Shown here: positions 1-29,344 of the stretch, in pieces | How positions within the stretch are numbered: the stretch's first letter is position 1 | How the letters are laid out: each line of letters begins with the position of its first letter | NCBI GenBank assembly: GCA_014729565.1 | Contig: WJJR01000319.1 | Location: 1 to 29,344, forward strand | Direction of reading: 5' to 3' | From: Candidatus Zixiibacteriota bacterium | GTDB lineage: Bacteria > Zixibacteria > MSB-5A5 > WJJR01 | DNA length: 29,344 nucleotides | The notes under the pieces: model-generated | Seen by the model: the letters and a program-made list of their open reading frames with translations, nothing else | Databases searched by the model: none | Told to the model about the DNA's origin: nothing | Made by a program: the position numbers and the translations under genes

Positions 1-1
1 C

Positions 2-340
2 CCCAACGCGATGGAGATCTGGTATCGCTTTCCAAAGTTTGTGCTCGGCTTCGTTGCTGCCTCGATCATCTTCTCGTTCATCGTGGTGCCATCGATGACC
101 GGCGGCTCCTCCGGGGTTGAAGCGGAAATCATCAAACCGATCAGCAAGACCTTGCGGGGCTGGTTCTTCTGTCTGGCCTTCACCTCGATCGGTCTCGAAT
201 CAAATTTCAAGGATTTGACCGCCCAGCTCGAGGGCGGCAAACCGCTGATTTTGTACATCATCGGACAGACCTTCAATCTGATTTTGACACTTCTTGTCGC
301 CTATTTGGCTTTCATGGTATTGTTCGCGGAGGCGATCTGA
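2..340 (+). CDS. C-terminal part of a YeiH/UPF0324 putative sulfate exporter (PSE) family transporter, 5' end outside the window
   Basis: The frame is open from position 2. The hydrophobic C-terminus ([56 protein letters not shown]) resembles the long YeiH-type members. Confidence 0.75.
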
Positions 341-342
341 CG

Positions 343-621
343 ATGAGCGGAACTCGACTGAACACTGATTCCACGTCTCATTCTCCCCGTGAATCGGCGG
401 CAAGGCGGTGGAGCAAGTTCATCACCGGACTTGTGCTGTTGAGCGGATTCACAGCGCTATTGATGTCCGGTGCCACACCACCGGGTGTCTGCGGAGAGGT
501 CTTACGGCACAATCAACAAGAACACATCGACGCCTCGCCTATCTTCTACTCGGAAGTTGAGAACATGTGGTCGATGATCGAGGAACTTGAAGCACGAAGA
601 AGTAAACAGAATCACAAATGA
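343..621 (+). CDS. Small hypothetical protein with one predicted TM helix (92 aa)
   Basis: ATG lies 2 nt after the upstream stop. It has one hydrophobic segment (FITGLVLLSGFTALLM) followed by a polar tail (GEVLRHNQQEHIDASPIFYSE). Confidence 0.55.
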   Translation: MSGTRLNTDSTSHSPRESAARRWSKFITGLVLLSGFTALLMSGATPPGVCGEVLRHNQQEHIDASPIFYSEVENMWSMIEELEARRSKQNHK

Positions 622-667
622 TCCAATGGACAGTGATCGTCAACGTTGACTTAAGGAGGTACACAAG

Positions 668-1105
668 ATGACGACCAAAGAACTTCAGGAAGAACTTGTT
701 GGCCTGATGAAGTCCTGGCAGAAAATCGAAGATTCCGCGATCAAGCAGACATCGAAAATCGAAGAGAAGTCGAACCATCCGATCGTCAAGACGATGATGG
801 AAGTGATCCGTCAGGATTCGCGCATGCACGCGCGTGTGCAGGGATTCATCGCGGACAGTCTGTCCAAGGGGACCGTGACGCTGCGTCCCGAGGATCTCGA
901 AGATGTCTGGGATCTGATCGAAGAGCACATCGAACTGGAACGCAAAACGGTCGAGTATGCCGAAAAGTCGCTCGCTGCGCTCAAAGGCAAGAAGATGGTC
1001 GTGCAGGAATACCTGCTCCAGTATCTCCTCACCGATGAGGAAAAACACAACGCCATCCTTGACCAGCTCGAAACGATCAAAAAGGGTATGTACCCGTACG
1101 GTTGA
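668..1105 (+). CDS. Ferritin-like / rubrerythrin-like four-helix-bundle protein (145 aa)
   Basis: Strong RBS AAGGAGGT at 653-660. Two helical repeats carry E21...DSRMH54 and E91...DEEKH127. Confidence 0.65.
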   Translation: MTTKELQEELVGLMKSWQKIEDSAIKQTSKIEEKSNHPIVKTMMEVIRQDSRMHARVQGFIADSLSKGTVTLRPEDLEDVWDLIEEHIELERKTVEYAEKSLAALKGKKMVVQEYLLQYLLTDEEKHNAILDQLETIKKGMYPYG

Positions 1106-1121
1106 TCAACTACAACCTCAG

Positions 1122-1175
1122 CACAACGACAATGCCCCCTCGGACAATGCCATTCCGAGGGGGCATGTCGTTGTG
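1122..1175. terminator. Long hairpin between convergent genes, probable bidirectional terminator or 3' stabiliser
   Basis: Arms are cacaacgac(a)atgccccctcgga (1122-1144) and tccgagggggcatgtcgttgtg (1154-1175): 22 bp with one bulge and a 9-nt loop. It starts 16 nt after the stop at 1105 and has no clear U tract. Confidence 0.6.
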
Positions 1176-1379
1176 TGATGGTGATTGTACGGAGCACCGA
1201 ACGGGGTGCCCCACCCTAACCGATTCGCCGCCCAGGGAGACGATCGTTTAGGTGGGATTCCCATTTCGGGAAATACATGTGCCCCTGACGACAAGCACGT
1301 CGATCTCCGATTGAAAATAAGCTCGTGTGCCACTGGACCTTGGTCAGTGGCCCTCCAACCTGACACATTTGTCATTATC

Positions 1380-2972
1380 TCAATGCGTAATCGGCACCAC
1401 CGACACACTCGGTTCGACCACACTCAGCTCCGGCAAATGCGTCGACCAGTACTGAATCAACTCGTCGATGGTCCCGTCGAGTGAGAACCGCTTTGCTTCG
1501 ACCGTAACAGTCCAATCCCGGGACCGCACCGCCCGCGATGTCGCCGGCCCGATCGACACTATTGCAGCGCGCCCGATAATCTGTTCCCGTTCGTCATCGG
1601 TCAGATTATCGGCGAGTGAAGCCACCGAGGCACCGCTGGAAAACAACACGACATTGGGTGGGAACGACATCAGCTTCGCCTTGATCTCTTCACCCCACGT
1701 GATCGGAACCGTACGGTAAACCTGCAACGGCATCACCGTGTGCCCCGCATCGGACAGCTTCTGCTCACCAACGGTATCGCGACGGTTGCCGCACACCCAC
1801 ACCACCTGCGACTGCGTCCCATCAACCGTGGCCATCTGCTCGGCGATATTCGCATCCATCGTCGCGCCGAACGCGAGATCGGGAACCAGGCGCCGCGAAC
1901 GTAACACACGCTCGGCCCGCCGTCCCACGGTGACAATGCGAAAGTCATTGAGCGTGCGAATATCGGGATGCCATTCGAGCCATTGATCGAGAAAATGGCG
2001 CACACCGTTTTCGTTGTTGAAGACGATCCACTTGTTGCCGGCCGTCAGGGAGTTCAATTGCGTCCAGCCATCCGAGTCATGCACCCGTTCCGTCTTGATG
2101 GTTGCAAAGGGTTGAACTTCCGCACCCAGTTCGCGCAGGGTCCGATACAGTTCCCGCGATTGACTGACTGGCCGTGTCACCAGAATGCGCGCCCCGAACA
2201 ACGGCAACCGTACCGGCTGCGCCAGGTGTTCGTGCAAATCAACCGTATCGCCGATGACAAACACCGCCGGCGGATGCACATGCTCATGCTTCACCGTATC
2301 CGGCATTCCCGCCAATGACGACCGAAAGACACGCTGCGTGGGAAAGCCACCGCGTTCGATCACCGCCGCGGGTGTCTCCGGCGACAGCCCCGATGTAATA
2401 AGCCGCGAGACGATATTCTCAATTTCCGAGACACCCATATATATAATGAGGGTCCCCTCCTGGGCTTTGCCCACCCAATCCCAGGGAACTTCCGCGAACC
2501 CCGGCGATGATGCTTTATGCCCGGTGGCGAGCATCACCCACGCCGAACGCCGGCGATCGGTACACGGAATACCCACCGACGCCGGAGCGGTAATCCCTGC
2601 CGTCATACCGGGAACCACAACGAACGGGACGCCATGATCTTTCAGGAATTGAGCCTCCTCCGCACCGCGTCCGAACACAAACGGATCGCCGCCTTTGAAG
2701 CGCACCACGGTCTTACCCTGTTGCGCCAGCTTCACCAGCAGCGCATTGATCTCATCCTGCGTTAAGGCGTGTGTGCCCGCCCGCTTACCGACATAGTGCC
2801 GCTCGACCTGTCGCGGCAACGTAATGACCAATTCGTCGGGAACGAGATTGTCGTACACGACCACATCGCACAAATCGAGCAGTCGGACCGCTTTCAGAGA
2901 AACCAGTTCCGGGTCGCCGGGTCCGGTACCGACCAGATAGACAAGTCCTGTCTTCGCATTCGAATCAGCCAT
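1380..2972 (-). CDS. cobA-hemD: Uroporphyrinogen-III C-methyltransferase / uroporphyrinogen-III synthase fusion (CobA/SirA-HemD)
   Basis: The N-half has VYLVGTGPGDPEL, VVRFKGGDPFVFGRGAEE and VVPGMTAG. The C-half begins PLFGARILVTRP and ends with SIGPATS. Confidence 0.9.
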   Translation of the reverse strand: MADSNAKTGLVYLVGTGPGDPELVSLKAVRLLDLCDVVVYDNLVPDELVITLPRQVERHYVGKRAGTHALTQDEINALLVKLAQQGKTVVRFKGGDPFVFGRGAEEAQFLKDHGVPFVVVPGMTAGITAPASVGIPCTDRRRSAWVMLATGHKASSPGFAEVPWDWVGKAQEGTLIIYMGVSEIENIVSRLITSGLSPETPAAVIERGGFPTQRVFRSSLAGMPDTVKHEHVHPPAVFVIGDTVDLHEHLAQPVRLPLFGARILVTRPVSQSRELYRTLRELGAEVQPFATIKTERVHDSDGWTQLNSLTAGNKWIVFNNENGVRHFLDQWLEWHPDIRTLNDFRIVTVGRRAERVLRSRRLVPDLAFGATMDANIAEQMATVDGTQSQVVWVCGNRRDTVGEQKLSDAGHTVMPLQVYRTVPITWGEEIKAKLMSFPPNVVLFSSGASVASLADNLTDDEREQIIGRAAIVSIGPATSRAVRSRDWTVTVEAKRFSLDGTIDELIQYWSTHLPELSVVEPSVSVVPITH

Positions 2973-2975
2973 CGC

Positions 2976-3650
2976 CTACTCCGTCGTTTCGCTTTCGCCG
3001 CCTGCCTGTTCGCGACCCTCCAGAATATCGTCCAGTGCCTGCTCGACATGGTTGGGTGACCGGTCTTTCAACAACGTCTTCCAGTCCATGCCGACAAAGC
3101 GCGCGTAACACTCCTGTTTGCGGGCGTAGTTGCCGGCCCAACGTTTCTGCACCATCCGGCGGAATTCCGCCGCGTGACGCATCAGCTCATTCCAGTGTGA
3201 CGGAAACACGCCATCCAGAATCACCTTCAGGTGACCGGCCATAAACGGCGCATGGCCGTCGGTCGAAATCGCAACGGTGAGACACTCGCGGCGCACCACG
3301 GCGGGGAAAATGAAATCGCAGTGCGGGGGATCATCGACGACATTCACCAGAACACCTGCGGCCCGACAGTCTTCGAACACCTGATGGTTGACCGTGTTGT
3401 CATCCGACGCCGCAATCACCAAACCAAAATCGGCGACATCGCCCTTCTGATACGGCCGCTCCTCGACCGTAATCCGATTGTGCTCGGCATGGAAACGCAA
3501 CTTCTCGTCGATTGTCGGTGCGATCACAGTGACCACCGCATCGTAATCGAGCAATGTATCCACTTTGCGGACCGCAACTGTGCCGCCCCCCACAACCAGA
3601 CACTTGCGTTGATTCATCGTCAGCGAAATCGGCATGTAAGAATGAGCCAT
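2976..3650 (-). CDS. sirC: Precorrin-2 dehydrogenase (SirC / CysG N-terminal / Met8p-like), possibly also a ferrochelatase
   Basis: Motifs KCLVVGGGTVAVRK, LVIAASDD, VNVVDDPPHCDFIFPAVV and VAISTDG. RBS AAAGGTGG lies upstream and the stop is 3 nt before the cobA start. Confidence 0.88.
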   Translation of the reverse strand: MAHSYMPISLTMNQRKCLVVGGGTVAVRKVDTLLDYDAVVTVIAPTIDEKLRFHAEHNRITVEERPYQKGDVADFGLVIAASDDNTVNHQVFEDCRAAGVLVNVVDDPPHCDFIFPAVVRRECLTVAISTDGHAPFMAGHLKVILDGVFPSHWNELMRHAAEFRRMVQKRWAGNYARKQECYARFVGMDWKTLLKDRSPNHVEQALDDILEGREQAGGESETTE

Positions 3651-3690
3651 TAAATACCACCTTTGAAACTACGTGCGTTTGCGCGGTCGA

Positions 3691-5391
3691 CTAGTGATCG
3701 GTGACCGCCTGAAGTCCAGCCGCCAATGATGTTACCTGTTCGATCGACGCTCCCTTCAAGACATACGCGGCCTGATACGATCGCGCGCCCCGCTGGCACA
3801 CCAGGACAATCGGACGGTCACGCCCGACCTCGTCCAGACGGGATCGCAGTTGACCGAGAGGAATGCGAATCACCGGAGTGCCGTTGGCGGTCCAACAACC
3901 TGGCAGTGGTGTTGCCTCAGCCTCCTCATCCTCCCGGACATCTACAATCAATACCGCATTGGTCGAGATTGTGTCAAAAAGTCCGCCGGGACGGACAAAC
4001 TGTTGGCCGCGCCGAACAGCATGCGCCAGTCCTGCGAGGTGGTGCAACGGGTCCAGCGCCTCGGCATACGGCGGCGCGTACGCGTGCTCGAAATCGAATA
4101 AACTGTCGACGGTCGCCCGATACTGGAGAAATGCCGCGAATGTATCCAACCGCCGGATGATATCGCCCTCCCCAACCGCCTGCAAACCAAGCAACTGCAT
4201 GGTGGTGCCGTCGAAAATCATCTTCAGCACCATGGTCTTCACTTCGGGCTGGTAATCCGGTTTGTCGGGGAACGATCCGTGAACCGATTGCACATCGAAA
4301 CCGGCATCCCTCGCCGCTGTCTCCGTCAGTCCAACCGCGCCGACATTCAGGTCAAAGACACGCAAACACCGCGTCCCGAGAACACCGGGGAATTGGACCT
4401 TGCCACCGGCGAGGTTCTCGGCAATCACACGGCCGTGACGGTTGGCAATCGACCCCATGTATAACATCAGCGGCTTTCCGGTCAGTTGATGAACCGACTC
4501 GACACAGTCGCCACCGGCATAAATGTCGGGATCACTCGTCTGCATCTGCGCATTGACAACAATCCCGCCACACGCACCAATCGCCAGCCCACACCGTTCC
4601 GCCAATTCTGCCTGCGGTCGAACACCGAGCGCCAGGAACACGTAATCGGCGGTCACTGTGGCGCCTCCATCGATGTTCGCCTGCAACTGATCTTCAGCAT
4701 TGAGTTCGATACCCGTGACCGTTGCACGAAGATGTAGCTCAACATCCTGCTTGCGCAGTTCCTGTTCGACCAACGCCGACATCTCGGGATCCAGAGTCCC
4801 TTTCAGCAACTGTGCTTCACACTCGATCAGCACCGTTTCGATGCCCCACAACGACCCGACCGCCTCGGCCAACTCACAACCGATAAACCCTCCGCCAACG
4901 ATAATGGCACGATCGATGGCTCCGGATTCCGCCAGTTTGCGGAAGGCCATCGCGTCCTCAGGGCTATGAAACGTCCGAATGCGTTCGGAGGCCACGACCG
5001 GAAAGGGTGGATCGACAGGATGCGCACCGGTCGCCAATACCAGCTTGCCGTATTGATGCTCGAAGGTCTCACCGCGTTCGACTCGGCGCAACGTCAGCGT
5101 ATGGGCATTCCGGTCGACGTCGATCACTTCGACACCGGTGACGGCGTCACATCCGCGCGATGACCGGAAGAACTCGGTATCACGCGGGACACCATATCCG
5201 GTTTGCGTCAGCTCACTGAAGCTCTGAACGTCACCGGCGGCGAAGAACGGCATTCCACAGGACGCAAACGACAGATGCGCTCCCTTTTGAAACAGGGTCA
5301 CACGGGCATCGGGCAATCGGCGTTTAACCGTCGCCGCGGTCTTGGGCCCTGCCGCGACACCGCCGACAATCACAACATCAGAATATGGCAT
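3691..5391 (-). CDS. FAD-dependent CoA-disulfide/persulfide reductase with C-terminal rhodanese domain (CoADR-RHD / Npsr-like)
   Basis: Motifs VIVGGVAAG, redox Cys SFASCGMP, IVGGGFIG and IYAGGD, plus YAPPY in the dimerisation domain and rhodanese LVCQRGARS. The start was placed at the ATG giving MPYSDVVIVGG; the ORF extends to 5418. Confidence 0.85.
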   Translation of the reverse strand: MPYSDVVIVGGVAAGPKTAATVKRRLPDARVTLFQKGAHLSFASCGMPFFAAGDVQSFSELTQTGYGVPRDTEFFRSSRGCDAVTGVEVIDVDRNAHTLTLRRVERGETFEHQYGKLVLATGAHPVDPPFPVVASERIRTFHSPEDAMAFRKLAESGAIDRAIIVGGGFIGCELAEAVGSLWGIETVLIECEAQLLKGTLDPEMSALVEQELRKQDVELHLRATVTGIELNAEDQLQANIDGGATVTADYVFLALGVRPQAELAERCGLAIGACGGIVVNAQMQTSDPDIYAGGDCVESVHQLTGKPLMLYMGSIANRHGRVIAENLAGGKVQFPGVLGTRCLRVFDLNVGAVGLTETAARDAGFDVQSVHGSFPDKPDYQPEVKTMVLKMIFDGTTMQLLGLQAVGEGDIIRRLDTFAAFLQYRATVDSLFDFEHAYAPPYAEALDPLHHLAGLAHAVRRGQQFVRPGGLFDTISTNAVLIVDVREDEEAEATPLPGCWTANGTPVIRIPLGQLRSRLDEVGRDRPIVLVCQRGARSYQAAYVLKGASIEQVTSLAAGLQAVTDH

Positions 5392-5461
5392 GATGACACA
5401 CCCGGGCATGCCCGGCACGCCGCCAAAAGACAGCGCGCCGAGCTGTGGGAAATCCGTGCTG

Positions 5462-6619
5462 TTAGGTTGGGATCTGTTTGCGGACCGAGAGCGCGATCCG
5501 ATAGAATCCCGTGATCAACAACATCCCGAGTCCGTAGATACCGACCGAAATCATCAACTCGGGGAATGTCGGCATGTATTCGGTGACCGTGCCCAACGGA
5601 TTGGGAATGAAGCCGGTCACCACCATCCCGAGACCCTTATCGATCCAGATCGAACCGAACACCGTCAGACAGGCGACCACCAGCGTCGATTGACGGTGCC
5701 GTGTGGTGGGATTGATCAACAGCACCAGCGCAATCAGGGCCAGGATCTCCGATGTCCACATCCAGCCGACCAGGCTGCTCTTCCCATCGAGCCCCAAAAA
5801 CAGGTACTCGAAGTGCATCGTGTGGTGCGGGATGTTGCTGTAAATGGCAGTGAACAGCTCGACCAGAATGAAGAACACGTTGATCGCCATCGCGTAGGTG
5901 ACAATCTGGGCGAGCTTTTGAATCGGCCCATAGCCGGCATCAAACCGTGTAAACTTGCGCAGAATCAAACACAGGAGAATCAACAGCGACGGGCCCGCGG
6001 CAAATGCGGTGGCCAGGAAGCGCGGCGCCAAAATCGCCGTCATCCAGAACGGACGCGCCGCCAATCCACTGTACAAAAACGCCGTCACGGTGTGAATGCT
6101 GATTGCCCACGGAATCGACAGAATGATCACCGGACGAATCCACTTTGGTGGAGCGATTCCCTTGCGTTCCGAATTCAACGTGATGTGACTGATAATCACA
6201 TTGAGAACGAGGTAACCTCCCAGCGAGACCGTATCCCAGAACATCAACGATCGCGGCGACGGATGCAGGAAGACATTGGTGATACGGAACGGTTGGCCCA
6301 TGTCGACGAAGATGAAGGTCATGCACATGATCACCGATGAGATCGCCAGAAATTCGCCCAGAATGGTGATCTTGCCGAATGCTTTGTAGTCGTGCAGATA
6401 ATAGGGCAGCACAACCATTACCGCCGACGCCGCCACACCGACGAGAAATGTAAACTGCGCGATGTAGAATCCCCATGTCACATCGCGGCTGAGCCCGGTG
6501 ATGCCCAACCCCTCATGGTACTGGCGCAAATAGAAGAAGAACCCGACCCCAATCAGTACAAAGAGGAAGATCACCCAGGTCCAGTATTGCCGACTGCCGC
6601 TTAGGGCTTTCTCCAGCAT
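5462..6619 (-). CDS. dsrP: DsrP, NrfD/PsrC-family integral membrane subunit
   Basis: Motifs GLSRDVTWGFYIAQFTFLVGVAASAV, DMGQPFR and WIDKGLGMVVTGFIPNP. GAGG RBS precedes MLEKAL, and it is the last gene of the MKJOP order. Confidence 0.93.
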   Translation of the reverse strand: MLEKALSGSRQYWTWVIFLFVLIGVGFFFYLRQYHEGLGITGLSRDVTWGFYIAQFTFLVGVAASAVMVVLPYYLHDYKAFGKITILGEFLAISSVIMCMTFIFVDMGQPFRITNVFLHPSPRSLMFWDTVSLGGYLVLNVIISHITLNSERKGIAPPKWIRPVIILSIPWAISIHTVTAFLYSGLAARPFWMTAILAPRFLATAFAAGPSLLILLCLILRKFTRFDAGYGPIQKLAQIVTYAMAINVFFILVELFTAIYSNIPHHTMHFEYLFLGLDGKSSLVGWMWTSEILALIALVLLINPTTRHRQSTLVVACLTVFGSIWIDKGLGMVVTGFIPNPLGTVTEYMPTFPELMISVGIYGLGMLLITGFYRIALSVRKQIPT

Positions 6620-6626
6620 AGTCGCC

Positions 6627-7436
6627 TCACACGATATAGTAGATTTCGGGATGCGTTCCCAAACCGGGCTTGCGACGGATGGTGAACGTCTCACGCAACA
6701 CCTGCCGCACCTCGGATTCGGGATCCTCGAGATCTCCGAAGATCATCGCCTTTTCTTTGCAGGCTTCGACGCACGCCGGCATTTGGCCGCGCGCCAGCCG
6801 TTCATCACAAAATGTGCACTTCTCCACCACCCCGCGCGTCCGCGTCGGATAGCTCTTGTTGATCTCATCGATGTGCGGACGCGGATCGCGCCAGTTGAAA
6901 CTGCGCGACCCATACGGACACGCCGCCACACAGTACCGACAGCCGATACACCGGTGCCAGTCCATCATCACCAAGCCATCCGATTCGCGCTTCCAGGTCG
7001 ACTCGGTCGGACACACACGCGTGCAGGGGGGATCATCACAATGATTGCACAGCACCGGCAATGTCGCATGACGCAGCTTCTCCGACTGATGCGCATGCTC
7101 CTGATCATGGAAGGCATGTTCGAACGATTCCTTCCAGATCCACTTCACTTCGTCTTTCGGATTATCGAAATCGGGTACGTTGTGCACCTTGTGGCAGGCG
7201 AGCGCGCAATCCCGGCATCCCTCGGCCGCCACGCACTTGTTGATATCGATGACCATCGCCCAGCGTTGCGCGACTAAAGGCGCTCTCGGCTGCTCCGGTT
7301 GCGCCGGCTCGGCCGGTGTCGTGTCCTGTGCAACGTCGGTTGTATCCTGCCCGAAGACGCGTACCGCCGGAGCCCCTGCGAGCCCCAGTGCCGAGAGGCC
7401 GGATAGAGTCAGGAATTTCCGCCGATCAATACTCAC
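6627..7436 (-). CDS. dsrO: DsrO, periplasmic 4Fe-4S ferredoxin-like subunit with Tat signal
   Basis: GTG start with GGAGGAG RBS and twin-arginine IDRRKFL. Cys motifs include CNHCDDPPCTRVCP, CIGCRYCVAACP and CTFC...PACVEAC. Confidence 0.93.
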   Translation of the reverse strand: MSIDRRKFLTLSGLSALGLAGAPAVRVFGQDTTDVAQDTTPAEPAQPEQPRAPLVAQRWAMVIDINKCVAAEGCRDCALACHKVHNVPDFDNPKDEVKWIWKESFEHAFHDQEHAHQSEKLRHATLPVLCNHCDDPPCTRVCPTESTWKRESDGLVMMDWHRCIGCRYCVAACPYGSRSFNWRDPRPHIDEINKSYPTRTRGVVEKCTFCDERLARGQMPACVEACKEKAMIFGDLEDPESEVRQVLRETFTIRRKPGLGTHPEIYYIV

Positions 7437-7437
7437 G

Positions 7438-7818
7438 TTACAACTCCTCCGGGATGATGTGACATTCCCAACAGTACGGCTCCACGCCCATATAGAGATG
7501 GCACCGGTCGCAGAACTTTTCTTTGCTGACGTGGCATCCCAGACAGGTATTGGTGAGGCTGCATTCACGGCGCCCGCCGTCGGGCGTCTCTTCGAATCGC
7601 TGCCCGTCCCGGATCACCTGGTCGCGCCACTCGTCGAGGAGATCCATGTGATGCGCCGCCATGTACGCTGAATCACGCACGCACGATTCCGCATCTTTGG
7701 GATACTCCACTTCCGGCGTGTATGACGCGCGGCCGCTGGACAGGTTGTACCAGAACGGTGCGCTCACCAGCGCGAGAAAGATCACCAGCCCAATGGTTAC
7801 CTTGCCGGCATCATGCAT
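7438..7818 (-). CDS. dsrJ: DsrJ, triheme cytochrome c
   Basis: N-terminal TM anchor, three CxxCH motifs (CLGCH, CDRCH, CWECH) and the YMAAHHM segment. GGAGGAGG RBS; overlaps the dsrK stop. Confidence 0.92.
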   Translation of the reverse strand: MHDAGKVTIGLVIFLALVSAPFWYNLSSGRASYTPEVEYPKDAESCVRDSAYMAAHHMDLLDEWRDQVIRDGQRFEETPDGGRRECSLTNTCLGCHVSKEKFCDRCHLYMGVEPYCWECHIIPEEL

Positions 7819-9469
7819 TGGCCGCCACCTCCTCCTGAGATCCGCCTGCCGGAGACTCATCCGCATGCGTTTTGCCCGACAGGTCCTGGCCGCGAAGGTC
7901 AACGTCGCGTTCCTTTTCACCCTTCATGATCAGCGCGTTACCGACCATTTCGTGAATGCCGCCGACTTCCACTTCCGGCACCCAGTACTCCATCAACGGC
8001 GACAGGGTCGCCTTATCGATGGCGCAGATGCACAACAGCAGATTGACATCATGTTCGTCGTGCACAAACTGCACGGCATTCGCACGCGGCATACCACCGC
8101 GCATGCGCATCTCCATGTTCTCGTCGGTGCCTAACCCGGCCCCACTGCCGCAGCAGAAGGTCTGCTCCCGGATCGTGTTCTCCGGCATTTCAAAGAAGTT
8201 GTTGCAGACAGACTTTATAATGTAACGCGGCTCTTCGAGCAGGCCCATCGCCCGCGCCGGATTGCAGGAATCGTGGAACGTCGTCCGCCAGTGATCGTTG
8301 CGGCTCGGGTCCAGGTTCAATTTGTTGTTGCGGATCAAGTCCGCAGTGAACTCGGTGATGTGGACCATCTTCGTCGACGACGCATGGTCGAACGTGGTAC
8401 CGGTAATCGGCGACCGCGGTGTCTCGAGGAAGTCAGCGGGACCGTTCAACGTGTTCATGTACTGATGGATGACACGCCACATGTGACCGCATTCCCCGCC
8501 CAGAATCCACTTCACGCCGAGCCGCTTCGCTTCGGCATACATCTTGGCATTGAGCCGTTTGATCATCTCGGTCGAGTGGAAGAGGCCGAAGTTGCCACCC
8601 TCCGACGCGTATGAACTCCACGTGTAATCGAGCCCGATCTCGTGGAAGAGCGCCAGATATCCGAGCAACGTGAAGTAGTGCGGCGACGCGAAATAATCGG
8701 CCGATGGCGCAATAAACAGAATCTCCGCACCCTTCTTGTTGATCGGCGCGTCGACGCGAATCCCGGTGATCTCTTCCAGTTCATCGACGGCGAATTCGAT
8801 GCTGTCCTTGAATCCGTGCGGCTGGATCCCAAGATGGTTTCCGGTCCGGAAACAGTTCGACAGCGGTGTGCAAATCCACTCGATGCTGAGGCCGACGAGA
8901 TTCATCAACTCGCGCGCCATCATCGTGATTTCCGCCGTGTCGATCCCGTACGGACAGAAGACCGAACAACGACGGCATTCCGTGCACTGGTAGAAGTAGT
9001 AAAACCACTCCTTCAGCACACCGACCGTCAGCTTGCGGCCACCGGCGATGCTCCCCAGAATCTTGCCTGCCGTGGTGAAATCGTTGCGATACACCGACCG
9101 CAGCAGTTCGGCGCGCAGCACTGGCATATTCTTCGGGTCGCCGGAACCGATGAAGTAGTGGCACTTGTCGGCACAGGCGCCGCACCGGACACAACAGTCC
9201 ATGAACACCTGGAACGAACGGTATTTCTTGAGACGCTCACGCATGCCGGTGAGAATGATCTGTTCCCACCCATCCGGCAGTTGCCAGTCATCGTCGGTCG
9301 GCTGCCACTTGCGCGGGTAGGGCAAATCCAGATATTCCAGTGTCTCCGGGACCGCCGCGTAGTTCCACGTACCCTTACGGAACTCAACAGTGGGATCCAT
9401 CCAGCCCTGGGGTGCGGGTTTGAACTCTACCTGCGCGAGTTCTTGCGGTTTTTTCAGCTTCTCAGACAT
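7811..9469 (-). CDS. dsrK: DsrK, HdrD-like Fe-S subunit
   Basis: Motifs CVRCGACADKC, CTECRRCSVFC, GGECGHMWR and FHDSC...CCGSGAG...CAID (DsrK-type CCG domain). Confidence 0.95.
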   Translation of the reverse strand: MSEKLKKPQELAQVEFKPAPQGWMDPTVEFRKGTWNYAAVPETLEYLDLPYPRKWQPTDDDWQLPDGWEQIILTGMRERLKKYRSFQVFMDCCVRCGACADKCHYFIGSGDPKNMPVLRAELLRSVYRNDFTTAGKILGSIAGGRKLTVGVLKEWFYYFYQCTECRRCSVFCPYGIDTAEITMMARELMNLVGLSIEWICTPLSNCFRTGNHLGIQPHGFKDSIEFAVDELEEITGIRVDAPINKKGAEILFIAPSADYFASPHYFTLLGYLALFHEIGLDYTWSSYASEGGNFGLFHSTEMIKRLNAKMYAEAKRLGVKWILGGECGHMWRVIHQYMNTLNGPADFLETPRSPITGTTFDHASSTKMVHITEFTADLIRNNKLNLDPSRNDHWRTTFHDSCNPARAMGLLEEPRYIIKSVCNNFFEMPENTIREQTFCCGSGAGLGTDENMEMRMRGGMPRANAVQFVHDEHDVNLLLCICAIDKATLSPLMEYWVPEVEVGGIHEMVGNALIMKGEKERDVDLRGQDLSGKTHADESPAGGSQEEVAANA

Positions 9470-9472
9470 CCG

Positions 9473-10462
9473 CTAGTCCTTCTCTACCGGCAATTCCGCT
9501 GCTTTCATCACATCGCGGAATTCGTCTTCATATTCCTCGTAAGTGTGCACTGTGACCGGGTAGTCCCACGGATTCACATGCCGCTCCCACCGGTTGTTGT
9601 TCACCATGTTGCGCGTCGGCGACATGAACACACCCGCCATGTGGACCAGTTTGCTCAGCGGGATGTAGGCCAGCAGAATGCTCACCAAAAACAAATGAAC
9701 ACCGAATGTCGCACCCAATCCCTCCGGCACGACCGGCGCAAACGACAGCAATCCCGTACCAAGCTGCTTGGCCAACGTGATATCGGACTTGTCGAAATAC
9801 CGCAGATAGATGCCCGACCCGGTGATGCCCAACAGCAAAAACAACGCAAAGTAGTCGGCTGGCAGTGAGATGTAGCGCAGCTTGGCCTCCCAGAGACGCC
9901 GCAGCACGAGATAACTGAGCGCACCGACAACCACAATGTCGGTCAACAACAGCACCGGCAATCCGATCTGGAAGAATCCGTCGAGATTCTGCAAGCCGAT
10001 GATCCAGTTGGGCACCGGCTCAACGAAATACTTGAAGTGCCGAACCAGAATGATCAGCAACGACCAGTGAAACAACAGGCTGCTGGCCCAGAGCCACTTG
10101 TCGGGATTGTGCAACACCCGTGGTGGTCCCTGACGGATCTCCGTCGTCGTGTTCCGGAATAACGAACGGAAGAATAAAACCTCCAGAATCATCCGCCAGA
10201 TCACACCGAGCATGTTATGCGGATTCTCCTGGTTGTTCGACCGAATCCACGGCAGTGATTTCTGCTGGCCGCACGATGTCGGAATCCGGAAGGGCACCGG
10301 TGACCGTGCCCAGTGGATCACGCGGTAGACAATCCCCAGCACGAAAATGGCCAGTCCGGCATACGGCAGCACCACGAAGAAGAGATATCGCGCGCCACCG
10401 CCACCCACGGTTCCGATCGCGATCAGAACCACTACGGCAAGAAGCGGGATCAGGATTCGCAT
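9473..10462 (-). CDS. dsrM: DsrM, NarI-like diheme cytochrome b
   Basis: PFRIPTSCGQQKSLPW motif. All four NarI-type heme ligands are present (H132/H142 and H256/H274). Confidence 0.94.
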   Translation of the reverse strand: MRILIPLLAVVVLIAIGTVGGGGARYLFFVVLPYAGLAIFVLGIVYRVIHWARSPVPFRIPTSCGQQKSLPWIRSNNQENPHNMLGVIWRMILEVLFFRSLFRNTTTEIRQGPPRVLHNPDKWLWASSLLFHWSLLIILVRHFKYFVEPVPNWIIGLQNLDGFFQIGLPVLLLTDIVVVGALSYLVLRRLWEAKLRYISLPADYFALFLLLGITGSGIYLRYFDKSDITLAKQLGTGLLSFAPVVPEGLGATFGVHLFLVSILLAYIPLSKLVHMAGVFMSPTRNMVNNNRWERHVNPWDYPVTVHTYEEYEDEFRDVMKAAELPVEKD

Positions 10463-10956
10463 ATTGGGTCCCCAAGTCGTTCCAATAACTTGCCGACTCT
10501 GCGTCGCTCACACTGGACACGAATCTCCGCGAGCCGTTCACGGCAGGCGATGTACTCCTCGAAGGCCGCCAACGCCATCCGATCGATCCGCTGTTCGATC
10601 ACCACCGCCTCGTCCGCGTTTACACCGTAATTCAGTGAGTCGGAGAGCACCTCGCGAATGACGGTCTTCAGTGCAAACACGAAGCCGAGTGCATCCGACG
10701 GGCTCCACTCCTGGACGGCCAGAATTCGAATTAACCGCCCCATTGAGTCGTGAATGGACTCCACCGGCGTGTCGTCGGTGATGTGGGACAACAGAACGGG
10801 CAGTTCGGTCCGCAGCGCGTGACCGATCGGATTGCGGAAACGGTCGGTTTGTGCTTTGAGGAATTCGTGGCTTCCCTCAGGGAAGCTGTTGACAACGCGG
10901 TCGATCCATTGGGTTGCAATGGTCGCCTGCTGCTGTTGTAGCGCCTTGCGCAGCAT
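10450..10956 (-). CDS. dsrT: DsrT, RsbRD N-terminal-like protein
   Basis: Motifs QWIDRVVNSFP, DRFRNPIG, LIRILAVQEWSPSDALGFVFALK and IACRERLAEIRV. It overlaps the dsrM start. An alternative GTG start lies at 10980. Confidence 0.85.
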   Translation of the reverse strand: MLRKALQQQQATIATQWIDRVVNSFPEGSHEFLKAQTDRFRNPIGHALRTELPVLLSHITDDTPVESIHDSMGRLIRILAVQEWSPSDALGFVFALKTVIREVLSDSLNYGVNADEAVVIEQRIDRMALAAFEEYIACRERLAEIRVQCERRRVGKLLERLGDPICES

Positions 10957-11123
10957 GGGCCTGCCCCATTTCGCAGTCACTCGCCGGCAGACGCCCCCCT
11001 GCCACTGCCGGCAAGCGATGTTGATGCCACGCGCGCCGCGTCAACTCGTATCCGAGGTCTTGCGACCACCAGTCGATCCGTAGTCAACACGAGTTGACGC
11101 GCGCGCAAACCGCAAACCGGGAA

Positions 11124-11441
11124 TTACACGCAGCCGGTCGGCTTGGCCAGGCCCGCAACTTTACAGGCGCCCTTCGCCGGTCCCGACGGGAACAGCTCGT
11201 ACACCTTCTTCAGCGGGAAACCGGTCTCTTTGCAGAGCTTCCGAATCATCGGCGCAATGCCAAACTTCAGATAGTATTCTCTCAGGTAGTTGACCAGTTT
11301 CCAGTGCTCCTCGGTCAATTCCTGGACGCCTTCGGTCGTGGCCAGAGCCTTGGCGACCTCTTCGTTCCATTCCGAGGGTTCGTCCATGAAGCCGTCTTCG
11401 TCGACTTCGATCTTGATGGTGCCGTGTTCGAATGTTGGCAT
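11124..11441 (-). CDS. dsrC: DsrC sulfur carrier protein
   Basis: C-terminus LFPSGPAKGACKVAGLAKPTGCV has both conserved Cys (C-x10-C), i.e. a true DsrC rather than TusE/RpsA. Confidence 0.97.
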   Translation of the reverse strand: MPTFEHGTIKIEVDEDGFMDEPSEWNEEVAKALATTEGVQELTEEHWKLVNYLREYYLKFGIAPMIRKLCKETGFPLKKVYELFPSGPAKGACKVAGLAKPTGCV

Positions 11442-11489
11442 CGCAATTCCTCGCTTCCGTTACAACTTCAACACCTACCAACAGTGACT

Positions 11490-13169
11490 TTAGTGCATCT
11501 CGATATATCCACAGGGACAGTTCTCCGCACACTTCTTGCACCCGTTGCAGAACTCAAGCTTGAACTTGTACGTCCCGTACTTGGTCAACGGCTTCACCAC
11601 GGCGTTGTCCTGGCAATAACTCCAGCAACTGCCGCAGTCGAAACACATCCCGCAGCTCATGCAGCGTGCCGCCTCGGCGAGCATCTGCTCGTCCGACATC
11701 GTCTTCACGATCTCGGCGTTCATCTCACGCAGCCGCAGATCGACGGGGATCTCCTCCGGCTGATTGCGTTGCGCCTCGTCGTAGTGGCTCAACTTCATCT
11801 TGTCGGAAGTAACCACCGCGAGCATCGGCTTATCGGGCAGTTTCTCGCCGGTCATCATCTCGTGGACGGCAAAGGCGGCCAGACGGCCGTGTGCAATCGC
11901 ATCGACGACCAATCCGAGATTGGTATCGTCGCCGCCCGAGAAGATGTCGTGTTCCTGCGTGTGTCCGCTTTCGTCGATCTTGATCCAGTCTTTGCCTTCG
12001 CGCAGGTTTTCGAATCCGTCGAAATCCGGCGCCTGGCTGATCGCGGCGATGAGCGTCGTGAGTTCAACGTCAAAGGTATCGCCTTCGATCGGTACCGGAC
12101 GGCGGCGTCCGGAGTCATCCGGTTCGCCGAGTTCCATCCGCTGGCACGTCATACCGGTGGCTTTGCCGTTGTCGCAATGGAGTGACAACGGAGCGGCCAA
12201 CAGCTCGATTGTGACGCCCTCTTCCTCGGCGCCCTCCACTTCTTCATCGATCGCCGGCATCTCGGTGCGCGTGCGACGATACAGAATCGTCACATCGGCG
12301 CCCAGTCGACGCGCGACACGCGCCGCATCGATCGCGGTATCACCGCCACCGACCACAACGACCTTGTCGCCGACGTCGATCATCTCGCCGCCATTGATCT
12401 TGTGGAGGAAATCGGTCCCCGCCCACACATTCTCGGCGTCTTCACCATCAAGCCGCAACTTCAGTCCCTGATGCGCCCCGATACCGACAAACGTGGCACG
12501 ATACTCCTTCCGGAGATCGTCCATGGAAATGTCTTTGCCGATCTTGGTGTCGAGCTTCAGCTCCACACCCATGTCGAGAATGCGATCGATTTCGCCGTCC
12601 AGCACGTCGGCCGGCAAACGGTAGTCGGGAATACCGTATCGCAGCATACCGCCGGCCTTGGGGAACGCCTCAAAGACCGTGACCGGATACCCGCGCCGCG
12701 CCAGATGGTACGCACACGACAGACCCGCCGGCCCCGAACCGACAACCGCAACCTTCTCGGTGCGCGTCTCCTCGGCAACTTTCTTCGCCGGCAGCCCGTG
12801 CTGCAAGCCGTAGTCGCCGATGTAACGCTCAACCTTATTGATGTTGACCGATCCGTCTTTGTCCTTGCGGTTGCAGTCGTCCTCGCACGGATGCGGGCAG
12901 ACTCGTCCGCACACCGCCGGGAACGGTGTCGTCTCCAACGCAATGTAGAACGCTTCTTCGAGCGCCTGCTCGTGGGTCTTCCCTTTGCCTTCGGCCTGAG
13001 AGATGGTGGTCAGCCAGTCCCGAATCAGATTATGATTGGGACACCTGTTGATGCATGGCGGCGTCTTTTCAATGAGCTGGGGTCGTAATGGCGAGGTCTC
13101 GACACTCGACCCGCCGCTGGAGCGAAGGCTCTTGAGACCCTTTTTCTTCTTCTTAATGATCTTGGCCAT
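11490..13169 (-). CDS. dsrL: DsrL iron-sulfur flavoprotein NAD(P)H:acceptor oxidoreductase, DsrL-2 type
   Basis: N-terminal Fe-S domain (CGRVCPHPCEDDC), FAD site GSGPAG, and nucleotide site GGGDTA followed by YRR. C-terminal ferredoxin CMSCGMCFDCGSC...CNGCKKCAENCPCG. It lies between dsrN and dsrC. Confidence 0.9.
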   Translation of the reverse strand: MAKIIKKKKKGLKSLRSSGGSSVETSPLRPQLIEKTPPCINRCPNHNLIRDWLTTISQAEGKGKTHEQALEEAFYIALETTPFPAVCGRVCPHPCEDDCNRKDKDGSVNINKVERYIGDYGLQHGLPAKKVAEETRTEKVAVVGSGPAGLSCAYHLARRGYPVTVFEAFPKAGGMLRYGIPDYRLPADVLDGEIDRILDMGVELKLDTKIGKDISMDDLRKEYRATFVGIGAHQGLKLRLDGEDAENVWAGTDFLHKINGGEMIDVGDKVVVVGGGDTAIDAARVARRLGADVTILYRRTRTEMPAIDEEVEGAEEEGVTIELLAAPLSLHCDNGKATGMTCQRMELGEPDDSGRRRPVPIEGDTFDVELTTLIAAISQAPDFDGFENLREGKDWIKIDESGHTQEHDIFSGGDDTNLGLVVDAIAHGRLAAFAVHEMMTGEKLPDKPMLAVVTSDKMKLSHYDEAQRNQPEEIPVDLRLREMNAEIVKTMSDEQMLAEAARCMSCGMCFDCGSCWSYCQDNAVVKPLTKYGTYKFKLEFCNGCKKCAENCPCGYIEMH

Positions 13170-13282
13170 AATGCATCATCCCAATTAGAGTGGCACGTTA
13201 TCGTGTTATTTGCTCCGATTCGGGATTACCGTTGGTCGTTCAGCAATCACCAACGATACCCATCCACCTCCCCAGCACGTCA

Positions 13283-14725
13283 TCATTCCCGCACGGCCAT
13301 CAACTCCGGACGAGCGGATGTCGCCTTCGAGCTGCGTCCTCCTGAATCTGGTCGATCGCGGTACCGCTGCGCCGCCTGAACCACCGACGGCGCCCAGGCG
13401 GGCGTCCCCAACGCATGCAGGTGCGAGTAGCACGCCAGCACGTTGTTGCGCACGAATCCGTCACGGCGCTTCCCCAATCCCACGCCGCGCGACACCGACA
13501 GGCACGTGTCGGCATCACCGAAATCACAATCCGGACTGGAATAGTGGAATTCGTGACCGCGAACCATCGTCCCGATCGCGAAGAACGGATTCTCACGATC
13601 AATCGACATCTGCGAATACCCATGCCCCGCCGGTTTGCGCGACATGGTCAGATCGATGTCGAACACACCCGACATCAAATACCGCCGGTTGTCATAGGTG
13701 ATCGACGCCGCCAGGTAAATCAGTCCGCCGCATTCCGCGTAGATCGGCATGCCGCCCTCCGCGGCGCCCCGAACCTCGTCCATCAGGGCCCGATTCCGGC
13801 GCAGACGGTCGGCATGCACTTCCGGAAAGCCGCCGCCGATGTAGAGAGCGTCGATCGGCGGCAGGCTCGTGTCGTGCAAAGCGTCAATACACACCAATTC
13901 GGCCCCGGCCAATTCCAGGGCTTCGAGGTTCTCCGGATAGTAAAACGTAAACACCGTGTCGTGAAAGTACCCGACCCGCACCGACGGCTGCGTTGCCACA
14001 GACAAGTGCGGCACACGCACGTCGAGCGCATTGGCATTCCGTGCCACGGATTGAAGCGCGGTGATGTCGAGACACGATGATCCCAACTCGGCCAATCGGT
14101 TGTCCATTCCCGACGCAGTTGTCTGTTCGGCAACCGGCACCAGTCCGAGATGCCGGCTGGGCAGCAAATCGTCGCCCGCGGCTTGCTTCGGCACCGTGCC
14201 AAGAACCGGCAGTCCGCAATACGACTCGATTGCCTCGCGAAGGACCCGCTCGTGCCGCCCACCGGCGACGCGGTTCAGGATCACCCCCGCAACGTCGAGC
14301 TTGGAATCAAACGACTGGACACCATTGATCAGCGCCGCCACCGTTCGCGTCACCTTCGTCGCATTGACAACCAACACAACCGGGGCTTGCAGAAGCGTTG
14401 CGAGTTCGGCGGTACTATGCGTACCCGCTGCATCCATACCGTCAAAGATTCCCCGGTTTCCCTCAATAACGGCGATGTCCGATTCGGAGGAGGCGCGCAC
14501 GAAGTTCACACGCACATCATCCGCCGCGGCGAGATAGGTGTCCAGGTTGCGGCACGGCCGGTCCGCCGCCCACGACAGCCACGCGGCATCGATATAGTCC
14601 GGCCCCTTCTTGAAAGCAGACACCGCTACATCTCGCTCTCTCAGTGCTCTAATGAGACTGAGACTAATGAGCGTTTTGCCGCTGTCGCCGGACAGGCCGG
14701 CGATGACCAACCGTGGTACGTTCAT
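13283..14725 (-). CDS. dsrN: DsrN, cobyrinate a,c-diamide synthase-like siroheme amidase
   Basis: Motifs AGLSGDSGKT, FKKGPDYID, IEGNRGIFDG, LYIGGGFPE, YAECGGLIYL and GHEFHYS. It follows dsrD. Confidence 0.9.
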   Translation of the reverse strand: MNVPRLVIAGLSGDSGKTLISLSLIRALRERDVAVSAFKKGPDYIDAAWLSWAADRPCRNLDTYLAAADDVRVNFVRASSESDIAVIEGNRGIFDGMDAAGTHSTAELATLLQAPVVLVVNATKVTRTVAALINGVQSFDSKLDVAGVILNRVAGGRHERVLREAIESYCGLPVLGTVPKQAAGDDLLPSRHLGLVPVAEQTTASGMDNRLAELGSSCLDITALQSVARNANALDVRVPHLSVATQPSVRVGYFHDTVFTFYYPENLEALELAGAELVCIDALHDTSLPPIDALYIGGGFPEVHADRLRRNRALMDEVRGAAEGGMPIYAECGGLIYLAASITYDNRRYLMSGVFDIDLTMSRKPAGHGYSQMSIDRENPFFAIGTMVRGHEFHYSSPDCDFGDADTCLSVSRGVGLGKRRDGFVRNNVLACYSHLHALGTPAWAPSVVQAAQRYRDRPDSGGRSSKATSARPELMAVRE

Positions 14726-14758
14726 AGTTCTCGACCGCGCCTTCAGTGTGACGGCCAA

Positions 14759-15004
14759 TTAATCGTTGGCCGCGCCTTCGCGATGCGGGAGTTCGAGGAA
14801 GCTGCCACCGAAATAGGTGTACACACACCGTCCGGAGTTGACCAACTGCTTGATCGCTTCCTTGCACAGCTTTTTGTCCACTTCATCGCCGTACATCTCG
14901 ATCATGGCCTTGGTCAGGTCCATCGGTTTGAGCTTCTTCATTCCTTGTGCGTCTTTCACCATGGTGTACATGGCGTCCGCCACTTCGTCTACTGTCTTTG
15001 CCAC
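14759..15004 (-). CDS. dsrD: DsrD, allosteric activator of DsrAB
   Basis: 81 aa directly after dsrB with GTG start and GAGGAGGT RBS. Motifs KKLKPMDL and LVNSGRCVYTYFGGSFLEL. Confidence 0.88.
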   Translation of the reverse strand: MAKTVDEVADAMYTMVKDAQGMKKLKPMDLTKAMIEMYGDEVDKKLCKEAIKQLVNSGRCVYTYFGGSFLELPHREGAAND

Positions 15005-15014
15005 ATTAACCTCC

Positions 15015-16100
15015 TCAGAAGGTTAAATGGGTCGAGCGTTTGAATGTCAGTCCGGCATGCTTGAAGTCGTCGATGTGCTCTTTCTGGAACTCGATATTGG
15101 CCATCTTGAAGAACCGCGGCCAGCCGATCCGTTCGATCCATTCACCCATGCGCTCGTACTTCTTCGCATTGGCGGCCCACAACTCGACCAAATTACGCAC
15201 GGCGCTCGTCACTTCCGGCCAGCGCGGCGGATTGTTCGGCAAAAACGGAATCGCCAGTTTCGAAAACATCGGTTCGTGACGCGCGTTCGACACCTTGCCG
15301 CCGACCCAGATCGACACACCGTCGTTGAGCGGGTTGTTGAGCGGCATCGCCGGACACACGGTGTAGCAGTTCGCGCAGAACATGCAGCGGTCTTCATCGA
15401 CCTCGACGGTCTCCAGACCCTCGACCATGGTCGGCTTAATCGCCGCGGTCGGACACGATGCGACGACATTCGGAATCTCGCATACCTTTTTCAATTTGGT
15501 GTGGTCGACTTTCGGCGGACGGCGGTGGACACCCAAAATCGCAATGTCGGAGCAATGCACCGCGCCGCACATATTCAGACAGCACGCCAGCGCAATGCGC
15601 AGCTTGCCCGGCAACTTCTTCTCTTCGAAATACTCCATCAAATCGTCCATGACGCATTTCACGATGCCGGAGGCATCGGTCGCCGCCGAGTGACAGTGCA
15701 CCCAACCCTGCGTGTGGACGATCGAAGAGATCGCATTGTCAATACCGCCGACCGGATGGCCCATCTCACGCAGATCGCTGATCAACGGATCGATGTTCTC
15801 GGACTTGGTCAGCAGGAACTCGACATTGTGACGGCTGGTGAAGCGCAGATACCCGTCACAGTACTTGTCCGCCAGATCGCAATACATGCGGATCTTGTCG
15901 ACGCTGAGCAGACGTCCGGAGGACGCGCGCACCGTAAACAACTTGGCGTCCGATTCGGACACGTGGACCATGACGCCCGGCTTCAACGTCTCGTGGTACT
16001 TCCACTTGCCGTAATTCTCTTTGATGATGGGCGGCAAAAACCGCTCATGATGTGGTGGACCGTAGTCTGTCCGCCGCTCTTGTGTTGCCACTTCAGCCAT
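15015..16100 (-). CDS. dsrB: Dissimilatory sulfite reductase beta subunit
   Basis: Motifs [44 protein letters not shown] and [13 protein letters not shown]. Confidence 0.97.
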
Positions 16101-16139
16101 GATATATCCCTCGAATCGTAAGTGGTCTCCGGTTAACGA

Positions 16140-17351
16140 TTAGCTTTCGTCGTCTTCCTCCTCATCGTCTTCTTCGTAATACTCTTCGTAGAAGACATAA
16201 GGATTCTCACGCGGATGTGCGACCATCTCGGGAATCGGTTCGACCTCGATCGCTTCGAGGAAGTTGCCGAGACCGACGCGTTGGATGAACTCTCCAATTC
16301 GCTCACGATTCTTGCCTTCCTCACACCAGACATCCCAGATGCGTTCGACCACATCTTTGATCTCCTGGTAGGGAGGCTCCATCTTGATGAACGGGATCAG
16401 CACCGAGGACAGCATGGCGCCCTCGACGATTGGCGCTTTCGATCCAATCAGAATCGTCGCACCGCGATCCTTACCCGGCCGCAGGGCCTTCGGCATCACG
16501 TTGATGCAGTGCATGCAGCGGCGGCAGTAGCTGTTGTCAATCTCCAGCTTGGTGCCGTCCCAGGCCATGCACTTGGCCGGGCAGTTGTCCACCACGTCTT
16601 TCTGAATGTCCATGCCGTTGTCGGCATATTCCTTCACGGCTGCCTCGTCCATCTGGATATCGTCGCGCCAGGTTCCGATGATCGACAGGTCGGAACGCGC
16701 GATGGAGGCCACGCAATCATTCGGACATCCACTGAATTTGAATTTGAACTTGTACGGGAACGCCGGACGGTGCAGCTCGTCCTGGTACGCCATGGTAAAG
16801 TCATAGCATGCGCCCATCGTATCGTAGCAGGCCCACTCGCAGCGCGCCTGGCCGCAGCAGCAGCTCGGCGTGCGCACGTCGGATCCCGACCCACCGATGT
16901 CGAAGTCGATTTTCTGCAATTCGTCGAACACCGGCTCCAAATGGTCGGTCGATGTCCCCAGCAGAATGATGTCACCGGTGGAACCGTGCATGTTCGTCAG
17001 ACCGGAGCCGTGCTTCTCCCAAATATCGCAGATGCTGCGCAGGGCATCGGTCGTGTAAAACCAGCCGGCCGGCTGGTTGATGCGCATCGTGTGGAAGTGG
17101 GACACATTCGGGAACTCCTCCGAGAGGTCGGAGTAGCGGCCGATCACACCGCCGCCGTATCCCATCACACCCACGATACCGCCGTGTTTCCAATAACCGA
17201 TCTTCTCGCGATACGATTTTTCAAGCTGGCCGAGCAGATCCACCGCCATCGGATTTCGCTTGGCGGCCATCTTGATTTCCTTGACGAAACTCGGCCAGGG
17301 CCCCTTTTCCAGTTCGTCTAACAGTGGGGTTTCTTGGACATTGTCTGCCAT
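16140..17351 (-). CDS. dsrA: Dissimilatory sulfite reductase alpha subunit
   Basis: Motifs [22 protein letters not shown]-like [20 protein letters not shown], siroheme site CCGQARC...KFSGCPNDC, and RERIGE. GGAGG RBS. Confidence 0.97.
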
Positions 17352-17550
17352 GTTGCCTCCTTCCGGATTGCCTATGGAAGCCGGCGAGTATGAAACCCGA
17401 TTGCCGTGACGATGGTCTGCCTGTCAGGTCGCGTCAGTGTCGCGGGTCGTACAAGCATCGCAGGGCTCCTCATGCGCTCGGGTTCAATCCTCCGTTTCGT
17501 TGGGCCCTGGCCCATGCATGAGCACGGGCCAGGACTCATCACCATTGTTG

Positions 17551-19443
17551 TTAGGCCATCGCTGGCGCTGACTCCGTGATGGAGATGATGTCGCGTTTCA
17601 TCATCGACCATTCGTTGGCCTTCGGATCGTATTTGCAGTTCGCAAACACCTTCCAGTCGTCCTTCATTTCCGGCTTGTCGGCGCGGAAATAGTAGCCCGG
17701 CCACCGCGTCTCTTCGCGGAACATGATGGTCCGCATGTGCGCTTCGGCCTGCCACATCCGATGGACGTTCTCCCAGCAACGCAGCAGCTCGTGATGGTTT
17801 TCCGCTCCGAGCTTCTCGGCGTCCTCTCTCAAGAACTCAAGCAGTTCGAGACCCTTCTCCAGCATCTTCTCGCTGGTGGTGAAGTTGGTGGAGACGCCGC
17901 CGGCGTACTCGTCCATGATCTTCTGCAGACGGAACATGAACTGCTTCGGCCGGATGTAGTTCGGGTTGACGTCCGGATCGGTGCTGGCGTTCTGGTTCTG
18001 CTCGAACAAATCGAGCGGACGCAGGATGCGTTCCTTCAGTTCTTCGATCTTGGCATCCGGGACATCGCCACCGTCGCCGTTATCAGCGACAAACGAGATC
18101 GCGCCCTTCGCGGCGATGCGGCCTTCCGCATGCGACCCGGAGGAGAACTTGTGGCTCGACGCACCGGAGGCGTCGCCGGCCGCAAACAGACCCTGCACCG
18201 TCGTCATGTTCGGATAGCCCCAGAAGTACTCCTTCGGCGCCAGATCCTCGGGACCGCTCACCCAGGCACCCGATGCACCGGAGTGCGAACCGATGAAGTA
18301 CGGTTCACAAGCCGCGATTTCCGACGGCTTCTCTTCCGGGAAGGTGTTCGTCGACGCCCACAACAGCGCCTGCGAGATCGTCATGTCGAGAAAGTCTTCC
18401 CATGCTTCCGATTCGAGCTCTTTGAGTTTCTTCTTCCGCTCTTTCTCGTCGGGCACTTCTTCGGAAATGCGCTGCAGGGCCTCTTCCGTACGCATGTAGA
18501 TCGGGCCCTTCCCCTCCATGACGTCGAGCATCATCAGCCAGTTGCGCAAGTTGGCCGGGACCGGCTTGACGAGACCGTAGGGTTTCCACTTATCCAGCTC
18601 GTCGCGCCGTGTCTGCATGTAGGCCTCGCCGAGCGCGTTGGTTGCCCGCGACTTGAACAGCAGGAACCAGGCGCCGACCGGGCCATACGCATCCTTGAAG
18701 CGGACGGGGATGAACCGCACTTCCTGGCAGGTCATCTCCGCACCGGCCTTGATCGTGAAGTACGCACTGGCGCCGGAGTTAAACGGCGGATACCACGAAC
18801 GACCCAGTCCTTCACCGGTCGACCGCGGCTTGAACACGTGCACCGCACCACCCATCATCGCGAGCACGGCCTTGGCCTTGAAGACGTAGAACTTGTTCTC
18901 ACGAACACTGAAGCCGACCGCGCCAACACAGCGGCCCTGGTCATCGATCAGGGGCTCGGTGATGAACACGCGCTCGTAGATGTTGTCCACGCCCAACGCG
19001 TTCTTGGCGGCTTCGGCGACGATGATCTTGTACGATTCACCGTTGATCATAAGCTGCCAGCGGCCCTCGTGTACGTACTTTCCTTCTTTGTCTTTCCAAA
19101 TCGGGAGTCCCCACTTCTCGAACAGGTGCACTGACGAGTCGACGTGACGGGCGATGTTCGCCACCAGGTCTTCGCGGGTGATGCCCATGAGGTCGTTGCG
19201 GACGTAGTCGATGTAGTCCTTCACGGTGTTGGCGCCGGAGTTGATGTCAACGTACTGGTTGATCGCCGACAGACCCATCGCGACAGCACCGGACCGGTCC
19301 ATCGCCGCCTTGTCCACCAGCGTGACTTTCAGATTGTTCTTCTTCGCCCAATGCGCGGCCTCGACCGCCGCGCCGCAGGCGGCCATACCACCACCGCAAA
19401 TCAATACATCGGTGGTGACTTCTACGGTTTCCCATTTCGCCAT
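17551..19443 (-). CDS. aprA: Adenylylsulfate (APS) reductase alpha subunit
   Basis: Motifs GGGMAACG, RSGAVAMGLSAIN, RFKDAYGPVGAW, SHKFSSGSHAEGR and EETRWPGYYFR. Confidence 0.97.
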   Translation of the reverse strand: MAKWETVEVTTDVLICGGGMAACGAAVEAAHWAKKNNLKVTLVDKAAMDRSGAVAMGLSAINQYVDINSGANTVKDYIDYVRNDLMGITREDLVANIARHVDSSVHLFEKWGLPIWKDKEGKYVHEGRWQLMINGESYKIIVAEAAKNALGVDNIYERVFITEPLIDDQGRCVGAVGFSVRENKFYVFKAKAVLAMMGGAVHVFKPRSTGEGLGRSWYPPFNSGASAYFTIKAGAEMTCQEVRFIPVRFKDAYGPVGAWFLLFKSRATNALGEAYMQTRRDELDKWKPYGLVKPVPANLRNWLMMLDVMEGKGPIYMRTEEALQRISEEVPDEKERKKKLKELESEAWEDFLDMTISQALLWASTNTFPEEKPSEIAACEPYFIGSHSGASGAWVSGPEDLAPKEYFWGYPNMTTVQGLFAAGDASGASSHKFSSGSHAEGRIAAKGAISFVADNGDGGDVPDAKIEELKERILRPLDLFEQNQNASTDPDVNPNYIRPKQFMFRLQKIMDEYAGGVSTNFTTSEKMLEKGLELLEFLREDAEKLGAENHHELLRCWENVHRMWQAEAHMRTIMFREETRWPGYYFRADKPEMKDDWKVFANCKYDPKANEWSMMKRDIISITESAPAMA

Positions 19444-19464
19444 GGCTGTACCGTCCTTTCGCCC

Positions 19465-19902
19465 TTAGAGGCTCGGCAGTTCCGCGCACTTGGTTGATTC
19501 GGGTTCAGTGAACAACAATGGACTCTTTAGATCGTCCGAGCCGGAGGCAAAGCCACCGTCCGGAACCGCGCTTCCCTCCGGAGTCGTACGGATCGGGAAT
19601 TTAAAGCGCTTCAAGGTGCCGTTGCGGAACTTGATCGTCCACAGAATGCTGTCCGACGAGCGCATCGGCGTCACCATGCCGTTCAACGGCATGAAGTCCG
19701 CATAACCGCGCAGTTCCATCGCCTGCACCGGGCAAATCTTGACGCAGCACATGCACTCCCAGCACATCGCGGGGTCTTGGTTGTAGGCTTTCATCTTCTC
19801 CTTGTCCAAGACCATCAGATCGTTGGGACAGATGTACTGGCAGGCGGTCTTGTCGAGCGCCTTGCACCCGTCACATTTGTCTGGGATTACATAACTTGGC
19901 AT
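19465..19902 (-). CDS. aprB: APS reductase beta subunit
   Basis: Motifs MPSYV..DKCDGC...CQYICP, CWECMCCVKICP and WTIKFRNGTLKRFKFPIRTTPEG. GGAGGT RBS. Confidence 0.96.
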   Translation of the reverse strand: MPSYVIPDKCDGCKALDKTACQYICPNDLMVLDKEKMKAYNQDPAMCWECMCCVKICPVQAMELRGYADFMPLNGMVTPMRSSDSILWTIKFRNGTLKRFKFPIRTTPEGSAVPDGGFASGSDDLKSPLLFTEPESTKCAELPSL

Positions 19903-19965
19903 TGGTACCTCCCAATTGGCCGAAAACCCTGTGACTGTTATATCTTTATGCGTTAACCTTCCCAC

Positions 19966-21189
19966 TTACCGTTTCGCATCGCCCGTGGCGTGCGCGTGCA
20001 TCTTCACTTCCACTCTCTCGCCATCTTTCAACCCCGCGTAGTACTCGCGCAGAATCGCGAGCACTTCCGGACGGCTGAATTCGGCCGGGACATCCCCGCC
20101 TTCGGAGAGCGCCTTGCGCAGAGCCGTACCCGAGAGGAACAGACGATCCTCTTTGCCGTGCGGACAGGTCTTCATCGAACACATGCCGCCGCACTTGTAG
20201 CACCAGAACGTCCAGTCAATCGGCAGCATCTTGCACTTCAGGGACCCTTCCGGCAACTGGTGGAAGATCTCCTGCGCGTCGAACGGCCCGTAGTAGTCGC
20301 CCACACCGGCATGGTCACGGCCGATGATCATGTGCGTGCAACCGAAGTTCTGACGGAACACCGCGTGCAGCAGTCCTTCGCGCGGGCCGGCGTAGCGCAT
20401 GTCGAGCGGATAACCGCCCTGCACCACTCGGCTCTTGTCGAAGTAGTTCTCGACCAGTGTGTCAATGCAGCGGACACGCACGTCGGCAGGAATGTCGCCG
20501 GGCTTCAACTGGCCGACCAACTGGTGAATGTACACACCGTCAGACACCTCAATCGCAATCTTCGCAAGGTACTCGTGCGACCGGTGCATTGGGTTGCGCA
20601 ACTGCATCGCCGCAATTGTCTTCCAGCCCTTCTCCTCGAAGAGCTTGCGGCTCTCGGCCGGACGCTGGTAGATGGCGGCAAAGTCTTTGGGGAAGTACGA
20701 TTCCGACAGCACCTTCACCGGACCGCCCAGGTTCCACGCCTTCTGCTCCATGACCTTCTGCACGCCGGGATGCTCGGTGTCGGCCGTCGTGAAGACGTGC
20801 TTGCATTCGAAGTCCTTGTCGATTTGGTACGACTCGTTGACCGTCATGGTCCCCATGACTTCATTGGTCTCACCGGACACGAGGCAGATCTCCGTTCCCG
20901 GGGCAATCTTCTCATCGTGAGATAAGGTGATCGGAATCGGCCAAAACGTGCCGTTGGCCATCTTCATGTCCTGGCAGACGCCTTTCCAGTCGTCCTGCCC
21001 CATGAAGCCTTCGAGTGGCGTAAACCCCCCGATCCCCAAAAAGATCAAGTCCCCGGTTTCCCGTGAGGACATGACCACTTTCGGGAGGGTCTCCGCCCGT
21101 TTCAATTCCTCCTCGCGCTCCTTACCATCCAGGAGGAGGATCCGCAGCGTGTCACTGCCGTGGGGAGATATCAACTCCGATTTTTGCAT
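19966..21189 (-). CDS. sat: Sulfate adenylyltransferase (ATP sulfurylase)
   Basis: Motifs [25 protein letters not shown] and [13 protein letters not shown]. An alternative GTG start lies at 21195; RBS GAGGAGAGGT. Confidence 0.96.
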
Positions 21190-21313
21190 GATCACAACCT
21201 CTCCTCATTAGGGGTTTGCTGTTCGTCCCATGCCGTCAGCCGATCGCAGCAGATTCAGCCTCCTTTTAATCCATAATTTGGTACGCTGAACCCCACTCAT
21301 TTGATCGGCTTTA

Positions 21314-21331
21314 TTGTTATCAAATTCACAA
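21314..21331. promoter_or_regulatory. Candidate Rex (NADH/NAD+ sensor) operator upstream of sat
   Basis: TTGTTAT-CAAA-TTCACAA matches the Rex consensus TTGTGAA-N4-TTCACAA at 12 of 14 positions, about 125 nt upstream of sat. Confidence 0.55.
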
Positions 21332-21605
21332 ACATACCGCTTTCTGACAACACTTATGACAACCGCAATCCCCACCCTCAAACAGTTTGTCTCAAAATCA
21401 TCGAAACCGAGGTCCGGTATCTGTCATCACCATCTGGTAGTGCAACCCCAACTTGCCTTTTTTCAATGACTTGCACTCTCTGGAACCTCGCCGATTCGCG
21501 ATGCCAACCTCTTCCCCGCGCCATCAGCAGCGGAGCTGTGGGCCCGTCTACGCAGCGTCGGGCAAGCAGTACCGTAGAGAATCGCCGATTCTATGTCAAG
21601 TCGGC

Positions 21606-21623
21606 TTGTGAAATATATGTCAA
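21606..21623. promoter_or_regulatory. Second, weaker Rex-like site in the divergent intergenic region
   Basis: TTGTGAA-ATAT-ATGTCAA matches the consensus at 11 of 14 positions, with one perfect half-site. Confidence 0.35.
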
Positions 21624-21985
21624 GACTTGTCAATTTTAGCGCTTCTATGACAAGATGAAAACGATGTTCAATATCGTCGCTACTAGCGCCCATGTATTGT
21701 CAAAACCGTGACCAATTTGACCCACATTGCCAGCACATGTGCGTTACTCTCAATGGAGGTCACAACTGATCGGATGACCGAAGAACGAAAACCGGGAAGT
21801 CGAACCGTGTCGTACCGCGACACACAGAATCGAGCCACCCTATGACCACACACACACAGCGGCGGGACGGGCCGGCCTACTCCGCTGAGAGTCTGTCAAC
21901 TCCATCACCGGCCGGCTTGCATCGGTCCACAACGCCGAGTAAGTTCCCCCCGGATATGAAGACCCAAAGCACGGAGAGTGCCGTC

Positions 21986-22255
21986 GTGACCACAAATGAC
22001 GTCAATGACAAGTGTCCACACTGCGGAATGACCATGTCGAAATGGATGCCGCCGGATGACTCCGGCTGGAATCCCGTCTACCAGTACATCTGCTTCAATG
22101 ACGAATGTCCGTACTACATCCAGGGCTGGGAATGGATGCTCACGCACTATGAACAGAAAGCCTCCTACCGGCACCGTTTCGATCCACACACCGGTGATAC
22201 CGGACCGCTGGCGGTCTGGTCACCCAACGCCCACCGTGGCCGCATCATCGACTGA
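21986..22255 (+). CDS. Small 4-Cys zinc-finger-like protein (Ogr/Delta-like annotation class)
   Basis: CPHC...CFNDECPYY...GWEWM...SYR motifs. The GTG start was chosen for the GGAGAG 7 nt upstream; in-frame ATGs at 21842 and 21956 are alternatives. Confidence 0.7.
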   Translation: MTTNDVNDKCPHCGMTMSKWMPPDDSGWNPVYQYICFNDECPYYIQGWEWMLTHYEQKASYRHRFDPHTGDTGPLAVWSPNAHRGRIID

Positions 22256-22266
22256 GGGGAGGCACC

Positions 22267-23109
22267 ATGCGTGAAGTTGAAAAACTCAAAGAGGAAATCC
22301 TCAAGGACTATCCCCGGTTGTCGAAGGACGACACCTTCGCTTTCGCCTGCCACTCCGGTGTGCCCTGCTTCAACGATTGCTGCGGCGACGTGAACATCTT
22401 CCTGACGCCCTACGATGTCATCCGTCTGAAGACGGCGCTGGGCATCTCGTCGCAGGAGTTCCTCGATCGCTATACGCTCATGCCGTTCGACAAGAACCTG
22501 GGCTATCCGGTCATCCTGTTGCAAATGACCGACGATGACCGTAAGAGCTGTCCCTTTGTCAAAGAGGACGGTTGTTCCGTCTACAATGACCGCCCCTGGT
22601 CGTGCCGCATGTATCCGTTGGGCATGGCGTCGCCGGGCGAAGGCAGCGAGGATCTCTCCGACGAGTTCTATTTCCTGTTGAAAGAATCGGTTTGCAAGGG
22701 CTTCCGCGAACCGAAGGAGCAGACCGTCGACGAGTGGCTGGTCGACCAGGGGATCGTCGAATACGACGAAATGGGCAGGGACTTCAAGGATCTGACCCTC
22801 CACCCGTTTTTTCAAGAAGGCTCCAAGCTGACCCCCGAGAAGATCGAGATGTTCTTCATGGTCTGCTACAACATCGATCGCTTTCGCGACTTCGTCTTCA
22901 AGAGCAGCTTCCTCAACAAGTTCGAAGTCGATGAAGACACCGTCAATGCGATCCGAGAAGATGATGTGGCCCTGCTGAAGCTCGGGTACAAGTGGTTGCG
23001 GTTTGCGTTATTCGGCGAAAAGTCTATGACGGTCAAAGGCGATGTCCTCGCCGACAAAGAGCAGGAACTGCGGATGAAACAAAAGCTGCCGCCCAAGGCC
23101 GGCAAATAG
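22267..23109 (+). CDS. YkgJ / UPF0153 family cysteine-cluster (putative Zn or Fe-S) protein
   Basis: Motifs CHSGVPCFNDCC, LTPYD, CPFVKEDGCSVYNDRPWSCRMYPLG and CKG. RBS GAGGGAGG. Confidence 0.82.
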   Translation: MREVEKLKEEILKDYPRLSKDDTFAFACHSGVPCFNDCCGDVNIFLTPYDVIRLKTALGISSQEFLDRYTLMPFDKNLGYPVILLQMTDDDRKSCPFVKEDGCSVYNDRPWSCRMYPLGMASPGEGSEDLSDEFYFLLKESVCKGFREPKEQTVDEWLVDQGIVEYDEMGRDFKDLTLHPFFQEGSKLTPEKIEMFFMVCYNIDRFRDFVFKSSFLNKFEVDEDTVNAIREDDVALLKLGYKWLRFALFGEKSMTVKGDVLADKEQELRMKQKLPPKAGK

Positions 23110-23129
23110 CGAATACCCTGTGATACACC

Positions 23130-23169
23130 ACGGGCCGTCGAGACCAGCTCAGACTCGGCGGCCCGTTTC
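23130..23169 (+). terminator. Putative intrinsic terminator after the YkgJ gene
   Basis: 13-bp stem acgggccgtcgag / ctcggcggcccgt with one G-U and an 11-nt loop, followed by only a short T run. Confidence 0.5.
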
Positions 23170-23270
23170 GCTGAACTCACCTCTGCAAATATCCTTATCC
23201 ATTGTCAATTATCAACTTATCATCACCCCCGTTCGCTTTTTCAAATTCTTGTGCATTTTTTCTTTAGTTT

Positions 23271-23293
23271 GAAGTGTAGCTTTCGTATACTTC
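23271..23293 (+). promoter_or_regulatory. Putative -10 box (TATACT, 23286-23291) embedded in an inverted repeat upstream of the MerR gene
   Basis: GAAGTGTA-N7-TATACTTC is a 7/8 dyad in an AT-rich stretch, ending 31 nt before the start codon. Confidence 0.4.
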
Positions 23294-23324
23294 GGTAGTC
23301 ACAACGCTGTTTGGAGGTGGTCGA

Positions 23325-23846
23325 ATGGCTCACTCGAGCAGTCGCGCAAAAGAAAAATTTCACAAGATCGCCGCAACTGAACGTCGCCGGGCGACACCGG
23401 AACCCGAAGATGACTGGGATCCGATCATGGCGATTGGCGTCGCTGCATCGATGACCGGCCTCTCGGTTTCGGCGCTACGGAAGTACGAATCCGAGGGTCT
23501 GCTTACCTATCACCGCACGCCGACCGGCCGCCGCCTTCTGTGCCGCGCCGATATTCGGCGCATCAAAACGATCCAGCATCTCATCAATGAAGAGGGACTC
23601 AACATTGAGGGAATTCGGCGACTGCTGGCCTTGCTCCCCTGCTGGGATCTGACCCACTGCTCCCAGGACACCCGCCGCGAGTGCCTCGCCACCAAACACA
23701 GTCATCAGCCCTGCTGGATGGTGCGCAAAACGAAATGCGCCAAGGCGGGGTTCAACTGCAATGAATGCGATGTCTATCGCTACGGCACATACTGCATCGG
23801 AACAATGAAATCACTCGTTCACGGCACGGATGACGACACGCCGTGA
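23325..23846 (+). CDS. MerR-family HTH regulator with C-terminal 8-Cys two-CW domain
   Basis: HTH segment IGVAASMTGLSVSALRKYESEGLL...RTPTGRR...GLNIEGI. Tail CWDLTHC...C...PCW...C...CNEC...C. RBS GGAGGTGG. Confidence 0.82.
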   Translation: MAHSSSRAKEKFHKIAATERRRATPEPEDDWDPIMAIGVAASMTGLSVSALRKYESEGLLTYHRTPTGRRLLCRADIRRIKTIQHLINEEGLNIEGIRRLLALLPCWDLTHCSQDTRRECLATKHSHQPCWMVRKTKCAKAGFNCNECDVYRYGTYCIGTMKSLVHGTDDDTP

Positions 23847-23869
23847 TCGGAGGAAGAGCGAGGCGCCAG

Positions 23870-24421
23870 ATGAATGAGACGATCCGCATTGGCGACACCA
23901 CGGTCCGCTTAATCAAAGGGGACATCACCGACCAGGAGATCGAGGCCTTCGTATACTACGCCCGCCATAATCTGGCGCTCGGCTCGGGATTTGGCACGGC
24001 CATCACAGTCCGCGGCGGCCCCGACATTCAGAAGGAACTCGACACTCTTGGACCGATCGAAACCACCGAAGTCGTCGTATCCAACGCTGGTGAGCTGAAA
24101 GCGGACAAGATCATTCATGCGGTTGGGCCGCGATTCCAGGAAGTCGATCTTCCGGCCAAATTGGCAACCACCATCCGCAATTGTCTCTCCGCCGCCCGAG
24201 AGCATGACATCTCGTCTCTCGCCTTCCCGCCTATGGGCGTCGGCTTCTATGGCGTGCCCCTCGATTTGTGCGCACGGATCATGCTGGCGACATTTCAGGA
24301 AGTCTTGAGACAAAGCCCCGGTATGCGGGAGATTGTCATCTGCGCCAACGATTCCCGTGAATACGAACCGTTCCGGCAACTGCTGCAGAACTTCAGCACG
24401 ACAAAGGAGTATGTCCAATGA
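23870..24421 (+). CDS. Macro domain (Appr-1-p / ADP-ribose-binding fold) protein with atypical active-site loop
   Basis: Motifs LIKGDIT, AITVRGG, IIHAVGP and LAFPPMGVGFYG. The stop overlaps the next start (ATGA at 24418-24421). Confidence 0.85.
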   Translation: MNETIRIGDTTVRLIKGDITDQEIEAFVYYARHNLALGSGFGTAITVRGGPDIQKELDTLGPIETTEVVVSNAGELKADKIIHAVGPRFQEVDLPAKLATTIRNCLSAAREHDISSLAFPPMGVGFYGVPLDLCARIMLATFQEVLRQSPGMREIVICANDSREYEPFRQLLQNFSTTKEYVQ

Positions 24422-25116
24422 GCGAGTCACTCCATTTCGCCGAACACACCCTCCAGGAAATCGCCCTGGTCTTCATGGCGCTTGTGTACACGACACGGGT
24501 GCTGTGGCTGATCCGGTTTAATGCCTCGAAGGAACGGCAGCCGGAAACCGGCTTACCCGACACATCGGCGCGCAAAGGCATTCTCTACTCATGGTTGAAT
24601 GTGGGCATGCCGTGGTCGATGGAGAGTTCGCGAACGAAGCCGTTTATGTACGGCACCTTTGTCATCTTCCATCTTGGCGTCGCCGCTGCCATCGGACTGT
24701 CCTTCATTATACCGTATGCTCCCCAGGTCCTGGAGACGCCGCTGGTGGGTCCGGTACTGCAGATCATCATTGGCCTGGCCTGTCTGGTTGGTGTTCTGCG
24801 CATCATTCGCCGTGTCGGCGACAAACACATGCGCGCGATCAGCAGCCCCGATGACTACTTCTCGATTCTTCTGCTCACCGTCTGGTTGTTCTTCGGCACA
24901 CTGGCAGTACCCAATAGCACCGCCAATGGCGAAGGGATTCTGCTGACGTTTTTCGTCTTAACGGCGTTCTTCCTGATCTACGTCCCGTTCAGCAAGATCT
25001 CCCATTACCTCTACTATCCCTTCTCACGCTACTACGTGGGCAAGACACTGGGATACAGAGGGTCCTATCCGTTACGCCGCGGACCCGCGCCGCGACGCAC
25101 TGCCACCACCACCTGA
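24418..25116 (+). CDS. TmcC/NarI/HdrE-like membrane cytochrome b subunit
   Basis: About five hydrophobic segments with FH (H85), SSPDDYF and YVPFSKISH (H196), typical NarI-family landmarks. The MPWSMES segment resembles TmcC. Confidence 0.75.
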   Translation: MSESLHFAEHTLQEIALVFMALVYTTRVLWLIRFNASKERQPETGLPDTSARKGILYSWLNVGMPWSMESSRTKPFMYGTFVIFHLGVAAAIGLSFIIPYAPQVLETPLVGPVLQIIIGLACLVGVLRIIRRVGDKHMRAISSPDDYFSILLLTVWLFFGTLAVPNSTANGEGILLTFFVLTAFFLIYVPFSKISHYLYYPFSRYYVGKTLGYRGSYPLRRGPAPRRTATTT

Positions 25117-25135
25117 GACACTGAGGGAGATAGCG

Positions 25136-26890
25136 ATGAGTCCAGCGACCAATACAGAGCGCTCGCACAAAGCCCAGAAAGTTCTCGAACGATTCGACAA
25201 GAAGCTGAGCCGCCAGGTGGTGAGTTCGCTGGTGTCGTGTGTGCACTGCGGCATGTGCACCGATAGCTGCCACTATGTCCTGGCCAACCCCGACGATCCC
25301 AGCTACGCTCCGGCCTACAAAGCGGATCGCATTCGGCGCATCTTCAAACGCCATTTCGATTGGACCGGACGCGTCGCGCCGTGGTGGGTGCACGCCAGGA
25401 GCGTCTACACCGATGATGATCTGGAGGAACTGAAGGACATCGTCTTCGGCAAGTGCACCAACTGCCGACGCTGCACCATCAACTGCCCGATGGGTGTCGA
25501 CTTTGCCACCTTCAATCGCATGGCGCGCGGCCTGCTGGTATCAGTCGGAGTGATGCCTGAGGGCGTCTCCGTCGTCAGCAAAGACCAGTGGGAAATCGGC
25601 AATCAGATGGGGGTATTGAAAGAGGACTACATCGAGACACTGGAATGGATGGCCGAGGAACTGCAGATGGAACTGAACGATCCGGAGGCGACCATTCCGA
25701 TCGACGTCCCGGATTGCGACATTGTCTACTCCATCAATCCGCGCGAAATCAAATACGACCCACGCACCATTGCCGACGCGGCCAAAATCTTCTACGCCGC
25801 CGGCGAACACTGGACGATGCCCAGCGAAGGCTGGGACATGACCAATTTCGGCCTGTTCTCCGGTGACGACGATCTCGGCGGCGCGGTCGCGCGCCGTCTC
25901 TACGAAAAGGTCAGCGACTTGCGCGGTAAGACGCTGGTGATTTCCGAATGCGGCCACGGGTACCGCTCCACACGCTGCGAGGGTCCCAACTGGGCCAAGC
26001 AGGACATCAACGATTTCGCGATGGAAAGCTCAGTCAGTACGATGTTGCGCTACATTAGAGACGGACGCATCACCGTCGACAAGACCCGCAACACCACTCC
26101 GGTAACCTTTCATGACTCCTGCAACAACGCGCGCAGTTGCGGATTTTTCGAGGAACCCCGCGAACTACTGAACCTGGTCTGTAGCGATTTCCGTGAGATG
26201 TATCCCAACCGTGCCGAGAACTACTGTTGCACCGGCGGCGGCGGGGCGATGTCGATGTCCGAATACACACCGCGCCGTTTGAAATCGGCGAAGATTAAGG
26301 CGGAACAACTCAAAGCCACCGGCGCCAAGATCGTTGTCACCTCCTGCCACAATTGTGTTGACGGACTCAGCGACTTGATTCGCCACTACAACCTGGACAT
26401 GAAAGTGACCCAACTCGTCAATCTCGTTGCCGATGCGTTAGTGATTGAACCCAAGGCTGAAGCACCCGAGGCGGCAGTTCCTGTTGCCACGGCAGACGGC
26501 GAGCTGGCGGGATACACGATTCTTGTTGCCGACGATGAACCCGATCTCGTCACCTTCGTCTCCACGCTGCTGGAAGACCACGGCGCGACCGTCATCGGCG
26601 CATCAAATGGCGAAGAAGCGTTGTCGCTGGCCCGTGCGCACAAGCCCGATCTGATTACCCTCGACATCACCATGCCGGGCATGAGCGGCGACGAAGTCTT
26701 CGTAGCGCTGCGTAAGGATCCCGACTTAAGGGGCATCAAGGCCTGCATCATCACCGGACGGCCCGAATTGCGACGGCTCATCTATGAACGTCCGGTGACA
26801 CCGCCGGAGGGATATATCGATAAGCCGGTCGATGAAGAATCGATTCTGACCAACGTGAAGAAGATACTCGAAGTGCATCACGAGAGTTAA
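25136..26890 (+). CDS. TmcB/DsrK/HdrD-like (Fe-S)-binding protein fused to a C-terminal response-regulator receiver domain
   Basis: Motifs CVHCGMCTDSC, CTNCRRCTINC, ECGH and FHDSC...YCCTGGGG...SCHNC. After an Ala/Pro/Glu linker comes ILVADDEPD...LITLDITMPG...IITG...IDKP. Confidence 0.88.
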   Translation: MSPATNTERSHKAQKVLERFDKKLSRQVVSSLVSCVHCGMCTDSCHYVLANPDDPSYAPAYKADRIRRIFKRHFDWTGRVAPWWVHARSVYTDDDLEELKDIVFGKCTNCRRCTINCPMGVDFATFNRMARGLLVSVGVMPEGVSVVSKDQWEIGNQMGVLKEDYIETLEWMAEELQMELNDPEATIPIDVPDCDIVYSINPREIKYDPRTIADAAKIFYAAGEHWTMPSEGWDMTNFGLFSGDDDLGGAVARRLYEKVSDLRGKTLVISECGHGYRSTRCEGPNWAKQDINDFAMESSVSTMLRYIRDGRITVDKTRNTTPVTFHDSCNNARSCGFFEEPRELLNLVCSDFREMYPNRAENYCCTGGGGAMSMSEYTPRRLKSAKIKAEQLKATGAKIVVTSCHNCVDGLSDLIRHYNLDMKVTQLVNLVADALVIEPKAEAPEAAVPVATADGELAGYTILVADDEPDLVTFVSTLLEDHGATVIGASNGEEALSLARAHKPDLITLDITMPGMSGDEVFVALRKDPDLRGIKACIITGRPELRRLIYERPVTPPEGYIDKPVDEESILTNVKKILEVHHES

Positions 26891-26892
26891 CG

Positions 26893-28323
26893 ATGTGTAG
26901 CGGTGCGGCGCCCGACGGCGCATACAAGCAGTACTTCGATTCGATGCCGTGTTTCTTGACGGTGCAGGACCGTAATCTGCGCGTCATCGACGCCAATGCG
27001 CGGTTCGAAGAGAAGTTCGGCGATTACCGCGGTCGCTACTGCTACCAAGTCTACAAACAGCGGCCGGAAAAGTGTGAAGTCTGCCCGGTCGAGCGGACGT
27101 TTCGGGATGGCGAGTCACATCGCACCGAGGAACTGGTCAAGACCTTGCAGGGCGATGACGTCTGGGTGATTGTCTACACAACCCCGATTCGCAATGAGCA
27201 CGGCGACATCACCTCGGTGATGGAGATGTCGACCGATATCACCGAGATCAAACTGCTCCACAAACATTTGCGCGAAAGCCAGGAGAAGTACCGACTCCTG
27301 TTCGAAGAAGTCCCCTGTTACATCTCGATTCAGGATCGCGACCTGAACATCGTCGCGGCTAACCGCCTGCACCGCGAGGCCTTTGGCACGGCGTACGGAC
27401 AAAAGTGCTACGAGGTGTACAAACACCGGGCCAAGGCTTGCTCACCCTGTCCGGTGCACGAAACCTTCGCGGACGGTCAGTCACGGGCTCACGAAGAGGT
27501 GGTCACAGCCCAGGACGGTTCGCGCATGAACGTGTTGGTCTACACCGCACCACTGCGCAATGTCGATGGTGAGGTGGAGCACGTGATTGAAATGAGCACC
27601 GACATCACACAGATCCGCGAACTGCAAGACAAGCTCTCGTCGGTCGGCATGCTGATCAGCACCATCTCTCACGGCATCAAAGGCTTACTCAATGGACTGG
27701 ATGGGGGAATCTATCTCCTCAACTCGGGACTGGAGAAGAACGACCGCGCACGGATCGACAAGGGCTGGGACATGACACTTCGCAATGTCCGGCGCATCCG
27801 AACGCTGGTCATGGACATCCTGTACTACGCCAAGGATCGTGAACCCGAATACGAGCCGATCTCTGCGCGACAGATTCTGGAGGAGGTGTGTGGCTCACTA
27901 CAAGAACGTGCACAAAAATTGAACATCTCCTTGAGCGTCGATGCGAAGGACACCGGAGAATCCCATGCCGATCCGCAGATGATTCGCTCACTACTGGTCA
28001 ATCTGATCGAAAACGCGTTTGATGCCTGCCGGATTGACGGTGCGAAACCGGACCATACGGTGCGTGTTTCACTTGATGAGATCGATGGAGCAGTGCGTTT
28101 CACAATTGCCGACAATGGCATCGGTATGGATCAGGAAACACGTGAAAAGGCATTCAGTCTGTTCTTCTCGTCGAAGGGAGCAGGTGGAACCGGACTCGGC
28201 CTGTTTATCGCAAATAAGATTGCGCAAGCACACGGCGGCAGCATTACGCTGGAATCGGTAGAAGACGAAGGAACTACATTTGTTGTAGAACTTCCCCGCC
28301 AACAGCACCCTCCAATTGACTGA
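26893..28323 (+). CDS. Cytoplasmic PAS-PAS sensor histidine kinase
   Basis: Two PAS repeats, H-box ISH260GIKG, N-box NLIENAFDA, G1 DNGIGM, F-box FSLFFSSK and G2 GTGLGL. No TM segment and no receiver domain. Confidence 0.9.
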   Translation: MCSGAAPDGAYKQYFDSMPCFLTVQDRNLRVIDANARFEEKFGDYRGRYCYQVYKQRPEKCEVCPVERTFRDGESHRTEELVKTLQGDDVWVIVYTTPIRNEHGDITSVMEMSTDITEIKLLHKHLRESQEKYRLLFEEVPCYISIQDRDLNIVAANRLHREAFGTAYGQKCYEVYKHRAKACSPCPVHETFADGQSRAHEEVVTAQDGSRMNVLVYTAPLRNVDGEVEHVIEMSTDITQIRELQDKLSSVGMLISTISHGIKGLLNGLDGGIYLLNSGLEKNDRARIDKGWDMTLRNVRRIRTLVMDILYYAKDREPEYEPISARQILEEVCGSLQERAQKLNISLSVDAKDTGESHADPQMIRSLLVNLIENAFDACRIDGAKPDHTVRVSLDEIDGAVRFTIADNGIGMDQETREKAFSLFFSSKGAGGTGLGLFIANKIAQAHGGSITLESVEDEGTTFVVELPRQQHPPID

Positions 28324-28344
28324 CACTTTCATTCTCACACCTGT

Positions 28345-28380
28345 TCAACTGAGTCAAAATGCAAATATTGACAAAGTTGA
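28345..28380. promoter_or_regulatory. 36-bp imperfect dyad upstream of the third DsrM-type gene, containing a TTGACA
   Basis: TCAACT-ga-GTCAAAAT-gcaa-ATATTGAC-aa-AGTTGA, with TTGACA at 28368-28373. Confidence 0.45.
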
Positions 28381-28387
28381 CCAGCGG

Positions 28388-28410
28388 AAAAGCGTTCTGC
28401 GCTTTTTCTT
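28388..28410 (+). terminator. Small A/T-flanked hairpin, possible terminator
   Basis: aaaagcg-ttctg-cgctttt followed by tctt. Confidence 0.35.
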
Positions 28411-28467
28411 ATAGGCGCACGTGCCGTATTAAACGATGACAACGTTGGTCGGCTATGGGAGGACTGT

Positions 28468-29344
28468 ATGAGCGCACTGCAATGGGTTAGCTACGTGGCG
28501 ATTGTCTTCTTTGTGGTCGCGGTGGCGGTGAAAATGATCCGCATCGCCCGCATGCCGGTGCATCTGCGCTGGGATCTGTACCCGATTCCGCACGAGAAAG
28601 GTAAAGGCCACTACGGCGGCTCGTACTTCGAGGAAATCGACTGGTGGACCAAGCCGCGCGAATTCGCCCTGATGGCCGAGCTGACCGAAATGGCCAAGGA
28701 GATCATCCTGGTCAAAGGGGTCTATCGCCACAACCGTCCGCTCTGGTATTTTTCCTTCCCGTTCCACTTCGGCCTCTACTGCCTGGTCGGATTCACCGTG
28801 CTCCTTCTCATCGGCGGGATCATGCAGGCGGCCGGGATGACGGTCACCGCCGCCACCGGCAACGGCTTCGCCGTGGCGGTGCACTATGCCACCCTGGTGC
28901 TGGGTTATGTCGGCTGGATCCTGAGTCTCGTGGGCGGTGTTGGCGTTCTGCTGAAACGGATGACGAACCGCGACATGCGCGCCGCCACCGTGCGCGGCGA
29001 CTATCTGAATCTGGTGTTTCTGCTGGCCGTGTTTGTGACCGGCATGCTGACGCTGACCACGGTCGAACAATCACTGGCGACCTGGCGCGGATTTATCGGC
29101 AGCCTGATCACGTTCCAGGCGGCGGGAGCGCTGCCGACGATCATGGCGGTGCACCTCTGGCTCGTCGTGGTTTTGCTGCTCTATTTCCCGTTCACCCATA
29201 TGACCCACATGGTCAGCAAGTATTTTACCTACCACACGGTGCGTTGGGAGGATGAGCCGAACATCCGCGACGGGCGCATTGACCGTGCGGTTCAGCAAGC
29301 ATTGGGATACAAGATCAACTGGTCGGCGCCGCACATCAAGTCCG
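28468..29344 (+). CDS. dsrM: Second DsrM-type (HmeC / Gram-positive-like) NarI-family cytochrome b, 3' end outside the window and absent from the ORF track
   Basis: Manual translation from the ATG after GGGAGG gives MSALQW...PVHLRWDLYPIPHE...YGGSYFEEIDWW...PFH...YFPFTHMTHMVSKYFTYHTVRWEDEPN...WSAPHI, open to the window end. Confidence 0.8.
   Translation, partial: MSALQWVSYVAIVFFVVAVAVKMIRIARMPVHLRWDLYPIPHEKGKGHYGGSYFEEIDWWTKPREFALMAELTEMAKEIILVKGVYRHNRPLWYFSFPFHFGLYCLVGFTVLLLIGGIMQAAGMTVTAATGNGFAVAVHYATLVLGYVGWILSLVGGVGVLLKRMTNRDMRAATVRGDYLNLVFLLAVFVTGMLTLTTVEQSLATWRGFIGSLITFQAAGALPTIMAVHLWLVVVLLLYFPFTHMTHMVSKYFTYHTVRWEDEPNIRDGRIDRAVQQALGYKINWSAPHIKS

Follow-up and report, generated by a model that had tools for sequence, protein, structure and literature searches.

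A conserved gene set coding for a putative DsrMK/HmcEF-like oxidoreductase with a fused receiver, a histidine kinase and a macrodomain in dsrAB-carrying bacteria

Results

A gene cluster in a Dsr neighborhood

The window (the whole stretch of DNA analyzed, 29,344 nt) contains five successive plus-strand open reading frames for a MerR-type regulator, a macrodomain protein, a membrane subunit (P0003), a Fe-S/CCG protein with a C-terminal receiver domain (P0004, one reading frame at 25136-26890) and a histidine kinase (P0005; Table 1). Their coordinates bear out the intergenic gaps of 23, -4, 19 and 2 nt given in a preliminary description of the locus, the negative value being an ATGA stop/start overlap between the macrodomain and cytochrome b genes; the macrodomain frame, taken to start at 23870, has an alternative GTG start at 23843. 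The hairpin 3′ of the kinase is the sole plus-strand terminator-like site between 23325 and 28468, in a region where the number of such sites (8 found, 7.9 expected) is not above chance, as is also the case for the promoter scan. The full Dsr pathway that had been reported next to these genes is present in the window as sat, aprBA, dsrAB, dsrD, dsrN, dsrL, dsrC, a dsrT-like gene and dsrMKJOP, and a PF04358 search of the source genome returned this dsrC as its sole DsrC-family match. The reported absence of a tmcA cytochrome c also holds, with no CxxCH motif in the five proteins or three flanking reading frames.

Table 1. Positions of the genes and other features within the window
Feature	Position	Strand	Basis or remark
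GC-rich inverted repeat between upstream CxxCxxCC gene and merR	23130..23166	.	13-nt arms, 92% complementary
MerR_1-type HTH regulator, Cys-rich C-terminal module	23325..23846	+	Pfam MerR_1; variable first gene
Atypical macrodomain protein	23870..24421	+	Pfam Macro; stop overlaps cytochrome b start
NarI-family membrane subunit (P0003, cytochrome b)	24418..25116	+	weak HmcE, TmcC and NarI model matches
Catalytic part, HmcF/TmcB/DsrK-like Fe-S/CCG protein (P0004)	25136..26455	+	motifs, AF2, fold matches
Linker and receiver (REC), C-terminal part of P0004, same polypeptide	26456..26890	+	Response_reg, DVU0259-family model
Soluble histidine kinase (P0005), two Cys-bearing PAS domains	26893..28323	+	PAS_4 twice, HATPase_c
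Terminator-like hairpin 3′ of kinase stop	28384..28400	+	terminator scan; possible operon end
NarI2, second NarI/DsrM-like gene, cut by contig end	28468..29344	+	Pfam Nitrate_red_gam, 48 bits
dsrC, candidate substrate gene	11127..11441	-	PF04358, 129 bits

A four-gene core with a variable first gene

The macrodomain, cytochrome b, HdrD-REC (P0004-type) and kinase genes form a core that recurs nearly unchanged across 80 or more species-level genomes labeled as belonging to more than ten phyla. Of about 100 independent loci, drawn from many assemblies, more than 90% keep the gene order and orientation of this core. The macrodomain gene is found in 66 of the 70 loci with enough flanking sequence; the NarI-type partner adjoins HdrD-REC in 69 of 73, the kinase is found in 66 of 68 and a receiver follows in 50 of 64. 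The HdrD-REC fusion protein itself is 72-83% identical among the core-carrying genomes. The module is a conserved accessory set of dsrAB-carrying bacteria, and the source window holds one variant of it.

Of the five-gene unit originally proposed, these four genes stand, and the MerR gene drops out as a member because the first slot is variable. MerR is one possible occupant among five or more and is missing even from the nearest relative; its homologs lie 5′ of the macrodomain gene in no more than a few loci (L003, L082, L089 and L119), the slot being filled elsewhere by HTH-Cys-REC, Rrf2 (at least five loci) or sigma-54 regulators, or by dsrC. The protein of the window has a MerR_1 HTH (56 bits) and a tail with nine cysteines; the score with the NCBIfam two-CW model is just 12 bits (cut-off 35), so that the MerR half of its earlier label is retained and the two-CW half is too strong. 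Its Cys/Trp pattern (C-W, then six more invariant cysteines) is common to the HTH_17-Cys-REC regulators of other loci, and the Cys-rich MerR probably provides transcriptional control in the source genome. In 11 of 80 loci a NarI2/DsrK2 pair lies 3′ of the module. A MerR-Cys gene often stands ahead of this pair, and is also found beside it in several further loci; the nearest relative (L044) has NarI2, then a 537-aa DsrK-like protein, then a stand-alone REC.

The membrane anchor and the Fe-S/CCG subunit

P0003 has five TM-like segments, and its best models, HmcE (51 bits) and TmcC (48 bits), are far under their NCBIfam cut-offs (275 and 240). Across 23 orthologs, H85 and H196 are invariant and constitute one conserved His pair; the second pair, present in DsrM, NarI2 and the TmcC-like paralogs of the same genome, is absent. 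As only one of the two family His pairs is kept, the label of a TmcC-like cytochrome b is too strong for this NarI-family protein. P0004 combines two 4Fe-4S motifs, a CCG domain and a Response_reg domain; it scores 329 bits with HmcF (cut-off 750), 310 with TmcB (cut-off 735) and 236 with DsrK, all under the equivalog cut-offs, and could therefore act on another substrate than DsrK does. The 23 orthologs invariably keep two CX2CX2CX3C motifs (residues 35-45 and 107-117), S-E-C-G-H at 270-274 and the CCG cysteines C329, C364/365, C404 and C407; the signature of the DsrK/HmcF/TmcB family, including the ECGH cysteine, is defined in PMC10861901. The AF2 model consists of two confident domains and a low-confidence linker (about residues 441-455, pLDDT near 52): the catalytic part (pLDDT >90) matches the folds of EtfD (9ojn), LutA and HdrB, and the receiver those of DivK and RR468. 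P0004 has two [4Fe-4S] motifs, an S-ECGH cysteine and one CCG site for a non-cubane cluster, and we predict that a one-haem NarI-type anchor connects it, on the cytoplasmic side, to the menaquinone pool. Together the two subunits would make up a membrane-bound enzyme of the HdrED/DsrMK/HmcEF/TmcBC type; synteny upholds the proposed oxidoreductase module in the form of a conserved HdrDE/DsrMK-type pair with its own two-component signaling.

Receiver, kinase and macrodomain

Domain models confirm the remaining assignments, namely the macrodomain, the Fe-S/CCG-receiver fusion and the Cys-PAS kinase. The receiver of P0004 is recognized by Response_reg (64 bits) and by the DVU0259-family model (68.5 bits), and its D466, D467, D510 and K563 are invariant in the 23 orthologs, with T540 as T or S. 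The soluble P0005 displays PAS_4 twice and HATPase_c, an invariant H260 and no TM segment. Invariant cysteines are found in both PAS domains (C50, C61 and C64 in the first, where C20 is kept in 17 of 23; C142, C172, C183 and C186 in the second), and each cluster probably binds a metal or Fe-S center. The flexible linker tethers the receiver to the C-terminal end of the catalytic subunit. D510 of this receiver is probably phosphorylated by the adjacent kinase, whose target would then be the enzyme itself and not a DNA-binding regulator. As had been observed, the stretch from the kinase to the window end contains no stand-alone receiver; this is a peculiarity of the source contig, which stops 1 kb past the kinase, and not a general trait, given the receiver that follows in most loci. 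In most other genomes the kinase probably also serves such a stand-alone receiver, and often an HTH-Cys-REC transcription factor as well.

The macrodomain protein (Pfam Macro, 86 bits; best PDB relatives the PARP14 macro domain and TTHA0132) is atypical. In 20 of 20 orthologs V-Y/F-Y-A-R/Q stands in place of the NAAN motif, and G-S/A-G-F/Y-G-x-A-I in place of the Gly-rich stretch for catalysis, usually GVDGAI in macrodomains. A complex prediction lent its binding no support (score 0.00), which for this tool is evidence in neither direction. Non-catalytic in appearance and translationally coupled to the anchor, the protein probably serves as an accessory or sensor subunit that binds nucleotides.

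Association with dsrA and dsrC

In the source phylum, dsrA is present in 54 of 59 module carriers and 46 of 226 non-carriers, and among carriers labeled as other phyla in 14 of 15, all raw counts that include shared ancestry. The five dsrA-less carriers of the source phylum are genomes of 72-94% completeness. The 46 dsrA-positive genomes without the module include a 99% complete one of the same genus and indicate that the module is dispensable for Dsr function. On seven contigs of other genomes, 7-25 kb separate the module from dsrA; the distance exceeds 150 kb in four genomes of the phylum that are closed or consist of a single contig. Directly 5′ of the macrodomain gene are dsrAB-dsrC in three loci (L099, L130, L153) and dsrC in four (L051, L059, L094, L096). 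The nearest unfused clade sampled has dsrC, cytochrome b and HdrD-like genes in 10 of 10 loci, as does the relative P0144, and the window DsrC is 52% identical to the DsrC preceding this sister module. A further relative, P0133, bears a DsrC-family domain, lacking a CysB equivalent, at the exact C-terminal position of the REC in P0004. In the tree, all of these cluster with the fused clade, separate from DsrK and the HmcF-like paralogs, and the fused and unfused clades are recovered as sisters with an SH-aLRT support of only 86-87%. Co-occurrence with dsrA, adjacency of dsrC and the DsrC-domain fusion together support the suggested link to Dsr and DsrC.

Discussion

On balance, we favor the view that the module is an accessory, phospho-switchable, DsrMK/HmcEF-like menaquinone-pool:DsrC oxidoreductase, with DsrC, as trisulfide or disulfide, the most likely substrate of P0004. 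Gene content, motifs, their conservation, co-occurrence with dsrA and proximity or fusion to DsrC are observed, and from them we infer the substrate, the phosphotransfer and its effect on the enzyme, which way electrons flow, and binding by the macrodomain. If this view is right, an enzyme acting on the sulfur-carrier DsrC comes with a phosphorylation switch, a sensor kinase and a macrodomain of its own.

It seems unlikely that the module serves mainly in signaling, with the anchor and HdrD-like subunit reading the redox state of the quinone or a thiol/persulfide pool at no significant catalytic flux, the fused receiver modulating the kinase or serving as a phosphate sink, and output passing through the stand-alone receiver or HTH-Cys-REC regulator. 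Up to three receivers per kinase at one locus, the loss of one of two haem sites in the anchor, the many Cys-rich putative sensors (PAS domains, regulators, macrodomain) and the dispensability of the module in many dsrA-positive genomes would suit such a role. However, the invariance of the ferredoxin, ECGH and CCG motifs and the high identity of HdrD-REC across distant hosts are expected of an enzyme under strong constraint, and the unfused relatives keep dsrC, cytochrome b and HdrD-like genes without any signaling genes.

A little more doubtful is an enzyme with a substrate other than DsrC, such as another disulfide, a persulfide or a nucleotide-linked thiol (e.g., one containing CoA or ADP-ribose and handled with the aid of the macrodomain), the Dsr co-occurrence then reflecting shared ecology or joint transfer. 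The sub-cut-off DsrK, HmcF and TmcB scores, the macrodomain as a conserved partner of the fused clade only, the closest solved fold belonging to a protein whose partner is ETF and not a thiol protein, and a CoA-disulfide-reductase-like/rhodanese gene in the same window all point this way, but each related clade sampled has dsrC as a neighbor or as a fused domain, several fused loci have it immediately 5′ of the module, and the DsrK-type ECGH cysteine is kept. That the genes are chance neighbors or an assembly artefact is scarcely credible: the inconstant MerR gene and the unremarkable terminator and promoter scans would fit, but the synteny, the stop/start overlap and the gaps of 2-23 nt contradict it.

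Comparison with known systems

We found no paper describing the module, in agreement with the preliminary description; the combination nevertheless has a precedent in the hmc operon (hmcE, hmcF, the rrf1 receiver, rrf2) and in the DVU0258-0260 genes beside tmc. The closest known systems are HmcEF-rrf1-rrf2 and TmcBC of Desulfovibrio. In hmc as in the module, a NarI-type membrane protein lies beside a cytoplasmic one-CCG Fe-S protein, and HmcF and HmcE are the best NCBIfam models for P0004 and P0003, respectively. The product of rrf1 is a receiver; a receiver thus comes right after the Fe-S subunit in both, as a separate gene in hmc and fused in the module, and rrf2 of the operon has its counterpart in the Rrf2 regulators of the first slot. 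The module differs in lacking HmcA, B, C and D, in having its own Cys-PAS kinase and macrodomain, and in an anchor that keeps just one His pair, unlike HmcE. Regulation of hmc by rrf1 and rrf2 is documented for Desulfovibrio (Nitratidesulfovibrio) vulgaris Hildenborough (Rossi 1993 and Keon 1997, as cited in 10.1101/2023.11.02.564894), in which HmcF is DVU_0531 (PMC10920352). Apart from the module, the source genome has an HmcFEBC-like cluster on contig C30, together with a kinase and two DVU0259-type receivers.

TmcABCD corresponds to DVU_0263-0266, and the DVU0258-0260 kinase and receivers presumably lie just upstream of tmc, going by locus-tag numbers. TmcB and TmcC are the same pair of subunit types as P0004 and P0003, and the best specific model of the fused receiver is that of the DVU0259 family; however, the module lacks the TmcA cytochrome c3 and TmcD, and its TmcB and TmcC scores are well below the cut-offs.

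EtfD is a single polypeptide that includes the membrane part and takes electrons from ETF. The Mycobacterium smegmatis protein (9ojn) is only 20% identical to the catalytic part of P0004 and has no receiver, but among solved structures its fold comes closest (Foldseek E 2.8e-17 over 452 aligned columns), and it is likewise a membrane-linked Fe-S/CCG protein using the menaquinone pool.

DsrMK is the core of DsrMKJOP, a menadiol:DsrC-trisulfide oxidoreductase (PMC10861901), and the only one of these relatives with a demonstrated substrate. The canonical DsrMK of the window is just 27-29% identical to the module pair, DsrM keeps both His pairs where P0003 has one, and DsrK comes without a receiver, a kinase or a macrodomain partner; shared with the module are the architecture, the ECGH cysteine, the single CCG site and the genomic link to dsrC.

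Gene order, distribution and surroundings of the module

The module consists of five co-directional genes (see table), separated by 23, -4, 19 and 2 nt, as the preliminary description had it, when the second gene is read from its ATG start. Its conservation was examined in four contigs encoding relatives, 20 genomes of the window's phylum and 80 species-level genomes from the GTDB collection. Among those loci of the 80-locus set that have enough flank, a NarI-type gene lies ahead of the gene for the HdrD-like protein fused to a receiver (HdrD-REC) in 69/73, a Macro gene lies ahead of the NarI-type gene in 66/70, a Cys-PAS kinase follows the fusion in 66/68 and a stand-alone receiver follows the kinase in 50/64. 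The proposed five-gene order thus stands for the Macro, cytochrome b, HdrD-REC and kinase genes, which recur in that order across loci, but not for MerR, whose position is variable; as it is missing from most loci, MerR was rejected as the head of a conserved five-gene unit. Similarly, the window itself lacks a stand-alone response regulator, as first noted, but this does not extend to the module at large, where one usually follows the kinase, and the window contig ends early.

Open reading frames of the module and selected features of the surrounding window
Feature	Position	Strand	Remark
P0001, MerR	23325-23846	+	ORF reading
P0002, Macro	23870-24421	+	alternative in-frame GTG start at 23843
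P0003, NarI-family	24418-25116	+	
P0004, Fe-S/CCG-receiver fusion	25136-26890	+	
P0005, kinase	26893-28323	+	
CoA-disulfide-reductase-like flavoprotein	3691-5418	-	C-terminal rhodanese-like domain, active-site-like C-Q-R-G-A-R-S loop; directly after dsrP, between Dsr and sirohaem synthesis genes
ORF that fits DsrJ	7438-7920	-	between dsrK and dsrO; three CxxCH motifs, no profile match
Small dsrD-like ORF	14760-15010	-	between dsrB and dsrN
Ogr/Delta-like zinc-finger protein (137 aa) and CxxCxxCC (PF03692) protein (280 aa)	21842-23109	+	upstream of the module; same position in its nearest relative, G275 (L044), and in the Calditrichota-labelled L143
Second NarI/DsrM-like gene	28468-29344	+	contig stops within it, 1 kb past the kinase

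Database relatives of P0004 number in the thousands; every one of the best 120 is at least 75% identical and has the receiver, and clustering at 50% yielded only one further full-length fused cluster, P0125 (54% identity). A divergent fused branch (L063, 58% identity, with P0125 alongside) has no Macro gene in the available flank. When the catalytic part is placed in a tree, the fused proteins group as a single well-supported clade whose internal branches are very short; the fusion protein is 72-83% identical across hosts. By the submitters' NCBI labels, which are often unreliable, the carriers belong to Zixibacteria, Gemmatimonadota, Acidobacteriota, Myxococcota, Ignavibacteriota, Planctomycetota, Calditrichota, Fibrobacterota, Thermodesulfobacteriota (Syntrophaceae UBA6112 and UBA5619) and others; their genome sizes of 3.2-9.3 Mb argue for a real diversity of hosts. 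G284, which belongs to the window's genus and is 99% complete, has dsrA and lacks an orthologue of the fused gene, and hence the module was gained or lost inside one genus.

The full Dsr pathway described as adjoining the module is indeed present, on the opposite strand of the window: sat, aprBA, dsrAB, the small dsrD-like ORF, dsrN, dsrL, dsrC, a gene for a dsrT-like RsbRD_N protein, dsrMKJOP, the CoA-disulfide-reductase-like/rhodanese gene and sirohaem synthesis genes. The dsrD-like ORF places DsrD alongside DsrL in this window, a combination reported as unusual (PMC6338057). Downstream of the module, the counterpart of the truncated second NarI/DsrM-like gene (NarI2) in G275 is followed by a DsrK-like protein (DsrK2; 537 aa, 28% identical to P0004) and then a stand-alone receiver (L044:8262-11195). 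No orthologue of this DsrK2 and receiver was found in the window's 89%-complete MAG. Several genomes labelled Gemmatimonadota or Planctomycetota also have a NarI2/DsrK2 pair after the module, often with a MerR-Cys gene ahead of the pair.

A variable regulator in the first slot

P0001 combines a MerR_1 HTH with a tail bearing nine Cys. The label 'two-CW' given earlier to this tail does not hold, as it scores 12.1 bits (E = 0.2) against a cut-off of 35 for the model NF045718, which also has zero matches in the homologous Cys module of an HTH_17-type regulator. Homologues of P0001 lie directly ahead of the Macro gene in few loci only (L003, L082, L089 and L119), and in several genomes a MerR-Cys gene stands ahead of the second NarI/DsrK-like pair, downstream of the module. 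Most Zixibacteria have in the first slot a 255-282-aa protein in which an HTH_17 (MerR-superfamily) domain is combined with a Cys-rich module and, at the C-terminus, a receiver (Response_reg detected in 8/12 of them). The Cys module of this protein and the P0001 tail display a common invariant C-W plus six-Cys pattern, which indicates that the Cys sensor module is homologous and the HTH different. Since an HTH-Cys-REC slot and a stand-alone receiver are usual elsewhere, the window holds a variant without the two usual receivers. Other occupants of the slot are an Rrf2 regulator (at least five loci), dsrC, or a sigma-54 activator with an N-terminal low-molecular-weight phosphatase/ArsC-like domain (LMWPc) followed by PAS, an unusual sensory combination (three loci: L084, L101 and L114); in G275, whose fusion is 81-83% identical, there is no regulator in the slot at all. 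Sigma-54 control, seen at other loci only, was rejected for the window: the stretch 23100-23870 has zero sigma-54 promoter matches and the window-wide matches are not above chance. A promoter and terminator scan likewise gave matches no more than chance. A look-up of sequencing runs covering this 5-kb region listed none.

A divergent HdrD-like subunit with a probable one-haem anchor

P0004 scores 329 bits against the HmcF, 310 against the TmcB and 236 against the DsrK profile of NCBIfam, under all three equivalog cut-offs (750, 735 and 400, respectively). By its position in the tree, it is a separate subfamily within the DsrK/HmcF/TmcB-type (HdrD-like, one-CCG) Fe-S subunits. It has two ferredoxin-type CX2CX2CX3C motifs (residues 35-45 and 107-117), all eight Cys of which are invariant in 23 orthologues, and in 45 diverse homologues seven of the eight remain invariant, with C35 at 90% or more. 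The CCG motif (C...CC...CxxC), the site of a non-cubane [4Fe-4S] cluster, is complete (Pfam CCG, 43 bits): C329, C364, C365, C404 and C407 are invariant in the 23 orthologues and C407 is kept in 90% or more of the 45-sequence set. An S-E-C-G-H stretch at 270-274 is also invariant in the orthologues, and E271, C272, G273 and H274 are each retained by 90% or more of the 45 aligned sequences; one CCG motif and the additional catalytic cysteine of a T/G-ECGH motif are the signature common to DsrK, HmcF and TmcB (Barbosa et al., PMC10861901). The AlphaFold2 model (mean pLDDT 90) is confident for the catalytic domain and the receiver and of low confidence for the linker. In Foldseek, its catalytic part matches EtfD (9ojn), LutA and HdrB and its receiver part DivK and RR468; a PDB sequence search with P0004 recovered receivers and EtfD only, and no solved DsrK or HdrD.

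The partner P0003, called a TmcC-like cytochrome b in the preliminary description, is a NarI-family membrane protein with five TM-like segments, but that label overstates the likeness to TmcC: its HmcE and TmcC scores (51 and 48 bits) are far under the cut-offs and one of two His pairs is left. NarI, DsrM, HmcE and TmcC anchors have two such pairs, giving four ligands for two haems b; in P0003 the conserved His are H85 and H196 only, which by NarI numbering are the pair of the proximal haem, next to the cytoplasmic subunit. DsrM, NarI2 and the TmcC-like paralogues of the genome have the second pair as well; the fused clade and its unfused relative lack it. This pattern suggests a one-haem anchor in which the usual transmembrane wire of two haems is missing; electron exchange with the quinone pool would therefore follow a poorly or non-energy-conserving route.

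Receiver, kinase and macrodomain

The fused receiver best matches the 'DVU0259 family' model (68.5 bits); all orthologues keep its D466, D467, D510 and K563 and have T or S at position 540. P0005 is a kinase without a membrane segment, comprising two PAS domains and a kinase core (HATPase_c, 90 bits) with an invariant H260; its orthologues keep four PAS2 cysteines and three to four PAS1 cysteines, and a protein-atlas search with the PAS region matched only generic PAS clusters. By sequence criteria, the P0004 receiver and P0005 are a predicted two-component system.

P0002 is a macrodomain (Pfam Macro, 86 bits) with PDB relatives including the PARP14 macrodomain, TTHA0132 and MacroD1. The catalytic residues of MacroD-type ADP-ribose/O-acetyl-ADP-ribose hydrolases are the Asn of the NAAN motif and the Asp/His of the Gly-rich loop. 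In 20/20 orthologues of P0002, the NAAN position reads Y/F-Y-A-R/Q and the Gly-rich loop G-F/Y-G-T/G/N-A-I; the phosphate-binding loops are retained, and the catalytic Asn, Asp and His are absent throughout. In this respect P0002 resembles a binding protein more than a hydrolase. A complex prediction with P0004, P0003 and the macrodomain scored 0.00, a value that for this tool is no evidence either way.

Genomic linkage to dsr genes and DsrC

Across 285 genomes of the window's phylum, the fused gene occurs in 59 and dsrA in 100, these being raw counts that ignore shared ancestry. The proposed link to Dsr is upheld by co-occurrence, with dsrA present in 54/59 carriers of the phylum (the five exceptions are 72-94% complete) and in 14/15 tested outside it, and by dsrC genes adjoining the module in several loci; there are also 46 dsrA-positive genomes of the phylum without the module, G284 among them. 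The distance between the module and dsrA is 7-25 kb on seven contigs of other genomes and more than 150 kb in four closed or single-contig genomes of the phylum. Three Syntrophaceae-labelled genomes have, in this order, dsrA, dsrB, dsrC, the Macro, cytochrome b, HdrD-REC and kinase genes, a receiver, NarI2, DsrK2 and dsrM, and in four further loci dsrC lies immediately ahead of the Macro gene.

The nearest unfused relatives are likewise linked to DsrC. One clade of them, 41-44% identical and found in dsrAB-negative Zixibacteria, has the order dsrC, cytochrome b, HdrD-like in 10/10 loci, and its DsrC retains both C-terminal cysteines. Such sets of dsrC with a one-His-pair NarI-type and an HdrD-like gene (L064-L073 and L157) are sometimes adjoined by a cysteine desulfurase; the locus of the unfused relative P0144 encodes a cysteine desulfurase, DsrC, a membrane protein and the HdrD-like protein. 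In the tree, the unfused relatives group with the fused clade, apart from DsrK, DsrK2 and the HmcF-like paralogues of the genome, with 86-87% support for the exact sister relation. Another unfused relative, P0133 (L156:2019-3668), is HdrD-like with a C-terminal DsrC-family domain that lacks an equivalent of CysB and begins where the linker and receiver of P0004 begin; a NarI-type gene precedes it and another dsrC-family gene follows. As a Rosetta-stone protein, P0133 connects this subfamily of enzymes with DsrC.

Proposed function

DsrMKJOP was shown by Barbosa et al. (PMC10861901) to be a menadiol:DsrC-trisulfide oxidoreductase. For the module we favour, with modest confidence, an accessory enzyme of the DsrMK/HmcEF kind that would shuttle electrons between the menaquinone pool and DsrC and be set by phosphorylation. 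The soluble P0005, which probably senses redox or metal state, would phosphorylate the tethered receiver and thereby set enzyme activity or substrate access; the macrodomain may contribute a nucleotide-dependent input, and expression would be set by a variable Cys-rich or Fe-S transcription factor. A mainly sensory device, with the receiver, kinase and macrodomain on one side of the account and the invariant cluster ligands of P0004 on the other, strikes us as unlikely. An enzyme acting on another thiol substrate, with the scores below the DsrK, HmcF and TmcB cut-offs on one side and the DsrC-family fusion and adjoining dsrC genes on the other, is rather improbable, and chance adjacency of genes that recur in order across so many loci is scarcely credible.

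For the accessory menaquinone-DsrC enzyme, a more specific working is conceivable, if doubtful: a two-component switch on a respiratory enzyme, with a nucleotide report by the macrodomain, that spread with the dsr genes between phyla. The receiver, lying at the position of the relative's DsrC domain, would by its phosphorylation state gate DsrC docking at the CCG site, so that electron flow between the quinone pool and DsrC could be opened, closed or reversed post-translationally. The degenerate macrodomain might report an adenine nucleotide of sulfur metabolism (e.g., APS, AMP or an ADP-ribose derivative) or an ADP-ribosylated partner. Newly found dsrAB lineages (Zixibacteria, Acidobacteriota, Gemmatimonadota, Myxococcota and others) mix 'reductive' and 'oxidative' markers, e.g., DsrD and DsrL. 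The module is very strongly conserved and is a candidate for a second, regulated path joining the quinone pool and DsrC; it bears on the electron supply to DsrC in these lineages and on the regulation of that step. With its receiver joined to a respiratory Fe-S subunit, it would be a rare example of a two-component system controlling an electron-transfer enzyme itself, and it offers a testable meaning for the old, unexplained pairing of Hmc and Tmc with receivers (rrf1, DVU0259).

Comparison with known systems

Full-text literature searches yielded no published description of the module, in keeping with the preliminary description, which knew of none for this combination. The hmc operon, in which rrf1 encodes a receiver, provides a precedent for an HmcEF-type pair with a receiver gene, and the tmc operon (DVU_0263-0266), whose upstream neighbours by locus-tag number are DVU0258-0260, a second. 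In hmc, according to Rossi 1993 and Keon 1997 in the account of them in 10.1101/2023.11.02.564894, rrf1 and rrf2 come after hmcE and hmcF.

Both systems differ in composition from the module. TmcABCD has the tetrahaem cytochrome c3 TmcA and TmcD beside TmcBC; the module is without both, as was first proposed, since CxxCH is absent from the five proteins and flanking ORFs and the conserved core has no extra gene. HmcABCDEF has HmcA, HmcB, HmcC and HmcD with HmcEF, all four of which are missing here; in the window's genome, HmcB- and HmcC-like genes occur only in a separate cluster on contig C30 (L013:395-9188), together with a sigma-54 activator, HmcF- and HmcE/TmcC-like genes, a kinase and two DVU0259-type receivers. 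A further HmcF-like cluster, on contig C418 (L014:1878-7522), has unannotated ORFs of sizes and order like those of C30, plus an upstream 141-aa ORF. Membership of Tmc or Hmc was rejected, as the cytochrome c and the other subunits that define these complexes are missing, and scores below the DsrK, HmcF and TmcB cut-offs together with the lack of the extra Tmc and Hmc subunits make the module a variant of the HdrED/DsrMK kind rather than a member of those complexes. Its new features are a receiver fused covalently to the Fe-S subunit, a Cys-PAS kinase of its own, a degenerate macrodomain, a one-haem anchor, the lack of a periplasmic cytochrome c subunit, and a joint distribution with dsr genes that is both very wide and very conserved.

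What the first reader, a model, noticed from the sequence alone, without database searches (positions are those of the whole stretch)
23870..24421. Macrodomain with a rewired catalytic loop, translationally coupled to a cytochrome b
Seen: EAFVYYAR-HNLALGSGF replaces the canonical DAIVNAAN-xxLxxGGGV, so both conserved Asn are lost, while GDIT, HAVGP and the phosphate-binding loop (MGVGFYG) remain. Its stop overlaps the cytochrome b start (ATGA). Known: the NAAN and GGG motifs support ADP-ribosyl and O-acetyl-ADP-ribose hydrolysis in MacroD. Inference: a non-catalytic adenine-nucleotide reader (ADP-ribose, NAD-related, or possibly APS/AMP) acting as a subunit of the redox module.
Basis: partly seen in the sequence, partly recalled or inferred. 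Interest (0 to 1): 0.65.

Follow-up and report, generated by a model that had tools for sequence, protein, structure and literature searches.

The report
Rewired macrodomain tied to redox module
A small macrodomain protein that has lost the residues normally used to cleave ADP-ribose is, in well over a hundred uncultured sulfate-reducing bacteria from some ten phyla, always the first gene of the same three-gene membrane redox unit, an association not found in the literature searched.

Summary
Window 23870-24421 (+) encodes a 183-aa macrodomain (Pfam 86.5 bits; AF2 pLDDT 92.8; TM 0.92 to a MacroD structure). Both Asn of the NAAN motif are replaced (VYYAR). The MacroD Asp and water-site Gly equivalents are also replaced. 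The adenine Asp (GDIT), both Gly-rich phosphate loops and HAVGP remain. Its stop overlaps the next start (ATGA).

This is a monophyletic subfamily, not a one-off. The replacement residues (F27, Y/F29, Y30, S39, F41, G42, M122, F126, Y127) are themselves nearly invariant.

The subfamily is confined to one context. In 79 of 80 genome loci the macro gene is followed by an HmcE/TmcC-like membrane protein and an HmcF/TmcB-like Fe-S/CCG protein. Conversely, 54 of 54 metagenome loci found through the CCG protein have the macro gene upstream. A canonical NAAN relative sits in an unrelated context.

The unit occurs almost only in genomes with aprA or dsrA (53 of 54 in the host phylum). A same-genus genome lacks it cleanly.

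Best reading (about 0.55): a non-hydrolytic, ADP-type ligand-binding partner of this quinol-linked disulfide-reductase-like module. Ligand, loss of activity and physical contact are all inferred. The APS/AMP idea is untested. No paper in the held library links a macrodomain to such a complex.

The parts
23870..24421 (+). Macrodomain gene (183 aa), first gene of the conserved trio
   Evidence: Pfam Macro 86.5 bits. AF2 pLDDT 92.8. Foldseek TM 0.91-0.92 to OiMacroD.
23918..23929 (+). GDIT motif (res 17-20). D18 is the Asp that binds adenine N6 in other macrodomains (Af1521 D20, recalled).
   Evidence: D18 is invariant in 109 of 109 and 136 of 136 family members.
23942..23998 (+). Rewired strand beta3 and loop 1: E25-AFVYYARHNLALGSGFG-T43. 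Both Asn of NAAN are replaced (Y29, R32). The OiMacroD G37 equivalent is S39 and the D40 equivalent is G42.
   Evidence: Alignments to 2DX6 and 3VFQ. Column counts. Residue roles from PMC5413906.
24227..24259 (+). Loop 2 (res 120-130, PPMGVGFYGVP): retained Gly-rich phosphate loop with hydrophobic + aromatic pair F126-Y127
   Evidence: G123, G125 and Y127 are nearly invariant. Y127 corresponds to OiMacroD Y134, which stacks the distal ribose.
24418..25116 (+). HmcE/TmcC-like NarI-family membrane protein (232 aa). Its start overlaps the macro stop (ATGA).
   Evidence: NCBIfam HmcE 50.7 and TmcC 47.9 bits, both below cut-off. About 5 TM helices; H85 and H196 are the only invariant His. It follows the macro gene in 79 of 80 loci.
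25136..26890 (+). HmcF/TmcB/DsrK-like Fe-S + CCG protein fused to a receiver domain (584 aa)
   Evidence: NCBIfam HmcF 329, TmcB 310 and DsrK 236 bits, all below cut-off. 16 invariant Cys; receiver fused in 116 of 139 orthologues. 75-87% identity across phyla.
26893..28323 (+). Soluble tandem-PAS histidine kinase, last gene of the cassette in this window
   Evidence: Pfam PAS_4 x2 + HATPase_c. Present downstream in 46 of 52 metagenome loci with enough DNA.
23325..23846 (+). MerR/HspR-like regulator with a Cys-rich tail, 23 nt upstream of the macro gene
   Evidence: Pfam MerR_1. It is retained in the cassette-less congener, so it is not part of the indel.
23834..28456 (+). Extent of the four-gene indel (macro, HmcE-like, HmcF-like/REC, kinase) relative to a same-genus genome
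   Evidence: blastn of the window against G339: homology runs 19452-23168 (89%), 23194-23833 (74%) and 28457-29342 (87%). The four genes are absent there.
28384..28410 (+). Terminator-like hairpin plus T-run after the kinase gene
   Evidence: Consensus scan. The count of such sites in the region is not above chance, so the weight is low.

Best explanation
The gene encodes a macrodomain that keeps the ADP-binding half of the pocket. That half comprises the adenine Asp, both Gly-rich loops, and the loop-2 aromatic residue.

The distal-ribose/catalytic half has been replaced by a different, aromatic-rich residue set that is itself strictly conserved.

I read it as a non-hydrolytic ligand-binding protein, a 'reader' type. 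It works as the dedicated cytoplasmic partner, either a third subunit or a tightly coupled accessory, of a two-subunit membrane module. That module consists of a NarI-family HmcE/TmcC-like membrane protein and an HmcF/TmcB/DsrK-like Fe-S/CCG protein. By homology the module is a quinol-linked thiol/disulfide oxidoreductase.

Binding of an ADP-containing metabolite whose distal group is not handled as in MacroD enzymes would either tune the module or present that compound to it.

The trio is an accessory, horizontally mobile add-on to the dissimilatory sulfate-reduction gene set. It is usually wired to its own receiver/kinase pair.

Shown: fold, residue pattern, monophyly, obligate synteny, restriction to apr/dsr genomes, and indel behaviour.

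Inferred: loss of hydrolysis, ligand binding, ligand identity, physical association, and the chemistry of the module.
For: - Fold and pocket: Pfam; AF2 pLDDT 92.8; Foldseek TM 0.92 to ADPr-bound OiMacroD and 0.89 to macroH2A1.1.
- D18, G38, G40, G123, G125, Y127 and H83 are invariant or nearly so.
- Neither NAAN position is Asn in any of the 136 locus-derived members. Y30 is present in 135 of 136, G42 in 136 of 136, and S39 in 117 of 136.
- In OiMacroD the equivalent N30A, D40A and G37V changes each cut kcat/Km by about 72-86%.
- PMC10221186 lists Asn/Ser at this site among the features needed for hydrolase activity.
- The replacement residues are conserved, which argues for a new function rather than decay.
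- 108 such sequences form one clade with support 100/98.
- Synteny: 79 of 80 genome loci, 54 of 54 reverse loci, and diverged members at 41-46% identity.
- Intergenic gaps are mostly -8 to +40 nt.
- In Nitrospirota the trio stands alone between housekeeping genes, without the two-component genes.
- It is the only Macro domain in this genome.
- Cassette against aprA or dsrA: 53 of 54 in the phylum sample. aprA is present in 45 of 50 plus 5 of 5 cassette genomes, spanning several phyla.
- A same-genus genome lacks exactly these four genes.
Against: - No biochemical data exist.
- Single mutations of the Asn, Asp or Gly do not abolish MacroD activity. Af1521 and TTHA0132 naturally lack the Asp.
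- The loop-2 Tyr that positions the distal ribose is retained, so residual or altered hydrolysis cannot be excluded.
- Half of the family has Gln at the second Asn position, which might partly substitute.
- The tethered macro-HmcE co-fold gave pTM 0.50 with a disordered linker, so no predicted interface.
- No natural fusion of the macro domain to either partner was seen.
- One locus (L010) has the macro gene without the partners.
- Synteny shows a functional link, not physical contact.
- Genomes in the co-occurrence tables are related, so the Fisher values overstate significance.
Confidence: 0.55

Rival explanations
1. It is still an enzyme: a hydrolase of an ADP-ribose derivative (OAADPr, ADP-ribose-1''-phosphate, or a mono-ADP-ribosylated partner). 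It would use substrate-assisted or water-mediated catalysis with a changed residue set, and be co-transcribed because its substrate or target belongs to the redox module.
For: - The ADP-binding elements and loop-2 F126-Y127 are retained.
- MacroD catalysis tolerates loss of the Asp and partly of the Asn.
- About half of the members have Gln at the second Asn site.
- The genome has sirtuins, so OAADPr is made.
Against: - All three positions whose mutation lowers OiMacroD activity are changed together (R/Q32, S39, G42). The first Asn and the next Ala are replaced by bulky Tyr/Phe and Tyr.
- No ADP-ribosyltransferase gene lies in the cassette in any locus examined.
- All NCBIfam deacetylase/hydrolase equivalog cut-offs are missed by a wide margin.
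Confidence: 0.17
2. It is a ligand-independent structural or assembly subunit (a pseudo-macrodomain). The remodelled aromatic groove would be a protein-protein surface for the HmcF-like or HmcE-like partner rather than a small-molecule site. This would resemble the way YmdB acts on RNase III through protein contact.
For: - Obligate synteny and tight gene spacing.
- Gain of conserved aromatic residues in the groove.
Against: - Invariance of the adenine Asp and of both Gly-rich phosphate loops is hard to explain without a nucleotide ligand.
- The tethered co-fold with HmcE found no interface.
- The HmcF-like partner could not be tested.
Confidence: 0.15
3. It is the input sensor of the adjacent two-component system. 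A metabolite-bound macrodomain would modulate the soluble PAS kinase or the receiver fused to the CCG protein.
For: The kinase and receiver accompany the trio in most loci: 46 of 52, with the receiver fused in 116 of 139.
Against: - The macro gene persists with an unchanged pocket in about ten Nitrospirota loci, and in 23 of 139 orthologue sets, that have no receiver or kinase.
- Its constant partners are therefore the two redox proteins.
Confidence: 0.08
4. It is a defence or toxin-antitoxin macrodomain (DarG-like), or a chance neighbour.
For: Macrodomains are common in such systems (general knowledge).
Against: - No PADLOC hit for the macro protein or its partners.
- No toxin partner is present.
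- Synteny is conserved across phyla.
Confidence: 0.02

Closest known systems
TTHA0132 of Thermus thermophilus (PDB 2DX6) and the NCBIfam 'ADP-ribose-binding protein' group (NF001667)
   Same: - Nearest solved sequence relative among single-domain proteins (E 1.9e-20).
- Same length class.
- Ala/Gly instead of the MacroD Asp, and an R/K-GGP motif.
- The nearest canonical environmental relatives (34-38% identity) are of this type.
   Different: - TTHA0132-type proteins keep both Asn (IVNAAN), have V-A where this family has F-G, and I-S-T-G-I/V-F where it has M-G-A-G-F-Y.
- NF001667 scores 119.9 against a cut-off of 252.
- The relative examined lies between dUTPase and NifU genes, not next to a redox module.
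MacroD-type hydrolases (OiMacroD 5L9K, human MacroD1/2, E. coli YmdB)
   Same: Best structural matches (TM 0.87-0.92). They share the GDIT Asp, the Gly loops, and the aromatic residue of loop 2.
   Different: - The N30, G37 and D40 equivalents are R/Q, S and G.
- NCBIfam deacetylase equivalogs score 66-101 bits against cut-offs of 200-291.
Reader macrodomains (macroH2A1.1, PARP14 macrodomain 2, PARP9 macrodomain 2)
   Same: They have lost hydrolase features but keep ADP-ribose binding. PARP14 MD2 lacks the second Asn in the alignment. macroH2A1.1 is a close structural match (TM 0.89). Loss of activity is recurrent in evolution (PMC10221186).
   Different: They are eukaryotic chromatin or PARP contexts with different replacement residues. 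None is linked to a membrane redox complex.
TmcABCD and HmcABCDEF complexes of Desulfovibrio; DsrMK; HdrDE
   Same: The two partner proteins are of the TmcC/HmcE and TmcB/HmcF/DsrK types. All CCG and ferredoxin cysteines are conserved. Response-regulator genes also accompany tmc and hmc operons: the NCBIfam DVU0259 family hit, and rrf1 (recalled).
   Different: - There is no cytochrome c subunit (TmcA/HmcA) and no TmcD in the cassette.
- All scores are below equivalog cut-offs.
- The membrane subunit keeps a single His pair.
- A macrodomain gene is not reported for any of these complexes in the papers searched.

Membership tests
Macro domain superfamily (Pfam PF01661) | Profile match above the gathering score | tested here: met
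   86.5 bits against 22, covering 6-118 of 118 profile positions.
Macro domain superfamily (Pfam PF01661) | Three-layer alpha/beta/alpha macro fold | tested here: met
   AF2 pLDDT 92.8, pTM 0.89. Foldseek TM 0.91-0.92, rmsd 1.4-1.6 A to OiMacroD. Atlas model pTM 0.92.
MacroD-type ADP-ribosylhydrolase / OAADPr deacetylase | Asn at the end of strand beta3 (OiMacroD N30; second Asn of NAAN) that holds the distal ribose | tested here: not met
   R32 here. In the family: R 59, Q 55, S 6, T 6 of 136, and never N.
MacroD-type ADP-ribosylhydrolase / OAADPr deacetylase | Loop-1 Gly that leaves room for the substrate-coordinated water (OiMacroD G37), and the Asp (D40) | tested here: not met
   S39 (117 of 136) and G42 (136 of 136). 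Roles are taken from PMC5413906. The Asp is also absent in the active Af1521, so this alone is not decisive.
MacroD-type ADP-ribosylhydrolase / OAADPr deacetylase | Hydrophobic + aromatic pair in loop 2 | tested here: met
   F126-Y127. The criterion is from PMC10221186.
MacroD-type ADP-ribosylhydrolase / OAADPr deacetylase | NCBIfam equivalog score above cut-off | tested here: not met
   NF001664 scores 101.1 against 200; NF001660 scores 65.9 against 271; NF001662 scores 55 against 215.
MacroD-type ADP-ribosylhydrolase / OAADPr deacetylase | Hydrolase activity | not testable with these tools
   Needs purified protein.
ADP-ribose-binding macrodomain (ligand binding in general) | Adenine-binding Asp of GDIT and Gly-rich loops 1 and 2 | tested here: met
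   D18, G40 and G123 are present in 136 of 136, G125 in 135 and G38 in 134. Actual binding is not testable here.
NCBIfam NF001667 'ADP-ribose-binding protein' (TTHA0132-like) | Equivalog score above cut-off | tested here: not met
   119.9 bits against 252.
Tmc / Hmc transmembrane redox complexes (for the unit the macro gene belongs to) | TmcB/HmcF and TmcC/HmcE equivalogs together with a periplasmic multihaem cytochrome c subunit | tested here: not met
   All four models score below cut-off. No cytochrome c gene is seen in the cassette in the window or in annotated loci.
Defence-system macrodomains (DarG and similar) | Match to a PADLOC model and an adjacent toxin/effector | tested here: not met
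   No PADLOC hit. The neighbours are redox and signalling genes.

The most novel reading that the evidence does not exclude
The macrodomain is the substrate- or cofactor-presenting subunit of a new kind of membrane reductase. It would hold the ADP moiety of a nucleotide-linked sulfur compound, such as CoA disulfide or persulfide, or APS. The aromatic residues that replace the distal-ribose site would guide the non-ribose arm to the CCG iron-sulfur site of the HmcF-like protein. The trio would then be a quinol-linked reductase of an ADP-tagged thiol or sulfur species in sulfate reducers.

In the alignment to a recalled coronavirus Mac1 sequence, the family-specific R163 falls just after the adenine-side residues. 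That is where a 3'-phosphate of CoA or PAPS might lie. This is only a lead, because no coordinates were available to check it.
Probability: 0.12. Interest if true: 0.85.

Novelty: new variant of a known kind. Interest (0 to 1): 0.62.

Why it matters
Macrodomains are known as readers and erasers of ADP-ribosylation. None has been tied to a respiratory membrane complex in the papers searched.

Here a distinct, conserved subfamily is an obligate partner of an undescribed HmcEF/TmcBC-like module. That module travels with the sulfate-reduction genes of the uncultured lineages now thought to carry much of environmental sulfur cycling: Zixibacteria, Nitrospirota, Acidobacteriota, Gemmatimonadota, Planctomycetota, Ignavibacteria and others.

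If the protein binds a nucleotide metabolite, two consequences follow. It would link adenine-nucleotide or NAD-derived signals to quinol-dependent thiol/disulfide chemistry. It would also give a handle on the still unknown substrates of the TmcB/HmcF class.

The protein is small and soluble and the hypotheses are sharp, so the question is directly testable.

Tried and rejected
1. The cassette replaces QmoC as the membrane partner of AprAB. Rejected: qmoC is above cut-off in three of the five cassette genomes tested. In the window's own genome it is present as two halves at contig ends.

2. This could not be separated: aprA is in 48 of 54 and dsrA in 49 of 54.

3. Defence or TA macrodomain. Rejected by PADLOC and context.

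4. Sensor of the two-component system. Unlikely, because the trio exists without it.

5. Test of physical contact. An artificial tether was made by reading through the stop between in-frame macro and HmcE genes in 39 loci (A4). Co-folding gave pTM 0.50 with both domains folded and the linker disordered. This is inconclusive: the alignment is shallow, a monomer model was used, and the HmcF-like partner could not be tethered.

6. Natural fusions. None was seen among the best 150 representatives. The long hits there are eukaryote-type multi-macro proteins.

7. Expression evidence. No sequencing run was listed for the cassette.

8. Literature. Four full-text searches and two papers on novel sulfate reducers gave no mention of a macrodomain with Tmc, Hmc, DsrK, dsr or apr. 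Pereira et al. 2011 is not held.

9. Model coordinates are not exposed, so pocket geometry and docking could not be examined.

10. Cultured hosts. All named carriers seen are metagenome-assembled genomes.

Full report
**What is there**

Window 23870-24421 (+) is an ORF of 183 aa that starts at an ATG preceded by GAGG and ends at a TGA. That TGA shares three bases with the ATG of the next ORF (…ATGA…). It matches Pfam Macro at 86.5 bits against a cut-off of 22.

HMMER alignments to two solved macrodomains, TTHA0132 (2DX6) and PARP14 macrodomain 1, agree that V28-Y29-Y30-A31-R32 stands where they have V-N-A-A/S-N. They also place L37-G-S-G-F-G-T-A-I45 where TTHA0132 has L-G-A-G-V-A-G-A-I.

The GDIT motif, IIHAVGP and the second Gly-rich loop (PPMGVGFYG) are present. 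An AlphaFold2 model built on 120 homologues has mean pLDDT 92.8. It superposes on ADP-ribose-bound Oceanobacillus MacroD with TM 0.92, on macroH2A1.1 with 0.89 and on MacroD2 with 0.87.

**What the changed residues mean**

The OiMacroD study (PMC5413906) gives the following.
- N30 holds the distal ribose. N30A lowers kcat/Km by 72%, mainly through Km.
- D40A lowers kcat/Km by 86%.
- G37V lowers kcat fourfold by displacing a substrate-coordinated water.
- Y134 of the beta6-alpha4 loop stacks the distal ribose.
- None of the single mutants is dead, and Af1521 and TTHA0132 naturally lack the Asp.

Spacing from the NAAN motif puts this protein's R32, S39, G42 and Y127 at those four positions. A second paper lists an Asn/Ser and a Gly flanking loop 1, plus a hydrophobic-aromatic pair in loop 2, as the features needed for hydrolase activity (PMC10221186). 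The first feature is missing here and the others are present.

The Asp of GDIT (D18) is the residue that binds adenine N6 in Af1521 (D20) and in coronavirus Mac1 (D22). That assignment rests on my own knowledge.

The picture is an intact ADP-binding half and a replaced distal-ribose half. Loss of hydrolysis is likely but is an inference.

**A conserved subfamily, not a decayed copy**

More than 1,380 proteins match at E <= 1e-10, the best at 55-63% identity. In 109 such sequences, and independently in 136 sequences cut from fetched loci, the replacement residues are themselves nearly invariant:

| Position | Residue | Count of 136 |
|---|---|---|
| 27 | F | 120 |
| 29 | F or Y | 133 |
| 30 | Y | 135 |
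| 39 | S | 117 |
| 41 | F or Y | 134 |
| 42 | G | 136 |
| 89 | F | 136 |
| 122 | M | 134 |
| 126 | F or Y | 136 |
| 127 | Y | 135 |
| 163 | R | 107 |

The second Asn site is R or Q. No member has Asn at either NAAN position.

The nearest canonical relatives (34-38% identity) keep IVNAAN, GVAGAI and ISTG(I/V)F. In a maximum-likelihood tree the 108 rewired sequences form one clade with support 100/98. This indicates a single origin followed by purifying selection on a new pocket that is richer in aromatic residues.

A scan of one genome per species found 300 relatives, and 80 loci were fetched. They come from Zixibacteria, Ignavibacteria, Fibrobacterota, Planctomycetota, Nitrospirota, Acidobacteriota, Gemmatimonadota, Latescibacterota, Elusimicrobiota, Riflebacteria and Thermodesulfobacteriota.

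In 79 of the 80 loci the macro gene is followed at about +550 nt by the HmcE-like gene, and then by the HmcF-like gene wherever the contig reaches that far. The HmcF-like protein is 75-85% identical across these phyla. The one exception, L010, ends abruptly after the macro gene.

The reverse test used the HmcF-like protein to fetch 80 metagenome loci. All 54 with enough upstream DNA carry the macro gene.

Three diverged members (41-46% identity; FVYYAK, FVFDIT, FVFYAR) are also followed by both partners. A canonical NAAN relative lies between dUTPase and NifU genes.

The gap from the macro stop to the next start lies between -8 and about +40 nt in most of 138 loci. The -4 overlap seen in the window occurs in 15 of them.

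**The partner proteins**

The partners are HmcE/TmcC-like and HmcF/TmcB/DsrK-like, but all scores fall below NCBIfam cut-offs.
- The membrane protein has about five predicted TM helices and only one invariant His pair.
- The CCG protein keeps 16 invariant Cys and carries a fused receiver domain in 116 of 139 cases.
- A tandem-PAS kinase and a stand-alone receiver usually follow.

About ten Nitrospirota loci have only the trio. In L073 it sits between tRNA-synthetase and methylmalonyl-CoA genes, with the macro pocket unchanged. The constant unit is therefore macro + membrane protein + CCG protein.

**Link to sulfate reduction, and mobility**

The window itself carries sat-aprBA-dsrAB-dsrN-dsrL-like-dsrMKJOP on the other strand. 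The host genome belongs to the same phylum set as two Zixibacteria chromosomes.

In 285 species genomes of that phylum, 54 have the macro subfamily:
- 48 of these have aprA.
- 49 have dsrA.
- 53 have one or the other.
- Among the 231 genomes without the macro gene, 55 have aprA or dsrA.
- Odds ratios are 28 and 35, but the genomes are related, so the p-values overstate significance.

In other cassette genomes spanning several phyla, aprA is present in 45 of 50 plus 5 of 5. Only about half of the apr/dsr-positive Zixibacteria have the unit, so it is accessory.

A same-genus genome (99% complete) matches the window at 87-89% DNA identity on both sides. It lacks exactly the four genes from macro to kinase, and its MerR gene is followed directly by the NarI-like gene.

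qmoC is present in most cassette genomes tested, so the unit does not stand in for QmoC.

**How it most likely works**

The best-supported reading is a non-hydrolytic, ADP-type ligand-binding macrodomain. It would serve as the cytoplasmic partner of a quinol-linked thiol/disulfide oxidoreductase of the TmcBC/HmcEF/DsrMK kind.

Three further steps are inferred:
- that a ligand is bound;
- that the ligand differs from ADP-ribose at its distal end;
- that the proteins touch.

A crude contact test tethered macro and HmcE by reading through the stop in 39 loci where the genes are in frame. It gave pTM 0.50 with both domains folded. That is no support and no refutation. The HmcF-like protein is the likelier docking partner, and it could not be tested.

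The rivals, listed with their evidence elsewhere in this report, are an altered hydrolase, a ligand-free structural subunit, a sensor for the kinase, and a defence macrodomain. PADLOC gives no hit for the macro protein or its partners.

**Novelty**

Four full-text searches and targeted reading of papers on novel sulfate reducers found no paper that joins a macrodomain with Tmc, Hmc, DsrK, dsr or apr. This holds only for the held library. All carriers seen are metagenome-assembled genomes.

I class this as a new variant of a known kind: a macrodomain subfamily with a rewired, conserved pocket and an obligate link to an undescribed membrane redox module.

Noticed in passing
window 23834-28456 versus L085 (G339:C6:58000-76000): The four genes from macro to kinase form a clean indel relative to a same-genus genome. 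There the MerR gene is followed directly by the NarI-like gene. The window's MerR is only 78% identical in protein to the congener's, against 90-96% for the flanking genes. That hints at recombination through MerR copies, which flank the cassette on both sides in L024.
   Followed up: partly
window 25136-26890 and loci L001-L170: The HmcF-like protein is unusually conserved, at 75-87% identity across about ten phyla, with 16 invariant Cys. It is fused to a complete receiver domain in 116 of 139 orthologues. An enzyme directly fused to a phospho-receiver is uncommon.
   Followed up: partly
window 24418-25116: The HmcE-like membrane protein keeps only one invariant His pair (H85, H196), plus invariant M20 and M68. 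It may bind a single haem b or use other ligands.
   Followed up: partly
window 28468-29343; L085; L083 15729-18814: A second conserved unit consists of MerR, a NarI-like membrane protein and a DsrK-like CCG protein (27-30% identical to the HmcF-like one), with a receiver after it in L085. It often lies beside the macro cassette and is present in the congener that lacks the cassette.
   Followed up: partly
window 21842-23109; L083 3234-4411: A pair formed by an Ogr/Delta-like zinc-finger protein and a CxxCxxCC (YkgJ-type) protein recurs next to sat/apr. In L083 it sits between aprA and qmoA.
   Followed up: no
G000 contigs C408:6674-7213 and C268:3582-4172: The genome's qmoC is split between two contig ends. 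The absence of qmo next to aprBA in the window therefore does not mean it is absent from the genome.
   Followed up: partly
G001/G232 (record CP070796): This single-contig Zixibacteria genome has aprA, qmoC and the macro cassette, but gave no dsrA match. It is rated 72% complete, so the absence is not certain.
   Followed up: no
L010 3330-4705: This is the only locus where the macro gene lacks its partners. A Cys-rich HTH/receiver regulator precedes it, and the strand switches right after an extended C-terminus. It could be a rearrangement or an assembly join.
   Followed up: partly
L087 665-1093: In one diverged member the trio is preceded by an Rrf2-family regulator. This recalls the rrf genes of the Desulfovibrio hmc operon (recalled, not checked).
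   Followed up: no

Follow-up and report, generated by a model that had tools for sequence, protein, structure and literature searches.

A TmcB/HmcF-like iron-sulfur protein fused to a receiver domain in a gene cassette that recurs alongside sulfite-reductase genes

We identified a gene cassette in which a single-CCG iron-sulfur protein, related to TmcB and HmcF, is joined in one reading frame to a CheY-like receiver and is followed by the gene for a soluble histidine kinase. The cassette lies in a 29,344-nucleotide contig from a Candidatus Zixiibacteriota bacterium (the window; Table 1). On balance, we lean toward a reading in which the cassette encodes a quinol-linked accessory reductase, probably acting on DsrC, with a catalytic subunit that would be switched by phosphorylation; we infer the phosphotransfer and any influence it has on the enzyme, along with the identity of the electron donor and of the substrate. 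Most known two-component systems switch transcription, motility, or second messengers. To our knowledge, no subunit of a respiratory membrane complex has been described with a built-in receiver; our literature search found none.

Table 1. Positions of the features discussed, in window coordinates
Feature	Position	Strand	Basis or remark
True DsrK of the dsrMKJOP run	7811-9469	-	NCBIfam DsrK 734 bits (cut-off 400)
dsrC, with both C-terminal cysteines; candidate substrate	11124-11441	-	Sole PF04358 match of the genome; two-Cys arm at the end
MerR-family regulator, first gene of the co-directional run	23325-23846	+	Pfam MerR_1 3e-15
Macro-domain protein	23843-24421	+	Pfam Macro 2e-24
HmcE/TmcC/NarI-like membrane subunit, 232 aa	24418-25116	+	Five hydrophobic stretches
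TmcB/HmcF-like CCG iron-sulfur protein with C-terminal receiver	25136-26890	+	584 aa, open ORF
Ferredoxin-like part, two 4-Cys motifs	25232-25501	+	Pfam Fer4_8; C35, C38, C41, C45 and C107, C110, C113, C117
SECGH motif with C272	25940-25954	+	Counterpart of the T/GECGH cysteine in DsrK, HmcF, and TmcB
Single CCG domain: C329, C364, C365 (read CCT), C404, C407	26102-26356	+	Pfam CCG 43 bits (cut-off 20.6)
Flexible Ala/Pro/Glu-rich tether, about residues 441-461	26456-26518	+	Variable, low conservation
CheY-like receiver; phospho-acceptor D510 at 26663-26665	26519-26857	+	Pfam Response_reg
Soluble PAS-PAS histidine kinase (H260)	26893-28323	+	Pfam PAS_4 twice and HATPase_c
Terminator-like hairpin and T-run 3′ of the kinase gene	28384-28410	+	Consensus match only
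Second DsrM-like cytochrome b, start only, cut by the contig end	28468-29343	+	Pfam Nitrate_red_gam 1e-12; NCBIfam DsrM weak

Results

Both halves of the fusion protein keep their signature residues

A Pfam search of the fusion protein returned Fer4_8 (residues 33-121), CCG (323-407), and Response_reg (462-574; 64 bits, cut-off 30.2) and no further domains, in agreement with the initial annotation, which had described a Fer4, CCG, and receiver architecture with no DNA-binding output. Conservation was scored in 120 homologs of 75-82% identity. The eight ferredoxin cysteines, arranged in two CX2CX2CX3C motifs as in single-CCG proteins of the DsrK/TmcB/HmcF type (HdrD-like superfamily), are invariant in this set and nearly invariant across the wide family. 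The five cysteines of the CCG domain show the same pattern. Their spacing, C329-x34-C364C365-x38-C404-x2-C407, gives a full five-Cys CXnCCGXnCX2C motif; the initial annotation had counted five correctly, but the exact set had to be corrected to these residues. C349, which lies outside the five, is kept in just 72% of close homologs. Within the fusion clade, an invariant Thr replaces the Gly of CCG (CCT); a 54%-identical relative reads CCS, and receiver-less relatives read CCG. As had been noted, the true DsrK of the window ends its motif in C-A-I-D, and the alignment shows Asp in place of the last cysteine, a known DsrK trait (PMC10861901). C272 is also invariant in the 120 homologs, and its SECGH aligns with GECGH of the window's DsrK, which makes it an example of the T/GECGH motif, defined in earlier work that proposed the cysteine to be catalytic (PMC10861901).

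The receiver residues that had been picked out from the sequence (D466, D467, D510, T540, and K563) all occupy the canonical positions of CheY-like receivers (PF00072) and are invariant in the 120 homologs, throughout which G559, K563-P564, and Y/F560 are likewise kept. In an AlphaFold2 model, this domain forms five strand-helix repeats at pLDDT >90, and the nearest solved folds are DivK and RR468. The best receiver profile is that of the DVU0259 family (NCBIfam NF045717), with 68.5 bits for the protein and 72.3 bits in a genome scan, both below the cut-off of 160; among the matches of the genome to this profile, the fusion's receiver ranks fourth-best. The Ala/Pro/Glu linker of the initial annotation was borne out as a tether that varies from 20 to 49 aa among the 120 homologs, with 34% column identity, and that was modeled at pLDDT 65-77, compared to 93-99 in most other blocks.

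The catalytic part is the best-conserved region, with 83-91% column identity compared to 67% in the receiver. Since the ferredoxin, CCG, and receiver residues and C272 are all invariant as well, both halves are under selection. The AlphaFold2 model has a mean pLDDT of 94 in both domains and a pTM of 0.76, which fits two domains placed independently of each other. Docking of the receiver (455-584) on the catalytic part (1-445) by complex prediction scored 0.00, which is below the mark and speaks neither for nor against binding. The same score could be cited for a pseudo-receiver, a structural or dimerization domain that works independently of phosphorylation. We consider this very improbable, as the acidic pocket, T540, K563-P564, and Y/F560 are kept in the 120 homologs, the neighboring gene always encodes a kinase, whose H260 is invariant, and one relative (G264), which encodes an 80%-identical version of 451 aa, has lost receiver and kinase together.

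The fusion is one gene in many assemblies and recurs with dsr genes

The initial annotation had named a separate receiver gene in relatives, combined with an assembly or stop-loss artifact, as a finding that would overturn it. We found the reverse: the fusion is encoded in a single frame in more than 120 independent 90% protein clusters (NCBI, JGI, ENA, and Logan) and in 80 further loci. The phylum is represented by 285 species genomes, of which 59 carry the fusion, likewise in a single frame; it also turns up in genomes titled as other phyla. This number of independent assemblies refutes an artifact of assembly, frameshift, or stop loss and leaves it a probability close to nil, although one locus on a 2.4-Mb contig (L118) has the receiver called as its own gene. 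In L118, the receiver frame is open back across the stop, which directly follows a run of six C. As the insertion or deletion of a single base would bring the two frames together, the split call is itself the likelier error, and we regard it as probably a homopolymer error and not a true split. One other genome (G192) has a frame break with Ns. True free receivers, 59-65% identical, adjoin a kinase and a second DsrMK-like unit in two loci (L116 and L121) and are orphans in another (L119); they do not render the fusion an artifact. The fusion proteins form one clade in the tree with 100/100 support, and by this sequence evidence the fusion arose once.

DsrA is present in 54 of the 59 phylum genomes that have a fusion ortholog. 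Among the 182 DsrA-negative genomes of the phylum, only five have one, and four of these five are 72-89% complete. On several contigs, the fusion gene lies no more than about 25 kb from dsrA. The cassette recurs alongside sulfite-reductase genes in several uncultured phyla, as an optional accessory of the sat-apr-dsr gene set. A genus mate with a 98%-identical DsrA and near-identical dsr genes is without the cassette, indicating that the cassette is dispensable and an accessory module, not the main terminal reductase.

The catalytic half lies closer to TmcB and HmcF than to DsrK

The protein had been described initially as a DsrK/HdrD-like iron-sulfur enzyme. It is of the single-CCG iron-sulfur type; profiles and tree place it on the TmcB/HmcF side, and it is not an ortholog of DsrK or HdrD. 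NCBIfam models gave 329.1 bits for HmcF (NF045711; cut-off 750), 309.9 bits for TmcB (NF045724; cut-off 735), and 235.9 bits for DsrK (NF045796; below its cut-off of 400). The catalytic part is 29% identical to the window's DsrK, and the two fall into separate clades of the tree. The fusion clade is nested inside a larger clade that also contains a near-TmcB protein (723.6 bits, cut-off 735), an HmcF-like protein, and DsrC-linked forms. We rejected filing the fusion as DsrK on profile score and tree position. By sequence, the catalytic part is closer to TmcB/HmcF than to DsrK and is an ortholog of neither TmcB nor HmcF.

Two receiver-less relatives bear on the substrate. In one (P0129, 44% identity), a DsrC-like domain takes the C-terminal position of the receiver, and a DsrC-family gene comes next; the other (P0130, 41%) lies in an operon of dsrC, cytochrome b, and CCG-protein genes, and that DsrC has both arm cysteines. 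As both are joined to DsrC, the nearest receiver-less relatives point to DsrC. In the fusion, the receiver occupies the place where the nearest relative has its DsrC-like domain. That the catalytic part is a disulfide reductase, "respiratory" in the wording of the initial annotation, is something we infer from its motifs and from the DsrC linkage in sister clades. The near-TmcB relative (P0165) lies in an Hmc-type operon with neither kinase nor receiver in the 15.8 kb read, so the link of receivers to Hmc/Tmc loci is frequent, not universal.

The nearest solved structure to the catalytic part is EtfD of Mycobacterium smegmatis (PDB 9ojn; Foldseek E 3e-17 over 457 aligned columns, sequence E 3e-11). 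As this nearest fold belongs to a CCG protein with a function other than disulfide reduction, it weighs against our main reading. The same can be said of the CCT triplet, of the genus mate that has no cassette, and of the cassette itself, in which we found no dsrC.

An enzyme regulated as in the main reading might have a target other than DsrC and pass electrons into a Qmo-like or APS reductase route, to the neighboring second DsrMK-like unit, or to some other thiol or disulfide. The missing dsrC and the CCT of the clade would suit such a substrate, as would the different substrates of the CCG proteins EtfD and LutA, the second DsrM-like/DsrK-like unit that is often adjacent, and the HdrA/Qmo-like genes found about 8 kb off in one locus (L005). 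We nevertheless judge this alternative distinctly improbable. Both of the nearest receiver-less relatives are linked to DsrC-family proteins, either physically or genetically, the fusion gene co-occurs with dsrA, and the xECGH cysteine, proposed for disulfide chemistry (PMC10861901), is retained.

A conserved gene order places a Cys-rich PAS kinase beside the fusion

The Macro gene overlaps with the MerR stop at its start and with the start of the cytochrome b gene for the membrane subunit at its stop. The fusion stop (26888-26890) is separated from the kinase ATG (26893) by the 2-nt spacer noted at the outset. The order cytochrome b, fusion, kinase was found in 12 of 12 loci, that of the 54%-identical relative included, with the membrane subunit directly upstream of the fusion in every case; Macro is upstream of cytochrome b in 11 of them, and the twelfth ends at a contig edge. 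Wherever loci extend far enough, Macro, cytochrome b, fusion, and Cys-rich PAS kinase follow one another in that order. A MerR gene also precedes the cassette in L005 and L007, and in G284, a genus mate, a DsrM-like gene comes directly after a MerR gene of 74% identity. A unit of MerR, DsrM-like, and DsrK-like genes follows or faces signaling genes in four loci (L007, L116, L118, and L121). A promoter and terminator scan of the region gave no more sites than shuffled sequences, and the hairpin 3′ of the kinase gene was the only well-placed site.

The membrane subunit matched the NCBIfam models HmcE (50.7 bits) and TmcC (47.9 bits), both under cut-off, and Pfam Nitrate_red_gam weakly. It is probably the quinol-interacting anchor. 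H85 and H196 alone are invariant among 13 orthologs. DsrM has four heme ligands (PMC10861901); with two invariant histidines against those four, heme content and quinol coupling are uncertain. Tmc and Hmc operons include a periplasmic multiheme cytochrome c (TmcA or HmcA); neither this cassette nor that of its relatives contained a cytochrome c gene.

In the kinase, H260 and four cysteines (C142, C172, C183, and C186) are invariant in 12 orthologs, and the four cysteines lie in the PAS domain adjoining the kinase core. The 2-nt adjacency, the synteny, the invariant H260, and the joint loss in G264 would fit phosphotransfer from H260 to D510. Domain searches of the window, L005, L007, and a second contig of the same genome (C30) found no DNA-binding output on cassette-encoded receivers. 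Together, the invariant receiver residues, the adjacent kinase, the joint loss of receiver and kinase in one relative, and the lack of DNA-binding outputs favor the enzyme as the target, so that the earlier proposal of a redox enzyme under direct kinase control stands as the best-supported reading of the sequences.

Contig C30 encodes HmcF-like, TmcC-like, and HmcB-like proteins and an NrfD::cytochrome c3 fusion, followed by a PAS kinase and two single-domain receivers; this Hmc-like locus includes cytochrome c. The closest paralog of the window's kinase in the genome is the C30 kinase (261 bits; next, 111), and the closest paralogs of the fusion's receiver are the two free receivers of C30 (90 and 84 bits; next, 60). 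Thus one system keeps as separate genes what the other has fused. An unfused kinase and receivers behind an Hmc-like operon suggest that receivers of this sort may act on CCG subunits.

Free receivers also raise the possibility that the fusion is not an output. The cytochrome b and Fe-S/CCG module could report the redox state of the quinone pool or of a thiol; that state would set how readily the tethered receiver accepts phosphate from the kinase or inhibits it, and the fusion would then tune free-receiver signaling as a phosphate sink or feedback inhibitor. In most relatives, a second, free receiver directly follows the kinase, so the fused receiver need not be the main target of the kinase. 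The other cassette genes (MerR, kinase, and Macro) include no substrate gene, and some genomes (Thermoguttaceae where titled) encode the kinase together with two receivers, one of them free and 62-65% identical, with no catalytic gene. FixT, a single-domain receiver that binds an Fe-S cluster and exerts feedback on FixL, provides a precedent (PMC7078487). We nonetheless regard this alternative as fairly unlikely. The free receiver, too, has no output domain, so a downstream output is not visible; and an ORF and Pfam survey of the window found no free receiver gene, though fusion and kinase are both present. Moreover, the catalytic half is the most conserved, with every catalytic-type residue kept, the SECGH cysteine included, and the sister clades are enzyme-like, DsrC-linked modules.

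Discussion

In the mechanism that we propose, the fusion would serve a small membrane redox complex as its cytoplasmic catalytic subunit, of the TmcB/HmcF type. Electrons from the quinone pool would enter through the HmcE/TmcC-like membrane protein and travel via two [4Fe-4S] clusters to the single CCG site, with its noncubane cluster, and to the SECGH cysteine, where a protein-bound sulfur substrate, most likely the trisulfide or disulfide of DsrC, would be reduced. In the soluble kinase, presumably co-transcribed, the four-Cys PAS domain probably binds a metal or an Fe-S cluster. We envisage that the kinase senses a redox or sulfur signal, autophosphorylates on H260, and transfers the phosphoryl group to D510, and that the resulting change in the receiver alters the activity of the enzyme, the access of substrate to the CCG site, or the association with the anchor. 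This kinase-receiver switch would act on the enzyme, not on transcription.

We also put forward a more specific version, to which we give little credence. The cassette may encode a second, accessory DsrC-trisulfide reductase in which the tethered receiver gates the DsrC-docking face in a phosphorylation-dependent manner, and by the same logic the free single-domain receivers beside hmc/tmc operons in classical sulfate reducers (Rrf1 and the DVU0259 family) may bind HmcF or TmcB directly. If so, a redox-sensing kinase could slow the final electron-consuming step of sulfite respiration in a matter of seconds, with gene expression unchanged.

If phosphorylation does control the enzyme, the cassette would represent post-translational regulation of electron flow in the dissimilatory sulfur cycle, and would do so in many uncultured lineages that are now thought to be sulfate or sulfite reducers (titled Zixibacteria, Acidobacteriota, Gemmatimonadota, Planctomycetota, and others). 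The fusion could also explain the output-less receivers Rrf1 and DVU0259 beside the hmc/tmc operons of Desulfovibrio. The cassette is compact, with four genes, a soluble kinase, and a defined phospho-acceptor, and assays for phosphotransfer and for menadiol:DsrC-trisulfide activity exist. Our literature search found no paper that describes the receiver-fused cassette, none that pairs "HdrD" with "receiver domain," and none that names DVU0258-0260; papers returned for TmcB with "response regulator" concern gene neighborhoods only, and the receiver-fused protein is absent from two recent surveys of Dsr gene diversity.

Among known systems, the Tmc and Hmc complexes of Desulfovibrio (anchors TmcC and HmcE) resemble the cassette in the two 4-Cys motifs, one CCG domain, and xECGH motif of TmcB and HmcF and in the adjacent gene for a small NarI-like partner. 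The fusion differs in being about 33-35% identical to TmcB and HmcF, in its CCT, in its covalent receiver, and in the constant presence of a Macro gene, and the cassette differs from the Tmc/Hmc operons in having no genes for multiheme cytochrome c, HmcB, or HmcC. The rrf1 gene lies directly 3′ of hmcF. The receiver protein that it encodes (DVU_0530) influences hmc regulation (bioRxiv 10.64898/2026.06.30.735679), and in Desulfococcus multivorans tmc/hmc genes adjoin response-regulator and kinase genes, an arrangement likened there to D. vulgaris (PMC5109826).

DsrMKJOP, a menadiol:DsrC-trisulfide oxidoreductase (PMC10861901), shares with the cassette a module of cytochrome b and CCG protein (DsrM and DsrK) with its cofactor motifs; the cassette adjoins dsr genes, and its sister clades are DsrC-linked. 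Unlike the window's DsrK, which has Asp at that position, the fusion keeps the last motif cysteine; its anchor is smaller than DsrM, with two and not four invariant histidines, and J, O, and P subunits are lacking. The membrane heterodisulfide reductase of methanogens (HdrD/HdrE) likewise pairs a cytochrome b with an Fe-S/CCG subunit that has a complete five-Cys CCG motif, but HdrD has two CCG motifs (PMC10861901) and the fusion one. The bacterial sulfur-cycle setting makes CoM-S-S-CoB implausible as the substrate.

Response regulators with an enzyme or adaptor output in place of DNA binding include CheB, PleD, RpfG, and CheV, which has a C-terminal receiver. As in these proteins, a canonical receiver in the fusion is covalently attached to an effector that does not bind DNA, and the cognate kinase is encoded alongside; the fusion differs in that the effector, a subunit of a membrane redox complex, bears clusters and has the receiver at its C terminus. 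EtfD, which acts between ETF and menaquinone, is 19% identical to the fusion and differs in its length of 1042 aa and in having no receiver. Finally, Caulobacter FixT (PMC7078487) also ties a receiver to Fe-S redox chemistry within a two-component system. In FixT, however, the cluster lies within the receiver protein, which acts as a kinase inhibitor, whereas the clusters of the fusion lie in a separate enzyme-type domain of 440 aa with a membrane partner.

The fusion gene lies in a compact cassette beside a sat-apr-dsr run

The window is one whole 29.3-kb contig of a 3.15-Mb genome that is 89% complete. A sat-apr-dsr run occupies most of its minus strand, and the plus-strand genes at 23325-28323 are tightly packed (table). 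Within the run, aprBA is followed directly by dsrAB (17551-21195), and the gene encoding an RsbRD_N domain is probably dsrT, which adjoins dsrM (PMC10504309). We found no qmo genes within the 29.3-kb window; in a related locus, L005, HdrA/Qmo-like genes lie ~8 kb away from the cassette.

Features of the window
Feature	Position	Strand	Remarks
sat-apr-dsr run: sat, aprBA, dsrAB, dsrN, DsrL-type flavoprotein, dsrC, RsbRD_N-domain gene; then dsrMK, dsrO, dsrP, CoA-disulfide-reductase/rhodanese fusion, sirohaem genes	1380-21195	-	
MerR gene	23325-23846	+	
Macro-domain gene	23843-24421	+	translationally coupled to cytochrome b gene
Small membrane protein (cytochrome b) gene	24418-25116	+	
Fusion gene	25136-26890	+	
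PAS-PAS histidine kinase gene	26893-28323	+	
Second DsrM-like gene	28468-29343	+	cut by contig end; separated from kinase gene by a terminator-like hairpin

The order Macro, cytochrome b, fusion, kinase is kept in every locus whose flank reaches that far. Across relatives, the fusion is the best conserved of the cassette proteins (75-81% identity to that of the window); the values are 64-72% for cytochrome b, 59-75% for the kinase, and 47-57% for the Macro protein. The Macro gene is syntenic in every locus reaching that far, including that of genome G264, whose variant lacks a receiver.

The fused receiver retains its conserved residues

The 584-aa fusion contains a Fer4_8 domain (residues 33-121), a single HdrD/DsrK-type Cys-rich (CCG) domain (323-407), and a Response_reg domain (462-574). 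As noted in the initial annotation, there is no DNA-binding output domain; nothing was found C-terminal to the receiver. The receiver residues listed there (D466/D467, D510, T540, K563) are correctly positioned. In 120 homologues of 75-82% identity, D466, D467, D510, T540, G559, and K563-P564 are invariant, and residue 560 is always Y or F. The best receiver profile, the NCBI DVU0259-family model, scored below its cut-off. That the fused domain is a pseudo-receiver strikes us as very improbable.

An artefact of assembly or stop loss can be rejected with near certainty, as each of the 120 best-matching protein clusters from NCBI, JGI, ENA, and Logan contains the receiver. The sole apparent fission (locus L118, 5940-6010) has a stop directly after a six-C run in a 2.4-Mb contig, with the receiver frame open across the stop, and is probably a homopolymer error of long-read assembly.

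In the same 120 homologues, all eight ferredoxin cysteines are invariant, as are C272, C281, C329, C335, C364, C365, C404, and C407. The five-cysteine CCG site of the initial annotation needs amending: C329, C364, C365, C404, and C407 are nearly invariant even in distant relatives, but C349, kept in only 72% of close homologues, is no member. The contrast it drew with the DsrK of the window stands, as the DsrK motif ends in an Asp that replaces the last Cys, a described trait of many DsrK proteins (PMC10861901). The T/GECGH cysteine common to DsrK, HmcF, and TmcB (PMC10861901) corresponds to C272 within the SECGH of the fusion. Conservation is lowest in the linker (34% column identity; 20-49 aa in the 120 homologues). 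In an AlphaFold2 model (pTM 0.76), both domains have a mean pLDDT of 94 and the linker 65-77, scores that fit two domains joined by a flexible tether.

The fusion arose once and accompanies dsr genes

In a tree built from the catalytic parts, the fused proteins group together in a single clade (support 100/100), indicating that the fusion arose once. Clustering at 50% yielded only one further full-length fused representative, P0121 (54% identical), whose neighboring genes encode a cytochrome b and a kinase with one PAS domain. Public records name fused proteins "response regulator" or "Fe-S oxidoreductase/CheY-like," and literature searches found no paper on the CCG-receiver architecture. We class the fusion as a response regulator in which a subunit of a respiratory-type redox complex serves as the effector.

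Scanning every genome of the phylum (n = 285), we found orthologues in 59 species genomes, most 72-83% identical and three 58-59%. DsrA is present in 54 of these 59 and in 103 of the 285 overall, plain counts in which related genomes are not independent. Of the five genomes with the orthologue but no DsrA, G177, G103, G250, and G034 are 72-89% complete, and G264 is 94% complete. The fused type is missing from all nine DsrA-free families of the phylum; several carry a receiver-less type instead (40-45% identical). The fusion gene is at most about 25 kb from dsrA on several contigs and up to megabases away in complete genomes.

A scan of GTDB species genomes added 80 loci at 72-79% identity, in records titled Gemmatimonadota, Acidobacteriota, Planctomycetota, Ignavibacteria, Myxococcota, Calditrichaeota, Deltaproteobacteria, and others. 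Five of these genomes were checked; they are 4.6-9.3 Mb, all fall outside the 285-genome set, and four encode a DsrA 71-75% identical to that of the window. The fused protein (72-79%) and DsrA (71-75%) show comparable identity between this genome and those titled Gemmatimonadota, Acidobacteriota, Myxococcota, and Phycisphaerae. Together with the very short branches within the fused clade, this similarity suggests that the cassette spreads laterally with the dsr gene set.

The catalytic part resembles TmcB and HmcF

The fusion scored highest with the NCBIfam profile of HmcF (329 bits), followed by TmcB (310) and DsrK (236), all far below cut-offs. The fused clade lies within a supported clade (98/92) that also contains a near-TmcB protein (723.6 bits; cut-off, 735) and an HmcF-like protein; the DsrK of the window and the two other CCG paralogues of the genome lie in a separate clade. 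The best profiles for the membrane partner are HmcE and TmcC. Its only invariant histidines are H85 and H196, against four heme ligands in DsrM; the partner may bind a single heme or use other ligands. In other relatives, the CCG protein is fused N-terminally to cytochrome b, which supports pairing of the two as subunits.

The nearest receiver-less relatives have links to DsrC, a candidate substrate. P0129 (44% identity; L008, 2019-4081) has a DsrC-like domain without the arm cysteines fused at the same C-terminal point, with a NarI-like gene before it and a one-Cys DsrC-family gene after it. P0130 (41% identity; L018, 7031-9353) is encoded in an operon of dsrC, a membrane-protein gene, and the CCG-protein gene, and this DsrC has the canonical two-Cys arm. 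Chiefly from these links, we propose a DsrC-type substrate for the fusion. The genome has only one dsrC, within the dsr run of the window. Many DsrA-negative genomes of the phylum encode similar proteins without a receiver (40-45% identity), and units of the P0129/P0130 type resemble small modules that reduce DsrC outside sulfite respiration.

On balance, we somewhat favor the cassette being a phospho-regulated accessory reductase, quinol-linked and probably directed at DsrC. Phosphorylation of the fused receiver would regulate the reductase, which would take electrons from quinol. That the same regulated enzyme has another substrate is, in our estimate, quite unlikely. The nearest solved structure to the catalytic part is EtfD, a reminder that not every CCG protein is a disulfide reductase.

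Signalling genes and natural variants

The kinase is soluble, with H-box histidine H260 and N, G1, F, and G2 boxes. In the PAS domain adjoining the kinase core, C142, C172, C183, and C186 do not vary among 12 orthologues, one of them the single-PAS kinase of the distant relative, suggesting a site for metal or Fe-S sensing. Each of the two PAS domains has a four-Cys pattern (26893-27630). In most relatives, a free receiver of 126-127 aa, absent from the window, follows the kinase. This extra receiver and the abundance of regulators in the cassette would also suit a fusion that acts as a sensor or feedback element, a reading we hold unlikely, as it leaves the pathway with no output and the fusion is conserved like an enzyme.

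G264 encodes an 80%-identical 451-aa version ending right after the catalytic domain and has no kinase, indicating that receiver and kinase were lost together. Genus mate G284 (99% complete; DsrA 98% identical) lacks segment 23834-28456 with all four genes (Macro, cytochrome b, fusion, kinase), and thus the cassette is dispensable for the core pathway. There (L030, G284:C6), the DsrM-like gene comes directly after a MerR gene of 74% identity, with flanks 87-90% identical. Locus L007 has two MerR paralogues, one at the head of each unit. From this arrangement and the G284 junction, the cassette may have been deleted or inserted by recombination between merR copies.

A second DsrM-like/DsrK-like unit often lies beside the signalling genes, as in the window (DsrM-like gene, 28468-29343), L007 (14207-17280), L116 (2650-5726), and L118 (9775-12326), with a MerR gene at its head in L007, L116, and L121. 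Some genomes, titled Thermoguttaceae where titled, have the kinase, a second receiver, and a free receiver that shares 62-65% identity with the fused one; these genes face a MerR, DsrM-like, DsrK-like unit, and a catalytic gene of the fusion type is absent. As adjacency to the unit persists where the fused enzyme is absent (L116/L117 and L121/L122), the kinase and receivers may also serve this second unit.

An unfused counterpart on contig C30

Elsewhere in the genome, contig C30 (L032, ~1350-9190) holds an Hmc-like operon for a sigma-54 activator, an HmcF-like CCG protein, a TmcC-like protein, an HmcB-like protein, and a 663-aa NrfD::cytochrome c3 fusion. Genes for a PAS kinase and two single-domain receivers come next. 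A second Hmc-like locus is on contig C418. Genome-wide, the window's kinase has its closest paralogue in the C30 kinase (40% identity; 261 bits against 111 for the runner-up), which has the same H-box and three of the four PAS cysteines. For the fused receiver, too, the best paralogous matches are the two receivers of C30, with 42% and 37% identity and 90 and 84 bits, against 60 bits for the next one. Thus, the genome has two paralogous signalling sets, each with a CCG-type membrane complex, with receivers free on C30 and fused in the window. A fused and a free set of this kind are classic fusion evidence that such receivers would act on the CCG subunit. The pattern matches the gene neighborhood of Desulfococcus multivorans, where response-regulator and kinase genes adjoin tmc and hmc genes in an arrangement stated to resemble that of D. 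vulgaris (PMC5109826), and the effect on hmc regulation of the receiver protein Rrf1 (bioRxiv 10.64898/2026.06.30.735679).
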